64,000 nucleotides of DNA from an uncultured Candidatus Saccharibacteria bacterium (GTDB taxonomy: Bacteria > Patescibacteriota > Minisyncoccia > Phycocordibacterales > UBA12088). Each line of letters starts with the position of its first letter. Within the stretch, counting starts at the first letter, position 1. Below are positions 1 through 64,000 of this stretch, piece by piece. The position numbers and the translations under genes are program-made. Where the stretch lies: positions 3,444 through 67,443 of the forward strand of contig CAZWNC010000002.1 of assembly GCA_964635195.1 (NCBI GenBank). Reading direction: 5' to 3'. The notes beneath the pieces were generated by a model. It was not told the DNA's origin. It made no database searches and was given only the letters and a program-made list of their open reading frames with translations.

Positions 1-416
1 AAAGGGATATCCAACCACCGAAGCAATACTTCACGCGCCTCGTGTTCCGTTAAAAAGCGGGCTCCGAGCGACAGTATGTTTGCATCATTATGTTCTCGCG
101 AAAGGCGTATCTCGTCTACGTCATTGAACACCGCTCCACGAGATTCTCCGTTGTACACCACCGCACGCACACCCGGAAAACGGTTCGCCACAATGGCCTC
201 ACCCTGACCCGAACCACCAAGGACGATGGCACGAGTTCCTGTCGGATCTTTGGAGACACGCTCTGCGGCGCGTGCAATGATGGCGGGATAATCGTCTTCA
301 GGCTCGTACACATAGGCACCCAAATCTGAAACGTCGTATGCAAGCGTACGCGCATACGCGACAAGCGCATTCTTTAACTCAAAACCCGCATGGTCGGAAG
401 CAAAAAGTAAATTCAT
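1..416 (-). CDS. rpiB: Ribose-5-phosphate isomerase B (RpiB/LacAB family), 3' end beyond window start
   Basis: Reverse-strand translation from ATG at 416-414 gives MNLLFASDHAGFELKNALVAYAR...IVLGGSGQGEAIVANRFPGVRAVV, the RpiB sugar-phosphate isomerase signature. The frame stays open to position 1. It is absent from the ORF track because it is partial. Confidence 0.8.
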   Translation of the reverse strand, partial: MNLLFASDHAGFELKNALVAYARTLAYDVSDLGAYVYEPEDDYPAIIARAAERVSKDPTGTRAIVLGGSGQGEAIVANRFPGVRAVVYNGESRGAVFNDVDEIRLSREHNDANILSLGARFLTEHEAREVLLRWLDIP

Positions 417-566
417 AGGATCTGACGGGGGTCGTGCACATACTCAAATCAGGAACAAGAGCTCGGACTTCACGCACCGGGAATGGTACGGCCTTTTTGA
501 AACAGCATCACATGCAGACATTTCACTTCTCGTGACTCGCTTCAACGCGAGATACCCGAGACCTGG

Positions 567-1604
567 CTACATCTTCTTCCCTACAGCACGAACATGCTCC
601 ACCAACGCACCGGTATACCCCATTTCGTTATCATACCATGCGCACACCTTCACAAGCGTACCATCGACAACACGAGTCATAGTGAGGTCTGCTATAGACG
701 CGACAGTACTTCCGACGATATCGCTGGACACGAGTTCTTCGCTCGATACCGTAAAGACCTTCGCCCATCGCACATCCTCTGCGGCAAGTCGTAAAATGCC
801 ATTCACCTCCTCAACCGACGTCGGTCGACGTGCGATGAAGGTGACGTCAGCGACCGATCCGGTGACTACGGGTACACGCATTGCAATACCGTCAAACTTG
901 CCTTTCAAGGCAGTCACCACTTCGGTGACTGCCTTTGCCGCACCGGTTGAGCTTGGCACGATGTTCTGCGCACCCGCACGCCCTCGTCGCCATTCGCTCG
1001 CGTCCGCCACATCAACGATCGCCTGCGTGGCCGTATAGGCATGAATGGTGTTGAGCATCGCCTTTTCAATACCGATCGTTTCTTGCAGTATCTCGATCAA
1101 TGGTGCCGCAGCGTTCGTAGTGCACGAACCGTTTGAGGTCAGCGTGCAACCCTCGAGCGCATCTTCGTTTATTCCCATAAGTACCGTCGCGGCTTTCCGT
1201 CCCACACTCGACGCATCTCCCTTTCCCGGCGCACTGAGCACTACGTGCTTGGCGCCGGCATCAAGATGTGCGCTTGCTTTGGCATAATCAGTAAACGCTC
1301 CGGAACACTCGACCACAATATCAACACCGAGGTCTCGCCACGGAAGCGCACTCGGACTCTTCTCTTTGTATACAGGAATTTCTTTTCCACCGACCACGAG
1401 TACGGTTCGCCAGTCTATCTTGCGTGTCGCAACTTCAAAAGACGCCTTGCCATATGCGGTATCGTATTTGAGGAGGTACGCAAGATTTTCAATCTCCCCG
1501 AGATCATTGATGGCCACCACCTCAATGTCGGCTTGCGACTGCACAACTCGAACAAATGCGCGACCTATGCGCCCGAACCCATTGATCGCAACTTTGATGG
1601 CCAT
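567..1604 (-). CDS. gap: Glyceraldehyde-3-phosphate dehydrogenase
   Basis: 345 aa with the N-terminal Rossmann motif INGFGRIGR and the catalytic region SNGSCTTN, a typical GAPDH. Confidence 0.95.
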   Translation of the reverse strand: MAIKVAINGFGRIGRAFVRVVQSQADIEVVAINDLGEIENLAYLLKYDTAYGKASFEVATRKIDWRTVLVVGGKEIPVYKEKSPSALPWRDLGVDIVVECSGAFTDYAKASAHLDAGAKHVVLSAPGKGDASSVGRKAATVLMGINEDALEGCTLTSNGSCTTNAAAPLIEILQETIGIEKAMLNTIHAYTATQAIVDVADASEWRRGRAGAQNIVPSSTGAAKAVTEVVTALKGKFDGIAMRVPVVTGSVADVTFIARRPTSVEEVNGILRLAAEDVRWAKVFTVSSEELVSSDIVGSTVASIADLTMTRVVDGTLVKVCAWYDNEMGYTGALVEHVRAVGKKM

Positions 1605-1815
1605 ATGTGTTAAAACAATGAACGAATAAGTACTCCAAGTATACCAAACACCGTCCTTCCGACATAAGGCGGGTTATCCACGCCGCCGGTTGCGAAGAGT
1701 CGAGACATTTGCTACTATCACCGTAATGCTCCTCCTGAATACGATGTCGTGCGACATGCACGATCGTGTATCTCCGGAAGCTCGCAACAAACGATACTAA
1801 ATATTACACACGCGT

Positions 1816-3876
1816 GTGCATGCTCTGCGTGCCACGCACATAACACGAATTATCATGCCTCAAGAACATGCGCGTTCTCATTCGCGCAGGACACCGCGTC
1901 GCGAACATACTCATATCCGAACGCTCGATGAACGACAAAGCGGAGCGCCCGCTTCGCAGCCGGTCTCACCGACAACGCAGCGCCCCGCACCGGGAACTAC
2001 CCCTGCGCGTAGAATACATACCGCGCGCCCACGTCGCGACACAGCTCCCGGGACCTCGCCACGAACACGCAACACCACGTCCCGAACACCTCAGCGAAGA
2101 ACGGAGACACTGCCCGCTCGCACCCGTTCTCGTTTGCCTGCACGTCGTAACCGAGATGCGGACTTACCGGCCTTGCAGGATGTTGTACCTATTCCACCCG
2201 TGCCCGAGAACGCGGTGCGCGTCATTCCTTTGGGTGGCGTTGAGGAGGTTGGCAAAAACATGGTCATTGTTGAAACACCGGAGGATATCATCATATCTGA
2301 TGTCGGTTTTCAATTCATTTCCGATGAGGAGCAACCCGGTGTCGACTACATACTTCCCAACACCAAGTACCTCGAAGATCGCACTGACAAAATTCGCGGC
2401 ATCATTATCACTCACGGACACCTCGATCACATAGGCGGTATTCCATTCATCATGGATCGCATCGGTAATCCTCCCATTTACTGCACCGAAGTGACCGCAC
2501 TGTTGATAAAAAAGCGCCAGGAGGAATTTCCAGACAAACCCGCACTCGATGTGCGCGTGGTTGAGCGTGAGGACAAAGTACTCATCGGTTCAACTCCGGT
2601 ACGCTTCTTCCCCGTCACTCACTCCATTTCCGATTCGTGTGGTGTTTCCATCGAAACAAAGTGGGGCAATGTCGTCATTTCGGGTGACTTGAAGCTCGAC
2701 CACGAAGACGGTATCCCGAGCTCGGGAGAACGTCGCGTATGGGGAGAGGTTGGCAAAGCAAACAACATCCTACTTTTTGCGGATAGCACCAATGCTGAAA
2801 AAGGCGGCTTCTCTATCCCCGAATCGGTAGTGCACCGAACCCTTGAGGAGATCATTACGAACGTCAAAGGTCGCGTCATCATTGGCACCTTCGCATCACA
2901 GTTCGAGCGACTGATTCATATCATTGCAGTGTGTGAACGACTCAATAAAAAAATCGTCACTGAGGGAAGGAGTATCAAGAATAACCTCGAGATCGCCAAA
3001 CTTGCAGGTAGGGTCAAAATTCGTCCCGACACAATCATACCTGCCGAAGAGATAGGTAGCTATCCCGCAGAGCGTATCGTTGTGCTCGCAACAGGCGCAC
3101 AAGGTGAAGAGTTCGCCGCACTCATGCGTATCGCAACCAAAAAGCATCGCACACTAACATTGAACGAACGCGACACAATCATTCTTTCAAGCTCGGTCAT
3201 ACCTGGAAACGAAATATCCGTACAGCGACTCAAAGATAACCTTTACCGTCATGGAGCACGCATCATCCACTACCGAGCGAGCGATGTCCACTCGACAGGC
3301 CATGGTAATACGGGTGAGCTCGTATGGATTCGCGAACAAGTGAAACCACGATTCTTCATGCCGGGGTACGGTTATCACTCCATGATCCGCTGCCACGCGC
3401 AAGCACACATTGACTCCGGCTTTCCAAAAGAGCATGTGTGCATTCCCGACAATGGCACTATCGTAGATTTCATCGAGGGTACCGAGATGGTTGTGCGAAA
3501 GGAAAAAGCGCCAAGCGGTCTTATGATGGTCGATGGCCTTTCGATTGGTGGCGTACAGGAAGTCGTCATACGAGATCGTCGTACCCTTGCCCAGGATGGT
3601 ATGTTCGTGATCATTGCGACCGTAAACGCCCGCACGGGTGAACTTCGAAAAAGTCCGGACATCATCTCACGTGGCTTCGTATACCTTCGTGAAAGTCAGG
3701 AACTTCTGGGAGAAGCACGCATCATTGTCAAAAAAGCGATATCAGACGCGACCAGAGGCACCAACCCAATCGATTTTGAGTATGTACGACGGAATATCGG
3801 CGACTCCGTATCTCGTTTCTTGTTGCAAAAAACGAACAAGCGACCGATAGTGATCCCTGTGGTTCTCGGGCTCTAA
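1816..3876 (+). CDS. rnj: Ribonuclease J (metallo-beta-lactamase/beta-CASP RNase) with an unusual ~130-aa Arg/Pro-rich N-terminal extension; start codon uncertain (GTG at 1816)
   Basis: Core VRVIPLGGVEEVGKNMVIVE ... IIITHGHLDHIGGIPF (HxHxDH motif) plus RNase J-type C-terminal regions. The N-terminal 130 codons are an open but low-complexity basic segment. Confidence 0.85.
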   Translation: MHALRATHITRIIMPQEHARSHSRRTPRREHTHIRTLDERQSGAPASQPVSPTTQRPAPGTTPARRIHTARPRRDTAPGTSPRTRNTTSRTPQRRTETLPARTRSRLPARRNRDADLPALQDVVPIPPVPENAVRVIPLGGVEEVGKNMVIVETPEDIIISDVGFQFISDEEQPGVDYILPNTKYLEDRTDKIRGIIITHGHLDHIGGIPFIMDRIGNPPIYCTEVTALLIKKRQEEFPDKPALDVRVVEREDKVLIGSTPVRFFPVTHSISDSCGVSIETKWGNVVISGDLKLDHEDGIPSSGERRVWGEVGKANNILLFADSTNAEKGGFSIPESVVHRTLEEIITNVKGRVIIGTFASQFERLIHIIAVCERLNKKIVTEGRSIKNNLEIAKLAGRVKIRPDTIIPAEEIGSYPAERIVVLATGAQGEEFAALMRIATKKHRTLTLNERDTIILSSSVIPGNEISVQRLKDNLYRHGARIIHYRASDVHSTGHGNTGELVWIREQVKPRFFMPGYGYHSMIRCHAQAHIDSGFPKEHVCIPDNGTIVDFIEGTEMVVRKEKAPSGLMMVDGLSIGGVQEVVIRDRRTLAQDGMFVIIATVNARTGELRKSPDIISRGFVYLRESQELLGEARIIVKKAISDATRGTNPIDFEYVRRNIGDSVSRFLLQKTNKRPIVIPVVLGL

Positions 3877-3973
3877 GTGACATTCAAAAAGCTGAAAGCG
3901 CGATGCGCCTGTGTACAAACAAACGTTTTGGAGATTGCACTTTCACGAGTACACACTACTCCCGCATAGATAA

Positions 3974-4011
3974 AAATTACAGTGCGAATACAAGTATTCG
4001 CACTGTAATTT
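3974..4011. promoter_or_regulatory. Perfect 18-bp-arm inverted repeat (AAATTACAGTGCGAATAC/GTATTCGCACTGTAATTT), a probable terminator or protein-binding palindrome between rnj and corA
   Basis: Arms 3974-3991 and 3994-4011 are exact reverse complements. A related palindrome occurs at 40946-40981. Confidence 0.6.
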
Positions 4012-4128
4012 ATGTGCGCTGCTACGTGCATTTGAAGTACATCACAGCATCCACAGGCAAACAGACGCGTCACCGACACCATATCACCCCTCTTTCCCCT
4101 TACACCTCTTCGTGGTACAACGTACACA

Positions 4129-5049
4129 ATGATTACTTACTACTTCCGTTCAATAAAGGAAGACTCGTTGCAAAAGATAGACAGCCTGCGCCCCGGAACG
4201 TGGGTGCATGCTGAAAACCCCACCCCCGAAGAACTTGATCTGCTGGTCGAGCGGTGTGGCATCGAGCGAGACCTCCTGCAAGATGCGATGGATCTTCATG
4301 AAGTACCCCGCTTTGAAACGTGGGAACAAGTCTCCTACTTCTACATTCGTTTCCCGCACGAAACGCAGAGCGACCTCGGCACCGTTCCCATACTGCTTGC
4401 AGTCACACCCCAAGCGGTGGTCACAGTCGCGCGCGCGCACCCTGCCTTCTTGAACGATTACATCAACAACAAGAAGCCGCTCTTCACCACCCAACGCACC
4501 AAACTCTTCCTGCATCTCGTTGAGGCAATCAATACCGCCTATCGCAGAAAACTGATCGAGATACGTCGTGAAGTGCAACGCAATCGCGTGAATCTCAATC
4601 GTATTAGAAATACAGATATCGCAAAGCTTGTCGCGCTCGAAACGACACTCAATGACTTCCTCAGTGCGCTCACTCCCACGTATGCCGCACTCCGCACCAT
4701 TCTCTCAGGAAAACACCTTGAACTCTACGAAGATGACCAAGACCTCGTTGAGGATATTCAGCTCGAAAATCAGCAAATCGTAGAGAGTGCAAAAGCGAAT
4801 CTCAAAACCATCCAAAACATTCGCAGCAGCTACACGGCAATCGTCACAAATAACCTGAACTCGGTCATTAAATTACTGACGTCTCTCACAATTATCATCA
4901 CGATTCCCACCATCATCGGGTCTTTCTTCGGCATGAACGTCACTCTTCCATTCGGGGATTACCCGCACGCCTTTGCACTCATCACGATTACCGCCATCAC
5001 AAGTATGGCGGGTGCGGCTTTTCTATTCAGAAAACGAGATTGGCTCTAA
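4129..5049 (+). CDS. corA: CorA-family Mg2+/Co2+ transporter
   Basis: 306 aa with a soluble N-terminal domain and two C-terminal TM helices containing the GMN motif (FFGMNVTLPF). Confidence 0.85.
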   Translation: MITYYFRSIKEDSLQKIDSLRPGTWVHAENPTPEELDLLVERCGIERDLLQDAMDLHEVPRFETWEQVSYFYIRFPHETQSDLGTVPILLAVTPQAVVTVARAHPAFLNDYINNKKPLFTTQRTKLFLHLVEAINTAYRRKLIEIRREVQRNRVNLNRIRNTDIAKLVALETTLNDFLSALTPTYAALRTILSGKHLELYEDDQDLVEDIQLENQQIVESAKANLKTIQNIRSSYTAIVTNNLNSVIKLLTSLTIIITIPTIIGSFFGMNVTLPFGDYPHAFALITITAITSMAGAAFLFRKRDWL

Positions 5050-5152
5050 CAATATTGTCTTGCGCACCTCCTCGTGGATATAAAGACAGCAAACGGCACG
5101 CTGTGTATACCTCAGTTCGCACTTTCATGCCACACCACGTATACTTGCACGC

Positions 5153-6334
5153 ATGGAGTTCATTTTGCACCAAGTGCACAAGGTACGCGCATTCGGATGG
5201 TTGTACCTTGCCAACCTCATGGTCGGCTTCCACTTCTACTCAGTCCAATTCATTCACTCAAACTTTCTTTCAACCTTCCTTGACACCACTTCGGTAGGAT
5301 TGCTCTACACAGTCGCATCAGCCCTCGGACTTCTCCTAGTTGGATCCGCGGGAGTGTTCCTTTCCATTCTTGGTAATGTTCGTACCGCGTTTATTTTCTC
5401 CGCACTTGATCTCTGCGCGATGCTGGTGCTTGCTACGGCCACAAGCCCGGCACTACTTGTAGTCGCATTTTGCCTACACACCTGCCTGGTACCGGTCGTA
5501 CTCTTTACACTTGACGTCTTCTTAGAACAAAAGACCACTGAAGAATCCACGACCGGGAACGTGCGTGGCCTATTCCTCTCGGTAGCAACCATCGCCGCAC
5601 TATTCGCACCAATGATTGCAGGATACCTTGCAGGCGAAGAGGGTGTGTATGCACATGTCTACCTTTTCAGTGCAATCTTCCTACTGCCACTCCTCTGTAT
5701 ACTCGGATTTCAACTTCGCTCCTTCACCGATCCACCCTATCGCATCTTCTCACCGATACGTACATTGCGTGCTGCCATACGAAACCCTGACATCTTACGC
5801 ATTGCAAGTGCCCAATTTTTAATGCGATTCTTTTTTGCATGGAATGTCATCTTTCTACCGGTCTACCTCCATACACAGATTGGATTTACCCTCCCTGAAA
5901 TAGGTACGGTACTTTTTATCATGTTACTTCCATACGTCTTTGTGGAACTTCCCGCAGGAATCATTGCTGATACGTGGCTTGGCGAAAAGGAGCTTTTGTT
6001 TGCAGGCTTCATTTTTGTCATTACAGGCACCGTAGGTATGTACTTTGTCACCACACCAAATGTTGCTCTGTGGGGCGGTGTCCTCTTCATATCTCGCATC
6101 GGTCTTGCACTCATTGAAAGCATGACCGAGACCTACTTCTTCAAAAAAATACGAAGTCGCGACACGGATTTACTTGCGCTCTTTCGCATACTTCGCCCAC
6201 TTGCGTACACCGTAGGACCGGTCATCGCAACCGGCATCCTTATGTTGACCGACCTCCGCCACCTCTGGCTCGTTCTTGCGGCTATTATGCTCATCGGCAT
6301 ATACCAAACGGCACGCCTCATCGACACAAAATGA
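5153..6334 (+). CDS. MFS-type polytopic membrane transporter
   Basis: 393 aa and about 12 predicted hydrophobic helices with a 6+6 arrangement. Confidence 0.65.
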   Translation: MEFILHQVHKVRAFGWLYLANLMVGFHFYSVQFIHSNFLSTFLDTTSVGLLYTVASALGLLLVGSAGVFLSILGNVRTAFIFSALDLCAMLVLATATSPALLVVAFCLHTCLVPVVLFTLDVFLEQKTTEESTTGNVRGLFLSVATIAALFAPMIAGYLAGEEGVYAHVYLFSAIFLLPLLCILGFQLRSFTDPPYRIFSPIRTLRAAIRNPDILRIASAQFLMRFFFAWNVIFLPVYLHTQIGFTLPEIGTVLFIMLLPYVFVELPAGIIADTWLGEKELLFAGFIFVITGTVGMYFVTTPNVALWGGVLFISRIGLALIESMTETYFFKKIRSRDTDLLALFRILRPLAYTVGPVIATGILMLTDLRHLWLVLAAIMLIGIYQTARLIDTK

Positions 6335-6393
6335 GCGCGCTACCAACTTGTTCAACGTAAGGACATTCTCTCATGGGGAGTCCCGTATCTGGT

Positions 6394-8118
6394 TTATCGA
6401 TCCGGAGGTATCTCGTAGTAGCTGATGAGGAAATCTACCAACTCCATAAATGGATTGGTGAGTGTTTCGCTTGCATACTCCGCACCCTGCGGCTCCGTGT
6501 GGAACAAAAAGATTAAGAATTTCGGATCATACGCCGGAAAGTACCCGAAGAACGAATGCAGGTAACGATCGTCGTAATATCCCCGCTCGCCATCTTTCGC
6601 CATTTGTGCCGTACCCGTTTTTGCCGCAATCGCGTAGTGCTCCTTCTTCACTGCACCGCCACGCAATGCTTCGTCAACGACATGTACAAGCATGCGGGTA
6701 ATATCTTCAGACGTCTTTTCGCTGAACACCTGCTCACGCTCATCAAGGGACACATTACCCACCCCACCCCGTTCGTAGTCTATCGACTGCACAAGGTGTG
6801 GGGTCACCAAGTACCCGCCGTTACCTAGTGCACAGAGTGCACGTGCCGTGGCTATGGGAGTGAGTGCAATACCCTGTCCGAATGCCGCAGTCGCATACTC
6901 AACCTCACGCGGACTTGTGAGGTTTGTTATCAATCCATGCGCCTCAAAAGGAAGATCAATACCGGTCTCTTCACCAAAACCAAGCTCCCGCATTCGCTCA
7001 CCCAATACTTTTCCACCCACACGCTTAGCAACATTTGCCATACCCACATTCAACGACTGATTGAGCACTTCTTGCATCGACACAACCCCGCGTGCACGAC
7101 CATCATAGTTGCGTATCGTATATCCATCGATCGTAATACTCCCGGTGTCATCATAGGTAGTCTCGGGTCGCACAGCTCCCTCATCGAGACCGATTGCCAT
7201 TGCAAGTGGTTTTATGATTGAACCCATTTCATACACATCTTCAACGAGTGGATTTTGGAATGCGCGCAGGTCTTTCTGTTCCGCATACGCGTTCAAGTCG
7301 TAAGAAGGTAGTGCTGCAAGTGCAATAACATCGCCTGTCTTTGGGTCAAGTACGATGCCTGCCAACTGCTTACTCTGCCACTCTTTTTGTGTGAACACAA
7401 GCGCATCTTCGAGCGCTCGTTGCACCGCCGGTTCAATCGATGTCACAACGTCCCCCTCTCGACTCAAACCCTCTTCTTTTGGATGCATAACATCCGCCAC
7501 ATTTGCAAACAGTTCCGCAAAGAAATTTACGTACAGTGCTTGGTCTTTACGCTGCAATACTGAGTCCCAGTACCGCTCGACACCATACAAACCACGTCGC
7601 TCGTGTCCATCCGGACCGTAGCCGACGAAACCCAGTGCGTGGGCTGCAAGTGATGCACCGGGATAGACACGCCACTGATCTCGATATACCGCAACACCCG
7701 GAATAGCAAGTGATTTTACGCGTTCACCGACTTCCCGACTCAACCGATATGCCACTTCTTCGTAGGGATCATCTTTTTTTGCCGCGTGCTCCAAAAAAAC
7801 CTCTTTATCGATATCTAGCACGGCCTTGAGTGAGTCGTAGGCTTGTGCAGTATCTTCAAGCTGCGGAGGGTGCAATGCCAACATAAATCCGGACACGACT
7901 GTTGCTGCTGCCACATGACTACCATCACGCTGGGTCAAGTACACATTTCCTCTATCAAAAATGTTTGAGGAGGTTCGGACATACTGCTGTGTCGCCGCCT
8001 CTCGATAGTCGGCACCATGCACCACTTGCAGTTGGTATAAACGCCACACCAAAAGCAAAAACAATACCAGGATGCCGGCAAACAGTAGTTGTATTCTGAA
8101 CTGCACTTTAGCACGCAT
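6394..8118 (-). CDS. ftsI: Penicillin-binding protein 2/FtsI (peptidoglycan D,D-transpeptidase)
   Basis: N-terminal TM anchor, SxxK (GSIIKP), SxN (SLN) and KTG (KTGTA) motifs. It lies downstream of mraZ-rsmH-ftsL. Confidence 0.9.
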   Translation of the reverse strand: MRAKVQFRIQLLFAGILVLFLLLVWRLYQLQVVHGADYREAATQQYVRTSSNIFDRGNVYLTQRDGSHVAAATVVSGFMLALHPPQLEDTAQAYDSLKAVLDIDKEVFLEHAAKKDDPYEEVAYRLSREVGERVKSLAIPGVAVYRDQWRVYPGASLAAHALGFVGYGPDGHERRGLYGVERYWDSVLQRKDQALYVNFFAELFANVADVMHPKEEGLSREGDVVTSIEPAVQRALEDALVFTQKEWQSKQLAGIVLDPKTGDVIALAALPSYDLNAYAEQKDLRAFQNPLVEDVYEMGSIIKPLAMAIGLDEGAVRPETTYDDTGSITIDGYTIRNYDGRARGVVSMQEVLNQSLNVGMANVAKRVGGKVLGERMRELGFGEETGIDLPFEAHGLITNLTSPREVEYATAAFGQGIALTPIATARALCALGNGGYLVTPHLVQSIDYERGGVGNVSLDEREQVFSEKTSEDITRMLVHVVDEALRGGAVKKEHYAIAAKTGTAQMAKDGERGYYDDRYLHSFFGYFPAYDPKFLIFLFHTEPQGAEYASETLTNPFMELVDFLISYYEIPPDR

Positions 8119-8174
8119 ATTCTTCTAAAAAATGTGACTCACGTAAGGTGTGTGCAGCAACAAACGCAAAAAGA

Positions 8175-8507
8175 CTAATCGACACGAGTCAAAGTGTTTT
8201 CCGCATCACCTACTGCCACGTACCCGGTCGAACGTACAGGCACCAGACCCATGTCAGTCGCGAGATCCTCCGACAGCAATGCAATCTTGGCGAGGTACTG
8301 TGTTTCAAGCTCACTTATCTTTGACTGTTCTTCATGCACAACAAGAGAAAGTTCCTCACGCAGCACCACGTGTGTAACGGAGAGGACTAGCAAATACGCA
8401 TACGCCGCAATCGAAACGGCGAGAAGGCACCACAACATGACTCGCATGATGCGAAATAACGGTATTCTACCAAGCAGTAGCGTAACGAACGGATGTACGT
8501 GGGTCAT
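8175..8507 (-). CDS. ftsL: FtsL-like cell-division protein (small bitopic membrane protein with coiled coil)
   Basis: 110 aa with one TM helix and a coiled-coil segment. It sits between rsmH and ftsI, the canonical dcw position. Confidence 0.5.
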   Translation of the reverse strand: MTHVHPFVTLLLGRIPLFRIMRVMLWCLLAVSIAAYAYLLVLSVTHVVLREELSLVVHEEQSKISELETQYLAKIALLSEDLATDMGLVPVRSTGYVAVGDAENTLTRVD

Positions 8508-8550
8508 AATCTAGGGGGCTAGATGTTAATAATATTTTTATGTCAAATCA

Positions 8551-9477
8551 TCAATCGGGTGCTTTTTTCTCAAAACAGCGTAACTTCGCGCTTCGTGCCC
8601 GAGGATTGGCGAGCACTTCAGAACGGTCAGCCACTGTCGGCTTTTTGGTCATGATTGCACCCTTTCCTTCCGCTTGCCATGCACGAAAAGTGCGCTTGAC
8701 TGCACCGTCCTCTAAGCTGTGGAATGATATCACCGCAACCCTACCTCCTTCAGAGAGCAAATTGTACGCATGAGCAAGTCCGGCTTCTAACGAGCCGAGT
8801 TCATCATTTACCGCCATGCGAATTGCCTGAAATGTTTTTGTTGCAGGATGAACTTTACTACGAAAGCGTCCATACGTACCCGACACCAGCTCTGCAAGTT
8901 GCGCGGTTGTGTCAATAGGGGCGATCTCGCGCGCGTCCACAATGGCTTTTGCAATCTTTCGTGCACGCGTCTCACCGCCAAAACCATATATGATGTCGGC
9001 GAGTGACATTTCACTCCACTCGTTTACCACGTGCCATGCAGTGAGTGTCTCCGATTCAGGCGATGCATCGAGCGTCATGATGAGCGGTTCATCACGAGTG
9101 AAGCTAAACCCCCGGCCCTCCGCGTCAAGCTGATCTGATGAAAGTCCGAGATCAAACAGAATACGATCGGCGGTTGATACACCCGCAGCCCGCACCAGCG
9201 ACTCAAGAGAACGAAAGTTGCCGACAACGGTAGTAAGTCGCGCGTCGTTTCCAAGACGGGTTCGCACGCGTTCAATCGCATGCAGGTCTGTATCGACGCC
9301 AACATATCGACCGCTCGACCCGAGACGTGCGAGCAAAGCCTCCGCATGCCCGCCACCGCCAAGCGTGCAGTCAACCACACACTGCCCTGCTTCAAGGGCA
9401 AGCACATCAATGACTTGTTGTAAAAGAACAGGTACGTGAATCGTTGTGCGTTGCTGTTCCATGGTCCTATATGACAC
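8551..9477 (-). CDS. rsmH: 16S rRNA (cytosine1402-N4)-methyltransferase RsmH/MraW
   Basis: 308 aa with a SAM-binding GGGGHAEALL motif. It overlaps the mraZ stop by 11 nt. Confidence 0.9.
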   Translation of the reverse strand: MSYRTMEQQRTTIHVPVLLQQVIDVLALEAGQCVVDCTLGGGGHAEALLARLGSSGRYVGVDTDLHAIERVRTRLGNDARLTTVVGNFRSLESLVRAAGVSTADRILFDLGLSSDQLDAEGRGFSFTRDEPLIMTLDASPESETLTAWHVVNEWSEMSLADIIYGFGGETRARKIAKAIVDAREIAPIDTTAQLAELVSGTYGRFRSKVHPATKTFQAIRMAVNDELGSLEAGLAHAYNLLSEGGRVAVISFHSLEDGAVKRTFRAWQAEGKGAIMTKKPTVADRSEVLANPRARSAKLRCFEKKAPD

Positions 9478-9901
9478 CTATCTCACCGAGCTTTTCCGCA
9501 ACACGATCGGCTTCTTTTTCGACCGAAGTACGGTAGCTGTCCCACACTTCCTCATTCCACATTTCACATCGGTCATTCACCCCAATGAGGACGGTGTTTC
9601 CGGTAAGTCCCGCATGTTCCGCTAATTCGGATGGAACCAATATCCGACCAAGCTGATCCACGTCTATCTCCGATGCACCTGCAAAGAAGTATCGTCCGAA
9701 CGCACGAGAATCGGCCTGCCCCATAGAGAGCTGGCTCAATTTCTCGACAATAGTCTGCCACTGCGTCGTGCTAAAGACGAAGAGACATGTGTCGAGCCCG
9801 CGCGTGATGACGAGAGACTTGCCGAGTGCTCGGCGAAACTTGGCTGGCAACGCGATCCTCCGCTTCTCATCGATTTTGTGACGAAATTCTCCGATGAGCA
9901 T
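9467..9901 (-). CDS. mraZ: Transcriptional regulator MraZ
   Basis: 144 aa starting MLIGEFRHKIDEKRRIALPAKFR, the duplicated MraZ/SpoVT-AbrB fold. Confidence 0.9.
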   Translation of the reverse strand: MLIGEFRHKIDEKRRIALPAKFRRALGKSLVITRGLDTCLFVFSTTQWQTIVEKLSQLSMGQADSRAFGRYFFAGASEIDVDQLGRILVPSELAEHAGLTGNTVLIGVNDRCEMWNEEVWDSYRTSVEKEADRVAEKLGEIGVI

Positions 9902-10127
9902 ACGATGGATCAGCAGTACTTGGTGATTCTGCTAATCTACCACTTCGCACCACTTACTAACACTATACTCCACTCGAATACCATCACATACACCGTTATC
10001 CACAGTACTGCGCGGGTCGCTGCGCCTATGACCGCTTACGCAACGACCCTAGGTGGGCACTGAACGGTTGCGCCACACAGACGCCACCTGTACACTCCCC
10101 AATAGATTCCAAAGACAGGAGAACATC

Positions 10128-10343
10128 ATGATCGACGGCATAACACTCATCACACTCGGTCTAGTACTCTTTGCGCTCGGCACGTTCATACTCGGCTGTT
10201 TGCGTTGCATCGGCTACGCACCAAAGCATATGTTGCAATACGTAGACCGAGCTGCGATAGTGCGCTATGCATTACGGTATAGTCGTAACTACAGCATTCT
10301 TATGCTGTGTATCGTCATTGCTCTCATACCGTTTTGCATATAA
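10128..10343 (+). CDS. Small hypothetical membrane protein (71 aa); start moved to the internal ATG preceded by AGGAGA
   Basis: A strong RBS (AGGAGA, 5 nt spacer) sits before ATG at 10128. There are two hydrophobic helices. An intrinsic terminator follows immediately. Confidence 0.5.
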   Translation: MIDGITLITLGLVLFALGTFILGCLRCIGYAPKHMLQYVDRAAIVRYALRYSRNYSILMLCIVIALIPFCI

Positions 10344-10348
10344 CAACC

Positions 10349-10373
10349 GCCCGGCATTTTGCCGGGCTTTTCC
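10349..10373 (+). terminator. Rho-independent terminator
   Basis: GCCCGGC-ATTTT-GCCGGGC stem-loop followed by TTTTCC. Confidence 0.7.
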
Positions 10374-10427
10374 GTTCGTACACACACCATCTTGCGTCTT
10401 ACCCTGTTTGGTCGCATAGTAGTCAGT

Positions 10428-11987
10428 ATGAACGATACACCCCTCACCATTCCGAATGCAGACGAACTTTTGTCACTCATGTCAAACCCAACGGAAGCCG
10501 ATAAGGCACTCGTCCGCAAAGCGTTCGCATTCGCTCAAGAAGCTCACAAGGAGCACAAACGCAATAGTGGTGAGCCATATTTTAACCACCTCTTTGCAAC
10601 CGCTGTCGCGCTCGCCGAACTCGACATGGACGCACCTACCGTAGCGGCCGGCCTCCTCCATGACACCGTCGAAGACACACCCGTCACACGTGCTGAGCTC
10701 GAAAAAGAATTCGGCGCAGAGGTTGGCACACTCGTTGACGGTGTCACAAAACTTGGCGAGCTCAAATACCGCGGTACAAGTCGCCACGTCGAAAGCCTCC
10801 GACGTCTCTTTGTTGCAACCAGTAAAGATATACGAGTCCTTATGGTCAAACTCATGGACCGACGACACAACATGCAGACGCTGGAACACGTCCCTGGACA
10901 CAAACGTGCGCGCATCGCACAAGAAACACTCACAATCTATGCACCGCTCGCCGATCGTTTGGGAATGGGTAGAATAAAAGGCGAACTTGAAGACCTTTCC
11001 TTTAAGTATGTCTACCCTGAAGAGTACGAGAAAATCAAGGATATCATGCGCCTAAACAAAATCGCGCGTGAACCGCAGCTTGAAAAGGTTACCAAAACGC
11101 TCAAACGCGCACTTGCGGAACATAATATCCAAGGATTCCGTACAGAGTCACGAATCAAAGGGCTCTATTCCCTTTTTACAAAACTCAGACGCAAAGATGG
11201 TGACCTTGATAAAATCCATGACCTGCTTGCAATACGTGTGATACTTACCTCGGTCGAGGACTGCTATCGGGCGCTCGGAGTCGTCCACACACTTTGGCAC
11301 CCACTCCCGGGCAAGATCAAGGACTATATCGCATTCCCAAAACCGAATGGATACCGCTCCATTCACACCACAGTCGTCACACCAGATGCAGGTCCTGTCG
11401 AAGTACAGCTCCGCACGGACAAGATGCACACCGATGCACAATACGGTTTCGCCTCACACCTTTCGTATAAGGAACAAGGTGAGTCGTCTGCCGACCGTGG
11501 TGAACAAAAACGCAACCGCCTGTGGTACAAGCAACTCATCCCCTCCCTCCTCAGGTCTCGTCCAGTGACTCCGACATCCCGCACCAAAGACGCTCCTCTT
11601 TGGGTCGAAGAACTTGCGGAGGCGCATAATTTCGACTCGATTGAACCCAACGATCTCTTCATGCAAGAAATTCGTGACGACTTCTTCAGTCACCGCATAT
11701 TTATTTTCACTCCAAAAGGCGACGTCATAGATCTGCCCGCGAACTCAAGCCCTATAGACTTCGCGTATGCAATCCATTCAGAGATTGGCGACCACATGTC
11801 CGGAGCAAAAGTAAACGGCAAACTCGTCGCGCTCGATACAGAACTAAAGAACGGTGACATTGTCGAAATTGACACCAAACCATCTGCGCGTCCAAGCAAG
11901 AAATGGCTCGAGTACGCTAGAACGACCATGGCCCGAAAGCATATCAACCAGTACATGGTACATAAAGAGCGTGATGCACATGCATAA
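10428..11987 (+). CDS. Short RelA/SpoT homolog (HD hydrolase + (p)ppGpp synthetase + TGS; no ACT/RRM C-terminal domain); start placed at MNDTPL
   Basis: HD motif LLHDTVEDT, synthetase region RIKGLYSLFTKLRRK...LAIRVI, and a TGS-like IFIFTPKGDVIDLP segment. It is only ~520 aa. Confidence 0.8.
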   Translation: MNDTPLTIPNADELLSLMSNPTEADKALVRKAFAFAQEAHKEHKRNSGEPYFNHLFATAVALAELDMDAPTVAAGLLHDTVEDTPVTRAELEKEFGAEVGTLVDGVTKLGELKYRGTSRHVESLRRLFVATSKDIRVLMVKLMDRRHNMQTLEHVPGHKRARIAQETLTIYAPLADRLGMGRIKGELEDLSFKYVYPEEYEKIKDIMRLNKIAREPQLEKVTKTLKRALAEHNIQGFRTESRIKGLYSLFTKLRRKDGDLDKIHDLLAIRVILTSVEDCYRALGVVHTLWHPLPGKIKDYIAFPKPNGYRSIHTTVVTPDAGPVEVQLRTDKMHTDAQYGFASHLSYKEQGESSADRGEQKRNRLWYKQLIPSLLRSRPVTPTSRTKDAPLWVEELAEAHNFDSIEPNDLFMQEIRDDFFSHRIFIFTPKGDVIDLPANSSPIDFAYAIHSEIGDHMSGAKVNGKLVALDTELKNGDIVEIDTKPSARPSKKWLEYARTTMARKHINQYMVHKERDAHA

Positions 11988-12032
11988 CGAACGCACCACG
12001 CACGGGTACCAACAACAATTTCAAGATTTGAT

Positions 12033-12482
12033 ATGAACATATGCATTTGCTCATCAATGGTGTTTTATCACCGATTCACTGAACTCAAAAAAACGCTCGA
12101 AGCGATGGGACACACCGTTTTCGCTCCTGAACTCGAATTTGAGACAACGAACGATGACACCTCTGTTGGAGGGTTCTTTGATCGAAATGGGGGTATGAAT
12201 GTATTCCCCCCTGACCATGAGGTTTGGAAAAAGAAAGGTAATGCAATACTCGCACACTTTAGAAAAATCGACCAAAGCGATTGCATTCTCGTCACTAATT
12301 ACGAAAAGAAAGGTATCCCGCATTACATCGGCGGCAATACGTTCCTTGAAATGGGGTACGCCTTTGGTGCCGGAAAGAAAATTTTTATCTTGGAAGAACT
12401 ACCGGACATTTCGGGGTATCTGGAGGAGATGCTCGGTATGCAACCGACGATCCTGAAGGGCGATGTACGGCACATGTGCTAA
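12033..12482 (+). CDS. Nucleoside 2-deoxyribosyltransferase-like small protein
   Basis: 149 aa with the pattern ICSSM...SDCILV...YIGGNTFLEMGYAFGAGKKIFIL, typical of the NDT/Rossmann-like fold family. Confidence 0.45.
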   Translation: MNICICSSMVFYHRFTELKKTLEAMGHTVFAPELEFETTNDDTSVGGFFDRNGGMNVFPPDHEVWKKKGNAILAHFRKIDQSDCILVTNYEKKGIPHYIGGNTFLEMGYAFGAGKKIFILEELPDISGYLEEMLGMQPTILKGDVRHMC

Positions 12483-12549
12483 CTTTTCAAAAAAAGACTG
12501 ACACAGTGTATTGAGACAACCCCATCCTGCAGGATAAAGATTCCAAGAA

Positions 12550-14055
12550 TCACGCAGCTGTCACTTTCTTTCCCTTGGTTGGACGAGCGCCGGTACGTCG
12601 AGAAAGGTCGAGCGTTTCGTCGATACGTATTTTTTCGACAAACTCCGGTACGTGCGACACGAGGAGCATGGTGCCGGCATACGCATCAAGCGCCCGCGCA
12701 ATCACCGGAATGTGTCGAAAGTTAATGTGGTTGGTCGGCTCATCAAGTATGAGGAGACCGGGACGCAAAAGCATCAAGCGCGCGAATGAGACCAGACCTT
12801 TCTGACCTTCAGAAAGTCGACCGATAGGGGTATTAATAATGTCTCCCGTGAGCAAAAAACCGGACGCAAGTGAGCGCATCTCCTCCGGACTCCCCTCCTC
12901 CATCGCCTCCATCAGACAGTCGTAAACCGTTTGATCCACATCAAGGTTGGAAAAATCTTGCCGATAGTATCCAATCTTTACCCCTTCGGCGATCTGTTCG
13001 CCTGTTGCGTGACCTGAAGCAAGTGACTCAAGCAACGTTGTCTTACCGATTCCGTTTGGCCCAACGATGTGCACATGATCCCCTCTTCGATACACGATAT
13101 CGCACGGCACGTCGGTCGGCACATGATCATTTATCACACGATACGACGTGAGAGTGAGTACTTCCATGGGAACGCCCTGTTGCACCGGTATCTCAAACGG
13201 ACGTATCGTCCGATCGTCTTTTCGTACATCGACTTTATTTTCTTCATACTCCTCCACTTTCTCACGCATCCGTTTCGCCACCATGCGCATACCACCTCCC
13301 TTGTTCGCAAAAAAGTTCGCTTTATCCTTATTTGCTTGAATCTCTTTCTCGAGCTGTGCATTCTTGCGCTTCTCACGCTCCACACGAGCGGCAATGTCGG
13401 CGACAACATCCAGGTAGTTCCCTTCATAACGTTCAATCGAACGAGTTTGCACGTTCATGTAGAGCACTCCGTGCGTGAATGCGTTCAAAAAATCCGCGTC
13501 ATGCGAGATGACGATTACGGTCTTACGATACTCTTGCAAAAACTTGGTCAGATGCTCTATACCTGCTTTGTCCAAATTATTCGTCGGCTCGTCAAGTAAC
13601 AGCACGTCCGGATTTCGTATCAGTGCGGAAGCGAGCAGTAAACGTGCTTGCTGTCCTCCGGAAAAACTCCCAACAGTACGTTCCTTGAACCCCTCGTTCT
13701 GTGGCAGATTGACAACCTCAAGTACGACATCGATCTTTGGGTCTATGTCGTACACCGTTTCAGAAAAACATGCAGCGAAGAAATCGCGCACCGTAAGCAA
13801 AAGTTCGGCACGCGGTATAACCTGTCGCGAAACAGCGATACTCGTTCGGGGAGCAATATTAATCATGCCGCTTGAAGGTGTGCACGTACCCATAATAAGC
13901 CCGAAAAGGGTACTCTTGCCCGCGCCATTCTGTCCCATCAGGGTCAATTTCGCACCACGTCGAACAGAAAAACTCGCAGTGGTGAGTATCGGGCGTGCAG
14001 GACCGTACTCAAAAGTTACGTCCTTGAAGGCGATAAGTCCAACATCATTTGACAT
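12550..14055 (-). CDS. ABC-F family ATPase (tandem ABC domains, no TMD; EttA/Uup-like translation factor)
   Basis: Two Walker A motifs (GQNGAGKST, GPNGIGKTT), two signature motifs (LSGGQ, LSEGQ) and two Walker B motifs (LLLDEPTN, LILDEPTN), with a charged linker between them. Confidence 0.9.
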   Translation of the reverse strand: MSNDVGLIAFKDVTFEYGPARPILTTASFSVRRGAKLTLMGQNGAGKSTLFGLIMGTCTPSSGMINIAPRTSIAVSRQVIPRAELLLTVRDFFAACFSETVYDIDPKIDVVLEVVNLPQNEGFKERTVGSFSGGQQARLLLASALIRNPDVLLLDEPTNNLDKAGIEHLTKFLQEYRKTVIVISHDADFLNAFTHGVLYMNVQTRSIERYEGNYLDVVADIAARVEREKRKNAQLEKEIQANKDKANFFANKGGGMRMVAKRMREKVEEYEENKVDVRKDDRTIRPFEIPVQQGVPMEVLTLTSYRVINDHVPTDVPCDIVYRRGDHVHIVGPNGIGKTTLLESLASGHATGEQIAEGVKIGYYRQDFSNLDVDQTVYDCLMEAMEEGSPEEMRSLASGFLLTGDIINTPIGRLSEGQKGLVSFARLMLLRPGLLILDEPTNHINFRHIPVIARALDAYAGTMLLVSHVPEFVEKIRIDETLDLSRRTGARPTKGKKVTAA

Positions 14056-14363
14056 GAATGTCTAGCGTACACCACAATCAGCACAAGAGCAACCGATCAA
14101 CGTGCAAAATCAGAGTTTATCACAGTCGATTGCCCGAATTAATGGTCGCGAAACGATGTCTACACCGACCAATTCCATGTAACCTTACGCAATGTCTGCC
14201 ACTTGCGTCGTGCGCTTCTCTTACATACATATTCCCGTTCGCCGCGCCTATAAGCCACCTGTCGCTATTTTTCGCCCCAAGACAAGGCGGGAAAACCACG
14301 TTATATAATAACATTTTTGCGATAACCTGCGTGAAGACGGTTAGTAGAAGGTGTGCGGTTACC

Positions 14364-14837
14364 TCAGCGCATACCTGGTGCTCTCACCGCGAGGGTCTGT
14401 GTGATAAAACGCACCCGATCGGACAAAAGTGTCCCGCGCCGGAAATGTTCAGCTATCACTTCCGGTCGCAGTCGGACGTCACTCCCGGGTTTCAACCATT
14501 CCATTGCGGCAATCTCGTATCCATGCGACGCTTCGGCAACGCGTGTATGCATAAAGTCGGAACCGTTTATAACTTCCATCAAAAACTCAAGGATTTGCAC
14601 ACCCTCCTCATCGAAGAACGTATGGACAAAAAGCAGTCTCCCGAGCTCCGCCTTTACTCCCAATTCCTCAAAAAGCTCTCTTTCAAGACACTCCGGCACC
14701 TCCTCTCCTTGTTCGAGGTGTCCTCCCGGCAATACCGCGAAACTCAAATCATGCGCATGACGCACCACCAGCAAACGACCTTCGTGGAGAATGACACCAC
14801 GGCAGCGAGCGAGAAAATGAGTGTGTTGTGTAGGCAT
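14364..14837 (-). CDS. NUDIX hydrolase
   Basis: The Nudix box GGHLEQGEEVPECLERELFEELG. Confidence 0.85.
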   Translation of the reverse strand: MPTQHTHFLARCRGVILHEGRLLVVRHAHDLSFAVLPGGHLEQGEEVPECLERELFEELGVKAELGRLLFVHTFFDEEGVQILEFLMEVINGSDFMHTRVAEASHGYEIAAMEWLKPGSDVRLRPEVIAEHFRRGTLLSDRVRFITQTLAVRAPGMR

Positions 14838-14935
14838 GCTGGAAGAAATTTCATTACGTACGGAAAACCTATAGCTTGCCCGTCAAACAAAGTACCGAGA
14901 CGCGGTCTAAGCACGTATTCCACCTTCAGTGACTG

Positions 14936-15358
14936 CTAGTGCAGTCGTTTCGGTGAATCTTCCAGGGACACCATGTTCGGCAGAGGTATGGCAAGCAAAT
15001 CCCGCATATTCTTTTCCATCTCTGCATGATCGTTCTGTATCTTTTCGAGCTTGGCCAGCAACTCCTCAATGTGTGCCGCCAAAGTATCACGCAGCGGATC
15101 ATCCGGTGCCGCATCACGAAGTGCCTTTTTCGCAAAGGTGATATGATCTGAGAACAGTTTTACACTCTCCTCGATTACCCTGAGAAGCTCCTGCATCTGC
15201 ACAATCGTATGTTCAAGTTTTTCGTATGAATTCCGTATTTTCGCAATTTCTTCCACGGGTATATGCACTGCATTGGCGCGCCATGCGGCTGCACCTGAGA
15301 GTGCACCATCGTACGGAATATGATTTTCGCCTGTATGTTTCATATCTTTTATATACAT
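14936..15358 (-). CDS. Hypothetical coiled-coil protein
   Basis: 140-aa ORF with no recognisable motif. Its coding-like composition and tight spacing with neighbours are the only support. Confidence 0.35.
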   Translation of the reverse strand: MYIKDMKHTGENHIPYDGALSGAAAWRANAVHIPVEEIAKIRNSYEKLEHTIVQMQELLRVIEESVKLFSDHITFAKKALRDAAPDDPLRDTLAAHIEELLAKLEKIQNDHAEMEKNMRDLLAIPLPNMVSLEDSPKRLH

Positions 15359-15408
15359 TACTACGCTCTCCTATGAAATATTCACTCTCCTAAACACTCT
15401 GTCATACA

Positions 15409-16299
15409 CTATCGTTCGTTACCCCTGCAGGTACATGATTTGCATCGTACCGCATCAGTATGTCTCTGCTGTACAAGCTCCATCGCCCCGTACAGCCCAC
15501 CAAAGTCACCCAACCCTGCCTGCTTGATCTCGGGTACACGCGGATACGAAAGTATTGAGCGAAGGTGTTCACTGATGCGCGCAACGGGTATTGCCGGGTC
15601 ACCAGTGATCATTGAACCTCCGAGCACAACCGCATCGGGCGACCAGTGCACGATTGTGTTGTTGAGCATGTACGCACACCATCGCGCGAGCTCTTCCCAT
15701 ACCGCGGGGTCATGTACCTCGTAGGGCTTCATACCAAATCGACGCTCGGTTGCCGTACCGGACGCATATCCTTCTATGGTAGCTCGCTCACAGGTAGGAA
15801 AGGCGCTCCTATCAAAATCGATATACTGCCGTCCCGGCTCAGTACTGATTCCTATCGATTCGATACGTTCTCGTACGATACGTGCCCCACCAATACCGGT
15901 GGATACGGTCATATAGGCAACCACCTCGTGTCCTCGCCCTGCCCCATGTACTGCTTCGCCAAGGCCGATTACAGCAGTATCGTTGTCAAGATACACCGGT
16001 ACCCCGAAAAACGAAGTGCACTCATCTACAAATGACTGTACGAACCACTCTTGCGGCAAGTGTGGCGCCGGACACAATGTTACTGTGCCGCCAGTCCGAT
16101 TCACCGGACAGGCAATACCGCCCCCCAAAGCCTCGATCGGAGCATCTCCACCAAGTTCATGTGCGACATTGCGTATGGTGGTAAGCAAAAGATTCAAATC
16201 CTTTGGTGTGTCGAACTTTTTGGGTGACACGAACTCCTTGCCATCATGTGAAATTGAGACGCGCGTCTTCGTGCCTCCTATATCAAAGTAGACGTACAT
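15409..16299 (-). CDS. ASKHA-superfamily sugar kinase (ROK/glucokinase-like)
   Basis: The N-terminal YVYFDIGGTKTRV phosphate-1 motif and a later TGIGGA. The ROK zinc motif was not seen, so the subfamily is uncertain. Confidence 0.6.
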   Translation of the reverse strand: MYVYFDIGGTKTRVSISHDGKEFVSPKKFDTPKDLNLLLTTIRNVAHELGGDAPIEALGGGIACPVNRTGGTVTLCPAPHLPQEWFVQSFVDECTSFFGVPVYLDNDTAVIGLGEAVHGAGRGHEVVAYMTVSTGIGGARIVRERIESIGISTEPGRQYIDFDRSAFPTCERATIEGYASGTATERRFGMKPYEVHDPAVWEELARWCAYMLNNTIVHWSPDAVVLGGSMITGDPAIPVARISEHLRSILSYPRVPEIKQAGLGDFGGLYGAMELVQQRHTDAVRCKSCTCRGNER

Positions 16300-16625
16300 G
16301 TTGTATTAATTTACTACTAACACCCGCGAGTTCATTTCGTGCGCCTGAAACGATACGAATGGTGCCTATACATAGTACCATTGTGTCGGATGAAAAAACA
16401 CAGGACAACAGCATTCGCACCATTTACACAAACTTCTTCCTAATGAATGCTGACGAACTCGTATGGTATACACGCAAACAAACGAGCGACATTGGAGAGT
16501 GACGAGAATTATCTTGGAAAAAGATAATTTCACAGCATACGCTTCACTTTACCTGAAAAAGGTGTGAATCATCAAAGCACCACTTCGATTGCACACATAA
16601 TTCATTGAAAGTTTACCCCGAGAGA

Positions 16626-16874
16626 TTATGTACGCTTCTTCCGAATCGTTCGCAAATACAGCCTCTCAACCTTATTTCGTGCCCAAGGCGTTTTGCGGAG
16701 AAAGGTAAGGCTTGATTGTATACTTGGCTCTATAGCAAAGCATTTTATGCGTATCTGTGCAGCAAGTTCCGTCCATCCATACTCAGCGACCAAATACTCG
16801 AGGATCGTCTTGAGGGTAATGCCATGCAAAGGATCTTTTGGATGCAGGTTCGAATCAGATTCGGTCATGGGCAT
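16626..16874 (-). CDS. Small conserved hypothetical protein (VF530/DUF2132-like); start moved to MPMTESD
   Basis: The segment LEYLVAEYGWTELAAQIRIKCF...LTFLRKTPWARNKVERLY resembles the DUF2132 family. Confidence 0.4.
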   Translation of the reverse strand: MPMTESDSNLHPKDPLHGITLKTILEYLVAEYGWTELAAQIRIKCFAIEPSIQSSLTFLRKTPWARNKVERLYLRTIRKKRT

Positions 16875-17086
16875 AGTATACACTTTAATTTCGTAGCCAC
16901 TCGTACATATCCGCCACAGCACATATGCTCAGGATATGGTGTGTCCCGAACGCCAATCACATGCGTCCCGCAACACACATGGATAATAGATGTAATGCAA
17001 CCCAAGATACCACGGCAGTATGCGTACCTATTCATGCGTGTACCCATTTCAAATGGATGTCACACAAATATATACGCTGTCACGAC

Positions 17087-17401
17087 TTACGCATCGATCT
17101 TCGCTGCAAGAATAAAATCATTTTCCGAAAGACCGCTTATCGAGTGAGTCGTAAGTGTGAGCGTCACAACGTTGTAGGTAATGGTAATATCGGGATGATG
17201 ACCTTCCTGCTCAGCAAGTGTCGCCACTTTATTTACAAAAAGCATCGCGTCTGCAAAGCTCGCGAAGCGATACGTGCGTGTCAGGTACGTATCCTGCAAG
17301 TCCCAGCCCGGCACTTGAAGCAAAAGCTCTTGTGCGTAATCCTTGAGCAAGGGTGGCACATTACCCTCGCACGGTATGCACTGTTTGTGTATCAAATTCA
17401 T
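17087..17401 (-). CDS. Pterin-4-alpha-carbinolamine dehydratase (PCD/DCoH)
   Basis: 104 aa with the EGHHPD motif and typical length. Confidence 0.85.
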   Translation of the reverse strand: MNLIHKQCIPCEGNVPPLLKDYAQELLLQVPGWDLQDTYLTRTYRFASFADAMLFVNKVATLAEQEGHHPDITITYNVVTLTLTTHSISGLSENDFILAAKIDA

Positions 17402-17713
17402 TGTAGACAGTGTACCACGGAAGTAGACCGCGGTCAGTTACCATCGGTAGATCTCCGAAAAAAACCGGTGGTAATTTTTTCACCACTATTCGCTACCACA
17501 AGCTACTCACATCTTTCGATGCGGGCACCCCGCCAACAGCAGGGGCGGCGCTTCCTCCCTTACGGTCGGCGACATGGCCGTCGCACCGCTCTGGGACCAC
17601 GACTACCACCTCGCGCCTGAAGTGCCATTACCATACAAACTCACTTACCTTAACGCGTGTGGCAGAGATATACGATACCGTGTGGATTCCAGGAAGTGTG
17701 TACACAATTACCA

Positions 17714-18791
17714 GGCGAATTCGACTTCCTAACCGAACACTTATCCGTTTAAGTGTTCACTAATGAAGAAACGACAAAGAACCTATACTCGCATGAGCGA
17801 CACGGAACTCGACCGTGTCGCTGAATTACGTGCACAAGGTGTGAGCGTATCCGATATCGCTCGCGATCTCAACAGAGCAAAGTCGAGCATTTCGGAGTTA
17901 CTCGCGTCTAACAGTGACAAACGCGGTGCAGGTGGTGGCACGTTCCGTGCAGCGCTTGCGGTACATCGCAGGGCGGAGCGGAAGAAACGTCAACGCAAGC
18001 ATGTGAAGCTTGAGTGCAACGAAGATTTACTTCTTGAGTTGTATGTCCGCTTAGTGTTCCTTCACCACTCACCGGAACAAATTGCCTCACGACTGCAAAA
18101 AGAGTACCCTCAAGATACGACCATGCACCTAACCGCCGAGACTATCTACGAGTATGTGTTTGTACGCGCACGTGGCACTCTTCGAGACGACCTTGTTGCA
18201 TCCTTGCGACACCCACAACGTCACCAAGGACAACGTAGAAGAAGGGCTACGTTGCAAGGTAAATTACCCAACATCCTTTCAATTGATGAGCGGCCGGAAG
18301 GAGTACTCACGAGGCGCATACCCGGTCACTGGGAAAGCGACCTCATTGTGGGAAAAGAACATCATTCAGCGCTCATCTCGCTTGTCGAGCGGAAGTTCCG
18401 GTACCTCATCCTCATTCGTATCACCGCACTTGATGCCGAAACGTTCGCGACCAAGGTAGCAGACGCACTCAACACCCTTCCGAAGAAACTGCGCCGTACT
18501 ATGACTCATGATAACGGTAAGGAGATTGCTAAGGCGTTCGACATCGAAACAAAGACCGGTATTCGCGTGTATGTTGCACACCCGCACTCCCCTTGGGAGC
18601 GAGGTACGAACGAGAATACTAACGGTCTCGTGCGAGAGTTCTTTCCGAAAGGTACCGACTTTAGAGAGGTGACCGATGAGGATGTGTTCTATGTCCAAGA
18701 GCTCATCAATAGTAGACCAAGGAAAGCGCTTGACTGGGCGACGCCCACCGAGGCATTATTAGCATCGTTCGGTTAGGAAGTTGAATTCGCC
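17714..18791 (+). mobile_element. Complete IS30-family insertion sequence (1,078 bp) with 25-bp terminal inverted repeats and a 3-bp CCA target-site duplication
   Basis: IRL GGCGAATTCGACTTCCTAACCGAAC (17714-17738). The reverse complement of IRR (18767-18791) is GGCGAATTCAACTTCCTAACCGAAC, a 24/25 match. CCA flanks both ends at 17711-17713 and 18792-18794. One internal transposase ORF ends inside IRR. Confidence 0.85.
17763..18776 (+). CDS. IS30-family DDE transposase
   Basis: 337 aa with an N-terminal HTH and a C-terminal integrase core carrying HWESDLIVGK ... THDNGKE ... ERGTNENTNGLVREFFPKGTDF, the IS30 signature. Confidence 0.9.
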   Translation: MKKRQRTYTRMSDTELDRVAELRAQGVSVSDIARDLNRAKSSISELLASNSDKRGAGGGTFRAALAVHRRAERKKRQRKHVKLECNEDLLLELYVRLVFLHHSPEQIASRLQKEYPQDTTMHLTAETIYEYVFVRARGTLRDDLVASLRHPQRHQGQRRRRATLQGKLPNILSIDERPEGVLTRRIPGHWESDLIVGKEHHSALISLVERKFRYLILIRITALDAETFATKVADALNTLPKKLRRTMTHDNGKEIAKAFDIETKTGIRVYVAHPHSPWERGTNENTNGLVREFFPKGTDFREVTDEDVFYVQELINSRPRKALDWATPTEALLASFG

Positions 18792-18882
18792 CCACCTGTG
18801 ATTGACATTTGTATATATTATGCTATAATGACAAAAGTGATGCAGGCATGTCGTCTGCACACCGTACCTTGAGAGGTTTGAG

Positions 18883-19419
18883 ATGCAGAAATTTTTTGTT
18901 TCATTGGCCCTGCTGTGCTCAGTTTTCACGGCCGCCGAGGCCGCCGTTTCGATCGGCAACACCCAACGGGTGCTGCCGAACTATGAAATGCGTATGTGGG
19001 GCGGAATCACGCTCCAGGACGTGCGACTCCTTGAAATCAGGAACGCACTGAATGGTGCCGTGCAGGAGTACCAGCTGACCGTGCTGAAGAAGCCGGCGGG
19101 TTGTGTACAACTTGGTCAGGGCTGCGGTGCAGCGCTGGCGTTCTACGCACCCGCAGTGGTCAACGAGGAGTGCGCACTCAGAGTGCGCGTTCTCGCTTCG
19201 GGAGGGAAATGGAAGATGGAGCTGGTGCAAACGACACCAGACAAGACCTTTCTTGCCGGCAAGGAGCTGCACGTAAGCGGCGCACATCAAAATGTTATCG
19301 ACCTCACCAAGGTCGTGTACGTTGATGCGCCCGACGCAAAGCTGGTCGGCGTATTGGTCAACCCCTACGAAGTGGGTAAGACCACACGAGCGGCAGGCTT
19401 GGGCGCAGTTTGCCAATAA
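18883..19419 (+). CDS. Secreted hypothetical protein (signal peptide, 4 Cys)
   Basis: N-terminal MQKFFVSLALLCSVFTAAEA signal. It is followed by an intrinsic terminator. Confidence 0.5.
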   Translation: MQKFFVSLALLCSVFTAAEAAVSIGNTQRVLPNYEMRMWGGITLQDVRLLEIRNALNGAVQEYQLTVLKKPAGCVQLGQGCGAALAFYAPAVVNEECALRVRVLASGGKWKMELVQTTPDKTFLAGKELHVSGAHQNVIDLTKVVYVDAPDAKLVGVLVNPYEVGKTTRAAGLGAVCQ

Positions 19420-19458
19420 ACAACTAAGCTTAAGGGAGTGGTACCCTGTAAATTGCCA

Positions 19459-19488
19459 CACCCCGAGTCACAAGCTCGGGGTTTTTGT
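19459..19488. terminator. Bidirectional rho-independent terminator between convergent genes
   Basis: ACCCCGAG-TCACAAG-CTCGGGGT followed by TTTTTG. Confidence 0.7.
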
Positions 19489-19508
19489 ATTCCACACTAC
19501 ATTGCATG

Positions 19509-20192
19509 CTACAACAGATCATACACAAATTGATCGAACGCCATGGTGAGCGAATCACGCTGTGCGACAAAAGAGGTATAGTGCGCTTCAAGTTCCGCAT
19601 GACGTGTTTCGGCCTCCGTGGTAATCGCATTAATCGAGCGTTTATGTTCATCAGTCAACTCACCTCCGTCTTCGAGCACTCGTGTGATGATGGCGTACGT
19701 ATGCTCATGTGTTTCCGAAAGGTTAGCAATAATTCGTGCCGACGTTTCGGCACACGCGCGCGCAAGCGACACAAGATTGTGTGCCTGCTCGCGCGCACGC
19801 ATGCCCGTAAAAATACGTGACATGGTATCGAGATTTTGAATGTTTAAGTACAGTTCGTCTTGTGCGACCGCGGCGTCCGCTATTCCCTTCTGAATCGAAT
19901 CGAGATGCGTAAACGCGACACGCGCGAGTGCCTCACGCTCACCACTCGTTAGCGTGCCGGTCAGAATGTCTTGCAGCAACGCAAGGAGTTCACTTCTATC
20001 GGAGTTCTTTTCGGTACTGGGACTGTGTACGAGAGCTGCGACCCGCGTTGCCGACACGTCGTAGGTGCTGTACGCATCGATGAATCCTACGACACTCGAC
20101 CGCTCACCCTCAAACCCGCCATAGTAGAGCCACGCGTAGGCACCACCACCCCCAAGCATGAGTGCGCAGAGTAGTGTCAAAAAAATTCGCAT
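19509..20192 (-). CDS. Secreted or membrane-anchored hypothetical protein
   Basis: N-terminal MRIFLTLLCALMLGGGGAYA signal. It lies 50 nt downstream of the giant ORF on the same strand. Confidence 0.5.
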   Translation of the reverse strand: MRIFLTLLCALMLGGGGAYAWLYYGGFEGERSSVVGFIDAYSTYDVSATRVAALVHSPSTEKNSDRSELLALLQDILTGTLTSGEREALARVAFTHLDSIQKGIADAAVAQDELYLNIQNLDTMSRIFTGMRAREQAHNLVSLARACAETSARIIANLSETHEHTYAIITRVLEDGGELTDEHKRSINAITTEAETRHAELEAHYTSFVAQRDSLTMAFDQFVYDLL

Positions 20193-20241
20193 AGTACGTT
20201 GTTATCCTGTAAATGGGAGGTCTCTATGCCCCACGCACCAT

Positions 20242-23200
20242 CTAATCTCCTACCGCATAGAATGTTGTCTGCCCCCGATGTGTTGCTCCCGAAACACCGG
20301 TTGTAGGAATATAAATGCCCCAATACAACACGTCCGTCACCGGTGTTTCCGCCGCCATCGCCTTGGGCAGGTCAACCTCAAGCGTACTAGCGGTTCCTGA
20401 AAGTGCGCCACAAATGACACACGCGGAGTACGTAAATGAGGACGTGGAGAACTTTTGGTTGCCCACAGGAATGGTCGAGGCACCGCTTGTAAGATCCGTA
20501 CCCTCAAGCTCGAGATCGACCGCTATATTACCGGTATTCTGAATGGTCGAAGATGCGTTTGTTTGTGCCGTAGTGCTTGCACCCATCTCAAGCGCCCCAT
20601 ACGCAATATCACCACTCACAACTGACATGGCGAGCATGCTCCCCACCTCCGCACCGTCCGAGGTCGAACTTGCCTCATTCAAGGTATCGTCCATTATGAA
20701 CAGCCTCGCTTCCCATGTCTCAGCACTATAGTCTCCCCAATCGGTTGGATCGGCAAAGTACTGTATGTCTGCGGTGCAGGTCACTTCACACGTCGTACCT
20801 GAAGGTGCACACGTGAGCGGACACTCGAGTGAGTTTAGCTGGTAGCAATTATTTGGATTTGCAGCACAATCCGGACCGACGTCGGTTCTGTAGAAGGTCG
20901 AGGTGGCATAGAGAAGTGTTTCGCCTCCATTCAAATCAGACACGGTACCTGTTGCCACGATGGATGTCGTTTCACCCTCCATAAGCACGATCGGATTCGG
21001 ATCCATGACCGTCGAACCGTTGAATACCCATTCATTGATTTGTGGCCCATAATTTGCCGTCACTTCTGCAAGTGTCTGGTAGGAGTCAAGCTCAGAATCA
21101 CCATCAGAAACGCGCATGCAGTACGCATTGGATATGGCGTCTGCCGTCAACTCGACCGCGTACTCCACCTCGGTCGTGTATCCTTGCGGTAGAGTGGTCG
21201 AGGCGGTTTGATTACTATCGGCTTCAATGAGACGGCCGGCTGTGAACGGGAGGAGCGTAGTCGGTACCAAAAGCGCCTGTGTCTGACCTTGATCGACGTA
21301 CCCGGACGTTGTGGTCATACACACGGGACTGTCACTTCCCGCACATGCCGCCGACGTACCCGGTACAGTATCGAAGTTGACCGAGGGTACCGCATTACAG
21401 GTACCATACCCTGTCTTGTCCGCATACTGCAGTCGCCACTCTTTTCCCCATTCCTGTGGTCCGGAATTTTCTATGGAGAATCGTACCCGGAATGGTTGTC
21501 CCTGATCCACGGTCACTGAAGTATCCTGGGCCGCTTTCCAACTGGCACCCCCTTTCTCTTGCTCAAGCCCAACCCACACGGTGGGCTCATTCGCAAGGTA
21601 CGGTCGCGCCGTATAAAAATCCCAAGCTCCGTGTTGTGTCCAAAAGGAGAAGCCGGAACCACCTGCCGAAGTGTGCGAGAGATCACTTGCCGTTGTTGTT
21701 GCAAAGAGAGCGCCGACACTGTCGTACACCGATGCGTACAGTGTGCCACCGGAAAGCCAGTCCACCTCGACGGTATACCAACCACTAGTCCACGTGACCG
21801 TCGTACTTGCGAGGGTGAGTGCTGCCGTGGCGCGATTGGTCACATCTTCCGCGATTACCAATCGATCAGATGGATACTGTGTCAAACATACCGCGTAATT
21901 GGAGCCAGACCCACCGACTCCAAAGAGTGTACAGGGTTGATCCTCATAATTCTCATCCACATACTGCAAAAAACGAATGGTACTCCCTGGACCGAAGGTG
22001 GTCGTCGTTTGATACAGTCCACCGGTGGTAAAGTTTTCCTCTTGTCCCGATGCGGCATGGAGCGTGTATGCACCTTCGCCACCACTCTCCGCAATCGCAT
22101 CAAACTGAGTTGTGTTGCCGGTGTACCCTGTAAGGTCGTCATCCTCAAAATCATCAAAGAACGTAAACGTGTTCGAACCGCTTTCGGCATTTGCGGCGAA
22201 ATCATTGTCATAGTACAGGTATATGAATCCCGTATCGTTTGCCGAAACACTCGGAATCTTAACCCAAACCGTCGCGGTTGCTGCGGTATATGATTCGATG
22301 AAGTGCGGAAGTGAGGTGGTGCCGGAGTTATCGGTGAAGCGCAAGTCATTCCAACTCGTTTGCATGTCACCAACTTCGTACGCAACCTCAAATCGTACTG
22401 CGGTGTTTGTAAGTGCACCCGCGTTTGGATTCGTCACGTGCACGCGCTTGCGTTTATTCCAGTTGGAATCGTACCATTCACTATCGGGTGCCCCGTCCGT
22501 ACCATCATCATTCCTAAATCTGAAATGTGTCTGCGAAAACTCAAGACACGTGCTGTCGTCCCAACGAATGGAACCACAGGCATCGATACCATCATCATCA
22601 TATGCTTCACCATCTATTTCACCCATATGGTTTCGAAAATCCCAGAAATTCGCATTAGTCGACGTGCCGTTTCGTTTAATGTTCGCTACTCCTGAAACGC
22701 CCGTCGTAGTACCGAACCGTACGCTGGCGATTACCTTGGTCGGATTTTGATCGATGGTGGTCGAGGCGACCTGCAAAAGGTACCCACCGGATTCCGCCCG
22801 CTCAAAATCACCATACGAGAGTGAGGTCACGGTAAGTGCATTGGTCAGCACAAGGCCTGACGCATTTAGATTGCGGAACGAATAGTACTGGGCATTCAAG
22901 GTACCACCCGACTTAGCAAACGCGTAGGTACCCGTTCCTGCAACCGCAATCGTCGTGGTAGCCGACTCGGTACCGACAATTTCGAGTGTCCCTCCCGTAA
23001 ACGACAGTGATGAACTTGACGCGATGCGTACGTCCACCTGTCGCGACCCACCAATCGGTGCCCCTCCCTCAAAGTCGGTTGCATAGCTCCAGTAATCACT
23101 GCCGGTACTCCTTACGTACTCACCCCAGATAAACAGATCTCCGCTCGTGCCACCATGATCCATTGAATAGAGCGAGCCTGTCGAGGGCACCGTTGTGGTT

Positions 23201-26200
23201 GCAGCGGCACTATCCCACATGCGCACATCCGTATTCGCACCGAGAGTAAGGTACGCGTAGGTATCCCCACCCGTATTTCTCGTGTTTACCGTATAAGCGG
23301 TACCGGATGCGTTGAGGTACAGGGTACTGTTAGTCCAATCCGTCGTAGTGCTTGCAAACGCATTTTCAAAGACTCCACCCACTTCAAGCATGGTAGAACT
23401 TGCTAGTGTGAAAGATGCTCCTTGTTGCAAGCGCCACATGCCACTCGTGGTCGCACTGCCGGTCACTGTCCAGCCACCACCAACGCCTCGCAATACCACA
23501 TTCGAGAACAGTGAGCTGCTTGCCGTGATTGTCTGTCCGGTCGTGGTGGCATAGAGGTATAGGAGTCCCGCATTACTATTGAACGTGCCGGTATTCACGA
23601 ACGATCCACCGACCGCGAAGGTACCGGCAGGTGCGGTCAAGCCACCGGAAGAAATCGTCGTAGTGCCGGTGGTGGTTGCGTGGGTATCTGCAAACGCCCA
23701 TGAACCGGTACCTGCGATAGCGAGATGCCGAGCCGCTGACGCGCCAAAACGAAGCGTCTGGGTAGTGAGTGTCCCATACATGCGCAAGGTGCCACTATGG
23801 GAAAATGTTCCGCCTTGCGCACTGAAACCGTTCGCTATCGCAAACGTTCCGGAAGGTAGTGCGACGCTTCCTGCAGTGATCGATACTGAGCCGGTCGACG
23901 TCGCTTGCGTGTCGGTCATGGTATGTGCGCCGGCGCCTGCAAAGGTGAGTGACCCGACCGCATACCCCCCAAAGGCCACTGTTTGTGCCTGTGCGGAACT
24001 GAAGCGAATACTGGTCGAAGCTGCCGACATCGTAGCACTGTTCACAAAGGAACCACCGACCGAGAGGGTCGAGGTGCCGAGTGTGACATTTCCTGCACTG
24101 ATTGTGAAATGACGTGTCGTAGTCGCATCACGATCAGTAAAAGTCCACACACCACCCGACCCGTTGAACGTAAGGTTATTGAACGCACTGCTGTTAGGAC
24201 TCACGAGTTTGCCCGAAGTGGTCGCGGTAAAGGTAACGGTCGACGTGCCTGCGGTAAAGGTTGCCCCCGTGCCGGTAAGCCAGCTCCCGCCTATAGTGAT
24301 TGCCTGCGCCACTGTGGGCGACGATATGTACGACGCATTGTCGCGCAACTCAAGAGTACCATCATACTCAGTACCGGTACCCCCCGAGTTCAGAGTGACA
24401 TCACCGCCCGGAGTAAACGTTTTACCAGTCCACACAATGAGCTTGTGATTTGCAGATACGGTGAGCGTGTCTGAAACACCGTCGTTTGCATCAAAAGGTA
24501 TGTCTGTGTCGTCGCTCGAATCGTATGTTGCCATATGTGCGATTGTAACTGGGTTTACATCTTCATGCCGAACCACCACCCTGTTTTCGTAGAGGTGCAT
24601 GTCGGTAAGCGTGAGGACGGGATCTACCAGCACATGCGCCGCTTTTCCGGCAACACCATCCAGGTACACTGTCACAACCGAGACCGGCATGGAAATGTTT
24701 GTAAAGGAATATGCGCCGGTTCCGGGAGCACACGACGTAGTCTGTGGACTTACACCATCGAGCACCAACGTAACGACCGATGCGCCGGTGCAAAGACTTG
24801 ATACTGAGCCGGACTCATTACTGTAGACATTGCCGGATATGGTTATCTGCGAATTACTATCATCCCAGATAAGGTATCCGGGGTCTGGATCAGGAGCTGA
24901 GTCGCCGTCATGCATTTCTCCGTAGTAGTTGCCCAGCGCGGGAGTAAAGCGCCAGAAGCTGGTGCTCACGCCGGTTGTGGAGGCGTTGTACCCCGATGCA
25001 ATACCGGTCGAAGTTGCGAAGGAAATACGATCCCACCGTTTGATAGGGTTTGCAGAGATCACCGACCCCGCGACCGTCAGCATAGTACCGCCTTGTATGG
25101 AGAGTTCGAGATCGCCGTCCGAAAGCTGACTCACTGTTGGGCTTCCCGAAAACTCAAGACCTGTGGCGGATATATCACGAATCTTATAGTATTGTGCGTT
25201 GAATGTGCCACCGGTTACCCGAAGCGCATACGTTCCACCACCCTGTGTCGCGATACTTGTTGTCGACATCGTTGACGTACCGACGATGTTCCACGTACCA
25301 CCCGTAAGTGTGGTCGTAGCGTTTGGTGCCAACCGCACCTGTACGGTACGCGGACTTCCACCAAGTGCAGTGCCGTCAAAGTCGGTTTCGTACGACCAGT
25401 ACTCATTGCCACTTGCGCGCACATAGTCACCCCAAATGTACAGCGCACCGTCCTCACCATCATGATCTTGCGAGTACAGTGAGCCGGTACGATCGACCGT
25501 GTACACGGTCGAGGTTGAATTCCACATGTTCACATCGGTGTTCGCACCGACACGAAGTGTCCCATACACATCACCCCCCGCGGTCTTGGTGTTCATTGGG
25601 TATGCGGTGCCACTCTGGAGGTAGAGCGTCGAACCATCCCATGTGGTCGCACCTCCTCCCACTGTGTTCGTAAAGACCCCCTGGACACTGAGTGTGGTAC
25701 CGGAAGTTTGCGTATACGCCGCAGCTGAGGTCAGTAAGAAGTTTCCAGTCGTAGTTGCGCTACCGAGCATAGTCCACCCGCCACCCACGCCATTCAAAGT
25801 AAGATGATGGAACGACGATAGACCCGGGGTGATTGTCTTGCCGGTTTCAGTCGCATTAAAGACCACGCCACCACCGTTACTGGTGAAGGTACCCTGATTC
25901 ACGTACGAACCACCAATCAAAAGGTCATTGGTATTTGCGGCACTATAGGTTGCGTTTGCTCTGATCCACACCATGCCGGATACCGTCAAGAGCGGGTTAG
26001 ATGCCGTTACGTTCACTGTGACAGGGTTCGTACCGTTACCAACGGAAAGTGTCGCCGCGCTTGGTGTACCCCCGGACAACGTATAAGTCGGACTTCCCGC
26101 ACCACTTGGCGCAAGTACCAGATGATGATAGGCAAGTGCCGGAACGGTCATCGCACTCGTGCCGGCAAATGTCGTCGTAGACGTATTTGCGGTAAAGGTG

Positions 26201-29200
26201 CCGGCAACCGAAAGTACCGCACCCGCGCCGTTCAGAGTCCAATTGACCGAGCCTGCGTCAAGTACGTGTGTTGCCGCTACCGTCAGCACCCCTGTCACAA
26301 GCACGTTTCCATTGCCATTTTTCGTCGTCGTATATGCAGTGCCGTCACCCAACGTCAAATTATTGAACGTCCAATCGTTTGCGCCACCAAATGTGCCGCC
26401 CTTACCGACCGTCACAGTGCCCGCAGAAAACGCAAGCGTACCATCGCCCGATAGAGCACCGTTTTGTACATTCAGATTCACAGCACCGGAGACAGTACCG
26501 TCCGACACGGTCATCGCATTTCCAACCGTCGTCGATGACGCGATTGTCCATGCACCGTCCGCACCCGAGAATGTCAGATTGTAAAAACTCGACGAAGGTG
26601 CAACCGTTTTGCCTGTTGTGGTCGCGTTCAACGTGACAGTTGACTGTGCCGCAGTAAAGGTCGCACTTGCGTCGGCAATAAAACTCCCGCCAATGCTGTG
26701 CGACTCACTTCCAACTGCAGTAAATGTACTTCCACTGGCAAGTCGCAGAGTACCGTCATACCCAGCGCCCGAGCCGCCACTCTGAAGTGTGACATTTCCA
26801 CCTGGCGCAAATGTTTTACCAGTCCACACGTGAAGCGAGGTTTCCGGAGAAACGGTGAGCATGCCACTCTCTGCGTCAAATGGTACATCCGCGTGCTGGT
26901 CACTGTCATACGGCATCATGTTCGCGATTGTAAGTGCGTCAACGCTTTCGTGACGAACAATCACTCGATGTTCATACAGATCGAATCCGGTGATGTCAGA
27001 CTGCGGCGAACGTGAGACAACCGCCGCTTTGGTTGTTGTACCAAACACAAACGCAACGAGGGACACGTCTCCGCTATACGTTACATCATTGAAGGTGAAT
27101 GTGCCGGTTCCGGCATCGCAATGCGTGTCATAGGTGGCACCACCCGAAACCACGAGACGAAGCACCTGTGTCGAACCGTTACAGGTCGCCGGTGCGCCAC
27201 CTATACCTTCACCTGCGTACACTGTTCCCGAAACATCGATCGTAAAGCCGGAGTCATCCCATCGCAGTGATCCGGCGCCAACTACAGGGTCTGAGTCGTA
27301 ATCTTCACCATCATAATTGCCGTTGTGATTTCGAAACCACCAGTACGAACTTGCTGTGCCCGACGCTGTAACGTTATACCCTTCCGTGATACCGGTCGAG
27401 GTACTGAACGCAACACGCTGAATTTGAAACATTGGGTTTGCATCGATGGTGGTCGAAGACACGGTGAGCATCGTACTGCTTGCACCGACCGCGGTGAGAG
27501 TATACACACCGTCTGAAAGCGAGGTTACCGTCGAACTTCCAAGTATGGAGAAGCCATGCGTGTCCATGTCGGTCATACTGTAGTACTGCGCCGTAACCGT
27601 ACCGTTCTCGACCGACAAACCGTAGCTCCCCGAACCCTGATTGCTGATTGTGGTCGAAGCACTCGCACCACCCACCACATGAAGTGTCGCATTACTGAAA
27701 CGTGCGGCTGCGCCGGACGCAAAGCGAACGTCGACCTGTCTCGGACTTCCACCGATGCCTGTGCCGTCAAAATCGGTTGCATGCGACCAGTAGTCGGCAC
27801 CGCTCGTACGTTCGTACGTACCATATATATACAAATCGCCATCCTGCGCAGCATGATCTTGGCTGTAGAGTGAGCCGGTTTGTTCAACCACAGCACCGGT
27901 CGAACTCGCTTGCCACATGCGAATATCGGTGTTTGCACCAATGCGCAGGGTACCATACCCTTCGGCATTCTGTGTTTTAGTACCGACTGTGTAACCGGTG
28001 CCCGAATTGAGGTAGAGAGCGGAACCGTCCCAAGTGGTCGCAGACGGCGCACTGTTCGTAAAGGTACCGAGTACCTCGATCGTTACCCCGCTTCCTGCGG
28101 TAAAGCTTGCCGCGTTCGCAATCGTCCACGCACCGGTCGAGGTGGCGTTGCTACTTACTGTCCATCCACCTGAAGCATTGTTAAATGTCACCTGATTGAA
28201 CGCGTTTTGTCCGGGATTGATAGTGTGACCTGTCGCGGACGAGTTGAAAAATACCGCACCGTTCCCATGCGCCCAGGTACCCCCCGTAGTCAGGAAACTA
28301 CCTCCCACCGTGAAGGTGCCGGAAGGAAGTGTCGTTGTGCCTTGCACAAAACGTACGGTGCCACTTGCGGAAAGATTGGTATCGGCGAGCGTGAAGGTGC
28401 CACCCGCACCGTCAAACAGCACTGTGTGAAGGTTCGATCCGTTGGTGCGTATGGTTTCTGCGATATACGACGTAAAACGAAGCGTGCCGCTATTATGCGC
28501 AATGGTACCGCCCGTATTGATGAGCGACTTACCGATTGCAAAAGTCCCCGAAGGCAATGTGAGTGTGCCATTACCCACGCGTACCGTTCCGGATGTGGTT
28601 GCATTGGTGTCTGTCCATGACCAACTGCCCGTACCGGATACCGTAATATTTTGAAGCGGTGATCCGTTCTGATATATCGTTTTTGCGCCGGCACCGGCCA
28701 ACTCTACCGTCCCACCGTTGTGCTGAAGTACGCCACCCGTATTAGTGAGATTCCCCGACACTGTGGTCGTGCCGAGTGCCAGCGTAAGCGTACCGGTTGC
28801 AACGGTAAGTGTATTCCCAATCGTGACCGTCGGTTGTTCGAAGTACCAGTTGCCCCCAACGCCGTTTGCGGTCAGATTCCAAAACGATGAGGCGCCCGGG
28901 TAAATGGGGTTACTTGTCGAGGTTGCGGTGAATGTCACCGTACCCGCACGCGCTCCGAAGCTTCCGTAGTTACGGAAGTATCCGCGCACTTCGAGTGGAT
29001 AGTTCAGTGCAGACACATCGAACGAATTTGCGGTCGCGATCGTAAGATCTGTCAACTTGACCGCACTCTGCAAAGCGACACTTTTTGAACTACCGTTCAC
29101 ATGCACCGCACCGAGATCTTGCTTACTCGCAGTCGAGTCAGTGATAGTGACCGGCGTCGTTGCGCCGTCAAACGTCGTGGTGCCGGTACCCTTCACAAAC

Positions 29201-32200
29201 GTCGTACCGAGTGCAAACGAGAGATTCCCCCCGATTATCATATCTGAAGCTGATACGGAAAGTGTCCCGTATGTCACAGTGAGATTTTTGTTCACATCCA
29301 GCAGACTTGCAAGTGTCCATGTCGCGGTACCGCTCTGTCCAAACGTAAGGGTATTGAACGCGTACTCACTCGCACCCGAGGAGTCAATAGTTTCAAGCGA
29401 GGACGTCGCAGTGAATACGACCGTGCCGTTCCCTGCCGCAAAAATACCGGTATTATTCCAGCTTCCATGTACGTAAAAGGTGTTACTGTCTGCGGTCGTA
29501 GTCCCTCGTATAACGACATCATGCGCATACAGGGTGCCGGAGTTTGCGCTGTCGGGACGATACGTGCTTGAGCTGGCTACATACAGTTTTGTATCGTAGT
29601 ACCCCGCTGAACTGGTGGCGACATATAGGTCGTTCCCCGTGTCAACGTCAAAGAAGAGATCTTCATCACCCGACGACGTGTAGTCGTAGAGGGCTATGTT
29701 TGCATTGCTTGTGGTTGTGGCATCCTGTGACCCGATGGTCAGGTGTCGCTCAAAGAGCTCGACACCCGTCATGTTTCCAAACCCGTCATAACGTGTGACC
29801 GCCGCCGCCTCCTGTGAGTCACCCACCCCGTCTATAAAGACCGTAATCACATCACTCGGGAACATGGTGACGTTTGCGATAGACCACGTTCCGCCTGAAA
29901 TAGTGCCGATTTTCCCGGCCTGAAGCACGCCGTTTACCGCGACACGCACATCACCCCCCGAAGCGACCGGAGTACTCTCGTCATATTGTTTGATAGTCCC
30001 GGAGATAGTGATACCCTCCGACCACGAAATAGTCCAGTCGTGCAAGACGGGGCAATCGCCCGATACACAGACGAAATTCGCGACGTAGCGGATTGTGCCG
30101 TACGTTGCATACGAAACGTTTGTAAGGTCGATACGGTTACTCGTCGTCCCCACCCCATTGCCGGGAAGCGCTTCGTCGGGAATGAGCGCCCATGTCTCAC
30201 CTGCATCGTTCGAGTATTCGATTTGATACAATATATATCCATCGTCAGTGGTGTCGGTCGAACTGGCAATACCCCACCGCGGGCCGGTGCCGTCAGTAAA
30301 TACAACAGGATCTGAAACTATGGAGCCGGACGTGTAGGCGGTATAGCGACGCGCCACCAGGTGGAGTGGCTCTCGACGCACAGCCTGCGTATTACCATCA
30401 CTCTCGAGCTGTTGCGCTACCGACCATTGTGCACCATTCCAGTAGGAGAAGAAGTAATCGTCCGCATCATCGTCGTAGTACAACCCAAGAATGTTTCCAT
30501 CGCCGGTCCGAGCAGTGAAGGCGCTATACGCCTCACCAAGCGTACTCACGTTTTGCGCAATTGTCACCGGTGTCGTCCGATCAAGCACGCGATACTGCTC
30601 GGTCGTCACCACCCCATCACCGTACGTGAAGAGTACATTGCCTTCACGGCCGGCCGTAGTCTCGTACTGACACGACACTTGATTGTTGATCTCATTTACG
30701 CCATCCACCTCCAGCTCAGTCGACGCGCCCCATGCATTCGTCGTGCCATCCCATTCGGCATAGCCAATGTCGGTATCTTCATCGGTATACACGACCGTGA
30801 TACGATCCGTTCCAAGGTCGCGACACATCGACGCTTTGTTGTGATCATTACCGATCGCGGTCGTCGTCGTTGCTTGCCATGACCCGTTCCAGCGCTTAGA
30901 AGCAAAGTTATTGTTGGTACCATTACTAAAGACAATCACCGCATCGGTACCAGAATCTTCATACATAACCGCCATACCCTCGTCGGTCGCTGCACCGGCG
31001 TTTCCGACCAAGGTCGAGTTGCTCCACGTACCACTTCCATTCCACACCTGCGCTTCATAATCTGCGGTGCCAGCATTGTTGAAACGCGCCATCAAAATAA
31101 TCTCGTTTGAGTCCGTGTCTGCTGCGAGCTGTATCCATTCACAGTTTTGTGCAATGGTAAGATTGATCGTACTCGTACCACTCCAGTCCGTACCATCCCA
31201 CGTACGATACACGGCATCCTGCCCGCTACACGCGACAACCATCGCCCGCCCCGAAAGACTTTCGTATGTAATATCGTACCCTCGATATGCCACATTCGAA
31301 ACGGTTGGCACCATTGTCACCAGGTCAGACCAACTTGCAGTATCACCGTCATACACTTGCGCCACCACCTTCCCCGAAGCACCCTCGGTCGCCATGAGGT
31401 ACTCATTTCGAGTCGGCGCGGCGTCGACCCGCACCCAATCAATACGTTCACTCACGTTCTGGGCGCTTTTTTCCGTCCCCCACGCTTGTCCGTTCCAAAT
31501 ACGGTAGCGGGGTGTTTGGATGTTACCCTCCACGTATGCCGTCATCGCTTCGCGAATCGTTGAGGTGATACGAACCTCATCAGACCCATAGGTTTCCGTA
31601 CTGTTGAGTAGCGCGGTGTCGAACTGCTCGTCAGTGGTCTGATACCATGTCGAAACGAGTACCGATGTGTCCACCGTAAAGCTCCTCACCGGTGAATACA
31701 CACTCCACGCATCACCTCCCCCTATATCGGAATCGATTGCACGCACGCGCCACCAGTATGTTGCACCATTCGTAAGCGCGTCTGCGCTTTGTATCGTAAA
31801 CTGAATCGTGTCTCCTTCAACAAATTGTGAGGTATCGGTTGAGCTTGCGGTATTCACAAACCCGGCATGCACCCCCGACCTGCGCGTAGTTGACGCGGCA
31901 AAGTCAGGCGTCGACGACCACTGAAACTCATACTGCAAATTATCACCCTGCGGGTCGGTGGAGTAGAATGTGAACGACGGTGTCGTCGTGCCGACCTTTT
32001 CATTGTCGAACAGGGTATCGAGTGTTGGTTGCTCTACTGCAAGACCCCACGAAATAGTCCAGCTATTGAGGCGCGGTTTCGCTCCTCCGAGGTCTCGAAA
32101 ATTTGCCCGCACCCGTATTTTGCTATACACACTTGGATCAAGCGACAAGAGCGATATCGGTTGCGTCACATCATGTCCGGCTACGTTGTCCGGCAATGCT

Positions 32201-35200
32201 GAGTCCGGTATGAGTGCCCACGCACCGGTCGCTTCCGTATAGTATTCGAGATGATACTTGATATCGCCGGCATTTTCAGCATCAGCCCAATCGAGTGTTC
32301 CCCATGCATTACCGGTCGTCCGCCAATCAAAGTCGATCATGGGACTCGTGCTGGTGCCCTCGGTCAAGGGTGGCGTGAGCACGATATCGTTCGTCGACGT
32401 CGCCTCGGTCGATTCGAGATCGTCCTGCTCAAATTGCTCAAAGGTGGTCTGGTGCCAGGTAGAAATAGTGATAGACGAGCTCGCGGTAAAGCTCCACGGG
32501 AGAGACCATTCACCCCACTCACCACTGCCGTTGGTATCCTTTGCTCGCACACGCCACCAGTAGGTACCGTCCGCAAGCGACGTCGTGGGGACAAAACGCA
32601 CGGTTTCCCCGCTATTAAACGGCGCGAGGTCGTTGGTTGATATGATATTTTTAAACTCACTGTTATCGTTTTCACTCGTACTCTCTATCTCCTGCGATCC
32701 AAACGTATAGTCATCGTCAACCTCGATTTGATAATCAAGTACGTCCCCCTTGCCGTCTTCCGCCACAAAAGTAAACCAGGGGGAGGACGAAGCAAGCGCT
32801 TCGTAGGTAAAGGGTGTCGCGAGTGTCGGTGCAACGGGTGGTGCATTGGTAACAAGTTGCGGGTACCGATCGTAGTCGTTCAGTGTCGTACCGTCAGCAT
32901 TGACGAGGCGGAAACAGTAGTTGGTGCTGGAGGTTGCGTTGTGTTGGAGCACAAAATCAAGCTCGGCCTCTTCACCATCAGCAATCGCGCTTGTGTTCGT
33001 CGCGGTATTATTCTCTTCCTCGTACGACAAAAGCACATCAGTGGTCGAGAGGGTGGTGGTCGAGAGGGTGGTGCCATCTGCAGGCGCGTTGTTATACCCC
33101 CGCCAAGGCTCACTACTCCCTATCGCACCAACCTGTTGCCAGGAAAGTGACGCCGAACACTGCGCACCCTCCGCCCACTGCAGTGACCACATCGCAGTAG
33201 TGGCGGCAAGCGTTACGTTGGTGTCCTCAATCGCTAGACGAAGCCGCAACACCTCGCCACTGCTCGGAGCATGACTTGCACCTATTGCTTCATCCTCGAT
33301 CAGATTGTACGCACCGGATGGGTACGCATCGGTCGGCGTGATACCGCTGGTATTTGCAAACCACTTGTAATGCGTCTGCGTGAGGTACGGCTGCCGCTCC
33401 CATGATATTGTCCAATCGTCCAACGTCGGTGACTCGTTTGTATTTGACGTGAGTGTCGCTTTGAGACAGAGTCGATTGTAATCAGTGGTGGTTGCGATTC
33501 CGGAAAGATCCAGTGGGGACGAGGTTGCCGCAAAACCATCTTCATTACCGGGAAGCACGCCGTTCGGTACCACCGCGGTACAGGTGGATGATGCGGCGGC
33601 AGCCCACAGTACCTGCACCTCAACGCTCGTATTACTTGGCTCGGTTGCACTCCACAGCGCTTCACCCCATGACGACTGTCCAACGACGAGGTCGAAATCA
33701 ACGATCGGAGACACGATATTTCCTACTGACGCTTGGTACCGTTGCGGTGCGAGTGCGATCGGCTCCGCATAGGGTGATGTATCATCCGGCATCGAGGTTT
33801 CAAGTGTCTCACGCGAAGACCACCCGCTCCCGTTCCAATAGGAGAAGTCGAAGCGATCATTCGTATCATCCCGAAAAACCGCAAGGATTTTGCCGTCACC
33901 GGTCCGCACTGAACCGGCAGTCCACGAGTCCTCAATCGTCGTGATGCTTTGCTCGGTAGCAGCAAAACTTGAGCCCGTCCACACACGATAGCGTGCGTTC
34001 GTTTCATCACTGTACGGTATCATCAGGTAGCCATCACGGCCGGTCGTCGTTTCGTACTGGCAAGAAATCGGTCGTGCATGATAGGTCGCACTTCCTTTTC
34101 CATCGTTGTCGACCTGTGTCGTACCCGCCACATACGTATCCCATGCATTTGTCGCACCGTTCCAATACGCAATCTGCACCTGCGCATCTTCGTCGATATA
34201 ACACAGTCCAAGGTTGTTGGTACCATCATCCGCCACTAGCTCACCCCACTCGAAGTCGTCCTGAGTATTGCGACTGGTATACGCAGTCCACGTTTCCGCC
34301 GCACTGTTCCACACTGCACCCACAATACCGGGTGTTTGCCCACCGCCGTTTCCAAGGGCAACGACGGCTTCTTCACCCGATTCTTCCCACTCAACTGCCA
34401 TACGCTCGAACATCTCCTCACCAAGTGTATTGGCACCACCCGTGTACGAAGTAATGTTCCACTTCGTTGTTTCATCCCTATAGACTTGCACCTCGAAATC
34501 AGATGTCGTGTTCGCGGAATCCGCCTGTGCCACCATTACGATTTCGTCAGAACTCGGGCTTGCCGCAAGCTTGATCCAGCTGCAGGGTGCGTTGAACTGC
34601 AAATCGATGGTCGAAGTGGCCGACCAATTGGTGCCGTTCCACACCGAGTAACTTGCCTCATAGTTGGTACCGGAATTGTAACAAAAGACCGCAACCGCGT
34701 TGCCGGACAACGATTGATACGCGATATCGAAACCGCGACGATCGATACTCGTCTGATTCGGATTAAGCTCGGTTGCAGTACTCCATGTTCCCGCTGTGCC
34801 ATTGTACACCTGTACATTGACATCACTGTTCACATCCTGTGTCCCCAGCACATACTCATTGCGAGTAGGCGATGACTCGAGCACCGTCCAGCTGATCCGC
34901 CCACCCACGTCCTGCGCAGAGCCCTCGCTCGACCACGCAGTCCCGCTCCATGTGCGATACCGTGGCGTGGTACCCGCGCCCTCGCCGTACGCGACCATTG
35001 CACCGACAGGCGGTGTGGTTGCGATACGCACCTTGTTTTCGCCGTAGGTTTCAGTACTTATAAGTGTCCCATCGTCAAACTGCGCATCTTCGCTCTGATA
35101 CCACGCCTTCGGGTCGGTACCGGAGACGTACGTAAAGCTCTGCACCGCTGACCACTCACCAAAACTGTTTGAACCGCTCGTATCCTTGGCACGTACCCGC

Positions 35201-38200
35201 CAATAGTAGGTGGTGCCGGTCGTAAGAGCAGTTTGTACCGAGAAACGAATGCGATTACCTTCGGTAAAGGGTGAGGTATCCCCACCGGACGTCACATTGG
35301 TAAAGCAATTTGGCGAGCACCCCGTTTCGTTATCTGATGTGCGATCGGCAAGTGGCGAGGTGTCGAGATCTGCGTCATCATCATACTGTACCTGGTAGAC
35401 CAAGTCGGACGTGCCATCCAGATCGGTCGCGCTAAAATCGAGGTACGGGGTCGATGAACCGGTCTTCTCATTATTGAATGGCACATCATACATAGTCGGC
35501 ATTTCCGGCGAGAGGTTGAACGCCTTCCAGTACCCCAACAACCGATACTCATCAGCGGTCGTCGACTCCGCGTAGTATTCGATGGTGGCACTTGCGGTGT
35601 TGTCCGCCTGCACATGCATGCGTCCCATATTGAAGCCGGTCCCCGCACCGTCCGAGTATGCAAAATCGAGCGTGCGTCCCACCGCCGAACCGTTCGCATG
35701 CACACCGAGCACGTTCGACCCACTGGTGTTTGTGGAGTACGCAAGCAACACTTCGGCGATATTGTTCTTGTACGCGCCGTACCCGTCGAGTGCGCGATCC
35801 TGCCATACCGTCGCCGAGGTCGGTCCCGTGAAATCATCCAACCGCTCCTGATAGGTCAACTCGTCCGGCAACGTGGACCAGTACCCAAGCAAGTAGTAAT
35901 CGACCGAAGCGGCAGCCGCACCCTCGACCTGCGCATACCCCTGTATGGTAGCGTTCGACGTCGAGGCAAGTACGTTCATGGTGATGAAGTTGGCACCACC
36001 GTTTGCGCTCTGGTGTATTTTAACCAAGCGACTGAGCGTTGGTGCGGAGCTGTACCAACGCACACCCGCGTCATAGTCGGTACCTGCGGCAAAATTGGCG
36101 AGTGCCATTTCAACCACGTCTGCATCACCCACTCCGTATCCGGAAAGGTTGATGTTATTCCATGTCGCATCATTCGTGGTACCCAGATTTGGGTCGATGT
36201 TTACTAATCGCTCCACATAGGTACCACTCGTCCAATACCCAAGGATGGTGAAGGTTACTTCCGCCGCCACATCAGAGTACACCTGAATGGAAGAAGTCGC
36301 CGACGCCTGCACGTGCATCGTAACGGTTGACAAGCCGCCGGTCACGCCGGATTCATGGAGCAAAAGGTACCGGTTCAGTGTTGAGGTGGCGGTCGAGCGC
36401 ACACCACCATACCGTTCACGGTTGTTACGACTGTTGGTAATGGCGACTTCAACAATCGCATTAGCCGGTACTCCATAGCCTGCGAGGCTTACCGTTCCCC
36501 ATGTGTCATCACTGGCTGCACTGAATGTCTGGTACATCTCGGTATAGACCGCGAGTGCGTCCGACGCAAGCTTCCACTGGCGCGCCTCGACAAATGGCAA
36601 TCCACTGCCCGAACGTACTTCCGCAGGACCGAGGAGGTAGAGATACGGGGAAACATCCGGTGCGTCGTACTCGTAGGAAAAGGTCTGTGTCTCACCGGCT
36701 GTAAGGTCGACGGTCCAGGTAAGGCGTTTTGCGCCGCCCCACACACTCGTCTCTGCGCCACCTGCGTGCACCAGCACAAAATTTTCCGGTACCGCCTCAA
36801 CGAATTGTCCCGTGAAGTCGCTCGTCGCAGTAAGCTCTAGCTCCATCACGTACGATGCCTTGGGCCAGATACGTGTCGCACCACTGCGACGAATGGTGAA
36901 CGGCACCGACTCACGTACTTCAAACGCGTCACTCACCCGGTGCACCACCTCTCCATTTAGGTTTACGTGCGTCAATTGCAAAGTGTATGTCCCCACCGTA
37001 CGCGGGCGGTACCACGCAAGGTAATCGGGGTCATCGGTGACATTGTTTGCTCCACACGTACCCTGTGGTTCCACCCCCACTTCCTCGGCGTTACCCTCAG
37101 GATCCGTCACGGTCAGATGCAGTTCTGCGTTACAGATCGTATCACCCTTGTCGTCGAGGGCCGCCATATGAAATTCAATGGAATCGTCGGGCAGATAGAT
37201 GGATTGTGGCGTATTGATCGCAAGTACCCCCCAGTAGAAATCAAACGAATCGGTAAAAACGGTGCCGAGCTCATCGACACTGATCTCGAGGGTATAGAGA
37301 CCCGGTTGAATAGCTCGCGGCATCTCGGTCATACGTATCGTCCACTGCCCCTCGGTGCCATAGATGACCTCGAACCGCGCATCCTCAACGCGTACTCCGC
37401 CATGCAGGAGGTGTACCTCACCAACCTGCGCCAAGCGCTCACGGAATAGCCCCCGGAAGAAACGATTCACGACACCCTTTTGCGCACGGTACTGCAACGC
37501 AAACTCCGGTCGATCACCAAGCTCAAAATCGCGAAGCGCTTCGCGAAATGCGTGGAAGCGGGGGTCACGTAACTCTCGCATATACGCAATCCCTTGGAAG
37601 AGGTCCGGTCGAGCAAGTGGTTCATACACCGACACCGCGGGTATCGGAAGTTCCTCCAATACACCAAACACAAAGGTAGATGACGCGAGACGATATCGTT
37701 CAAACAATGTGGACACGCGTCCGTCCGCCAAGCGTGTTTCGGTCGTGTGCATATCTTCGGGGAGTACAAATGAAAGCGTGCGGACTCCCGCGGCATACTC
37801 ACTCAAAGCGGGGGTAAGTGAGATAGGTCCGCGCGCAGAGAGTCGCTCAGCGGCATGTGGTATGAATACGTCACGTGACGCACCAAAGGAAAGTGGTGAC
37901 ACGTCAGCATCATCGGAAAGCGTGACACTATTTTCGTCTCGTTCACTCACCACGGACACGACCGCACCTTCCTCCGGCTCCGCAAGACCCAAATACTCGA
38001 TGGGCGAAGCAGTCAACGCAGGCGCATGAAGCCGTGCAGCCTCGTCGACCTGCTCGTTACCAAAGTAAGCGTACAGCGATGTTGTACCGCGCGATCCGCC
38101 ATCAGATAGTTCGACGGCATACTGCGCTTCCTGATCGACGTACGTATACCTGAACTCTTTGACCGGAATCTCCGTTCGTGTACCTGCGTCAAAAAAACGT

Positions 38201-40593
38201 ATATCCCTGCCGTCGAGTGCCGCGTGTGTAAAAAGGTCTGCGAGTGTGCGGTCGACACTCACTTCATACAGCGTCGGTATGTCGCCCTCATTCACATCAC
38301 CATGCGGAATAAGGGTGAGAGGCATGCGATACTTGAAAGCGCTTCGCCACCACACACTGCGCGTCGCATCACCCTCGTCACTGCGCGCCTCGATCAGCAA
38401 TTCCCCTGCTCGCTGAACCGGAAAGGAAAGGTCGATCGCAAAAAACCGAGTTTCATTGGCCATGAGCGCAAACTCCTCATCGGTCGCATACCCGTTTGAG
38501 AGATTGGGAGCAACCACCACCTCAGGTGCACCACCAAACAATCGAGCGAGTATACTCCCTCCTTCTGCGCGTTCCGCTGCAAGAGGAGATATCGCCACCT
38601 CCTGCCACGCACTCTCATAGGCGAGTGCTGCATCGACTGACACGCGCTCGTTACCGACAATACAGTTGGTCTTGTCCGCATTGAAACTGTTACACACCTC
38701 TGTCTCACCCGTCGCCTTGCACGTGTACGTTGTTGAGAGTGAAAGAGCGGCATCGTACGCAGCATCATCAAAAGCGGCGCTATCCTGGGGCGATACCGTG
38801 TTATCTCCAGATTCTTGTGTTCCCGAAGTTGCCCCTTCGTTCGAAACGACGGTATCGCTTGTCACCTCACCTGCATCATTGTTCGGCACATCCACTCCGT
38901 CTTGGGTATCCTGTCCCGCTACTTCCGCATTCGGCATAGCCTCAGACTGAGCATCGTCAACAGGTGGTACGGCATCACCGGTCGGAACGAAGGCCTCGTC
39001 ACGTGCCACTTCGTCACTCTCATCTGTCTCCCCACTTTCAACCGCGGTCTGCGAAACGGTCACATCACTCGCCATGGCGTCTGTAGCAGATGTCTCCTCA
39101 CCATCACCTAGCTTCCACCCGCTTTCACAGAAGTACGCCACTTCACTGTAACTTGGTGTCATGTGTGTTTGCGCGACATCTTCAACCCGCTCCAGGACGC
39201 GCACGACCTCGGCCTGTCGACCGAGGTGTGTGACCAAACTGAAGGATGTGTCTTCATCGGAACTGTTGGTCACGGCAATATATGCACGAGCTGAAGTGAG
39301 GCCGTCATATATGTCGGCATCGCTTCGAAGTACCAACTGTTCCCCGAGCGTCTCTTCGGTTTCCGTAAGTTCAATGCGCTTGTTATCCGCAACGAGCAAG
39401 TCCGGCCGCGCAGAATCTTCCAACACCGCGAGCTCCTCCACGATATTGTCTGCAACAGGAAGGGCTTCGTCTGCGGACGCAACCTCATACAGCGTGTCAA
39501 CCCACACACTATCCAAGAACACTTCGGTACGAACGGTGCTATTGCGCACAAACTCCACCTCCACCTTGAAGTCCTGCAGTGCGTCCCATGCCGCAAGGTC
39601 GGGAAGCGGAAAGGAAAGGTGACCACCGCCGTTCGCATTTGAGAGTTCGCGATCGATATACACCTGCCCCGCGATACGCCACTCACCTCGGTAGTGATAG
39701 CGCACCACGATGGAATCCGGTGTGAACGGCTCCCCGAACGTGCGCGCGGCAAGCGAAAGGCGGAGTGTATACCCTTTAATCGTATGCTCAGAAAGCACGC
39801 TTCCAATATCAAACCGTTCAAAGAGGAGCGTATGGCATTCTTTACCGAGTACCGTACAGCTTCGCATATCCTCTTCGGGACTCCGTGCAAACGAACGTGA
39901 CTCTTCGATGTCCACCGTATCCGCATCGCTCGAATCCGTATCATCACCCTCTTGTGACACTACGGTATCGATCGCTTCAGGCGCACTTTCTGTGACCATT
40001 TCAGTATCAGAGTCCGAAACGCCCTCACCTACTGAAACATCCTGATTAAACATGACGGCAGTACCTTCATCTTCAGCACGTACCGTGCGACCGACAAATC
40101 CCCGAAGCGTGTCAAAAAGATACGCAGACGGTGAGACATCCGGAATCGGAGTCGTGGTGTCCTCTTCGACAGGTGCAACCGCGTCAACAGGCTCTGCGCC
40201 CTCCTCCGACGCGGCCTCATCCTGTACTTCCGCATCACCCCACTCACCCTGTGTCGGTGTGGGAGTATCGACGAGATCCTGTTGTACGCCTGTCGTACGA
40301 TCGCCGGTGTCACCCTCGGTCACTATTACAAATGCACCATTATCGCGCGTGAAGTCATCAAAGGTTGCGCGTTCACCCAGCGCCTGCTCCAGTGCATGAT
40401 TCTCCTTCTCCCATCCTTCACCCACTACTGAAACAGGAAACACATGTATCAAACGCTCCTCGATACCCGCAAACGCGGAAACAACGTACATGGCACAAAG
40501 TGCAAGGAGAAAAAACACACCGCGTGTTTTGTATCGTGTGAATACTTTGCGATGCATGCCCATACCAGAAAAAACGGCGTTCGCCGGCCTCAT
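20242..40593 (-). CDS. Giant 6,783-aa modular cell-surface protein. N-terminal signal-anchor, acidic linker, duplicated FN3-like plus beta-propeller-like supermodules, three ~790-aa beta-helix-like tandem repeats, DUF2341-like and LamG-like jelly-rolls, and a Cys-rich C-terminus
   Basis: A single stop-free frame runs 20,352 nt. A hydrophobic segment GVFFLLALCAMYVVSAFAG sits near the N-terminus. Motifs recur with divergent sequence, including YYWRVRAKD...GEWS three times and LYS[QM]DH..GDL[YF]I[YW]G.Y.R.SG..YWS..TDF[DE]G three times. Near the C-terminus is a DUF2341-like stretch SWNDLRFTDNSG..LPHFIES...ATVWVKIP...IYLYYDND. No catalytic motif was seen. Confidence 0.9.
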   Translation of the reverse strand: MRPANAVFSGMGMHRKVFTRYKTRGVFFLLALCAMYVVSAFAGIEERLIHVFPVSVVGEGWEKENHALEQALGERATFDDFTRDNGAFVIVTEGDTGDRTTGVQQDLVDTPTPTQGEWGDAEVQDEAASEEGAEPVDAVAPVEEDTTTPIPDVSPSAYLFDTLRGFVGRTVRAEDEGTAVMFNQDVSVGEGVSDSDTEMVTESAPEAIDTVVSQEGDDTDSSDADTVDIEESRSFARSPEEDMRSCTVLGKECHTLLFERFDIGSVLSEHTIKGYTLRLSLAARTFGEPFTPDSIVVRYHYRGEWRIAGQVYIDRELSNANGGGHLSFPLPDLAAWDALQDFKVEVEFVRNSTVRTEVFLDSVWVDTLYEVASADEALPVADNIVEELAVLEDSARPDLLVADNKRIELTETEETLGEQLVLRSDADIYDGLTSARAYIAVTNSSDEDTSFSLVTHLGRQAEVVRVLERVEDVAQTHMTPSYSEVAYFCESGWKLGDGEETSATDAMASDVTVSQTAVESGETDESDEVARDEAFVPTGDAVPPVDDAQSEAMPNAEVAGQDTQDGVDVPNNDAGEVTSDTVVSNEGATSGTQESGDNTVSPQDSAAFDDAAYDAALSLSTTYTCKATGETEVCNSFNADKTNCIVGNERVSVDAALAYESAWQEVAISPLAAERAEGGSILARLFGGAPEVVVAPNLSNGYATDEEFALMANETRFFAIDLSFPVQRAGELLIEARSDEGDATRSVWWRSAFKYRMPLTLIPHGDVNEGDIPTLYEVSVDRTLADLFTHAALDGRDIRFFDAGTRTEIPVKEFRYTYVDQEAQYAVELSDGGSRGTTSLYAYFGNEQVDEAARLHAPALTASPIEYLGLAEPEEGAVVSVVSERDENSVTLSDDADVSPLSFGASRDVFIPHAAERLSARGPISLTPALSEYAAGVRTLSFVLPEDMHTTETRLADGRVSTLFERYRLASSTFVFGVLEELPIPAVSVYEPLARPDLFQGIAYMRELRDPRFHAFREALRDFELGDRPEFALQYRAQKGVVNRFFRGLFRERLAQVGEVHLLHGGVRVEDARFEVIYGTEGQWTIRMTEMPRAIQPGLYTLEISVDELGTVFTDSFDFYWGVLAINTPQSIYLPDDSIEFHMAALDDKGDTICNAELHLTVTDPEGNAEEVGVEPQGTCGANNVTDDPDYLAWYRPRTVGTYTLQLTHVNLNGEVVHRVSDAFEVRESVPFTIRRSGATRIWPKASYVMELELTATSDFTGQFVEAVPENFVLVHAGGAETSVWGGAKRLTWTVDLTAGETQTFSYEYDAPDVSPYLYLLGPAEVRSGSGLPFVEARQWKLASDALAVYTEMYQTFSAASDDTWGTVSLAGYGVPANAIVEVAITNSRNNRERYGGVRSTATSTLNRYLLLHESGVTGGLSTVTMHVQASATSSIQVYSDVAAEVTFTILGYWTSGTYVERLVNIDPNLGTTNDATWNNINLSGYGVGDADVVEMALANFAAGTDYDAGVRWYSSAPTLSRLVKIHQSANGGANFITMNVLASTSNATIQGYAQVEGAAAASVDYYLLGYWSTLPDELTYQERLDDFTGPTSATVWQDRALDGYGAYKNNIAEVLLAYSTNTSGSNVLGVHANGSAVGRTLDFAYSDGAGTGFNMGRMHVQADNTASATIEYYAESTTADEYRLLGYWKAFNLSPEMPTMYDVPFNNEKTGSSTPYLDFSATDLDGTSDLVYQVQYDDDADLDTSPLADRTSDNETGCSPNCFTNVTSGGDTSPFTEGNRIRFSVQTALTTGTTYYWRVRAKDTSGSNSFGEWSAVQSFTYVSGTDPKAWYQSEDAQFDDGTLISTETYGENKVRIATTPPVGAMVAYGEGAGTTPRYRTWSGTAWSSEGSAQDVGGRISWTVLESSPTRNEYVLGTQDVNSDVNVQVYNGTAGTWSTATELNPNQTSIDRRGFDIAYQSLSGNAVAVFCYNSGTNYEASYSVWNGTNWSATSTIDLQFNAPCSWIKLAASPSSDEIVMVAQADSANTTSDFEVQVYRDETTKWNITSYTGGANTLGEEMFERMAVEWEESGEEAVVALGNGGGQTPGIVGAVWNSAAETWTAYTSRNTQDDFEWGELVADDGTNNLGLCYIDEDAQVQIAYWNGATNAWDTYVAGTTQVDNDGKGSATYHARPISCQYETTTGRDGYLMIPYSDETNARYRVWTGSSFAATEQSITTIEDSWTAGSVRTGDGKILAVFRDDTNDRFDFSYWNGSGWSSRETLETSMPDDTSPYAEPIALAPQRYQASVGNIVSPIVDFDLVVGQSSWGEALWSATEPSNTSVEVQVLWAAAASSTCTAVVPNGVLPGNEDGFAATSSPLDLSGIATTTDYNRLCLKATLTSNTNESPTLDDWTISWERQPYLTQTHYKWFANTSGITPTDAYPSGAYNLIEDEAIGASHAPSSGEVLRLRLAIEDTNVTLAATTAMWSLQWAEGAQCSASLSWQQVGAIGSSEPWRGYNNAPADGTTLSTTTLSTTDVLLSYEEENNTATNTSAIADGEEAELDFVLQHNATSSTNYCFRLVNADGTTLNDYDRYPQLVTNAPPVAPTLATPFTYEALASSSPWFTFVAEDGKGDVLDYQIEVDDDYTFGSQEIESTSENDNSEFKNIISTNDLAPFNSGETVRFVPTTSLADGTYWWRVRAKDTNGSGEWGEWSLPWSFTASSSITISTWHQTTFEQFEQDDLESTEATSTNDIVLTPPLTEGTSTSPMIDFDWRTTGNAWGTLDWADAENAGDIKYHLEYYTEATGAWALIPDSALPDNVAGHDVTQPISLLSLDPSVYSKIRVRANFRDLGGAKPRLNSWTISWGLAVEQPTLDTLFDNEKVGTTTPSFTFYSTDPQGDNLQYEFQWSSTPDFAASTTRRSGVHAGFVNTASSTDTSQFVEGDTIQFTIQSADALTNGATYWWRVRAIDSDIGGGDAWSVYSPVRSFTVDTSVLVSTWYQTTDEQFDTALLNSTETYGSDEVRITSTIREAMTAYVEGNIQTPRYRIWNGQAWGTEKSAQNVSERIDWVRVDAAPTRNEYLMATEGASGKVVAQVYDGDTASWSDLVTMVPTVSNVAYRGYDITYESLSGRAMVVACSGQDAVYRTWDGTDWSGTSTINLTIAQNCEWIQLAADTDSNEIILMARFNNAGTADYEAQVWNGSGTWSNSTLVGNAGAATDEGMAVMYEDSGTDAVIVFSNGTNNNFASKRWNGSWQATTTTAIGNDHNKASMCRDLGTDRITVVYTDEDTDIGYAEWDGTTNAWGASTELEVDGVNEINNQVSCQYETTAGREGNVLFTYGDGVVTTEQYRVLDRTTPVTIAQNVSTLGEAYSAFTARTGDGNILGLYYDDDADDYFFSYWNGAQWSVAQQLESDGNTQAVRREPLHLVARRYTAYTSGSIVSDPVVFTDGTGPRWGIASSTDTTDDGYILYQIEYSNDAGETWALIPDEALPGNGVGTTSNRIDLTNVSYATYGTIRYVANFVCVSGDCPVLHDWTISWSEGITISGTIKQYDESTPVASGGDVRVAVNGVLQAGKIGTISGGTWSIANVTMFPSDVITVFIDGVGDSQEAAAVTRYDGFGNMTGVELFERHLTIGSQDATTTSNANIALYDYTSSGDEDLFFDVDTGNDLYVATSSAGYYDTKLYVASSSTYRPDSANSGTLYAHDVVIRGTTTADSNTFYVHGSWNNTGIFAAGNGTVVFTATSSLETIDSSGASEYAFNTLTFGQSGTATWTLASLLDVNKNLTVTYGTLSVSASDMIIGGNLSFALGTTFVKGTGTTTFDGATTPVTITDSTASKQDLGAVHVNGSSKSVALQSAVKLTDLTIATANSFDVSALNYPLEVRGYFRNYGSFGARAGTVTFTATSTSNPIYPGASSFWNLTANGVGGNWYFEQPTVTIGNTLTVATGTLTLALGTTTVSGNLTNTGGVLQHNGGTVELAGAGAKTIYQNGSPLQNITVSGTGSWSWTDTNATTSGTVRVGNGTLTLPSGTFAIGKSLINTGGTIAHNSGTLRFTSYIAETIRTNGSNLHTVLFDGAGGTFTLADTNLSASGTVRFVQGTTTLPSGTFTVGGSFLTTGGTWAHGNGAVFFNSSATGHTINPGQNAFNQVTFNNASGGWTVSSNATSTGAWTIANAASFTAGSGVTIEVLGTFTNSAPSATTWDGSALYLNSGTGYTVGTKTQNAEGYGTLRIGANTDIRMWQASSTGAVVEQTGSLYSQDHAAQDGDLYIYGTYERTSGADYWSHATDFDGTGIGGSPRQVDVRFASGAAARFSNATLHVVGGASASTTISNQGSGSYGLSVENGTVTAQYYSMTDMDTHGFSILGSSTVTSLSDGVYTLTAVGASSTMLTVSSTTIDANPMFQIQRVAFSTSTGITEGYNVTASGTASSYWWFRNHNGNYDGEDYDSDPVVGAGSLRWDDSGFTIDVSGTVYAGEGIGGAPATCNGSTQVLRLVVSGGATYDTHCDAGTGTFTFNDVTYSGDVSLVAFVFGTTTKAAVVSRSPQSDITGFDLYEHRVIVRHESVDALTIANMMPYDSDQHADVPFDAESGMLTVSPETSLHVWTGKTFAPGGNVTLQSGGSGAGYDGTLRLASGSTFTAVGSESHSIGGSFIADASATFTAAQSTVTLNATTTGKTVAPSSSFYNLTFSGADGAWTIASSTTVGNAMTVSDGTVSGAVNLNVQNGALSGDGTLAFSAGTVTVGKGGTFGGANDWTFNNLTLGDGTAYTTTKNGNGNVLVTGVLTVAATHVLDAGSVNWTLNGAGAVLSVAGTFTANTSTTTFAGTSAMTVPALAYHHLVLAPSGAGSPTYTLSGGTPSAATLSVGNGTNPVTVNVTASNPLLTVSGMVWIRANATYSAANTNDLLIGGSYVNQGTFTSNGGGVVFNATETGKTITPGLSSFHHLTLNGVGGGWTMLGSATTTGNFLLTSAAAYTQTSGTTLSVQGVFTNTVGGGATTWDGSTLYLQSGTAYPMNTKTAGGDVYGTLRVGANTDVNMWNSTSTVYTVDRTGSLYSQDHDGEDGALYIWGDYVRASGNEYWSYETDFDGTALGGSPRTVQVRLAPNATTTLTGGTWNIVGTSTMSTTSIATQGGGTYALRVTGGTFNAQYYKIRDISATGLEFSGSPTVSQLSDGDLELSIQGGTMLTVAGSVISANPIKRWDRISFATSTGIASGYNASTTGVSTSFWRFTPALGNYYGEMHDGDSAPDPDPGYLIWDDSNSQITISGNVYSNESGSVSSLCTGASVVTLVLDGVSPQTTSCAPGTGAYSFTNISMPVSVVTVYLDGVAGKAAHVLVDPVLTLTDMHLYENRVVVRHEDVNPVTIAHMATYDSSDDTDIPFDANDGVSDTLTVSANHKLIVWTGKTFTPGGDVTLNSGGTGTEYDGTLELRDNASYISSPTVAQAITIGGSWLTGTGATFTAGTSTVTFTATTSGKLVSPNSSAFNNLTFNGSGGVWTFTDRDATTTRHFTISAGNVTLGTSTLSVGGSFVNSATMSAASTSIRFSSAQAQTVAFGGYAVGSLTFAGAGAHTMTDTQATSTGSVSITAGSVALPSGTFAIANGFSAQGGTFSHSGTLRMYGTLTTQTLRFGASAARHLAIAGTGSWAFADTHATTTGTTTISSGGLTAPAGTFAVGGSFVNTGTFNSNAGLLYLYATTTGQTITASSSLFSNVVLRGVGGGWTVTGSATTSGMWRLQQGASFTLASSTMLEVGGVFENAFASTTTDWTNSTLYLNASGTAYTVNTRNTGGDTYAYLTLGANTDVRMWDSAAATTTVPSTGSLYSMDHGGTSGDLFIWGEYVRSTGSDYWSYATDFEGGAPIGGSRQVDVRIASSSSLSFTGGTLEIVGTESATTTIAVAGTGTYAFAKSGGTLNAQYYSFRNLNASGLVLTNALTVTSLSYGDFERAESGGYLLQVASTTIDQNPTKVIASVRFGTTTGVSGVANIKRNGTSTNANFWDFRNHMGEIDGEAYDDDGIDACGSIRWDDSTCLEFSQTHFRFRNDDGTDGAPDSEWYDSNWNKRKRVHVTNPNAGALTNTAVRFEVAYEVGDMQTSWNDLRFTDNSGTTSLPHFIESYTAATATVWVKIPSVSANDTGFIYLYYDNDFAANAESGSNTFTFFDDFEDDDLTGYTGNTTQFDAIAESGGEGAYTLHAASGQEENFTTGGLYQTTTTFGPGSTIRFLQYVDENYEDQPCTLFGVGGSGSNYAVCLTQYPSDRLVIAEDVTNRATAALTLASTTVTWTSGWYTVEVDWLSGGTLYASVYDSVGALFATTTASDLSHTSAGGSGFSFWTQHGAWDFYTARPYLANEPTVWVGLEQEKGGASWKAAQDTSVTVDQGQPFRVRFSIENSGPQEWGKEWRLQYADKTGYGTCNAVPSVNFDTVPGTSAACAGSDSPVCMTTTSGYVDQGQTQALLVPTTLLPFTAGRLIEADSNQTASTTLPQGYTTEVEYAVELTADAISNAYCMRVSDGDSELDSYQTLAEVTANYGPQINEWVFNGSTVMDPNPIVLMEGETTSIVATGTVSDLNGGETLLYATSTFYRTDVGPDCAANPNNCYQLNSLECPLTCAPSGTTCEVTCTADIQYFADPTDWGDYSAETWEARLFIMDDTLNEASSTSDGAEVGSMLAMSVVSGDIAYGALEMGASTTAQTNASSTIQNTGNIAVDLELEGTDLTSGASTIPVGNQKFSTSSFTYSACVICGALSGTASTLEVDLPKAMAAETPVTDVLYWGIYIPTTGVSGATHRGQTTFYAVGD
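22510..24180 (-). repeat. Beta-helix-like tandem repeat unit 3 of 3 (C-terminally truncated; approximate bounds)
   Basis: Anchor LYSMDHGGTSGDLFIWG is encoded near 23158. The unit starts VTFTATTSGKLV. Confidence 0.5.
24180..26760 (-). repeat. Beta-helix-like tandem repeat unit 2 of 3 (approximate bounds)
   Basis: Anchor LYSQDHDGEDGALYIWG is encoded near 25470. The unit starts VTLNATTTGKTV. Confidence 0.5.
26760..28940 (-). repeat. Beta-helix-like tandem repeat unit 1 of 3 inside the giant ORF (approximate bounds)
   Basis: Anchor LYSQDHAAQDGDLYIYG is encoded near 27860. Upstream of it are GGT-rich ~44-aa mini-repeats. Confidence 0.5.
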
Positions 40594-40945
40594 CTGTAAC
40601 TACAGTATCGCACATTTTGCGTTCAAATTTCACGTTTTTTTAGGCATCTAGGGGAGTATTCTGTGGATAGCACACGAATGAACTGCTTACATACAGCATA
40701 CTTGTGGCACACACCGCTCACCCCACCCCAGGAGGTCTCAGGGCGTCTAAGGACGTGAGTTTTTATCCGGTGACACGTCCCCCCACAAGAAGCCCGCCAC
40801 ACGTGCAAACAAAGCGCGCGTGGCGTGTCGTACGCGCTTTGCCGACACCAACTGGCAAAAAAGGAAACGAATTTGGAGAACACGCAAGAGCGTACCTGAT
40901 GCGTCCTTACCTGTTGTATACGATGCTACCGGTAGTCACGTGAAG

Positions 40946-40981
40946 AATTACAATACTAATACCTGTATTGGTACTGTAATT
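40946..40981. promoter_or_regulatory. Imperfect palindromic hairpin (AATTACAATACTAATAC-CTG-TATTGGTACTGTAATTT) between the cohesin-gene stop and the giant-gene leader
   Basis: 16-bp stem with one mismatch and one G-T wobble. It shares the AATTACA...TGTAATTT ends with the 3974-4011 palindrome. Confidence 0.5.
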
Positions 40982-40987
40982 TAATAC

Positions 40988-42502
40988 CTATTTCAACAAC
41001 TTGCGCACATCCTCGATCTCTTTGTCGATGAGTTCCTCTGAAATATCGAGTGCGTCTTTGAGTGACTCAAGTATGTTACGCTCGTTATCGGTCATGTTCG
41101 GCTTATGGGAAAGCGCGAGCACCTTTTCTTCGATTTCGTCGCGAAGTACACCGAAAATGTTGATGAGTTTGTCGCCCGCTTCTGCCGCTTCACGCTTGAT
41201 GCGATCCTTCTCTTCGGTATGTCGCCGTCTATCTTGAATGAGAATCGTCACAACGACCGCGAGACACGCCATGAACAGAAGTGATACCCAATATATGGCG
41301 CTAAACCCACTTGTCTTTACCTCGGTGGTCTCCACCTGCTTACTCACACCCGTCACCTCAACCTCCACTGAAGCATCACGTGTGTTACCAGCACGATCGC
41401 GCGCAATGACCTGTATGATATGTTTACCCGGCTCGAGGTTCGCCACAGTAAACGCCCCTCCGACAAGCTCAGAGGGCTGTACATCCCGGGGACGCCCGCC
41501 GTCGATAACAAGCTGGTACAGGTCAAGGCCGGAAAGTGTGTCGACCGCCTCAAACCTCGCTTGCGCGGTATTGTCACCTCCGACACCTGTGACAGTAAAT
41601 TCTTCGGGGGGTGTGGTGTCAATACGAATTGCGTAGTGTGTTGAGGAGCTCCAACCGCCACGATTCTTGTAAGAGATATGAAAATACCACACGCCATCAG
41701 TAATTCCGCTCTTTTTCCATGACGCTATTGGCGGTTCGTGCGCTTCTGCCGGTTCGCTTTCTGGCACATCATCAAAGCCGGCCTTCATTCCGGTCACACC
41801 GTAGGGAATATCCCATGCAAGCACCGCCTCCGTGAGGTTATACCAGACAGCCTGGTCGGGGTGCGAGGTACTCTTCACCACCGGTGCGTCCGGCGCGGGA
41901 ATATTGACCTGTCGTTCCTTGGGTGCGGCCTTGGGTGGCGTCACAGGGGCTGGTGCGGCAGGTGCGGCAGGAGTAATAGTGAACGATCCCCCTGCAGGAG
42001 TACCGGTCAGTTTGTTCGCTCCCCCAACAAGGAGCTGCGGGGCTTTAAAAGAAATCTGTGCAGTCCCCTCTTTTTTCGCACGAAATGTGATTGTAAAGAT
42101 AGTGGCACGCCCGCTTGCGGAACCCGTCGTACCGCACCCAAACTCAATCGTTCCTGCTGTATTGTTGGGTGTGGGTTCCGGAGTACACAAGCTAAACGCG
42201 GCATCTTTTGTTGCCGAAACAACAGTGAGCAGTGCCGGATCGAACGTCACACTTCCGCCGGTCGTGAGTCCCCGTAGCGACTCTCCGGCTGTATCGGCGG
42301 CCACTTTTACCTGAAACGACTGTCCAACCGAGTATGAACCGCTTGCGGGCGTAAGCTCATACGTCGCGGCATGTGTTTGAACAAACGACACCAAACATGC
42401 GGCTAACAAAAACGATACCCGCAGTAGTAGGGTCAGAATCGCTGAATACGGCCGTGTACCTGTCGCATTCGTAGTGTAGTGTGGTGTGCATTGCTCGCTC
42501 AT
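40988..42502 (-). CDS. Membrane-anchored cohesin-domain protein (signal/TM, cohesin-like domain, Pro-rich linker, beta-sandwich domain, C-terminal TM, cytoplasmic coiled coil); start moved to MSEQCT
   Basis: A cohesin-like stretch GSVTFDPALLTVVSATKDAAF...AGTIEFGCGTT...RATIFTITFRAKKEGTAQISF. Linker PAAPAAPAPVTPPKAAP. C-terminal TM FSAIYWVSLLFMACLAVVVTIL followed by a KE-rich coiled coil. The ORF-track N-terminal extension would overlap hsp20. Confidence 0.7.
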   Translation of the reverse strand: MSEQCTPHYTTNATGTRPYSAILTLLLRVSFLLAACLVSFVQTHAATYELTPASGSYSVGQSFQVKVAADTAGESLRGLTTGGSVTFDPALLTVVSATKDAAFSLCTPEPTPNNTAGTIEFGCGTTGSASGRATIFTITFRAKKEGTAQISFKAPQLLVGGANKLTGTPAGGSFTITPAAPAAPAPVTPPKAAPKERQVNIPAPDAPVVKSTSHPDQAVWYNLTEAVLAWDIPYGVTGMKAGFDDVPESEPAEAHEPPIASWKKSGITDGVWYFHISYKNRGGWSSSTHYAIRIDTTPPEEFTVTGVGGDNTAQARFEAVDTLSGLDLYQLVIDGGRPRDVQPSELVGGAFTVANLEPGKHIIQVIARDRAGNTRDASVEVEVTGVSKQVETTEVKTSGFSAIYWVSLLFMACLAVVVTILIQDRRRHTEEKDRIKREAAEAGDKLINIFGVLRDEIEEKVLALSHKPNMTDNERNILESLKDALDISEELIDKEIEDVRKLLK

Positions 42503-42519
42503 AGCAAGGAGCGAGTGAT

Positions 42520-43014
42520 TTACTCGCGTGAGTGTTGCTCGTCGACCCGCACCACGTTGAGGCGCAGACCCTTTGATGCCCGGCCGACAAGCGGTAAGCG
42601 CAGTGCGAGTACCCCGTCTTTTGTTTTTGCTTCGGCACGCTCCGGATCGATCTGGTCGGGAAGAATAATCTGACGATAAAAGTCGCCCCAATGACACTCC
42701 TCGAGAGTGTAGTCGCCATTTTGTGTGCTGTGGACTTCGTGCATCAGACTCTCTGGACGCGCTGCTGAGCCTTGAATGTTCACGACGTCGTTCTCACCCG
42801 AAATAGAAACATCGAGCGTACGCATATCCATGCCGGCAAGCTGCGCATAGATAATGATTTCATCGTCGGACTGAAACACGTCAACGGGAAGCTGGAGTGC
42901 GTGTTCGGGCACGACTTCTTGCGAACCACCGTGCTGCGTCGACGCACCTTCAGTCGGTCTGCCGCTTTGATCGACCAGACCTTTGCCTTTGAGTTTATCC
43001 ATGAATGTACCCAT
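42520..43014 (-). CDS. Hsp20/alpha-crystallin family small heat-shock protein
   Basis: 164 aa with an ACD core VDVFQSDDEIIIYAQLAGMDMRTLDVSISGENDVVNIQGS...GDFYRQIILPDQIDPERAEAKTKDGVLALRLP. Confidence 0.9.
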   Translation of the reverse strand: MGTFMDKLKGKGLVDQSGRPTEGASTQHGGSQEVVPEHALQLPVDVFQSDDEIIIYAQLAGMDMRTLDVSISGENDVVNIQGSAARPESLMHEVHSTQNGDYTLEECHWGDFYRQIILPDQIDPERAEAKTKDGVLALRLPLVGRASKGLRLNVVRVDEQHSRE

Positions 43015-43177
43015 AAGAAATAATGAACTTAGACACTAATGAACATGCGTGACGGTCTGACGCCCGGGAGACGTGAGATCGTTGATGTGATAAGTATAGC
43101 ACGACACCTGCATGCGGCAGCTGGAAAACAACCGGACTACGTGTGGATAAACCTTAAAACCTACATGAGAAACATAC

Positions 43178-45064
43178 TTACCCCGTCCAATGGTACAGCA
43201 TGATGGAGAAGTCGGGCAACGAGACAAGACCGTCTCCGTTGATGTCTGCCGCCGTACTTGCCGTGTTCCAATTGAAGAGCAGTATCGAAAAATCGACCAG
43301 GTTCACAAATCCGTCACAATCAAGGTCGCCCTTTCCGATACAGCCGGTATCGGCAACTTCCACCCCAATACCAATCGTCAATCGCGCACTCTTGTCACTC
43401 TCTATACCACTTTCCATTTTAGCCTGAGCAACCAACTCGTAGGTTCCTTGCGAAAGACCGGTCGAAGGTAGGGTGAGTGTCCACGCACCATTCGTTGCTG
43501 CGGTCGTCGTGGCCAGTATGTCACCTACCGACACCTGCGCAAGGCGTGGGCGAAGCCATACGCTGATGTTCGCGCGCGGCACCGAAAAGCCGGAAACCGG
43601 CACGGTCGATCCGGGCTCAATCGAACGATTTGCCACCGTGACGGTAGGTGGAAGGAGTACGTTGGCGAGAGTGGTCACCGTATCGGAACGGATCCAAAGC
43701 GTGGTCGTGTACGAGGCGCCTCGCACCCCTGTTGAGTCCGTGCCCGATACTGCGTAGGTGTACGACCCGCGATCCATTTGCTCGCTGGTATAATTGAATG
43801 AACCGTCACTTCCCGCATTGATGTCACGCGCGAGGGTGCCATCACGCACAATCGACACCACCCCGTTCGGATACCCCCAACCCGTTACGCGCACACCCGC
43901 CTGTGGTAGTTTGGTGCCTACATCCGAACTACTGCCACCCCCTCCTCCACTTCCACTCCCCGACCCGTCTCCACCGCTTGCACTGGAACCGGAGCCAGAA
44001 CCAGAGGCACCGGTTCCGGAGCCCGAACCGGTGCCTATGCAGTCAACGCCAACACAAGTCGACGAAGCGGTTGTCGAAGCGATGCCGGTACCAACCGCGG
44101 TACCGGTCGACGTGGATGTGGTTGTGGCGCTTCCCGGTGGAATACCTATCGTAAAAGTGAGTTCGTAGGCGGGGTCGATGATGTTCATGCGGTAGTCGCG
44201 ACATCGGACAAAAAACGTGTAGGTCAAGGCGTTCTCAAGCCCCGTTTCAATCGCAAAATGCCACGCCGAGTAGCCGGTGGTAGTAGTAGATACGAATGAA
44301 TACGGCATATCGAGATAATCCACGCTCGAGGTGGCGTAGCGACAAATCGCTTGCTCATTAGTCCGCACGAACATCTGGACACCCTGCGTACCCGCTTGCA
44401 GCAAACCGGAGGGCATGGACTCAAGTATGATCGGCGCCTCCTGGTCAGTCGTGTCTGCGGGACCGGCAGTCACTTGTGACACCACCGCGATCATCGTACG
44501 CCCGTAATCTATCTCAGCCGCTCCGTTTGCGGTGTATGTGGTGATGGTCACAGGATACGAACCGGTGGCGTGGGTCAGTACCATGTTACTATTACCACTC
44601 CCCACTGCAGTCGTCCCGATACGCACTTCAACCTCGTAACCCGCTCCGATGCCCACACTCGTATTAAGGTCAAAACGTATCATACCGTTCGTTCCGGTAG
44701 TTACCGACACACCGTCGGTTGCGGCGTTGCGAGTGGCGGAAAGTGGACGTGAGGTAAACGAAACGGTCGAGGTACTTCGAAAGCTCAGATCGATATCGGC
44801 ATAATTGAAGCCGCTTGCGGGAACCGTAAAACCACCGCCGGTAAAGTCCAGCACAATTCGCCCCCCCGCGGGGATTGCCTGATTTGTTCGGAAGGTGATG
44901 GTCTGCGCGGCAGACGCACTCGGTGCACTGGTCGACAGCAAGTCACGCACGTACGAAAGGTACACCGTCGCACTGACCTGTGTTCCTACATATAGAAGCG
45001 CACACATTCCGACACCAAAAAAACTGGCGACTGTTGCGGTGCGATGGGAAACAATCTTTTTCAT
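43178..45064 (-). CDS. Secreted multidomain protein with a C-terminal dockerin-like module (signal peptide, N-terminal beta-rich domain, Gly/Ser linker, two Ig-like domains, dockerin)
   Basis: Signal MKKIVSHRTATVASFFGVGMCALLYVGTQVSA. Linker GSGSGTGASGSGSGSSASGGDGSGSGSGGGGG. C-terminus GDLDCDGFVNLVDFSILLFNW...ADINGDGLVSLPDFSIMLYHW, which is two Ca-binding dockerin repeats. Confidence 0.75.
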   Translation of the reverse strand: MKKIVSHRTATVASFFGVGMCALLYVGTQVSATVYLSYVRDLLSTSAPSASAAQTITFRTNQAIPAGGRIVLDFTGGGFTVPASGFNYADIDLSFRSTSTVSFTSRPLSATRNAATDGVSVTTGTNGMIRFDLNTSVGIGAGYEVEVRIGTTAVGSGNSNMVLTHATGSYPVTITTYTANGAAEIDYGRTMIAVVSQVTAGPADTTDQEAPIILESMPSGLLQAGTQGVQMFVRTNEQAICRYATSSVDYLDMPYSFVSTTTTGYSAWHFAIETGLENALTYTFFVRCRDYRMNIIDPAYELTFTIGIPPGSATTTSTSTGTAVGTGIASTTASSTCVGVDCIGTGSGSGTGASGSGSGSSASGGDGSGSGSGGGGGSSSDVGTKLPQAGVRVTGWGYPNGVVSIVRDGTLARDINAGSDGSFNYTSEQMDRGSYTYAVSGTDSTGVRGASYTTTLWIRSDTVTTLANVLLPPTVTVANRSIEPGSTVPVSGFSVPRANISVWLRPRLAQVSVGDILATTTAATNGAWTLTLPSTGLSQGTYELVAQAKMESGIESDKSARLTIGIGVEVADTGCIGKGDLDCDGFVNLVDFSILLFNWNTASTAADINGDGLVSLPDFSIMLYHWTG

Positions 45065-45095
45065 ACCAAAACTCGTACCTACAGAGGCCTCTTTG

Positions 45096-45452
45096 TCACT
45101 TCATCGATCTCCTTCGCACATGATCAAGATAGAAGTTGAGCAGTATGAGACCTAAAAGCACGCTTCCAATGATACTCACGATGAGCATCGTACGCGTATC
45201 GGGTCGACTTTTAACCTCACGTAAGGCCGCTTCCCGCGATTCAAGCTCACGAGCGCGAGCCTCGAGCTGTGCCGCGGTCGCACTGTACTCGTTTTCTGGA
45301 ACACTCGCAAACACACCGATAGTCTGTGCGCGTTGCTCCTCCTTGTGAAGGTCGCGCACATCGGTACCTATGAGGAGCGCGTACGCCGAAAAAACCAACA
45401 ACGTCGCAAGCAACAATATCTTGCTATCCCCGCGAGAATACCGCCAAAACAT
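45096..45452 (-). CDS. Small membrane protein (two TM helices flanking a coiled coil); start moved to MFWRYS
   Basis: Hydrophobic N- and C-terminal helices flank AAQLEARARELESREAALREVK. Confidence 0.4.
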   Translation of the reverse strand: MFWRYSRGDSKILLLATLLVFSAYALLIGTDVRDLHKEEQRAQTIGVFASVPENEYSATAAQLEARARELESREAALREVKSRPDTRTMLIVSIIGSVLLGLILLNFYLDHVRRRSMK

Positions 45453-45720
45453 ACCCACAGTATACCGTATAAACGCTCGATACCGAGCACCACACGAGTG
45501 GATAAACAGTATAGGACTTACGCATTTGGCACATTTCTTTGTCGTCTGCGTCGCAAACCGGCTCACAATATATCTCGATATCGCTCGCCGGTATTGCTCC
45601 CTGACTTCGCGAACTTCATCCACATGCGCAAGTCCTACAATACCATCATCAACAACCAGACTTTCAATCTAGCACCACACGGCGAAGCGCTAAACCGTTC
45701 AGTACATGTAATATAGCTCA

Positions 45721-46944
45721 CTACTGGAAAAAAACGATAGTACCGAGCGATATCAGCACCAGTACCACAATAAGCCACAGTAGGACACGAGATACCCTGC
45801 GAGCAAACGTCATATCTTGTCCGACTGCACGCTTCGAAGGTGCAGTATGTCCCGCACGTTTGAGTTCGCGACGAATGTATGAGCGCAATACTCCAAAGGC
45901 GAGTGCCACAAGAGCCGCACAGGCACCGGCAACCACCCCTATTTCCTTCCACGGAAAGATCCAAAAGGTAAGTTCGTCTTTCAACGTCTTTTGCGCCGTA
46001 TCACCATACCCGACGTTTAAGAGTGCGGTGTACCTGCCGAATGCAAAAGAATCAACAGTCCATGCGGCTTCAAACGCACGTTCGGAACGGGGTAAAATGG
46101 CGTTTTGTTGTTTCTCATTGAATACAATCTGACCCACCTCTTTACCCAGCATGTTTTTGACAACAATAACTCCACGTGGTTTCTGATGTATGGTACCGGT
46201 GTTTTCGACGCGTGTGGTAAACAGTATGCTGGGTTCGGTATAGAGAGAACGATTGGTGAAAAACTCGTGCAGGATCATGTCATCGATCACCTCTCCACTA
46301 ACCCGTAAGTTCACGAGCGTACCGACATTAAAACCCACCCCTGCACCGTTTTCCGCAGTGCCCTCAGCCTCCCGCATGACAAAAATAGCAGCTGCGTGGG
46401 TACCGGGAGAAGCATCCCCCGGCACAGTAATACGATACGGTACCTCTGCAGATCCTCCGACCTCTATCGTCACTGAATCTTGAAGCGGCATAATCCATGA
46501 AGCCAAGCGAAGCGAATCAGGCTCCGTTTCTCGCGAAAAAACAGGACGGCCGTTCTGCTCCATGGTGTCTATATTGCGAACATCGATCCGGTAGGTTTGC
46601 GTGCCTCCATTTTCGTTTGTTACCACAATCGAACCTTCGATAGTGGCACCCGGGTCGACACTCTCTTCTACAACGCTTGGCTGCACTTTCACTGATATCC
46701 CATCGGTCGCGTACGTATACACAGGAAACAGTAAGAGCAGTGCGGAAAACAGGGCAAGGTATCGTGTGTGTGTGTGAGTAGTACTAGCATATCCAACTAA
46801 CCCGGAGACTGCTCCACTGATATGCGTCACAAGAGACTGCTCCAAGGGCGCTTTTCGGGTCTTATTCTCTTGTGTGACGCACCGGCTTCGCTCACAGTCG
46901 TACTCCTTGTGGTTATTTGGGGATGGTATAATACAGGTATTCAT
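45721..46944 (-). CDS. Secreted, C-terminally TM-anchored surface protein, paralog 1 of 3 (CscA/DUF916-DUF3324-like architecture)
   Basis: Signal-like RYLALFSALLLLFPVYTYA, a conserved PGDASPGTHAAAIFV block, and a C-terminal YTFWIFPWKEIGVVAGACAALVALAFGVL anchor. It is homologous to the ORFs at 48390 and 49760. Confidence 0.6.
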   Translation of the reverse strand: MNTCIIPSPNNHKEYDCERSRCVTQENKTRKAPLEQSLVTHISGAVSGLVGYASTTHTHTRYLALFSALLLLFPVYTYATDGISVKVQPSVVEESVDPGATIEGSIVVTNENGGTQTYRIDVRNIDTMEQNGRPVFSRETEPDSLRLASWIMPLQDSVTIEVGGSAEVPYRITVPGDASPGTHAAAIFVMREAEGTAENGAGVGFNVGTLVNLRVSGEVIDDMILHEFFTNRSLYTEPSILFTTRVENTGTIHQKPRGVIVVKNMLGKEVGQIVFNEKQQNAILPRSERAFEAAWTVDSFAFGRYTALLNVGYGDTAQKTLKDELTFWIFPWKEIGVVAGACAALVALAFGVLRSYIRRELKRAGHTAPSKRAVGQDMTFARRVSRVLLWLIVVLVLISLGTIVFFQ

Positions 46945-47022
46945 GACTCACAATGGTTAACTACAAGCCCCCGCACACACTATGCACGAGGGCTTGGCCA
47001 CAGCATTCTCTAATAAGTATCT

Positions 47023-48180
47023 TTAGAAGACCGGAGTCGCTACGTAGGTCAAGGTTGCCGTGTAGTCTTTGGCAGCTTCCTGCAGCTCCATGATCTCAGC
47101 CTTGTAGGCAACCGTGGTGGTGCCGATACCTTGTCCTGCGCTCTCCACGACCGCGGTACCATGGTAGAAGACCTCAACCGGGTTGCCGACGAAGTTACCC
47201 ACATACCCCGCTGCGTTGAAGAAGTCGCCGGAAGCAACCGCAGCATCGTCCGAGGTCAAACCCCAGTGACCGTACGTGTCCAACTGCGAGAAGGTGCCTG
47301 CAGGACCCTGCCATGCGGTGGACACCGCCGTGTCAAGACCATCAATAAATGTGTCGATCGTCGCGGTATTGCCCGCGGTAAGGGTTTGATCGGCCTCAAC
47401 CGTGACTGCAAAGCCGTTGTACGCGTTTGTGTTTACCCGCAACTCCTGCGCAATAACACGTGCTGGCTCGGCCGGCGAAATGATGCCGAAAGGCACCGAG
47501 GTGGCGGTCGAAGTGCCGGTGGTGGTATCAACACCATCCACAATCACACCGTTATTGACAGGATTGATGGAAAATTCAAAAACGGTATTTACCTCTGCGG
47601 TCACCGTGACATCGTCGATGATGTAGACACGGGTGTCACCTTCATCGGTAATAGGAGTCGCACCAGTACCCTGGAGACTGATGACAAAGCCGGAAAGATC
47701 TTCCGCAGCGGGATTGTTCACAAAGTTGACCGCACCCACCTGTATAGTAATCACGCCAGCAGCGACTGTGTCACCCGTGCAGACATTTCCAACGATGTAA
47801 TCTCCCGCACCCACCGAAAGCTCTATTTCGGATGCGGTACCGCTACAGTTGCCCGGAGTGACCGCAGTAAAACCAGCTTCACCGCTCTGCAAGTCAGAAT
47901 CAACGAGACCGGTAAAATTAAATCGGTCTGATCCTTCGTCAAAGTAAATTCGAAAATCCTGACCGGTCGTCATGGCATTTGCCGTCGTGAAGGTAATGGT
48001 GTGCATGGCGTCGGCATTGATGTCCGAATCTGTAATCGTGTCACTAAAATCTTGCACGTTCGCGGCTCGTGCTTGCGAAACCCATGAGGGCAAGCCGAAT
48101 GCCCACGCCAAAAGTGCGAGCATCGTTACCAGTGCGACACTCCTCGGCATCGGAAGTGTGAATGCTGTGTTCGTGTTCAT
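47023..48180 (-). CDS. Secreted WxL-like surface protein
   Basis: It has a signal peptide. The C-terminal region has HWGL and ends DYTATLTYVATPVF, resembling the second WxL motif of Firmicute WxL domains (..LTWTL..P). The N-terminal domain resembles that of the dockerin protein. Confidence 0.5.
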   Translation of the reverse strand: MNTNTAFTLPMPRSVALVTMLALLAWAFGLPSWVSQARAANVQDFSDTITDSDINADAMHTITFTTANAMTTGQDFRIYFDEGSDRFNFTGLVDSDLQSGEAGFTAVTPGNCSGTASEIELSVGAGDYIVGNVCTGDTVAAGVITIQVGAVNFVNNPAAEDLSGFVISLQGTGATPITDEGDTRVYIIDDVTVTAEVNTVFEFSINPVNNGVIVDGVDTTTGTSTATSVPFGIISPAEPARVIAQELRVNTNAYNGFAVTVEADQTLTAGNTATIDTFIDGLDTAVSTAWQGPAGTFSQLDTYGHWGLTSDDAAVASGDFFNAAGYVGNFVGNPVEVFYHGTAVVESAGQGIGTTTVAYKAEIMELQEAAKDYTATLTYVATPVF

Positions 48181-48389
48181 AGACGTTTAATTATTAAGCT
48201 TACTAAATAAGGGGGCTAATAATACAATGTTGCAAAAACCTCACGCCCGCAAAGTGCATTGCGCGCGGTGTGATGGTTGGACGGCTCATGTACACATACG
48301 TGTTGTGTCATATATCCGTCACAGTCAAGTATACCGCACAGCAAGTATCTCACCTACGAATGTGTTGTGGATAACGGAGTACGCTGCAT

Positions 48390-49763
48390 TTAAGGCTGCG
48401 GAATCGGCATCTCTATCTGGTCACCTGTAGCACGTTCTTCTGTTGCTCGAAACGGCCGCTCGGTGGTGAGTACGTCGGAAAAATAGGCGTGCAACGCGAG
48501 TATGCACAATACCCCGAAGCACACGAAGAGGAAGAATGAACGATAGGTGCGTATGAACGTGCGCATTTCCATGGGGTGTACCGCATGTGTGTCGTGAGGG
48601 GTCGAAACGCCACCAACCCGCCGCAAATCGACCATACTCGCGCGTATCGGTCGTACAAGCGTTTTTAATCGCAATGCCTGACCGGTGTCGATGTCGTACG
48701 TTCGAGTAGCTGATGTCGTGTCACCGGAAACCGCAGGGTTTACGACTGCACTCACCTGCTCGGCACTCGAAACACGCTCAAGCGCAAGAGCCCGTCGGAC
48801 ATATGCGCGTATCGCCCACGCAATGAAGCGAAACACCAAAAAAGCCGCTACAGAGAGTTCGATGAGCGGTATCAAGGGCAGCACCCAGAAGTACGTGGTC
48901 GAGTGCGCAAACTGCTTACTCGTAAGTCCGTACCCAAGAGTCACTTCTGCACGGTATCTGCCGATGTCCCAAACGCCCGCGTCCGAATCCCACGTAAACG
49001 CGTACGAACGGATACTGTTTGGAAGCACATTACCAAAGCCGTTTGTTTGGTTAACGGCTATTTCGCCGCGTTTCTTGCCAAACATGTTGTATATCGTTAT
49101 CGCTCCTTGCGGCTGTAGATGGACATTTCCGAGATTTTCAAACCGGAGCGAGAGTCGTGCACTCGCACGTTCATACAAAGAACGTTCCGTTACAAACTCA
49201 CGCACCCTCCCCCGCTCTACCACGTCACCCGAGACTCGCATAAGCACAAGTGAGGCGATGGCACTGGTTACCGCCACAGTCCCCTCTTCGCGAGCACTGT
49301 CATCCGGTGGACGATTTCCGATAAGCATGGCCGCGTAGTGCCCGCCCGGTGCAGCGTCACTTGGCACCGTGAGTGTAAAGGGGATCTTCAAAGTACCCTC
49401 ACGCACTATCAATTGACCCTCGGCCGGCGCGGTAATCCATGATGCGGACGTGCCTTTTTCAAATACCGGCACACCGCTACTTGCACGTGTTGCATGTATA
49501 AAACGAGGACGGCCGCTTTCCCCGGTCGGCTCAAAACCAACCGGCTCCGCATACACCGTCATATCGTACGGATTACTGTTAACAACGGTTATTTCACTCG
49601 ACCAGGTCTCCCCGGGTGCGATGGATATCTGGAAGAGAGGTGGCGTCACCGTGAATGTCATAGATCCAGCACTACCGGCGTGGGCAAACGGGGCAACACA
49701 CAGGAACAAACAAGAGACGCCGGTCAGCACCAACACATGAGCAAGAAAGAGACGAAAGATCAT
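48390..49763 (-). CDS. Secreted, C-terminally TM-anchored surface protein, paralog 2 of 3
   Basis: Signal MIFRLFLAHVLVLTGVSCLFLCVAPFAHA, block PSDAAPGGHYAAMLIG, C-terminal YFWVLPLIPLIELSVAAFLVFRFIAW anchor. Its start overlaps the stop of the upstream paralog (ATGA-type coupling). Confidence 0.6.
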   Translation of the reverse strand: MIFRLFLAHVLVLTGVSCLFLCVAPFAHAGSAGSMTFTVTPPLFQISIAPGETWSSEITVVNSNPYDMTVYAEPVGFEPTGESGRPRFIHATRASSGVPVFEKGTSASWITAPAEGQLIVREGTLKIPFTLTVPSDAAPGGHYAAMLIGNRPPDDSAREEGTVAVTSAIASLVLMRVSGDVVERGRVREFVTERSLYERASARLSLRFENLGNVHLQPQGAITIYNMFGKKRGEIAVNQTNGFGNVLPNSIRSYAFTWDSDAGVWDIGRYRAEVTLGYGLTSKQFAHSTTYFWVLPLIPLIELSVAAFLVFRFIAWAIRAYVRRALALERVSSAEQVSAVVNPAVSGDTTSATRTYDIDTGQALRLKTLVRPIRASMVDLRRVGGVSTPHDTHAVHPMEMRTFIRTYRSFFLFVCFGVLCILALHAYFSDVLTTERPFRATEERATGDQIEMPIPQP

Positions 49764-51115
49764 ACACGTCTTCGCGAGGAAAGTTGTATCGAACCCCCTT
49801 CAGTAGTTGTCGCTTGTGGTCTACGAGGAACCGTGCCAAGTTGGACCGCCTTACCTTTCGTGACAACATCTTCACTCACCCGAGAAAGTCGAGGAATAGA
49901 TGGTGCATGCGTACTAAGGAGTACAGCGTCAGAGTTTTGTGCCACCGATCGTGATACCCTTGCTATTCGTGGTGGTGGCGGTGGTGAATGATTGTCGAGT
50001 GCGGAATGATGCTCCTCGCTCACAGTCACTACAGCGTGCATGGGACGAGCAACTGCGCGCATATGGACGATGTACGTGCCAATAATCGCGAGGACAAGCA
50101 CGCCACCCAGGGAGACGAGTATCTCTTTCCATGGGAATATCCAAAAGTAGACAGTGTCCTGCACACTCGCAAGCTGATCCTCGCCGTACTCGAGATCCAA
50201 GAACGCTTTATATTTCCCGAAACGACCGCTTGCAGTCCATGCGGCCGCAAGTTCTCGCCTACTCTCGGGAGTAATCTCTTCACCGTCTGCGTTGAGCGGT
50301 ACACTACCCACTTCTTCACCACGACGATTGAAAATTCGAATCGATCCTCTAGGTTGCACCAGCCTGTTACCGACGTTCTCCAGCATGTATGAGAAGTTGA
50401 CCACATCACTCACAACAATCGGATCCTCGGACATGAAACCGCCAAGCTGCAGTCGTTCATTGGCATCATCTTCAACTTCAAGGTTCAAAATGAGCTCCGC
50501 AACCGCTTGTGCTGCTTCAGCCTTGGCGCGGTTTTGACCCTGGTGAAAAGAAATGCGCGCAAAGTATGCCGCGGGTTTTGCACTCAAATTGACGTGAACA
50601 AGATACGGCACCTTTCTGCTTTCGCCGGCCTCAAGCTCAATAACACCGCGTGTTATTTCGACCCAATTCGCAAGTGAGGTCGAAAGATCCGCTTCAAGCG
50701 GGCTCACGGCGATTTGGTCACCCGACATCGGATCGATATTGCTCACCGTAATGTACACACTTACGTGTTGTTCGGTATTGTTCGTAAGGAGTAGTTCTTT
50801 CTTGATAATATCACGCGGTTTCGCTTTTTCATTTGCAACCACCGGGAGCACGGTCACACCTTCAGCCTTTTGAGCTGGTTCTTCTTGCGCACCGACTTCC
50901 GTTTTTACGACATCAGGCAGATCGCCGCCTTCCATACGTGGTTCCACGACTGCGTCACCCTCCTCAGAAACTACACCTTCTTCATCAGACACAATCGAGG
51001 GAGCGTCCGATTCTTCAACTTGCGCGTAGAGCGGCATACACAACACACTTGGAGCGATTACAACGCCAAAAAACAAAGCCACGCTAACGGCTATCCGCAA
51101 CGAGTTGGTATGCAT
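49760..51115 (-). CDS. Secreted, C-terminally TM-anchored surface protein, paralog 3 of 3; start moved to MHTNSLRIAV
   Basis: Signal LRIAVSVALFFGVVIAPSVLC, an acidic segment, and a C-terminal VYFWIFPWKEILVSLGGVLVLAIIGTYIV anchor. The ORF-track N-terminal extension would overlap the next gene. Confidence 0.6.
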   Translation of the reverse strand: MHTNSLRIAVSVALFFGVVIAPSVLCMPLYAQVEESDAPSIVSDEEGVVSEEGDAVVEPRMEGGDLPDVVKTEVGAQEEPAQKAEGVTVLPVVANEKAKPRDIIKKELLLTNNTEQHVSVYITVSNIDPMSGDQIAVSPLEADLSTSLANWVEITRGVIELEAGESRKVPYLVHVNLSAKPAAYFARISFHQGQNRAKAEAAQAVAELILNLEVEDDANERLQLGGFMSEDPIVVSDVVNFSYMLENVGNRLVQPRGSIRIFNRRGEEVGSVPLNADGEEITPESRRELAAAWTASGRFGKYKAFLDLEYGEDQLASVQDTVYFWIFPWKEILVSLGGVLVLAIIGTYIVHMRAVARPMHAVVTVSEEHHSALDNHSPPPPPRIARVSRSVAQNSDAVLLSTHAPSIPRLSRVSEDVVTKGKAVQLGTVPRRPQATTTEGGSIQLSSRRRV

Positions 51116-51176
51116 ATCTCCATTGTAGCGCACTCCCGGGACTCGCGTGAGTAAACGATACCGCGAGGTGGGGATA

Positions 51177-51767
51177 TCACAACACAAAGAGCATGTACGC
51201 TCCCGTAAGTACCGGGAGGAAGAAATTATCTGAACCTCGATGTGCCACCGCTTCAACGACTGCAAGCAGTACACCTCCCAGTAGGGCCATCGGTACATCA
51301 ATGCCGAAGAGCCACAGCAGTGCTGCCGAAATGAAAAACGCAGCGCAGGACCCCTCCCATGTTCTCAATTCACCCAACACTCGATATTCGTGTATCCCCC
51401 AGAGCCCCCCAACGAGTGCAGCACCCGTGTCCGCACAGCCAAGCACAAGCATAGCGGCCAAAAAGGCATGCTGCTGCTCAGGAACATATAGAAATACACT
51501 TACCCCAACGCCCAAGGCGAAGTAGAGGTCACCCGCACTTCGCGCATGCACCATGCGCAAGCGTTCGAACGAGTGCATACTTCGCGCAACGAGAAAACTG
51601 ATGAAAAGCACCCCTGCCGCTGCCGCAAGCGGGTACCGGAGGTCGAGCCCGTGCGTAGCACCATAGTACGACACTCCCGCGAAAGCGAGGGCCAAGACAA
51701 AGTGAATGAACTTGCGAAGACTTTTCACCATACATACACAGTTCGTACGCAAAACGAGCCGCAACAC
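51177..51767 (-). CDS. Polyprenol (dolichol/phytol) kinase-like CTP-dependent membrane kinase (CdsA superfamily)
   Basis: Polytopic, with the motif CADTGAALVGGLWGIHEYRVLGELRTWEGS and a downstream DN, as in dolichol/phytol kinases. Confidence 0.5.
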   Translation of the reverse strand: MLRLVLRTNCVCMVKSLRKFIHFVLALAFAGVSYYGATHGLDLRYPLAAAAGVLFISFLVARSMHSFERLRMVHARSAGDLYFALGVGVSVFLYVPEQQHAFLAAMLVLGCADTGAALVGGLWGIHEYRVLGELRTWEGSCAAFFISAALLWLFGIDVPMALLGGVLLAVVEAVAHRGSDNFFLPVLTGAYMLFVL

Positions 51768-53162
51768 CTATCGTACCTGCTCTTCTTCCAGGAGTCGAAC
51801 CAACAACCGAACAGGAGCTCCCGCGGCACCATCGGCAAGATGATCACTCTTGTCACTGGTCATCCGGGGCGCCATGTCAATATGCACCCACGGCCTTTCC
51901 ACGAACTCCGCCAGAAACATCCCACCCCCGATGGTACCCGCATAGCGTGCATTTCCAATCGGCACGTTCGCAATATCCCCAAAACGACCCTTGATCATCT
52001 CCTTGTACTCGTCCCACAACGGTAATGGCCAACAATAATCGCCACTTGTCTCGCCGAGCGTATGAAAACGCCACGAAAGCTCATCATCTTTACTCATAAC
52101 CGCACTCGCTTTCGTACCGAACGTCACAAGCGCCGCTCCGGTAAGCGTGGCAACGTCGACAATGAGTGACGGCTTGTACCGCTTCGCATAGGTGAGCGCA
52201 TCGGCGAGCAGCACCCTGCCTTCCGCGTCGGTGTTCAAAATATCGATCGTTTTCCCACTCATACTAGTCAGTACGTCGCCCGGACGGTAACTTTCGTGCC
52301 CTATCGCATTTTCGGCTGCGGGAACGAGTGCGATTGCATTTACCTGTAACCCAAGGCGCGCAGCCGCAATGACAGCGTGTGCCACCGCCGCTCCCCCCGA
52401 CATGTCGAGGTGCATATCAAGCATGGAGTCTGCGAGTTTCAGTGAAAGTCCGCCCGTATCGAATGTCACACCCTTACCGACAAGTACCACCGGTGCAACA
52501 CTCTTTCCGGCCCCGTAGTACTCGACAATGATGAACCGTGGCGCCTCCTTTGCACCTCGTCCCACACCGAGAATAGCACCCATTTTAAGACGTTTCATCT
52601 CCGCAACACCCAATACCCGCACGACTGCCTTTGTTCCCTGTGCACTCTTTTTGATTCGTTGTGCAAGAAGGGCCGGTGTCATGTCTCCACCGGGCATATT
52701 GGCGAGGTCTCGAGCCGCGTTTGTTTCCTCGGCGACCACCTCGCCAAAACGTAACGCATGCTTTTCCTCCTTGGTGAATACCCCAACAAGTGCAAGCTCG
52801 TCAAGAAAAGGTCGGTCACCCACATTTTTATCTTTTTTATACGCAACGAACTCGTAGTTCGCCATGTGCGCGTTTTCACCAAAAAGGCGGAGCATATCCG
52901 CTCGCTCGCAGGGTACATCAGGCAACAATGCAACATCGACCGCAATACGGTGCATTTTTCTCTCTCGCGCCTCGGCTACCATCCGTCGCATGAGCCCCAT
53001 GGTTCTACGTCGCGTGAGCGGTGTGTTACTCTCTACCCCGAGAGAAAGATAGATCTTGCCATCACGTTCGATACGCGAAGTACCGGTGGAGGCGGTATCA
53101 AATATGATCTGAGTGATGTTTTCGGGACACGCGTCGTGCAAAGTAATCTTCATACCGAACAA
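51768..53162 (-). CDS. pepA: Leucyl aminopeptidase, M17 family
   Basis: NTDAEGRVLLADAL signature plus the Mn/Zn-binding region VGKGVTFDTGG. Confidence 0.9.
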   Translation of the reverse strand: MFGMKITLHDACPENITQIIFDTASTGTSRIERDGKIYLSLGVESNTPLTRRRTMGLMRRMVAEARERKMHRIAVDVALLPDVPCERADMLRLFGENAHMANYEFVAYKKDKNVGDRPFLDELALVGVFTKEEKHALRFGEVVAEETNAARDLANMPGGDMTPALLAQRIKKSAQGTKAVVRVLGVAEMKRLKMGAILGVGRGAKEAPRFIIVEYYGAGKSVAPVVLVGKGVTFDTGGLSLKLADSMLDMHLDMSGGAAVAHAVIAAARLGLQVNAIALVPAAENAIGHESYRPGDVLTSMSGKTIDILNTDAEGRVLLADALTYAKRYKPSLIVDVATLTGAALVTFGTKASAVMSKDDELSWRFHTLGETSGDYCWPLPLWDEYKEMIKGRFGDIANVPIGNARYAGTIGGGMFLAEFVERPWVHIDMAPRMTSDKSDHLADGAAGAPVRLLVRLLEEEQVR

Positions 53163-53258
53163 GTATACGTCAGATCACTAAAACGAGCCACTTCATTCTC
53201 GGGATTCGTATACGCAATCCGTCATTCGAACCCCGGATACGGTAAAAAGACCCTCGAA

Positions 53259-54569
53259 CTATTGTTTTCCCTCGGAACGTACGTACTGAGTGACGCATGC
53301 AGCAATGGTCGCAAGCATGTCCTTGAACGTAGGCATATCCGGTTCAAGAAGTGTGAGTCGAAAACCATTGCGGTGACTATTCATGCCCGAAAGCGGCACC
53401 ACTGTGATACCGGTCGCACCCATCAGGTAGTACACGAAGCGCTTATCCTTAGCAACCTGCTGGGTCAGTGCCTCAATGCGTGCACGGACTGCAGAGTCGG
53501 CGATAGGTAATGTTTGCCCATTGGTCAAAACACCTTCCTGAAAAACCACCGACGCATAGAATGCTCCTTGCGGCTTGTTGACAATGAGGCCTGGCACCGC
53601 TTTAAAAGCCTCGGCAAAAAGATCGGCCTTTCTTCCGAATTCTAGAGCGATCTCACGAAGATGCGGCTGGTACCGAGCATCACTCATAATCCGAGGCAAC
53701 GCTTTTTGCGGGAGTGTGGTCGAACAGACCTCGAGCATCTTTGCGAGTACCAATGATTTAATATAGCGATCAAAGACCGGGTCGTTTTCTCTATTGTAGA
53801 CCTCTATCCACCCACACCGTGCACCCGGCCACGGCACTTCTTTGGAAAGTCCCTTGAATGCGATACCGGGAACAGTGCCGACGACCTGAGAAAGCGGCAC
53901 CATCGCTCCACCATAGACGATGTTACTGTATATCTCATCGCTCATGACAAAAAGATCATACCGTCGTGCGATATCGACCATACCAGCAAGTGTGTCGCGG
54001 GTATACACCGTACCGGTCGGATTGTCCGGATTGATGATCAGTATGCCACCTATCTCTGGATTGTACTTAACCTTATTCTCGATATCCGCAAGATCGGGCT
54101 GCCAGTGTCGTTCGGGCACAAGATCGTACGTCAAATGTCGTGCATCCGCATGTGCACCCTCCGCTGAAGAGTACGTCGGGTAGGCCGGATCCGGCCCAAG
54201 TATGCGACACCGGGGGTGCAAGTACAAAAAGGAAGTCTGTATCGCATCACCAAGGCCGTTGAAAAAAAGGATGTCGTCCGGGGTGATAGCAGCACCACCT
54301 TCCACATTGCGCATAGTGGCAATAAACTCTCGGGTTGTGAGTATGCCACGCGTTGGCGAGTAACCATACGAAGAATCATCGTGCTGAACCAAGTCCGCCA
54401 CGATATCTTTTATCCAGGGTGGTATTGTACGCCCTTTTGCGATCGGATCACCAATGTTTTCCCAGTATATAGGGACACCCATCCGCTTGAGCTCTTCACC
54501 TACCGCAACAATTTCACGAATCTCATAGGTGAGCTCGTCGGCACCCGGGTGTACGATGTCGTTTCGCAT
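53259..54569 (-). CDS. PLP-dependent aminotransferase class I/II (alanine-aminotransferase-like)
   Basis: 436 aa with N-terminal YEIREIV and the overall pattern of fold-type I aminotransferases. Confidence 0.8.
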   Translation of the reverse strand: MRNDIVHPGADELTYEIREIVAVGEELKRMGVPIYWENIGDPIAKGRTIPPWIKDIVADLVQHDDSSYGYSPTRGILTTREFIATMRNVEGGAAITPDDILFFNGLGDAIQTSFLYLHPRCRILGPDPAYPTYSSAEGAHADARHLTYDLVPERHWQPDLADIENKVKYNPEIGGILIINPDNPTGTVYTRDTLAGMVDIARRYDLFVMSDEIYSNIVYGGAMVPLSQVVGTVPGIAFKGLSKEVPWPGARCGWIEVYNRENDPVFDRYIKSLVLAKMLEVCSTTLPQKALPRIMSDARYQPHLREIALEFGRKADLFAEAFKAVPGLIVNKPQGAFYASVVFQEGVLTNGQTLPIADSAVRARIEALTQQVAKDKRFVYYLMGATGITVVPLSGMNSHRNGFRLTLLEPDMPTFKDMLATIAACVTQYVRSEGKQ

Positions 54570-54611
54570 ACCTACAAAATACTCCCGAATGCATGTAAAC
54601 GCAAAAAACTA

Positions 54612-54941
54612 TCACCCAGCCACTTCGGTATGCACCTCCTCGTACACCCTGCGCAGAGTAGCCGCCTCCTCGTTCACAAACCGATCGAAATCGGGAACGT
54701 GCTCTGCGAGAAATGAAAAAATAGCTTCCTGTTTCTCGGTACTTTCGGAATCTTCAGTACTCGCCTCAAAAAGGCCAAGCAACTTGTCCTGAGCGGTATA
54801 GTCAAGGGTATACCACACTCGCTGGATGACGCGAGAAAAGAGATGCTCACCTGTTTCCGCCAGGAGTTCTTCCCGTTCATCAACCGGAAGCGCGTCAAGG
54901 TTTATTTGCGAGCTTGGATTGAGCGAATCATGTTGTTCCAT
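54612..54941 (-). CDS. Acidic hypothetical protein
   Basis: 109 aa with no motif. It is tightly packed between flanking genes on the same strand. Confidence 0.35.
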   Translation of the reverse strand: MEQHDSLNPSSQINLDALPVDEREELLAETGEHLFSRVIQRVWYTLDYTAQDKLLGLFEASTEDSESTEKQEAIFSFLAEHVPDFDRFVNEEAATLRRVYEEVHTEVAG

Positions 54942-54961
54942 ACCTTCAATATTCTAAACTC

Positions 54962-57900
54962 TTAATGCTTTGTCTGCAGCGCCGCAATGTCACTCATCAA
55001 CTCACCCAGTGTTTCTCCACTCTTTGCCGCACGATCGATACAGTTTCCAATATCGACCCTTAGCTGTCCTTGCTCAGCAAATTGCACACGACTCAAGATG
55101 TCCTTCAGCACCTCCTCTGTATGTGAGGAAAAATTGATGGCGATTCCTCCGAGGTCGTACTGCAAACCCGGTGTCGGATCATACAGATCACCAACTTTGA
55201 GAAACGCAAGTGGTTCCCAGCTGTCTTTCAGGACCTGCGGAAGCGTTTCGGGCATCTCAGCTACTATCTTCGGGTTCTCAAATACGACCGACTGGAATGC
55301 CCCTTTTGTCAATTCAGGTAGTGAACCATCACGAGGAAATTCGCCTCCCGAATCAAGTAGGTGATCGACTTTTGCATCAAATCCCGCAAGCTCGCTTGTA
55401 ACCTGGTTTACGTAGGGAAAGTCTCCCCATGCGACCGTCTGTTGGTAGCGGTTCTTAAACGCTTCCACCTGGTCGACCTGTATGGGGCCGTCCGAGCTTT
55501 CCGGTACTTGTTGTGTACGTGGAGTGTCTTCACTTCCCTGTTGCGCAGTATGCGGCTCTTGCGTGTCACCGGTAGCCGGTGACGGTTCGTGTCCTTCTAC
55601 AGTATTCGGCGCATGGGTGGGAGCGCCTCCTTGCACACCACCGCTAGCCACAGACTCCTCGAGACCGTACTTTGCAGCATACTCATCGGGTACGGCAATA
55701 GTAAGGTGTGCGCCCGCGCGTATGTTATCGACATTCATTATCTCTTTACCATCCACGGTCGCCACGTGCGAATCGTTTTCCATACGTTCCAGAAGCACAC
55801 GTTGCGCCTCGGGAAGCTGCTCTGCGGAGACCCCCTCATTGGTAAGGTGCTCGCCAACGATACCTGAAAGTGTCACTCCTTCCGGTATGGTGAGCGACAC
55901 ATCGGCAGTGGCCGACAAAGGTGGACGCACCAGCGCATAGATTCGCTGCATGTGATCATCGGGAATGGAGAAATCAAATGCTTCCTTCGCGTATATTCTG
56001 TTCACGTCACCACCTTTCACCACACTATGGTCTTTTACATACTCGAGCATGTTCCCCACCACACGCATTTGCTCTCCTTTACTCAACTCTTTGTACCATG
56101 CGGTATCCTCCACAGATCGACGGAGCACACCCCACACTGTATCGCCTCGTGCAAATGTTCCCTCCGTGTGCACACCGGACACAAGATGCTCGGGGCTCAC
56201 AGGTGTGTCGGGCAACTGTTCTGCGGCATCAGGAGCAGTATCCACTGTCACAACGTCTTCATGGGGAGTGTCAGGTACTGTCAAGTCAGTATCCTGCCCA
56301 AACTTCACACGTGCTGCAGTGAGTCGTGCCTCCTCCATGTCCTTCGCATTGTTAGCAGACGCTTGCCCCTTCGCAAGCTCATCAGAGCTTGGTGTCTGGT
56401 CGATTGTAGGGATCGGCTCATGCGGGACTTCTCTCACAGTGGGTGCTGTATCTTTCGCGTCAATATCGCTCAATGGGTCTGGCAGCAATGTCGACAGCGG
56501 TTCCGGTATGACACCGACCTCAAAGGTCGGTGTGGAATCTGAAACAGGGGTTTGCAACACCTCGTCAATGAGTTGCTGAATATCGAGGGAATCCAACGAC
56601 TCATCCGGTGGTAGCACAACGGGTACTCCTTGCTCCGTGACCGACACCACGTCAGGCACAGCGGCCTCCTCCAGCACCGCAGTTCCAGTTGAAGCGCTCG
56701 GTGGCGTAGGTAGACCCTCCTCTCCAGGAAGTCCGATATGTTTATTGAAATCTTCCACAACCCCGAGAACACCCGGTGACACTTGTGGTAGGGGTGGGGT
56801 TTCTGCTACTGAAGAAACTCCATCAATTACGTCAACGCCGGCATCTAAGCCGGACTGGACAGCACTTGCAGCACCCGCACCCGTGGCATACGCTACCGCT
56901 CCCACAGCACCGATGGCAGCAACAGTCGTCGCGCCTTTTTTTACTCTTTCTGTTCGCTCAATCTTGTCAAGATCATTACGAAGCACTGATAGACGCATAG
57001 TGCCCGCCTCACCGGTAAGCCCCTCGAGCGCGAGATTTGTTTTTTGCTCAGTATCCTTTTTGATAACCTCATGTATCTTGGGTACCACTTTTCCAAACAC
57101 ACCTCCGGCTACGGCACTCGAAACACCCGTTGCAACAAGTTTTCGTCCTGCACCAATACCGCCCGCCGCAAGAATTGAAAGTGCCCCACCTCCTGCAAAC
57201 AGCGCAACCCCACCTGCAAGTGCCGCGCCGATTGCTACTTTTTGGGTAAGTGTTCTGCCTCCAAACCACTTACCGACTTTCGCCAAACGTGCGAGCGTAG
57301 GGTTTTCTTTCCCGCCCGTAGTTTCTTTGGCAGACTCGATTGCTTTTCTGTCCTCCATGGTCGTGAGGTACGCCGTAGCTATATAAAAAGCCTCCATTTT
57401 GGTTTCATCCAAAACACCTCCTCCTGAATCACGCTTCTTTGCACGCGATTCTACGAGAGCCTTGAGTGCACTCTTGCGCGCTTCAATGAGGTTCGCAGAC
57501 GTATCCAAGTACGTGTCATATTCCCGGAGCGCTTTCGTATATACCTCATCCTTTTGGTCAGGCTTCACCGTTTTAAGGAATTTGCTAAACATACCGCTCT
57601 GTGCACGATCTTCTGTACGTTCTTTGAGTTTTTCGAGAAAATGAACACGAGCGTGCGCTAGACGTTCCTTATTCTCAATATATGCAACGCGAGCCTGATG
57701 ATACCCCTCCAAAGATGCATCGGCCTCGCCCTTCTTAACAAGCTCCTGCACAACCGCAAGCTTCGCAACCGCCTTTGTTAGTGGTGCACTCTTCTCTTCC
57801 TCAATTTCCGCCACTTTTTCAGTGGGTGTACCTGCTTCAAGACTTCTGTCGAGTTGCGGCTTCTTGTAGTACATGTCGCGGACCTCCTGAAGCGCTATAC

Positions 57901-59011
57901 CCCGCAACTCGGCACGATGTGCCGTAAGCATATTTTTCTTCGCGTCACTCGGCACACCTTCATCCTTTTGCATCGCTTTTAACTGCCTCCGAACCTCCAC
58001 CCTGCGCTCCCCCAACTCCGTCCGAGGAGCGTTTTTCACCTGCAGAACATCCGCAGATTCGGGTGTGTGCACTGTGTCGGAACCCTGTTGCAACGAAGCC
58101 AAAATCTCTACCTCATTGCTTGTTTTACGTACATCGACATGCTGATGCTGTGTTACTTCAGAGGGGGTCATCTCCACCGCAGAAGCGACAGTCCCATGGC
58201 CCTGCGTGATTGACAATAAAGCACCTGACTCAGGTATGGACTGTTCCGCAAGGAGAAACTTTTCCCAGTTTTTCTGCGCTTCCGTGGTTCGCGCTGCGGC
58301 AGGAGATGGGGCCGGTTGTGCTGTGATCCCAATCTTCTGCACTTCCAAAGGCAGCGGTGCAATAGGAGGGCAGACGGCCTGCTTGTTCGTCACCTCCTCC
58401 GAACCTAATGTGCTGTCCGGTACCGGAACTGCTTTCCGGACAGTTACCGGAATGACGACTTCCTGTTTCTTTTGCTCAACAGGCTCCGTATCCTTCGCAC
58501 CCTCTTGCGGTACGTCCATCATACCCTGCAATCGCTCTTTAATAGTACGAGGCAGACTGACCTTTTCAAGCGCAACCGCAAGCTCCTTGCGTGCCGAATT
58601 GTCTCCCTTATTCATACGTCGACATATCGCACGAAGTTCCTCCAAACTTGCGATGAGCGACTCGCGTCCCACCACTTCAGTTCCGATTGTGAGATGTTCC
58701 TTTTTTTCTTGACCGAGCAAATCACACATATTCATCAACGACAGTCGCATGTCGTCATCCAGGATAGCCGCATTCAGTGTATACACTACTTCCTCCTCCG
58801 TGAGCGCAGTAACGTTATGTTCTTGATTGTTCGAACGTCTATTGTTTTGAAACCGATTGGGGGAACCGGATAGTGTCTGAACCTTTTCCAAAGTATGTGT
58901 TTCCTGCCTCAACTGCGACTTCGCGGACTGCATGCCTTGCTCATAAGGACGGAGCTGTACTCGATGGCTATCTGGTATCGGTACTGTTTCAGTTCTTCGC
59001 CCTTTAAACAT
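54962..59011 (-). CDS. Large (1,349 aa) hypothetical membrane protein with Gly/Ala-rich TM hairpins and long coiled-coil and acidic regions
   Basis: A central AIGAALAGGVALFAGGGALSILAAGGIGAG and a second AAIGAVGAVAYATGAGAASAV hydrophobic pair, with extensive K/E-rich helices. No catalytic motif. Confidence 0.55.
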   Translation of the reverse strand: MFKGRRTETVPIPDSHRVQLRPYEQGMQSAKSQLRQETHTLEKVQTLSGSPNRFQNNRRSNNQEHNVTALTEEEVVYTLNAAILDDDMRLSLMNMCDLLGQEKKEHLTIGTEVVGRESLIASLEELRAICRRMNKGDNSARKELAVALEKVSLPRTIKERLQGMMDVPQEGAKDTEPVEQKKQEVVIPVTVRKAVPVPDSTLGSEEVTNKQAVCPPIAPLPLEVQKIGITAQPAPSPAAARTTEAQKNWEKFLLAEQSIPESGALLSITQGHGTVASAVEMTPSEVTQHQHVDVRKTSNEVEILASLQQGSDTVHTPESADVLQVKNAPRTELGERRVEVRRQLKAMQKDEGVPSDAKKNMLTAHRAELRGIALQEVRDMYYKKPQLDRSLEAGTPTEKVAEIEEEKSAPLTKAVAKLAVVQELVKKGEADASLEGYHQARVAYIENKERLAHARVHFLEKLKERTEDRAQSGMFSKFLKTVKPDQKDEVYTKALREYDTYLDTSANLIEARKSALKALVESRAKKRDSGGGVLDETKMEAFYIATAYLTTMEDRKAIESAKETTGGKENPTLARLAKVGKWFGGRTLTQKVAIGAALAGGVALFAGGGALSILAAGGIGAGRKLVATGVSSAVAGGVFGKVVPKIHEVIKKDTEQKTNLALEGLTGEAGTMRLSVLRNDLDKIERTERVKKGATTVAAIGAVGAVAYATGAGAASAVQSGLDAGVDVIDGVSSVAETPPLPQVSPGVLGVVEDFNKHIGLPGEEGLPTPPSASTGTAVLEEAAVPDVVSVTEQGVPVVLPPDESLDSLDIQQLIDEVLQTPVSDSTPTFEVGVIPEPLSTLLPDPLSDIDAKDTAPTVREVPHEPIPTIDQTPSSDELAKGQASANNAKDMEEARLTAARVKFGQDTDLTVPDTPHEDVVTVDTAPDAAEQLPDTPVSPEHLVSGVHTEGTFARGDTVWGVLRRSVEDTAWYKELSKGEQMRVVGNMLEYVKDHSVVKGGDVNRIYAKEAFDFSIPDDHMQRIYALVRPPLSATADVSLTIPEGVTLSGIVGEHLTNEGVSAEQLPEAQRVLLERMENDSHVATVDGKEIMNVDNIRAGAHLTIAVPDEYAAKYGLEESVASGGVQGGAPTHAPNTVEGHEPSPATGDTQEPHTAQQGSEDTPRTQQVPESSDGPIQVDQVEAFKNRYQQTVAWGDFPYVNQVTSELAGFDAKVDHLLDSGGEFPRDGSLPELTKGAFQSVVFENPKIVAEMPETLPQVLKDSWEPLAFLKVGDLYDPTPGLQYDLGGIAINFSSHTEEVLKDILSRVQFAEQGQLRVDIGNCIDRAAKSGETLGELMSDIAALQTKH

Positions 59012-59112
59012 ATGACATAGTGTACCGCACTACGCCCGCGAATCGCAAACAGACCCCAAACGCAAGAAATCCACGATACCCCGCAACACACCAAGCGACT
59101 TTCACCCGATTG

Positions 59113-62100
59113 CTAGAATACTGGTACAACGATATACACCAGCTTACTCTCGTACAGACCTGCCGCTTGGCCGATATTTGCTCGAATGCGGTACACGATA
59201 TCAGTCGACTCCGCGGGAACAGGCCCGCCACTGTACGCCACCTCGGCAGCTGCATTGGAAAGAGCGGCAAACGTATCGGGCGCCAAAAAGCGTGTCGAAC
59301 CACCGGCGAGCGTGTTGTCCCCCGCATGGTAACCAAAGCAACTGGGAGCGAGCACTGCACATCCGCTACTCCAGCCTACCGGAGCGGCGTTGGTGCCGGT
59401 GATACCCTGTATGGTCTGGCCGGCACCTGCGGTCAACGGTTGTCGCTCGTAGGCGAACACCTGGTAGCCATTACTCGCATTGGTCGAAACCGTCAAACGC
59501 TGTGCGGCATTGAGGTCCGTCCCAAGGGAAAGAGACCCAAACGGAATAGAGAGTGCGGTCGTTGTAACGTCCATCACCACCCCTTCGGTCGAAGACCCGC
59601 TTGCAACACCACTTACCGTGAAAGTCACCTCACCGCTTGCAGACACAATCGACGGATAACTCCCGGGCACAGTCGAAGTACTGACCGGCGCGTCCGCGTT
59701 CACGTCATACACCCGGAAGTAGTAGACCTGCCCAACCGCAGCGTCCTTGTGCATCAACGTAAACTCATGTTCCTGTACCGCACCTGCAGGGAAAGAAACT
59801 CCGCTTGCGCCCCCACGATACAGAACGCCACTCGAGGTACCGAACGCAAAGTATCCCACCCCTTCATTTCCATGCGAACGCTCGCCATCATCTCGCTCAT
59901 CGATTGCAAAGAGAGTACTTTCACTCATGACCTCATCGTAGCGCACCCAACCACCCTCGGCACCATTGCGGGTCTGTTTACTTGCCACGAGACCCGGTAC
60001 ACGGGTAAACCAGTCGAAAGGAAACAGCTCTTGATACCACGGGGTGTTTGACCAACCCGAAACAACCACTCCGGTCGTCGTTGCGACGATAGGGGTACCG
60101 TTATTCTTGAACGCACCCCCCTCGATCGCCACCCAGCCATACGTTTCCGGCATCGTCGGCTCGTTTGTTTCGCCGTCGGGTACCTCCATTGAGCACGCGA
60201 AGTCGTTTGCTGTCACAAGCGCCTGCGACGCCGTGAGAAAGTCGGGGGTTCCCGTATTATTGTCTGTTTGGAGTGAGGTCAAGAGGATGGGTGCATCAGA
60301 GAATGTCTGCGTGAAGCTACAAGTATCGTCGGAAGCGCCTGAGACATCGCTCCCGTAGTAGTGCATGGTATCACGCGTTCCCACGTCCACACGCCTCCCG
60401 TCCGGCAAGAGGTGTGCTCCCCGTTCCATCACAACATACCCGACCGTCTCAGGTCCGTGTGAACCCACCTCATTGTCAGGCCGTATAATACGCACGGTCA
60501 CACTGTTCGTCGAAGTACCGGTAATACTTGCAACAGCCGGCCGATTACCTGCACCACCGCCACTATCGCCGGAAATAGCTTCGACGATAAACACCGGGTC
60601 ATCGTAGGTGTGCAAAAGTGAAATAGTGGTACCTGTGCCATCCACAGAAGTGGTGCCCACTTCTCCGATCACATCGGGCGAATACGTGTACTCGGTGTGT
60701 GTACCGCAGCCATCACCCACACCACCACTGCATGCATTGGCGGTAAGGACAACGTCTTGCACGGGCTCCCCTTCTTCACCCGCACCATTTGCCATACACC
60801 ACCGCGAGCCATACACACAGGTGTCTTGGTCGACCACATCGTACGCAACACTGAAATCAGACAGGGTCGAGTACTGGAGCTTGAACTTCACATTTGTCCC
60901 CGTTTTGCCCGCCACCTCAGCAAGGGTAACACGTAGCTTGAACACGTCACCCGGCCCCACTCCCGAAGGAGCCGTGTTCGTTGCAGCGAGGGGACTAACG
61001 GGAGTGAGTGATGTCTCGTCGTCAAAGAAACGCCAGTTGCCCTGTGTCACTTCGAAACCTGCCGTTGTAAGCGTTGGGTGGTAGGTGTACGTTGCAAACT
61101 CGCTCAAATCATCATTCACCATACGGAAACAGTACGCGGTCTTATCTGCCACACCGTTCGGGGTAAGCACCCAATCATACTCAACATCATCATTTATCCT
61201 CAGCTTGTAAGGATTCAATGATGTTCGTCCCGACTCCTCGTAGGTGCCCGCACGGTCCGCTACCGAAAGATTGAGATCGCCTCCGGTGGGGGGGTCGCCG
61301 GAGAGCGCTGTACCGGCAAGAGGTGAGGCGTTGTAACCGCGCCATATTGTGGTTGAAGCGCTGTCACCCACCTCATGCCATTCAGTGATGGCCCCGCACA
61401 CAGTAGTACGCACACCGTACTGTAGTCTAAAACGCTTCGTCTCACGCGAGACACTCGAGCCATGTACCAAAACGGACATGCGCAGACGCAATACGTCACC
61501 TTCGGTGGGAGGATCGTCGGAAAGTGTAATCGGCGCATATTCTCCCAAATTCCCCGCACCCGGTGGCCACGCGTCGGTGGGATCAAGCGCATCGTTGTTG
61601 TCGTACCATTGGTAAAAATTTTGTTCGAACGCAAGCTCGGCGGTCGGCCACTCCACCACTTCGGTCCGGTACGAACGAGCGGAACCGGTATCGGATATCC
61701 ACAATTCGTAGTGCGTCGTCGAGGCAATGGTCGCACCCATGATGGCTCGCGGGTGTGCAGTAGTGTTGCCGAGACCGATCATGTTCATAAAAATCGAGCT
61801 GTTCGAAAGTGCGGAAAGGGTGGTGCCAATCGGAATGGAATAAGTTGACGGTTCGACACCACCCGATGCTTGTGGGTTATTACTTCGCGTGACCTTCAGC
61901 GGACTCCCGTTCGTTTGGGTATTTTCGATCACCCACGCAACATGCACGTGGGTGTTCGCAGAGGCAGCGGTCGAAGGAATGTAGTACGACACCTGCCCCA
62001 CCGACGAAAGCCACACTTCGTGACCGAACTCATCAACCTGATTCACCCCAACACGCTTTTGAGTGTGTAGAAACGCGCGTGAAGCATCATTGACGGCCGT

Positions 62101-64000
62101 AATATTCTCCACCTCGGTGTTACCGGCGGTTGCGTGGGCGTGCTCCTTACGCTGTATCTTCCAGTTCGAGCCGGTAAATTCAACGACCGCATAACTCACG
62201 ACACTTGCAACCGATCCGGTGGTACCCCGCGTAAAAGTAGTGGTATCATCACCCGCATTCCACACAGCAGTGGAAATACCCGCATTGTAGTTTGTCGTAT
62301 TTGCAGCAGGGTTACGTTGTCCCGTGATGAACACCACAACATCCGCATCATCTACGACATCGGAAGCCGCTGACGTTGTTGCATAGAGCGACGTCGAAGT
62401 GTATGCGAGTGCTTCCTGCGCGCGGACCTTCATTTCATTGTCTCCGCCCGAAGGCCCAATATACTCCACAACCTCCCAGTACACACGCGTATTGTTTGTT
62501 GTCCCCGCTCGTGCAAATGTTACTCCGGTCATGAGGTCGCTCGGGTTCACGATGCTGACCGTTACATTACTCGCGTTTTGCGCACCACCACCACTGTTGG
62601 CACCCGCTCCCGTATACATGGCGTTCGTAATACGCACAAAGGCACTGGTGCTTGCTTTTGGTGCGACGTATTCGGCACCTGCGGTGATATTCACGGTAGA
62701 CGCGCCCGCTCCTATCGTACTTACTCCTCGTTGAATATAAAAATCCTGATTGGTGCGAACGGTCGCTTGTGGGTATGCATCATACGTTTCGAGCGGTGAG
62801 CCACCTGCCGTCAAACGGAAACAGTATGTCCCTCCGAACGCGGCATTTCCGGTCGGTTCAAGTGCATACTCAAGCTCGAGAAAATTCGTCGACAAAAGTG
62901 TGAGGGCTGAGGTCGTTGCAGTTGTATCGCGCACCCCGCCGTTTGGTGTCTTAAACGTTGTGTTTGAGTCGGTGACGCCACCCGTACCGACCCCAATGTT
63001 CGTCGTATCCGCACCATTAGTGAGGTAGGATGAGTCCGAGAGCGTCCATGCACCATTTACTGTTTCAATAGGTAACCATGCTCCTATCGCATCGCAGGTA
63101 CTTACCCGTTCAGCATACTCAAGCCCAAAAGAAGTGGGGAGACTTGGTGAGGAACCACCCTTTGATGCTTCGATGCGCAAGCGAATTGGCTCATTATGCA
63201 CCACACCGGATACGGGTGTGTCCTCAACCCCTCCCGTCGCTGAGGTGGCACCCGACTCACTTCCGTCGTCATTACGCCAGTGGTAGTGCGTCTGCGAGAT
63301 AAGTGCTTTCTCGATTGTGGTAGAACCGGTAATGGCAACTGGGGTGTTCGGATTGACCGTACCTGCGGACACCACCACTTCGCTACCCGGATTTGAAATT
63401 TCAACATCAATCGTGTCATTAGCAGATGCGCTCGTGTCCACATCAACAACCGCATACACACACATCGCGGACGTGGTCGAAATGCCAACCGAACCGCCAA
63501 AGTATGCCGAACCATCTGCACCCGAAAAGCTTGAGGAGGCGCTGCCGTACTGCGCTTCGTCACCACCATACGACACATCCGAACAATCGTACGGTGTCGT
63601 GGTACTCATCTCATACAAAAGGCGAACATTCGACAGATCGTTTTGCGCGTCCACCGACCCGTTCTCGGTAAGCGTGATGGCTGTCACGTTGCGTGAAGCC
63701 ACTTGATCCTCAATGAGGAACGCGCCACCAAGGTACTGACTGACCCCGGGCGACACAGCGGTTGTTGCTTGCGTTCCAACGGCGCTCACCATCACCGCCG
63801 CAGTCATCGTAGATTCACCATATATATTGTATGCAGGTAACGGGGTACCGGCATCCGTGACACGAAAACAGTAGGTCGTACCGTCGGTTGCTCCGGAGAG
63901 CGCCCGTATCGCATACTCGATCTCGACGAACTCCGTTTCGGCAAGCGTCACCCCTCCTGTCTGTGATGAGGTGTCCTTTACGGCGCCATTTGGTGTTTTG
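59113..64000 (-). CDS. Second giant modular surface protein, 5' end beyond the window (at least 1,628 aa visible)
   Basis: The frame is open from the window edge; the ORF-track start at 63951 is a GTG inside a longer open frame. It has repeated ~150-aa modules ([HF]Y.W(R).DDG ... LRLR ... LQY ... YCFR) that also occur in the 6,783-aa protein. Confidence 0.75.
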   Translation of the reverse strand, partial: KTPNGAVKDTSSQTGGVTLAETEFVEIEYAIRALSGATDGTTYCFRVTDAGTPLPAYNIYGESTMTAAVMVSAVGTQATTAVSPGVSQYLGGAFLIEDQVASRNVTAITLTENGSVDAQNDLSNVRLLYEMSTTTPYDCSDVSYGGDEAQYGSASSSFSGADGSAYFGGSVGISTTSAMCVYAVVDVDTSASANDTIDVEISNPGSEVVVSAGTVNPNTPVAITGSTTIEKALISQTHYHWRNDDGSESGATSATGGVEDTPVSGVVHNEPIRLRIEASKGGSSPSLPTSFGLEYAERVSTCDAIGAWLPIETVNGAWTLSDSSYLTNGADTTNIGVGTGGVTDSNTTFKTPNGGVRDTTATTSALTLLSTNFLELEYALEPTGNAAFGGTYCFRLTAGGSPLETYDAYPQATVRTNQDFYIQRGVSTIGAGASTVNITAGAEYVAPKASTSAFVRITNAMYTGAGANSGGGAQNASNVTVSIVNPSDLMTGVTFARAGTTNNTRVYWEVVEYIGPSGGDNEMKVRAQEALAYTSTSLYATTSAASDVVDDADVVVFITGQRNPAANTTNYNAGISTAVWNAGDDTTTFTRGTTGSVASVVSYAVVEFTGSNWKIQRKEHAHATAGNTEVENITAVNDASRAFLHTQKRVGVNQVDEFGHEVWLSSVGQVSYYIPSTAASANTHVHVAWVIENTQTNGSPLKVTRSNNPQASGGVEPSTYSIPIGTTLSALSNSSIFMNMIGLGNTTAHPRAIMGATIASTTHYELWISDTGSARSYRTEVVEWPTAELAFEQNFYQWYDNNDALDPTDAWPPGAGNLGEYAPITLSDDPPTEGDVLRLRMSVLVHGSSVSRETKRFRLQYGVRTTVCGAITEWHEVGDSASTTIWRGYNASPLAGTALSGDPPTGGDLNLSVADRAGTYEESGRTSLNPYKLRINDDVEYDWVLTPNGVADKTAYCFRMVNDDLSEFATYTYHPTLTTAGFEVTQGNWRFFDDETSLTPVSPLAATNTAPSGVGPGDVFKLRVTLAEVAGKTGTNVKFKLQYSTLSDFSVAYDVVDQDTCVYGSRWCMANGAGEEGEPVQDVVLTANACSGGVGDGCGTHTEYTYSPDVIGEVGTTSVDGTGTTISLLHTYDDPVFIVEAISGDSGGGAGNRPAVASITGTSTNSVTVRIIRPDNEVGSHGPETVGYVVMERGAHLLPDGRRVDVGTRDTMHYYGSDVSGASDDTCSFTQTFSDAPILLTSLQTDNNTGTPDFLTASQALVTANDFACSMEVPDGETNEPTMPETYGWVAIEGGAFKNNGTPIVATTTGVVVSGWSNTPWYQELFPFDWFTRVPGLVASKQTRNGAEGGWVRYDEVMSESTLFAIDERDDGERSHGNEGVGYFAFGTSSGVLYRGGASGVSFPAGAVQEHEFTLMHKDAAVGQVYYFRVYDVNADAPVSTSTVPGSYPSIVSASGEVTFTVSGVASGSSTEGVVMDVTTTALSIPFGSLSLGTDLNAAQRLTVSTNASNGYQVFAYERQPLTAGAGQTIQGITGTNAAPVGWSSGCAVLAPSCFGYHAGDNTLAGGSTRFLAPDTFAALSNAAAEVAYSGGPVPAESTDIVYRIRANIGQAAGLYESKLVYIVVPVF

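Follow-up and report, generated by a model that had tools for sequence, protein, structure and literature searches.

Gene content and conservation of the locus

The window analysed here is a 64,000-nucleotide stretch of DNA from a CPR (Paceibacteria) genome. It contains a neighbourhood of about 11 genes that is kept across Paceibacteria according to synteny comparison, and that probably builds a cell-surface complex. Four of these genes, designated G, F, Mid and D, all lie on the minus strand. In 80 Paceibacteria loci, a common gene order was found: a large protein ending in the MidC domain (X-MidC), followed by G, F, Mid, D and a small protein with two transmembrane (TM) helices, and then by a MidN-dockerin protein, Hsp20, a cohesin protein and a giant protein. 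The same order, from X-MidC to the giant gene, occurs in the Kaiser-, Lloyd- and Nomura- lineages and in further lineages of Paceibacteria. In a second class of loci (Type-2) the genes are rearranged, yet one gene of the G/F/D type still adjoins Mid. The window also carries a PBP transpeptidase gene, which implies a peptidoglycan wall.

Three membrane-anchored paralogs

The listed open reading frame of G extends to position 51301, but translation probably begins at the ATG at 51118 (gene 49760-51118, minus strand), which gives a protein with the N-terminus 'MHTNSL...'. Its signal peptide is followed by an acidic N-terminal linker (about 70 aa) and two beta-sandwich domains; a single TM helix then leads to a cytoplasmic tail of some 100 aa. 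F (457 aa, 48390-49763, minus strand) consists of a signal peptide, two beta-sandwich domains, a first TM helix, a loop of about 90 aa and a second TM helix; its start codon overlaps the stop codon of G in the sequence ATGA. In D (45721-46944, minus strand), the signal peptide precedes one PGBD-like and one HBD-like beta-sandwich domain, and two TM helices lie at the C-terminus. Since the homologs of D are about 355 aa long, its start is probably the GTG at 46830.

The initial annotation had taken the reading frames at 45721, 48390 and 49760 for paralogs, each with a signal peptide and a C-terminal membrane anchor, and both points were borne out. In pairwise BLASTP comparisons, D is 31% identical to F over 320 aa (E 4e-43) and 31% identical to G over 285 aa (E 3e-31), while F and G share 25% identity over 310 aa (E 5e-16). 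The blocks of sequence on which the proposal was founded are present: VPY.I.VP.DA.PG; F.NR.LYE...EN.G..H..P.G.I; and FW[IV][FL]P, which is followed by a TM helix. G, F and D belong to three distinct orthologous groups, each of which retains its own membrane topology across distant Paceibacteria. G-type orthologs are conserved in 39 loci and have a single TM helix in 38 of them, and two C-terminal TM helices are found in the F-type orthologs of 36 out of 39 loci. The divergence of these three membrane-anchored paralogs is ancient.

Relationship to the Firmicute WxLIP family

Are these paralogs related to a known family of surface proteins? WxLIP/CscA (WxL-interacting) proteins, found in Lactobacillales, Listeria and Enterococcus, combine DUF916 (PF06030, WxLIP_PGBD) and DUF3324 (PF11797, WxLIP_HBD) with a TM helix, and it was to CscA that the paralogs had originally been assigned. 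The Pfam search proposed as a check did not bear this out: PF06030 matches the paralogs at E 0.025 with 15 bits, under the cut-off of 27.3, and PF11797 does not match them. The assignment holds as remote homology, for which several lines of evidence are available. When the profile of the paralog family (A1) was compared with the PDB, EfmWxLIP1 was found at E 1.4e-4 and nothing else under E 1. Alignment by hhalign of the paralog family with four Firmicute WxLIP sequences gave a probability of 96.9%; with ten sequences this became 97.7% (E 2.5e-12), and the 239 aligned columns are collinear across both domains. Reciprocal HMM searches cleanly separated family from background: among 3394 CPR ORFs, a Firmicute WxLIP HMM retrieved 30 at E <= 1e-3, all belonging to the WxLIP-like family, and in the reverse search with the CPR-family HMM all ten Firmicute WxLIPs ranked first.

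The predicted structure of D is in keeping with these results. The AF2 model (pLDDT 87.4) has two beta-sandwich domains and C-terminal helices, and its top three Foldseek matches are the WxLIP entries 9i1y/9i25 from E. faecium (E 5e-14 to 7.5e-13), which beat the next match by four orders of magnitude; the TM-scores against 9i1y (0.38-0.49) are modest. The three paralogs are genuine, if remote, homologs of Firmicute WxLIP/CscA and fall below the Pfam cut-offs.

The resemblance extends to the signal peptide, the order of the two beta-sandwich domains, the C-terminal membrane anchor, the length of about 350 aa in D-type and Type-2-type paralogs, a disordered acidic loop in the first domain, and the proximity of genes for secreted proteins that have a C-terminal domain in common. 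However, the paralogs are only about 15% identical to WxLIP/CscA and below the Pfam gathering scores; the N-terminal motif NQIDKxxxYFDLK is absent and appears as a gap in the hhalign alignment; each locus encodes three paralogs and not a single protein; and the host is a CPR bacterium and not a Firmicute. The second TM helix of D and F, and the cytoplasmic segments of about 100 aa in F and G, are both absent from canonical WxLIP. Residues 131-144 of D form a low-pLDDT loop that aligns with the acidic loop of WxLIP. It has been reported that a loop in WxLIP turns ordered upon WxL binding (PMC10599100, where residue numbers are not given), and the loop of D may well be its counterpart.

Mid and the distribution of its domains

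Mid (385 aa, 47023-48180, minus strand) is a secreted protein with a signal peptide and two domains defined by HMMs: MidN (residues 40-198; 47587-48063, minus strand) and MidC (residues 196-385; 47026-47595, minus strand), the latter ending in '...DYTATLTYVATPVF'. More than 879 homologs of Mid were found, all of them patescibacterial and devoid of Pfam matches, and Mid is tandemly duplicated in loci L012, L023, L026 and L035. MidC also forms the extreme C-terminus of 28 further proteins of 371 to >2387 aa (a few are truncated by locus ends), most of which are encoded directly upstream of the G-F pair. The representative in the window is L1612, a large surface protein (59113-63951, minus strand; at least 1612 aa), whose last 171 residues match the MidC HMM at E 5.3e-21 (59116-59628, minus strand). 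Its equivalents range from 435 to >2387 aa and lie directly upstream of G in most related loci. MidN, in turn, is the N-terminus of 35 further proteins, and where the C-terminus is complete, it is nearly always a dockerin. The triad of a MidN-only, a MidN-MidC and a MidC-only protein is conserved in at least 14 complete loci.

Is MidC a WxL domain? The initial annotation had described Mid as WxL-like, a description that no standard test bears out. PF13731 matches none of 62 Mid family members and none of 10 large-protein C-termini; hhalign of MidC against WxL gives a probability of about 1-2%, and at most 2.3% (P ~0.02-0.1); and no WxL chain is found among the top 50 PDB matches of the Mid model (AF2, pLDDT 88.8), whose Foldseek TM-scores are all poor (<=0.31) and include weak matches to the TasA fibre and the SpaD pilin. 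The WGL tripeptide, cited in favour of the assignment, is indeed present as 'HWGL' (residues 305-308) but is not conserved, the paralogous domain of L1612 reading 'FGYHAGD'. Unlike WxL domains, MidC has a conserved tryptophan at neither motif position and lacks the Asp/Arg pair that precedes motif 1, and Mid carries an additional N-terminal domain, MidN, that it has in common with the dockerin protein. Mid cannot be shown to be homologous to WxL.

A weak link is nevertheless suggested by the best local hhalign matches of MidC, which coincide with the two WxL motifs, and by the 20 MidC proteins in the top 40 of the WxL HMM, as against 2-6 with reversed or column-shuffled control HMMs. MidC also has aromatic-x-aliphatic motifs, in the hairpin 'NGFAVTV' and in the last strand 'DYTATLTYVATP' (compare 'tYtsTLTWtLs..P'). 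Moreover, MidC behaves like a WxL domain (PF13731; CscB/CscC): it is found at the extreme C-terminus of both a short protein and large multi-domain surface proteins of one locus, with WxLIP-type genes in the cluster. The organisation of a Csc/WxL cluster is therefore present in a stronger form than had been claimed, and Mid and L1612 are candidate analogs of short and long WxL proteins, respectively.

Cohesin, dockerin and other neighbouring genes

The cohesin, dockerin and giant genes that had been noted nearby are real. D is followed, here and in about 35 related loci, by sm175 (45096-45455, minus strand), a small protein with a coiled-coil segment between two TM helices. Next lies the gene for the secreted protein Doc628 (43178-45064, minus strand), whose N-terminal MidN domain (residues 36-199, MidN HMM E 3.3e-15) is accompanied by Ig-like domains (Big_13) and, at the C-terminus, a dockerin. 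The Dockerin_1 score is 22.7 bits (cut-off 22.9); two calcium-binding repeats are visible, and more than 30 loci keep the C-terminal double repeat. A gene for an Hsp20 small heat-shock protein (42520-43014, minus strand; PF00011 E 4.4e-10) occupies a conserved position between the dockerin and cohesin genes. The cohesin domain of Coh569 (40988-42697, minus strand) scores 30 bits with PF00963 (cut-off 24.1). This protein has a hydrophobic segment at its N-terminus and a TM helix at its C-terminus, and is probably the membrane anchor for the dockerin protein. The giant protein (6783 aa, 20242-40593, minus strand) has DUF2341 and Ig-like domains; in at least 12 loci, the cohesin gene is followed by a Giant_N homolog.

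As in cellulosome-type anchoring, a secreted protein ends in a dockerin with two duplicated calcium-binding segments, and a membrane-anchored cohesin protein is encoded two genes away, the synteny of the pair being conserved. In contrast to such systems, neither a glycoside hydrolase nor a carbohydrate-binding module was detected, the genes are embedded in a CPR locus of the WxLIP-like type, and the two proteins are presumed partners.

How might the surface complex be assembled?

On balance, the cassette appears to be the core of a Paceibacteria Csc/WxL-like locus for non-covalent surface display, extended by the cohesin-dockerin pair, and we consider this somewhat more probable than all other readings together. 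By analogy with the Firmicute system, the ectodomains of G, F and D would capture the C-terminal anchor domain MidC of secreted proteins, probably by means of the acidic loop in their first domain, which is conserved and intrinsically disordered and would be inserted as an extra beta-strand. The captured proteins, namely the abundant short Mid (MidN and MidC) and L1612 (MidC at the C-terminus, behind a variable N-terminal payload), would then stay non-covalently at the cell surface. MidN may reach the surface by a second route, displayed on the dockerin protein that is held by the membrane-anchored cohesin protein. Several features count against this proposal: MidC is negative in the standard WxL homology tests, the NQIDKxxxYFDLK motif is missing, the paralogs have additional TM helices (D and F) and cytoplasmic segments (G and F), the stoichiometry is inverted, and in the window four genes intervene between L1612 and G.

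It is possible, although unlikely, that the product of the locus is a polymer, either a surface fibre or an S-layer, and not a simple tether. Mid would polymerise head to tail via putative MidN:MidC contacts, with the MidN-only dockerin protein on the membrane cohesin as the base, the MidC-only large protein as a tip adhesin, and the WxLIP-like proteins as chaperones or assembly platforms comparable to PapD-type donor-strand complementation. The conserved triad is what such a fibre would predict, but it is explained equally well by a single payload domain, MidN, on two different anchors. Mid is by far the largest family and at times tandemly duplicated, and a strong conserved hairpin after its gene fits a highly expressed major subunit. 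The likeness of the Mid model to TasA and SpaD would also suit a fibre, but is undercut by the low TM-scores. After WxLIP, the D model is matched best in Foldseek by the fimbrial chaperones CfaA, CsuC and PapD (E 4e-10 to 3e-7), which likewise have two Ig-like domains, and strand complementation of a partner is also the mechanism proposed for WxLIP. However, the proteins described here are membrane-anchored and not periplasmic, have no sequence similarity to these chaperones, and belong to an organism without an outer membrane; no usher, sortase or LPXTG signal is found in the window.

A less probable alternative is that the three paralogs are Ig-like membrane adhesins or wall-binding proteins that work independently, without a specific partner among their neighbours, and that their adjacency to Mid reflects co-regulation only. 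Sub-threshold matches of the first domain to the generic Ig-like families Ig_VWA7, DUF7927, NPCBM_assoc and fn3_5 are consistent with this, as is the host-surface binding proposed for the second WxLIP domain (PMC10599100). By contrast, the fixed G-F-Mid-D order with three orthologous groups of distinct topology points to a multi-subunit assembly; the rearranged Type-2 loci still keep a WxLIP-like gene beside Mid; and the WxLIPs of Firmicutes are closely tied to partner proteins of their own cluster (PMC10599100), with a solved complex of WxLIP and a long WxL protein (9i25). That two generic beta-sandwich domains and a TM helix came to resemble WxLIP by convergence, with no ancestry in common with Firmicute Csc, would account for the sub-threshold Pfam scores, the low identity and the modest TM-scores but is highly improbable given the collinear hhalign alignment through both domains, the perfect separation in reciprocal searches, and WxLIP being the single best PDB match by sequence and by structure.

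Transcription of the cassette

The initial annotation had proposed that the cassette is one operon. The overlap of F and G favours this, but the idea is weakened by the strong conserved hairpin that directly follows the Mid stop codon. This 15-bp RNA hairpin (46964-46996, minus strand) lies about 27 nt downstream of the stop codon, and its centroid structure has a free energy of -24.4 kcal/mol (z -2.85). Across the related loci, the hairpin after Mid has a median of -21.8 kcal/mol, compared with -9 to -14.6 for the other locus genes, and is probably an internal terminator or attenuator.

Three paralogous anchored proteins as distant WxLIP homologs

The three membrane-anchored proteins of the cassette, here called G, F and D, are encoded on the minus strand together with Mid, a secreted 385-aa protein with a signal peptide (ORF 47023-48180) that lies between F and D. 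G is listed at 49760-51301 with a likely ATG start at 51118, and its stop codon overlaps the start of F (48390-49763) in an ATGA. D is listed at 45721-46944, and a GTG start at 46830 is likely because its homologs are about 355 aa long. The initial annotation described three paralogs flanking a secreted protein, and this description is borne out: in BLASTP comparisons the proteins share 25-31% identity across nearly the whole ectodomain and the first transmembrane (TM) helix, with E-values of 4e-43 (D/F), 3e-31 (D/G) and 5e-16 (F/G). In related loci they fall into three orthologous groups per locus, each keeping its own membrane topology. The D type (about 357 aa) has two C-terminal TMs, the F type (about 443 aa) has two TMs and a long loop, and the G type (about 427 aa) combines a single TM with a tail of about 118 aa.

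To which family do these proteins belong? They had been assigned to CscA, the WxL-interacting protein (WxLIP) of Firmicute Csc/WxL clusters, and a scan for PF06030, PF11797 and the WxL family PF13731 had been suggested. The scan returned sub-threshold matches to PF06030 and none to the other two. D matches PF06030 (WxLIP_PGBD/DUF916) with 15 bits (E 0.025), below the gathering score of 27.3, and F and G give no match to this model. Among 43 family members, 23 have sub-threshold PF06030 matches (best E 1.6e-4) and none matches PF11797 (DUF3324, WxLIP_HBD) at E <= 0.1; Ig_VWA7, DUF7927 and similar generic Ig-like families are matched about as often as PF06030. Since Pfam and NCBIfam gave only sub-threshold PF06030 matches, family membership by curated thresholds is not claimed. 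The CscA assignment thus fails at the Pfam cut-offs, but stands as remote homology by profile-profile alignment, reciprocal HMM searches, and comparison with PDB sequences and structures.

A profile of the D/F/G family (alignment A1), compared with all PDB sequences, finds the Enterococcus faecium WxLIP EfmWxLIP1 (9i25_C, 9i1y_A) at E 1.4e-4 and nothing else below E 1. Genuine WxL clusters were gathered from Listeria, Lactiplantibacillus, Lactococcus, Enterococcus, Melissococcus, Levilactobacillus and Vagococcus plasmid records. In hhalign, A1 aligns with four Firmicute WxLIPs at 96.9% probability (E 1.9e-10) and with ten at 97.7% (E 2.5e-12, 239 columns). These alignments are collinear over 236-239 columns, run through both domains and extend into the HBD, to template position 275-283 of about 345. 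The relationship is reciprocal: a Firmicute WxLIP HMM picks out 30 of the 3394 ORFs of CPR loci at E <= 1e-3, all 30 of them members of the D/F/G family, and with the CPR HMM all ten Firmicute WxLIPs come out on top (2e-14 to 8e-3), with noise beginning at 0.21.

The AlphaFold2 model of D (pLDDT 87.4) consists of two beta-sandwich domains followed by two long helices. Its best three Foldseek matches in the PDB are all E. faecium WxLIP structures (9i1y/9i25, the latter with a long WxL partner), at E 5e-14 to 7.5e-13; fimbrial chaperones and RbmA follow at E 4e-10 or worse. According to the model, Foldseek and hydropathy, the canonical layout of a signal peptide, two tandem Ig-like beta-sandwich domains and a C-terminal TM is present. 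Judged by profiles and predicted structure together, the homology of G, F and D to WxLIP is genuine, though very remote, with an identity of about 15%. Several features set them apart from canonical WxLIPs: D and F carry an extra second TM, each locus has three groups, and the conserved N-terminal motif NQIDKxxxYFDLK (PMC10599100) is gone, with an 11-residue gap opposite it in the hhalign alignment. WxLIPs also have a hairpin loop, disordered when free, that is predicted to become a strand inserted into the WxL domain (PMC10599100). Residues 131-144 of D form a disordered loop in domain 1 (pLDDT about 53) that aligns with the acidic WxLIP loop. This may be the counterpart of the published hairpin loop; as the publication lists no residue numbers, we only infer the equivalence.

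Domains shared between short and long surface proteins

Mid was divided into MidN (residues 40-198) and MidC (residues 196-385), and each domain was searched for in 80 related loci from species-representative genomes. MidC forms the extreme C-terminus of 28 further proteins, most of them encoded directly upstream of the G-F pair. In 26 of these 28, as in Mid itself, the domain ends exactly at the last residue. Complete MidC-only proteins are about 431-448 aa long and larger ones range from 566 to more than 2387 aa, many of them cut by locus ends; three of the 28 are short locus-end or split fragments. MidN is the N-terminus of 35 further proteins; where the C-terminus is complete, nearly all of them finish with a dockerin whose double repeat is conserved. 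The window contains one protein of each kind: the large surface protein L1612 (59113-63951, minus strand), with a C-terminal MidC (HMM E 5.3e-21), and Doc628 (43178-45064, minus strand), a 628-aa MidN-dockerin protein (MidN HMM E 3.3e-15).

This sharing of domains, which rests on gene context, is the decisive new finding. Firmicute WxL clusters combine a short WxL protein, a long WxL protein and a WxLIP (PMC9772566, PMC10599100). MidC is likewise C-terminal in short and long proteins of one cluster, and the occurrence of such proteins beside WxLIP homologs reproduces the organising principle of the Firmicute clusters. The likeness in organisation holds whether or not MidC descends from WxL.

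Is MidC a WxL domain?

Mid had been proposed as a WxL-like protein on the strength of a tail carrying 'WGL' and a degenerate C-terminal ending. Both features are present ('HWGL' at residues 305-308 and a C-terminus reading '...DYTATLTYVATPVF'), but the assignment is not supported by the searches. PF13731 matches none of 62 Mid homologs at E <= 0.1 and none of ten large-protein C-termini at E <= 10, and no PDB sequence matches the Mid profile at E <= 10. Aligned by hhalign with four WxL alignments (short, long, mixed and diverse), MidC reaches probabilities of only 0.3-2.3% (P 0.02-0.2). By standard criteria, Mid is not a WxL protein.

The best local hhalign matches of MidC do coincide with both signature motifs of WxL domains: 'ELRVNTNAYNGFAVTV' lies opposite 'D.RGTN.GW.L.V', and 'AKDYTATLTYVATP' opposite 'A.tY.sTLTWeLs..P'. 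The last-strand motif is the sole consistently aligned part. Two conserved Trp-x-Leu motifs were not found in MidC, where the candidate sites have [FY]-x-V (F257) and Y-[IV]-[AV] (Y379) instead. 'HWGL' was ruled out as the first motif: it is unconserved, and the MidC of L1612 reads 'FGYHAGD' there. 'NGFAVTV' (F257) is preferred because hhalign chose it independently; this match is unstable with a more diverse MidC alignment. When a WxL HMM was run against the 3394 ORFs, MidC proteins made up 20 of the top 40 matches, all below 8 bits, compared with 2-6 of the top 40 for reversed or column-shuffled control HMMs; this enrichment in rank is suggestive only.

The full-length model of Mid (pLDDT 88.8) has two beta domains, and a Foldseek search of the PDB places no WxL chain in the top 50, returning poor two-domain matches (MSCRAMM adhesins, integrin legs, TasA and SpaD, with TM-scores <= 0.31). 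A search of the PDB with the short WxL protein of E. mundtii yielded no solved relative. The partner domain MidC is either a WxL domain diverged beyond recognition or a non-homologous analog.

Residues 37-66 of Mid, just past the predicted signal cleavage site, carry the strongly conserved stretch 'A.AA....FSDTLSDSD....HTI.FTT', and residues 33-60 of Doc628 are similar. MidN also has two invariant cysteines (C112 and C134). The conserved start could be a functionally important N-terminal strand, and the cysteines could form a disulfide bond.

A Csc/WxL cluster has been defined as at least one WxLIP gene and at least two WxL genes within four genes (PMC10599100). Here there are three remote WxLIP homologs and two MidC genes (Mid and L1612), whose shared domain is not demonstrably WxL. 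CscD, the small LPXTG protein that is a frequent but not obligatory member of Csc clusters, is without counterpart in the window: no LPXTG-type sorting signal was found in any window ORF of at least 80 aa, and there is no sign of a sortase.

A conserved neighbourhood and its variants

With all window proteins as queries, the same gene order recurs in numerous Paceibacteria loci, of Kaiser-, Lloyd- and other lineages: a large protein ending in MidC (X-MidC), G, F, Mid, D, a small two-TM protein, the MidN-dockerin protein, Hsp20, the cohesin protein and a giant protein. The feature is thus far larger than the 45721-51115 first delimited; in the window it covers roughly 20242-51118 plus 59113-63951.

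The cohesin, dockerin and giant neighbours noted initially are real. The cohesin protein Coh569 (40988-42697, minus strand) scores 30 bits against the Pfam Cohesin cut-off of 24.1. Dockerin_1 in Doc628 scores 22.7 bits, just under its cut-off of 22.9; both calcium-binding repeats are visible, and they are conserved in more than 30 orthologs. The giant ORF of 6783 aa (20242-40593, minus strand) matches only DUF2341 and Ig-like families, and searches for MidC, MidN, cohesin and dockerin domains in it gave no match. In at least 12 related loci a homolog of its N-terminal region comes directly after the cohesin gene, which places the giant protein within the conserved neighbourhood. An Hsp20/alpha-crystallin gene (42520-43014, minus strand) lies between the dockerin and cohesin genes, and this placement recurs in at least 15 related loci. 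One would not expect a small heat-shock protein of the cytoplasm as a regular member of a surface-protein locus. The listed cohesin start (GTG 42697) overlaps the Hsp20 gene, and the true start is therefore probably further downstream.

The region upstream of G is variable. The counterpart of L1612 adjoins G in most related loci, whereas four genes separate the two in the window. Immediately upstream of G (51177-54569, minus strand), the window encodes an aminotransferase, an M17 leucyl aminopeptidase and a small membrane protein of about 190 aa. The trio lies between X-MidC and G in some loci, and it is found upstream of G in L006, L009, L010, L012 and L013; in L007, L008, L011 and L062 the membrane protein stands there alone, and in other lineages the X-MidC gene takes this position. 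An ORF of 1349 aa (54962-59011, minus strand), located between L1612 and the housekeeping genes, has no Pfam match, and none of the 80 related loci contains a homolog. The ORF is apparently an insertion specific to this lineage, and it parts L1612 from the cassette.

A second arrangement, Type 2 (e.g., in Nomurabacteria and Kaiserbacteria; loci L036, L047-L061, L064-L076, L082 and L084), has the same families in a different order and in different copy numbers: giant-like, WxLIP-like, dockerin-family (about 370 aa), Mid, cohesin, dockerin-family (about 250 aa) and L1612-like. Only one WxLIP-like protein is encoded there; it is about 318 aa long, and its one TM and short basic tail correspond to the canonical WxLIP architecture. 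Mid is duplicated in tandem in L012, L023, L026, L035 and L074, and solitary extra copies without flanking WxLIP-like genes occur in the genomes of L007/L015/L040 and L011/L020.

A hairpin behind Mid

The genes had been thought to form one operon. The start-stop overlap of F and G supports this, but a 15-bp hairpin (46964-46996, minus strand, z -2.85), about 27 nt past the Mid stop codon, is conserved in related loci (L006-L085), with a U-tract behind many copies, and argues against a simple single operon. The best 50-nt hairpin after Mid has a median energy of -21.8 kcal/mol (n = 84), whereas the seven remaining genes of the locus have values of -9 to -14.6. The region 5' of Mid has no significant fold, and scans for sigma-70 promoter and terminator consensus sequences gave counts no higher than in shuffled sequence. 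The hairpin looks like an internal terminator or attenuator after a putative major subunit gene. Its conservation suggests that Mid may be a highly expressed structural component, with read-through into D attenuated.

Display system or fibre?

What could such a locus build? By analogy with Firmicute clusters, we lean somewhat towards a Csc/WxL-like system of non-covalent surface display. The WxLIP-like proteins D, F and G would together make a membrane-anchored platform to which Mid and the large, lineage-variable X-MidC protein are bound through their MidC domains. Binding would probably involve the acidic loop of the WxLIP-like protein, inserted as a strand. The cohesin-dockerin pair would be a second anchor, displaying MidN.

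The main rival, likewise a prediction, is a polymeric fibre or lattice in which N-only, N+C and C-only proteins serve as base, shaft and tip and the WxLIP-like proteins act as membrane-bound chaperones. The abundance of Mid, its tandem duplications, the attenuator-like hairpin behind it and the structural resemblance of D to the chaperones PapD, CfaA and CsuC speak for a fibre, although we regard it as rather unlikely. Still less probable is one explicit form of it, a previously undescribed, CPR-specific modular fibre. Here a MidN-Ig-dockerin base would sit in a membrane cohesin, Mid would form the shaft by head-to-tail MidN:MidC contacts, a giant lineage-variable adhesin would be joined as the tip through its C-terminal MidC, and three membrane-anchored WxLIP-like proteins would be strand-complementing chaperones. 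Such a fibre, if real, would parallel chaperone-usher pili in a monoderm and could be the host-attachment organelle of Paceibacteria. Gene order and three topological classes are conserved; together with the homology statistics, this makes it doubtful that the genes encode independent adhesins. The same three observations make pure convergence with WxLIP very improbable.

The display system, if correct, would make MidC a defined anchor module for predicting which large proteins a cell displays. CPR bacteria are thought to be mostly episymbionts, and to our knowledge their attachment machinery is largely uncharacterised. The locus supplies a concrete candidate set for attachment and surface organisation.

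Taxonomic distribution

WxL/Csc clusters are regarded as essentially a feature of Firmicutes (Bacilli). More than 91% of WxL sequences are found there, and the system is described as overwhelmingly Firmicute (PMC9772566). Full-text literature searches turned up no report of WxL or DUF916 in Patescibacteria or CPR, and no account of the locus itself. The WxLIP-like proteins are a newly recognised, deeply divergent WxLIP branch, and their combination with cohesin-dockerin, Hsp20 and giant proteins is unreported. The WxLIP component has deep relatives in Paceibacteria that were missed by Pfam. Their neighbourhood ranks among the most strongly conserved for surface proteins in these genomes and may link CPR and Firmicute surface display in evolution.

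Mid is encoded in at least 240 stretches of species-representative genomes, and the homologs of D and Mid all come from Patescibacteria (Parcubacteria/Paceibacteria) MAGs. Ordinary chromosomal genes are present in the window as well (GAPDH, RNase J, a PBP transpeptidase, MraW and RelA/SpoT); they point to a CPR chromosome and, through the transpeptidase among them, to an organism with a peptidoglycan wall. Many related MAGs (binchicken, SRP co-assemblies) are titled 'uncultured Candidatus Saccharibacteria bacterium', while their loci match Paceibacteria/Parcubacteria MAGs; these titles may be placeholders or mislabels.

Follow-up and report, generated by a model that had tools for sequence, protein, structure and literature searches.

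A giant modular protein with a PVF C-terminal domain in a conserved surface locus of Patescibacteria

The 64,000-nt stretch of DNA analysed here (the window) ends inside the gene for a giant secreted protein, G2, which, judged from its sequence, is an ortholog of a conserved family built from a signal peptide, a variable N terminus, modules and a C-terminal domain that ends in PVF (the PVF domain). This ortholog family, with a conserved operon, is present across Paceibacteria-type CPR bacteria, and the region 40988–64000 of the window is a conserved multi-gene surface locus. The analysis defines a conserved operon made up of this giant modular gene, a gene for a small protein with a paralogous C-terminal domain, and two or three genes for WxLIP-like membrane anchors. 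From this gene layout, we infer that G2 may be a cell-surface fibril held by its C terminus.

Extent, domain layout and family of G2

G2 occupies a minus-strand frame that runs stop-free from 63999 to a TAA at 59113–59115, a total of 1,628 codons. The first-pass annotation had reported a second very large ORF leaving the window, which holds, with no stop over 1,628 aa; its openness stands, and its start at 64000 is one base off, the correct frame beginning at 63999. Because the fragment opens inside a module, of which residues 1–65 are the C-terminal third cut by the window edge, the gene must extend upstream of the window. The closest relative, P0001, has 2,727 aa, is 81% identical across the whole fragment and carries an N-terminal signal peptide, placing ~1,100 G2 residues outside the window; full-length G2 would thus have ~2,700 aa, with the distal 60% in the window. 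No exact match to a 60-mer from the window end was found in GTDB representative genomes, the neighbouring protein M1349 is not on record, and the upstream part is modelled on the 81%-identical ortholog because the source contig could not be extended.

59113–63999, minus strand: G2, giant secreted protein, C-terminal 1,628 aa (open frame and homologs)
63805–63999, minus strand: module, last third, cut by the window edge (G2 1–65; HMM iE 2.8e-12, not a seed)
63313–63804, minus strand: 165-aa spacer domain (G2 66–229; repeated in P0001; no Pfam match)
62758–63303, minus strand: complete module, HYHWRNDDG subtype (G2 233–414; external HMMs, type-C 1e-25 and type-AB 5e-79)
61633–62754, minus strand: inter-module domain of ~375 aa (G2 416–789; same position in all family members)
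61060–61632, minus strand: complete module, NYYRFY..DP.D.WP subtype (G2 790–980; BLASTP against G1, AF2 model)
60685–61050, minus strand: split module D, N-terminal two-thirds (G2 984–1105; type-D HMM 3–122, iE 1.2e-43)
59803–60684, minus strand: nested 294-aa insert in module D (G2 1106–1399; missing from family members of ~2,050 aa)
59641–59802, minus strand: split module D, C-terminal third (G2 1400–1453; type-D HMM 127–177, iE 1.8e-13)
59116–59640, minus strand: PVF domain (G2 ~1454–1628), ending ...AGLYESKLVYIVVPVF-COOH; proposed anchor/docking domain

The earlier count of at least four modules is upheld as to their recurrence and now reads one edge-cut, two complete and one split. The edge-cut copy matches an external type-AB HMM at 2e-29. 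The spacer domain that follows it has two counterparts in P0001 (814–980 and 1164–1328), with 42% and 78% identity to G2 66–229. The inter-module domain has '..VVE[YF]' strand motifs recurring at residues 508, 603 and 688 and no Pfam match. Both parts of module D were recognised with a type-D HMM that is external, built from sequences outside the window. In shorter homologs module D is contiguous and query coverage is just 68%; the 294-aa insert that splits it in G2 has no match in Pfam or the PDB.

The family comprises more than 614 homologs with 45–81% identity to G2, every one annotated as 'hypothetical' and derived from a Patescibacteria source; between candidate phyla, identity is 45–60%. 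Members have an N-terminal signal peptide, conserved module positions and a modal length of ~2,050 aa. They range from ~440 aa (signal peptide, one module and the C-terminal domain) to more than 3,300 aa, and carry one to six module copies with other β-sandwich domains in between. This size series identifies the module and C-terminal domain as the constant core and the N-terminal part as variable.

G2 is acidic (pI 4.4) and rich in Thr, Gly, Ala and Ser, and the other giant protein of the window, the 6,783-aa G1, is likewise acidic and enriched in the same residues. Neither has an LP.[TSA]G motif, a C-terminal transmembrane (TM) helix or an RTX Pfam match, and G2 has no TM helix at all. Neither Pfam nor NCBIfam has a family that matches G2, its sub-regions or the neighbouring M1349, and sequence searches of the PDB yielded no usable match, whether made with G2 itself or with profiles of the module or the C-terminal domain. 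A terminator and promoter search between G2 and M1349 gave matches at chance level only; no RNA genes were detected in the window with Rfam or by a tRNA scan.

An Ig-like module in two giant proteins

The module recurs as had been proposed, at a size of ~180 aa rather than ~150 aa. Its copies in G2 are ~20–25% identical among themselves, and BLASTP of G2 against itself gives no off-diagonal match. HMMs built exclusively from sequences outside the window nevertheless recover every copy in G2 and G1. The external type-C HMM, for example, matches G2 234–414 at 1e-25 and G2 9–62 at 7e-11, as well as G1 2404–2582 at 1e-51 and G1 6362–6512 at 2e-10. The presence of the module in the 6,783-aa protein, also noted earlier, is borne out by two full copies and one fragment:

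32845–33396, minus strand: module copy in G1 (residues 2400–2583; external type-C HMM 1.4e-51, BLASTP against G2)
21052–21609, minus strand: module copy in G1 (residues 6329–6514; A1 HMM 9e-27, external HMMs 2e-10 and 7e-17)
22372–22539, minus strand: module fragment in G1 (residues 6019–6074, 'SQTHFRFRNDDG'; external type-AB HMM 4–67 only, 3e-6)

The fragment holds just the first third of the module and is followed by a DUF2341 domain (G1 ~6082–6154). BLASTP aligns G2 738–979 with G1 2361–2582 at 31.8% identity (E = 1.3e-25), and the module at 790–980 is the G2 copy closest to those of G1. Module C is 37% identical to the G1 copy versus 19–24% to the other G2 modules; being nearer to G1 than to its own siblings, it points to old subtypes and no recent duplication. 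Outside the module, which makes up 38% of the G2 fragment versus 6% of G1, no other region of the two proteins matches.

An AlphaFold2 (AF2) model of G2 790–980 is all-β (pLDDT 96.3). Against the PDB it gives weak Ig-like/E-set matches only, including RhoGDI and a CLIPPER adhesin domain (best TMq 0.38 by Foldseek); fold similarity to the CLIPPER stalk domain (PDB 9ifr) is weak, with TMt 0.53. The module is also weakly similar to the N-terminal β-sandwich of GH123 enzymes. A profile search of the PDB reached a best E of 0.24. Fifty module copies gave no consistent match in Pfam, seven module-rich proteins have no Pfam family covering them, and NCBIfam has no match to the module. We dropped a phage origin, there being no match in BFVD at E ≤ 1e-3, and a CLIPPER-like isopeptide stalk, the fold match being weak and a conserved Lys/Asn/Asp triad lacking; the invariant residues of the module are R, C, Y and R.

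The module occurs in 4,080 cluster representatives (E ≤ 1e-3), some proteins bearing 13–21 tandem copies, and two of the arrays carry a type IV pilin N_methyl leader. It is an uncatalogued Ig-like domain of ~180 aa found in at least 4,000 protein clusters. G1 and G2 are chains of β-sandwich domains, and 'adhesin-like', the label originally given to both, is reasonable for acidic, Thr/Gly/Ala/Ser-rich chains of this kind whose full-length relatives have a signal peptide or membrane anchor.

The C-terminal domain and its conserved locus

The PVF domain spans ~180 aa and lies at the extreme C terminus in all 107 non-truncated members of 120 homologs. N, G, W, G, D, F, Q, Y and the terminal F are invariant, and two strands are conserved, G-Y-Q-V and L-x-Y-[IL]-x-V-P-V-F, which keep an aromatic-x-aliphatic pattern, not W-x-L. 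The domain has no Pfam or NCBIfam match and represents a new C-terminal domain family. In its AF2 model (pLDDT 89.7), an N-terminal strand is tethered by a long coil. Among PDB structures, Foldseek ranks the TasA fibre 8aur_A first (E = 5.9e-3, probability 0.95, TMq 0.40), ahead of chaperone-usher pilins; all of these matches are weak, none reaching E ≤ 1e-3.

The same domain forms the C-terminal ~175 aa of a small secreted protein in the locus, o385, which has an additional N-terminal domain of ~190 aa. The G2 C terminus matches the o385-family homolog L006_2308 at E = 1.5e-11, and profile–profile comparison of the G2 and o385 PVF domains gives 99.9% probability (E = 2e-31). The o385 sequence was located solely on one 2.3-kb Logan contig, and tblastn of its C terminus against plasmids returned noise only.

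We considered PVF as a divergent WxL domain and dropped the idea for lack of significant hhalign similarity. PF13731 (WxL) is not found at E ≤ 5 in G2, its C-terminal 189 aa, o385 or two o385 homologs, and hhalign of the PVF domain against an alignment of a Streptomyces WxL-like domain, reached via its DUF916 neighbour, gives P = 0.04–0.5, equal to the negative control.

Downstream of G2, the locus contains six further genes of relevance:

49760–51301, minus strand: o513, WxLIP/DUF916-like, membrane-anchored (BLASTP 2e-44 to a 335-aa protein of locus L007)
48390–49763, minus strand: o457, second WxLIP/DUF916-like membrane protein (homolog of a ~545-aa gene; TM helices)
47023–48180, minus strand: o385, small secreted protein, C-terminal ~175 aa a PVF domain (signal peptide; HMM 7e-47)
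45721–46944, minus strand: o407, third WxLIP-like paralog (BLASTP 7e-43 to a 543-aa protein of locus L006)
43178–45064, minus strand: o628, secreted, Big_13 and C-terminal dockerin (Pfam; homolog of 366-aa genes in L005 and L006)
40988–42697, minus strand: o569, membrane-anchored, cohesin and Big_13 (homolog of 586-aa genes in L005 and L006)

WxLIP-like proteins are linked to the giant gene across genomes. In 59 of the 65 loci with sufficient downstream DNA, two membrane-anchored DUF916/WxLIP-related genes lie downstream of it, either directly after it (49/65) or 1–9 kb off (10/65). The window has the displaced arrangement, as do its closest relatives: G2 is separated from the WxLIP-like genes by ~7.8 kb that encodes unrelated proteins (M1349, an aminotransferase and an M17 peptidase). 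An o385-like gene follows the pair in 18–19 of 78 loci.

The proteins of this neighbour family combine a signal peptide with a ~250-aa ectodomain and a TM helix, some with LytR_C; WxLIP proteins, of 337–365 aa, have a comparable layout (PMC10599100). DUF3324, the host-binding domain, was not detected in the neighbour family.

In the neighbour family, 36 of 104 members match WxLIP_PGBD (PF06030), a single one exceeding the gathering score. The window proteins are assigned through homology to better-scoring relatives; their own scores are below the Pfam threshold: o457 and o513 have no direct match to PF06030, and o407, which has C-terminal TM helices, reaches 15 bits. The L006 and L007 homologs of o457 (~39–40% identity, E = 1e-94 to 9e-97) score 29.8 bits, above the gathering cutoff of 27.3, and 21 bits; o513, with a signal peptide and a C-proximal TM helix, is a homolog of the ~335-aa gene that elsewhere directly follows the giant gene. 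Searches by tblastn with the partner family reached DUF916-annotated proteins of Streptomyces and Clavibacter, as well as homologs in Deinococcus (E = 6e-7). The actinobacterial DUF916 genes adjoin those for GH43/Ricin proteins.

The cohesin protein o569 (Pfam Cohesin 30 bits; TM helix 465–483) and the dockerin protein o628 are conserved locus members, and a 248-aa protein of L006 also carries a dockerin. A thiol-disulfide redoxin gene is often linked to the giant gene. The orthology of G2, the split of module D, the C-terminal domain common to G2 and o385 and the conserved 40988–64000 locus had all been missed in the first-pass annotation.

Proposed role and comparison with known systems

We give roughly even weight to the reading that G2 is a non-enzymatic, WxL-like surface protein, docked at its C terminus and projecting as a stalk. 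Its three-part gene layout parallels the WxL surface-complex clusters of Firmicutes, and G2 probably docks to the membrane-anchored partner proteins, which makes it a candidate host-attachment device. After Sec export, the PVF domain would emerge last and dock non-covalently to WxLIP-like ectodomains and/or peptidoglycan, possibly through β-strand insertion, and o385 would occupy or cap equivalent docking sites. The module chain would form a stalk reaching tens of nanometres out from the cell; the likely ligand-binding parts, in contact with a host cell or substrate, would be the nested insert and N-terminal domains. The module could then be a reusable stalk unit, used by G1 and pilin-type proteins with different anchors. 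Against WxL-like docking stand the lack of a WxL match in the PVF domain, the 15 bits of o407, the undetected DUF3324 and the ~7.8-kb gap between G2 and the WxLIP-like genes of the window; against a host-specific adhesin, 45–60% identity across candidate phyla is high, and a structural envelope component fits it equally.

A large fraction of the bacteria in groundwater and sediment belongs to the Paceibacteria and Parcubacteria, which are thought to be host-attached; to our knowledge, almost nothing has been learned of their attachment besides type IV pili. A wider, tentative reading is that PVF is an unrecognised docking module for DUF916/WxLIP proteins and part of a conserved Paceibacteria organelle for host attachment, whose one-module core of ~440 aa would have been lengthened in some lineages to fibrils of 2,000 to more than 3,300 aa. 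If true, the structure long sought as the means by which these episymbionts attach to hosts would be this organelle, and WxLIP would be an ancient docking platform general to monoderm envelopes, with the Firmicute WxL clusters one offshoot.

It is unlikely, though worth weighing, that the locus encodes a TasA- or pilin-like fibre, in which the PVF domain polymerises, o385 forms the fibre by donor-strand complementation, G2 is its tip or decoration and the WxLIP-like membrane proteins are the base or assembly platform. The ranking of the structure matches, with TasA ahead of chaperone-usher pilins, is as expected for such a fibre, as are the occurrence of PVF in both a small, abundant-type protein and a large one, the conserved strand and Phe at the extreme C terminus and the N-terminal strand on its long coil. 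All of these matches are weak, however (TM at most 0.40), no Peptidase_M73/TasA Pfam match was obtained, o385 has its ~190-aa extra domain, and the scanned window ORFs include no SipW-type signal peptidase, usher or chaperone.

Rather improbable is an S-layer-like or cell-wall scaffold that serves envelope integrity, not attachment. Such a role would suit the unusually high conservation across candidate phyla (45–60% identity), a giant gene that is usually single copy in a fixed operon with LytR_C-bearing membrane proteins, and the frequent redoxin linkage. An approximately eight-fold length range (440 to more than 3,300 aa) through module gain and loss is unexpected for a lattice protein, the nested insert and variable N terminus resemble binding heads, and no SLH or S-layer Pfam domain is present.

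We think it very improbable that the locus encodes a cellulosome-like complex, with carbohydrate-binding modules and a cohesin–dockerin assembly that degrades host or environmental glycans. The cohesin of o569, the dockerins of o628 and the 248-aa L006 protein, the faint GH123 resemblance of the module and the GH43/Ricin neighbours of actinobacterial DUF916 genes speak for it, and Csc clusters were initially proposed to act in carbohydrate utilisation (PMC1534035). Yet G2, G1 and the conserved neighbours lack a catalytic domain, G2 itself has neither dockerin nor cohesin, and the structure matches are to generic Ig-like folds.

Barely credible is the claim that G1 and G2 are modular paralogs, giant adhesin genes arisen by duplication inside the locus: they lie 18.5 kb apart on the same strand and have the module in common (E = 1e-25), but this one mobile domain, found in thousands of otherwise unrelated proteins and making up just 6% of G1, is all that they share, G1 lacks a PVF domain, and syntenic G2 orthologs occur in genomes without an adjacent G1-like gene, so that paralogy is contradicted already at the whole-gene level.

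We return to the reading of G2 as a C-terminally docked, WxL-like stalk. What WxL clusters, known from Lactobacillales, Listeria and Enterococcus, do at the molecular level is itself mostly a matter of prediction. Their logic is a small WxL protein, a large one with the WxL domain at its C terminus and a WxLIP, laid out as DUF916, DUF3324 and a TM helix (PMC9772566, PMC10599100), and more than 91% of WxL sequences come from Firmicutes (PMC9772566). The G2 locus resembles these Csc clusters in its large secreted Ig-like protein with a cluster-specific domain at the extreme C terminus and no sortase motif, its small secreted protein with the same domain (o385), its putative membrane-anchored DUF916/WxLIP_PGBD homolog and the acidity of its proteins. 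It differs in that the PVF domain has Y-x-[VI] in place of W-x-L, which WxL domains carry twice on adjacent strands, and a conserved PVF-COOH end; the giant protein is 2–5 times longer than large WxL proteins (500–1,000 aa); o385 carries an additional domain at its N terminus; the WxLIP-like paralogs number two or three, some with LytR_C and none with detected DUF3324; and the host is a member of the Patescibacteria. No paper in the literature searched ties WxL or DUF916 to Patescibacteria, and the locus would extend WxLIP-based surface display beyond Firmicutes and Actinobacteria.

With RTX and fibrillar adhesins, such as that of Aeromonas hydrophila and CLIPPER, G2 shares a long chain of Ig-like stalk domains, one of them split by an insert; in RTX adhesins, ligand-binding domains characteristically sit as inserts nested within a split stalk domain (PMC12077191). 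Unlike those adhesins, G2 has no RTX repeats, T1SS signal or LPXTG motif, and its anchoring is proposed to run through a novel C-terminal β-sandwich domain. The likeness to TasA/camelysin (8aur) is a weak match, a β-sandwich with a loosely tethered N-terminal strand, set against a TM-score of 0.40, no sequence or Pfam relation and the absence of SipW-type signal peptidase and TapA genes from the scanned window ORFs of at least 150 aa and the conserved neighbours. Finally, G2 resembles the giant proteins of CPR and Omnitrophota metagenomes, which are multi-thousand-residue, signal-peptide-bearing, Thr/Ser/Gly/Ala-rich products of ultrasmall, probably host-dependent bacteria; unlike those lineage-specific giants, it belongs to a defined family of orthologs whose operon is conserved and whose partner families can be named.

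A shared module in two giant proteins

The G2 frame, on the minus strand, is cut by the window edge and runs for 1,628 codons without a stop from 63999 to the stop at 59113–59115; the first-pass annotation had its length and end right, but placed its start at 64000, one base out of frame. Residues 1–65 correspond by HMM to the last third of a recurring Ig-like domain of about 180 aa (the module), and the fragment thus opens mid-domain, so the gene extends past the window. The window also carries housekeeping genes (GAPDH, RNase J, a PBP2-type transpeptidase, MraW, RelA/SpoT and CorA), and G2 homologs with a named source are all from Patescibacteria, with labels including Kaiser-, Nomura-, Pace- and Minisyncoccia. 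Module copies were located with a seed HMM and refined with HMM A1, built from a 50-sequence alignment.

Module copies in G2 and in G1, the 6,783-aa giant protein
G2 residues 1–65: copy cut by the window edge (HMM)
G2 residues 233–414: module copy (HMM)
G2 residues 790–980: module copy (HMM)
G2 residues 984–1105 and 1400–1453: split copy, module D (HMM)
G1 residues 2400–2583: module copy (HMM)
G1 residues 6329–6514: module copy (HMM)
G1 residues 6019–6074 (window 22372–22539, minus strand): fragment, first third only, then DUF2341

Subtype HMMs, built against circularity from sequences outside the window only, recovered every window copy (E 1e-5 to 1e-87), and the split copy matches the type-D HMM at consecutive positions, 3–122 for one half and 127–177 for the other. 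The recurrence of the module within G2, proposed from sequence inspection, is therefore borne out by the seed, A1 and external HMMs, the copies being beyond the reach of BLASTP against each other at 19–24% identity; its presence in G1 is confirmed by the external HMMs and by BLASTP of G2 738–979 against G1 2361–2582 (E=1.3e-25). The further proposal that the two genes are modular paralogs did not hold: the module makes up 38% of the G2 fragment versus 6% of G1, and comparison of the whole proteins found no similar part outside it. Judged from sequence, G1 and G2 are sharers of a mobile domain, not paralogous genes.

The SQTHFRFRNDDG motif of G1 is the first third of a module directly followed by DUF2341 (LamG-like; ~22132–22350, minus strand, to residue 6154); like module D of G2, G1 6019–6154 may be a module split by a nested domain. 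A 337-aa ORF close to the 3′ end of G1 (17763–18776, plus strand), its N terminus HTH_38/Tc3-transposase-like, may be an IS element remnant.

An AlphaFold2 model of the module from the 50-sequence alignment is confident and all-beta (pLDDT 96.3, pTM 0.92). Foldseek against the PDB returned weak Ig-like/E-set matches only, among them RhoGDI (E=4e-4, TMq 0.35), the CLIPPER stalk domain of a fibrillar adhesin (TMt 0.53) and the GH123 N-terminal sandwich; viral structure models gave no match, no Pfam or NCBIfam family covers the module, and a PDB profile search found no solved structure. A profile search run exhaustively over 1.84 billion cluster representatives identified 4,080 carriers at E<=1e-3, of which 2,403 reach E<=1e-10 and 669 reach E<=1e-30. 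Tandem copies reach 13–21 in some carriers, and giant carriers of 5.8–7.6 thousand residues hold 3–5 each. Two tandem arrays of 10–13 copies (P0241 and P0243) start from a type IV pilin N-terminal methylation (N_methyl) leader; giant pilin-like proteins therefore also use the module as their shaft. The module is an extracellular stalk domain, widespread and uncurated, paired with several different anchors.

Architecture of the G2 family and its C-terminal domain

Homologs of G2 number more than 614, none of them named, with identities of 45–81%. The closest, P0001 (2,727 aa), starts with a signal peptide, contains five modules and has the gene order of the window: giant gene, 1,353-aa gene, small gene, aminotransferase. 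At the modal length of ~2,055 aa, a signal peptide, ~590 aa, module A, a 165-aa spacer and module B are followed by a ~380-aa domain, modules C and D and a 180-aa C-terminal domain. In the subfamily of G2, a 294-aa insert, absent from short members, interrupts module D; the 165-aa spacer is likewise repeated. Across 63 genomic copies, lengths range from ~440 to more than 3,300 aa, the ~440-aa minimal member consisting of a signal peptide, one type-D module and the C-terminal domain. Module D and the C-terminal domain are the invariant core of the family.

Minimal members, from lineages labelled Jorgensen-, Yanofsky-, Sung- and Harrisonbacteria, hold the place of the giant gene upstream of the WxLIP-like pair described below (loci including L018, L019, L024, L031, L033, L043, L044, L046 and L047). 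The ~375-aa inter-module domain of G2 (residues 416–789; 61633–62754, minus strand) comprises three or four units that each finish on an aromatic-x-V-V-E-aromatic strand (at residues 508, 603 and 688), and a similar motif lies in the nested insert at residue 1188. The pattern points to a beta structure with internal repeats, for which Pfam has no counterpart.

The C-terminal (PVF) domain is strongly conserved, with a mean column identity of 54%, invariant N, G, W, G, D, F, Q, Y and terminal F residues, and the end pattern ...AG.Y...[LI].Y[IL].VPVF-COOH. Neither a TM helix nor an LPXTG motif was found at the G2 C terminus. The domain recurs at the C terminus of the small secreted protein o385, and profile–profile comparison joins the small and large families (probability 99.9%, E=2e-31). 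Its AF2 model (pLDDT 89.7) is a beta-sandwich in which a long coil tethers the first strands. A rival reading to anchoring is that the PVF domain builds a TasA-like fibre: the TasA fibre is the best PDB match to this model, followed by chaperone-usher pilins, but all are weak (E>=6e-3, TM<=0.40).

A conserved locus and its partner proteins

In three distant, near-complete genomes, a conserved cluster surrounds the giant gene, with a ~615-aa protein upstream, ~335-aa and ~545-aa WxLIP/DUF916-like membrane proteins (the 335/545 pair) directly downstream, and cohesin, dockerin and Big_13 proteins and an o385-like gene nearby. The window homologs are o513, o457, o407 (a third paralog of the pair), o385, o628 and o569.

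Minus-strand ORFs of the window locus
40988–42697, minus: o569, membrane-anchored cohesin protein of the conserved locus
43178–45064, minus: o628, secreted, dockerin-bearing
47023–48180, minus: o385, secreted, 385 aa, C-terminal PVF domain
54962–59011, minus: M1349, 1,349 aa, directly downstream of G2, one central hydrophobic stretch

GTDB representative genomes yielded 78 loci, and in 65 of them the sequence past the giant gene extends downstream for 2.5 kb or more; the pair follows directly in 49 of these, is displaced by 1–9 kb in 10 and is absent from 6. The window pair lies ~7.8 kb downstream (giant-gene stop 59113, o513 start 51301), resembling the displaced arrangement in the closest relatives. 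A 615-like gene is directly upstream in 32/52 loci. The 335/545 family is built of a signal peptide, a ~250-aa ectodomain and a TM helix; 36 of 104 members match Pfam WxLIP_PGBD (DUF916), one above the gathering score, and 24/104 carry LytR_C. By tblastn, one ectodomain reaches DUF916-annotated proteins of Streptomyces and Clavibacter as well as Deinococcus homologs (E=6e-7).

M1349 has no signal peptide and no Pfam or NCBIfam match. Only the closest relatives (L001, L009) share it, again between giant gene and pair; it has the appearance of an operon insertion specific to this lineage. The pair is often followed by genes for a ~160-aa membrane protein and an AhpC-TSA/Redoxin-type thiol-disulfide redoxin (L005–L007; 26–28 of 78 loci), which fits extracytoplasmic disulfide handling for conserved cysteines of the module and PVF domain. 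The N-terminal domain of o628 resembles that of o385, and another locus encodes a secreted 248-aa cohesin+dockerin protein (L006 7160–7906); these genes suggest a second, cohesin–dockerin mode of surface assembly within the same CPR gene cluster.

A proposed anchoring model and its relation to WxL clusters

Domain architecture, conservation, the common C-terminal domain, the partner family and synteny are the observed basis of our model. After Sec export, the PVF domain, last to emerge, would dock to the cell wall, to the WxLIP-like membrane proteins or to both; the chain of modules would form a projecting stalk, and o385 would fill equivalent docking sites. The nested insert and N-terminal domains may be binding heads, by analogy with the split domains of RTX adhesins (PMC12077191). 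A structural envelope layer would agree with the high conservation but sits poorly with eight-fold length variation, and a cellulosome-like glycan machine, for which the cohesin and dockerin genes speak, is disfavoured in that no catalytic domains were found.

The locus follows the same logic as Firmicute WxL (Csc) clusters. These encode WxLIP (DUF916, DUF3324 and a TM helix) together with two WxL proteins, one small and one large, the large one having an Ig-like/adhesive N terminus and its WxL domain at the C terminus; the WxL domain is proposed to bind peptidoglycan as well as WxLIP, a hairpin of which is predicted to insert into it (PMC9772566, PMC10599100). We dropped the PVF domain as a WxL homolog: it has no Pfam match to PF13731, and hhalign against a Streptomyces WxL-like family (P=0.04–0.5) was no better than the control comparison with the module, which is unrelated. 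The two share a suggestive positional pattern (aromatic-x-aliphatic on two strands, a G.Y...L.[WLY].[LV] end and a tethered N-terminal strand), which is not evidence of homology.

On Streptomyces and Clavibacter plasmids (L087 3867–5807, L089 4876–5502), DUF916 neighbours end in ...GDY.gT[LI]TL[TS]L[LFE]-COOH. One is a Streptomyces GH43-Ricin enzyme with a below-threshold match to PF13731 (19.5 bits), a homolog of which is named 'WxL domain-containing'; its genuine WxL-like domain supplied the family for the hhalign comparison above. These observations suggest that actinobacterial glycoside hydrolases carry divergent WxL-type anchors.

Neither the module nor the PVF domain has a curated family, and the literature searched yielded no link of WxL, DUF916 or WxLIP with Patescibacteria. 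Because homology of the C-terminal domain is unsupported, we describe the G2 system as WxL-like in its working rather than as a member: by analogy, it would operate as a WxL cluster does, its partner being homologous to WxLIP and its anchor domain distinct.
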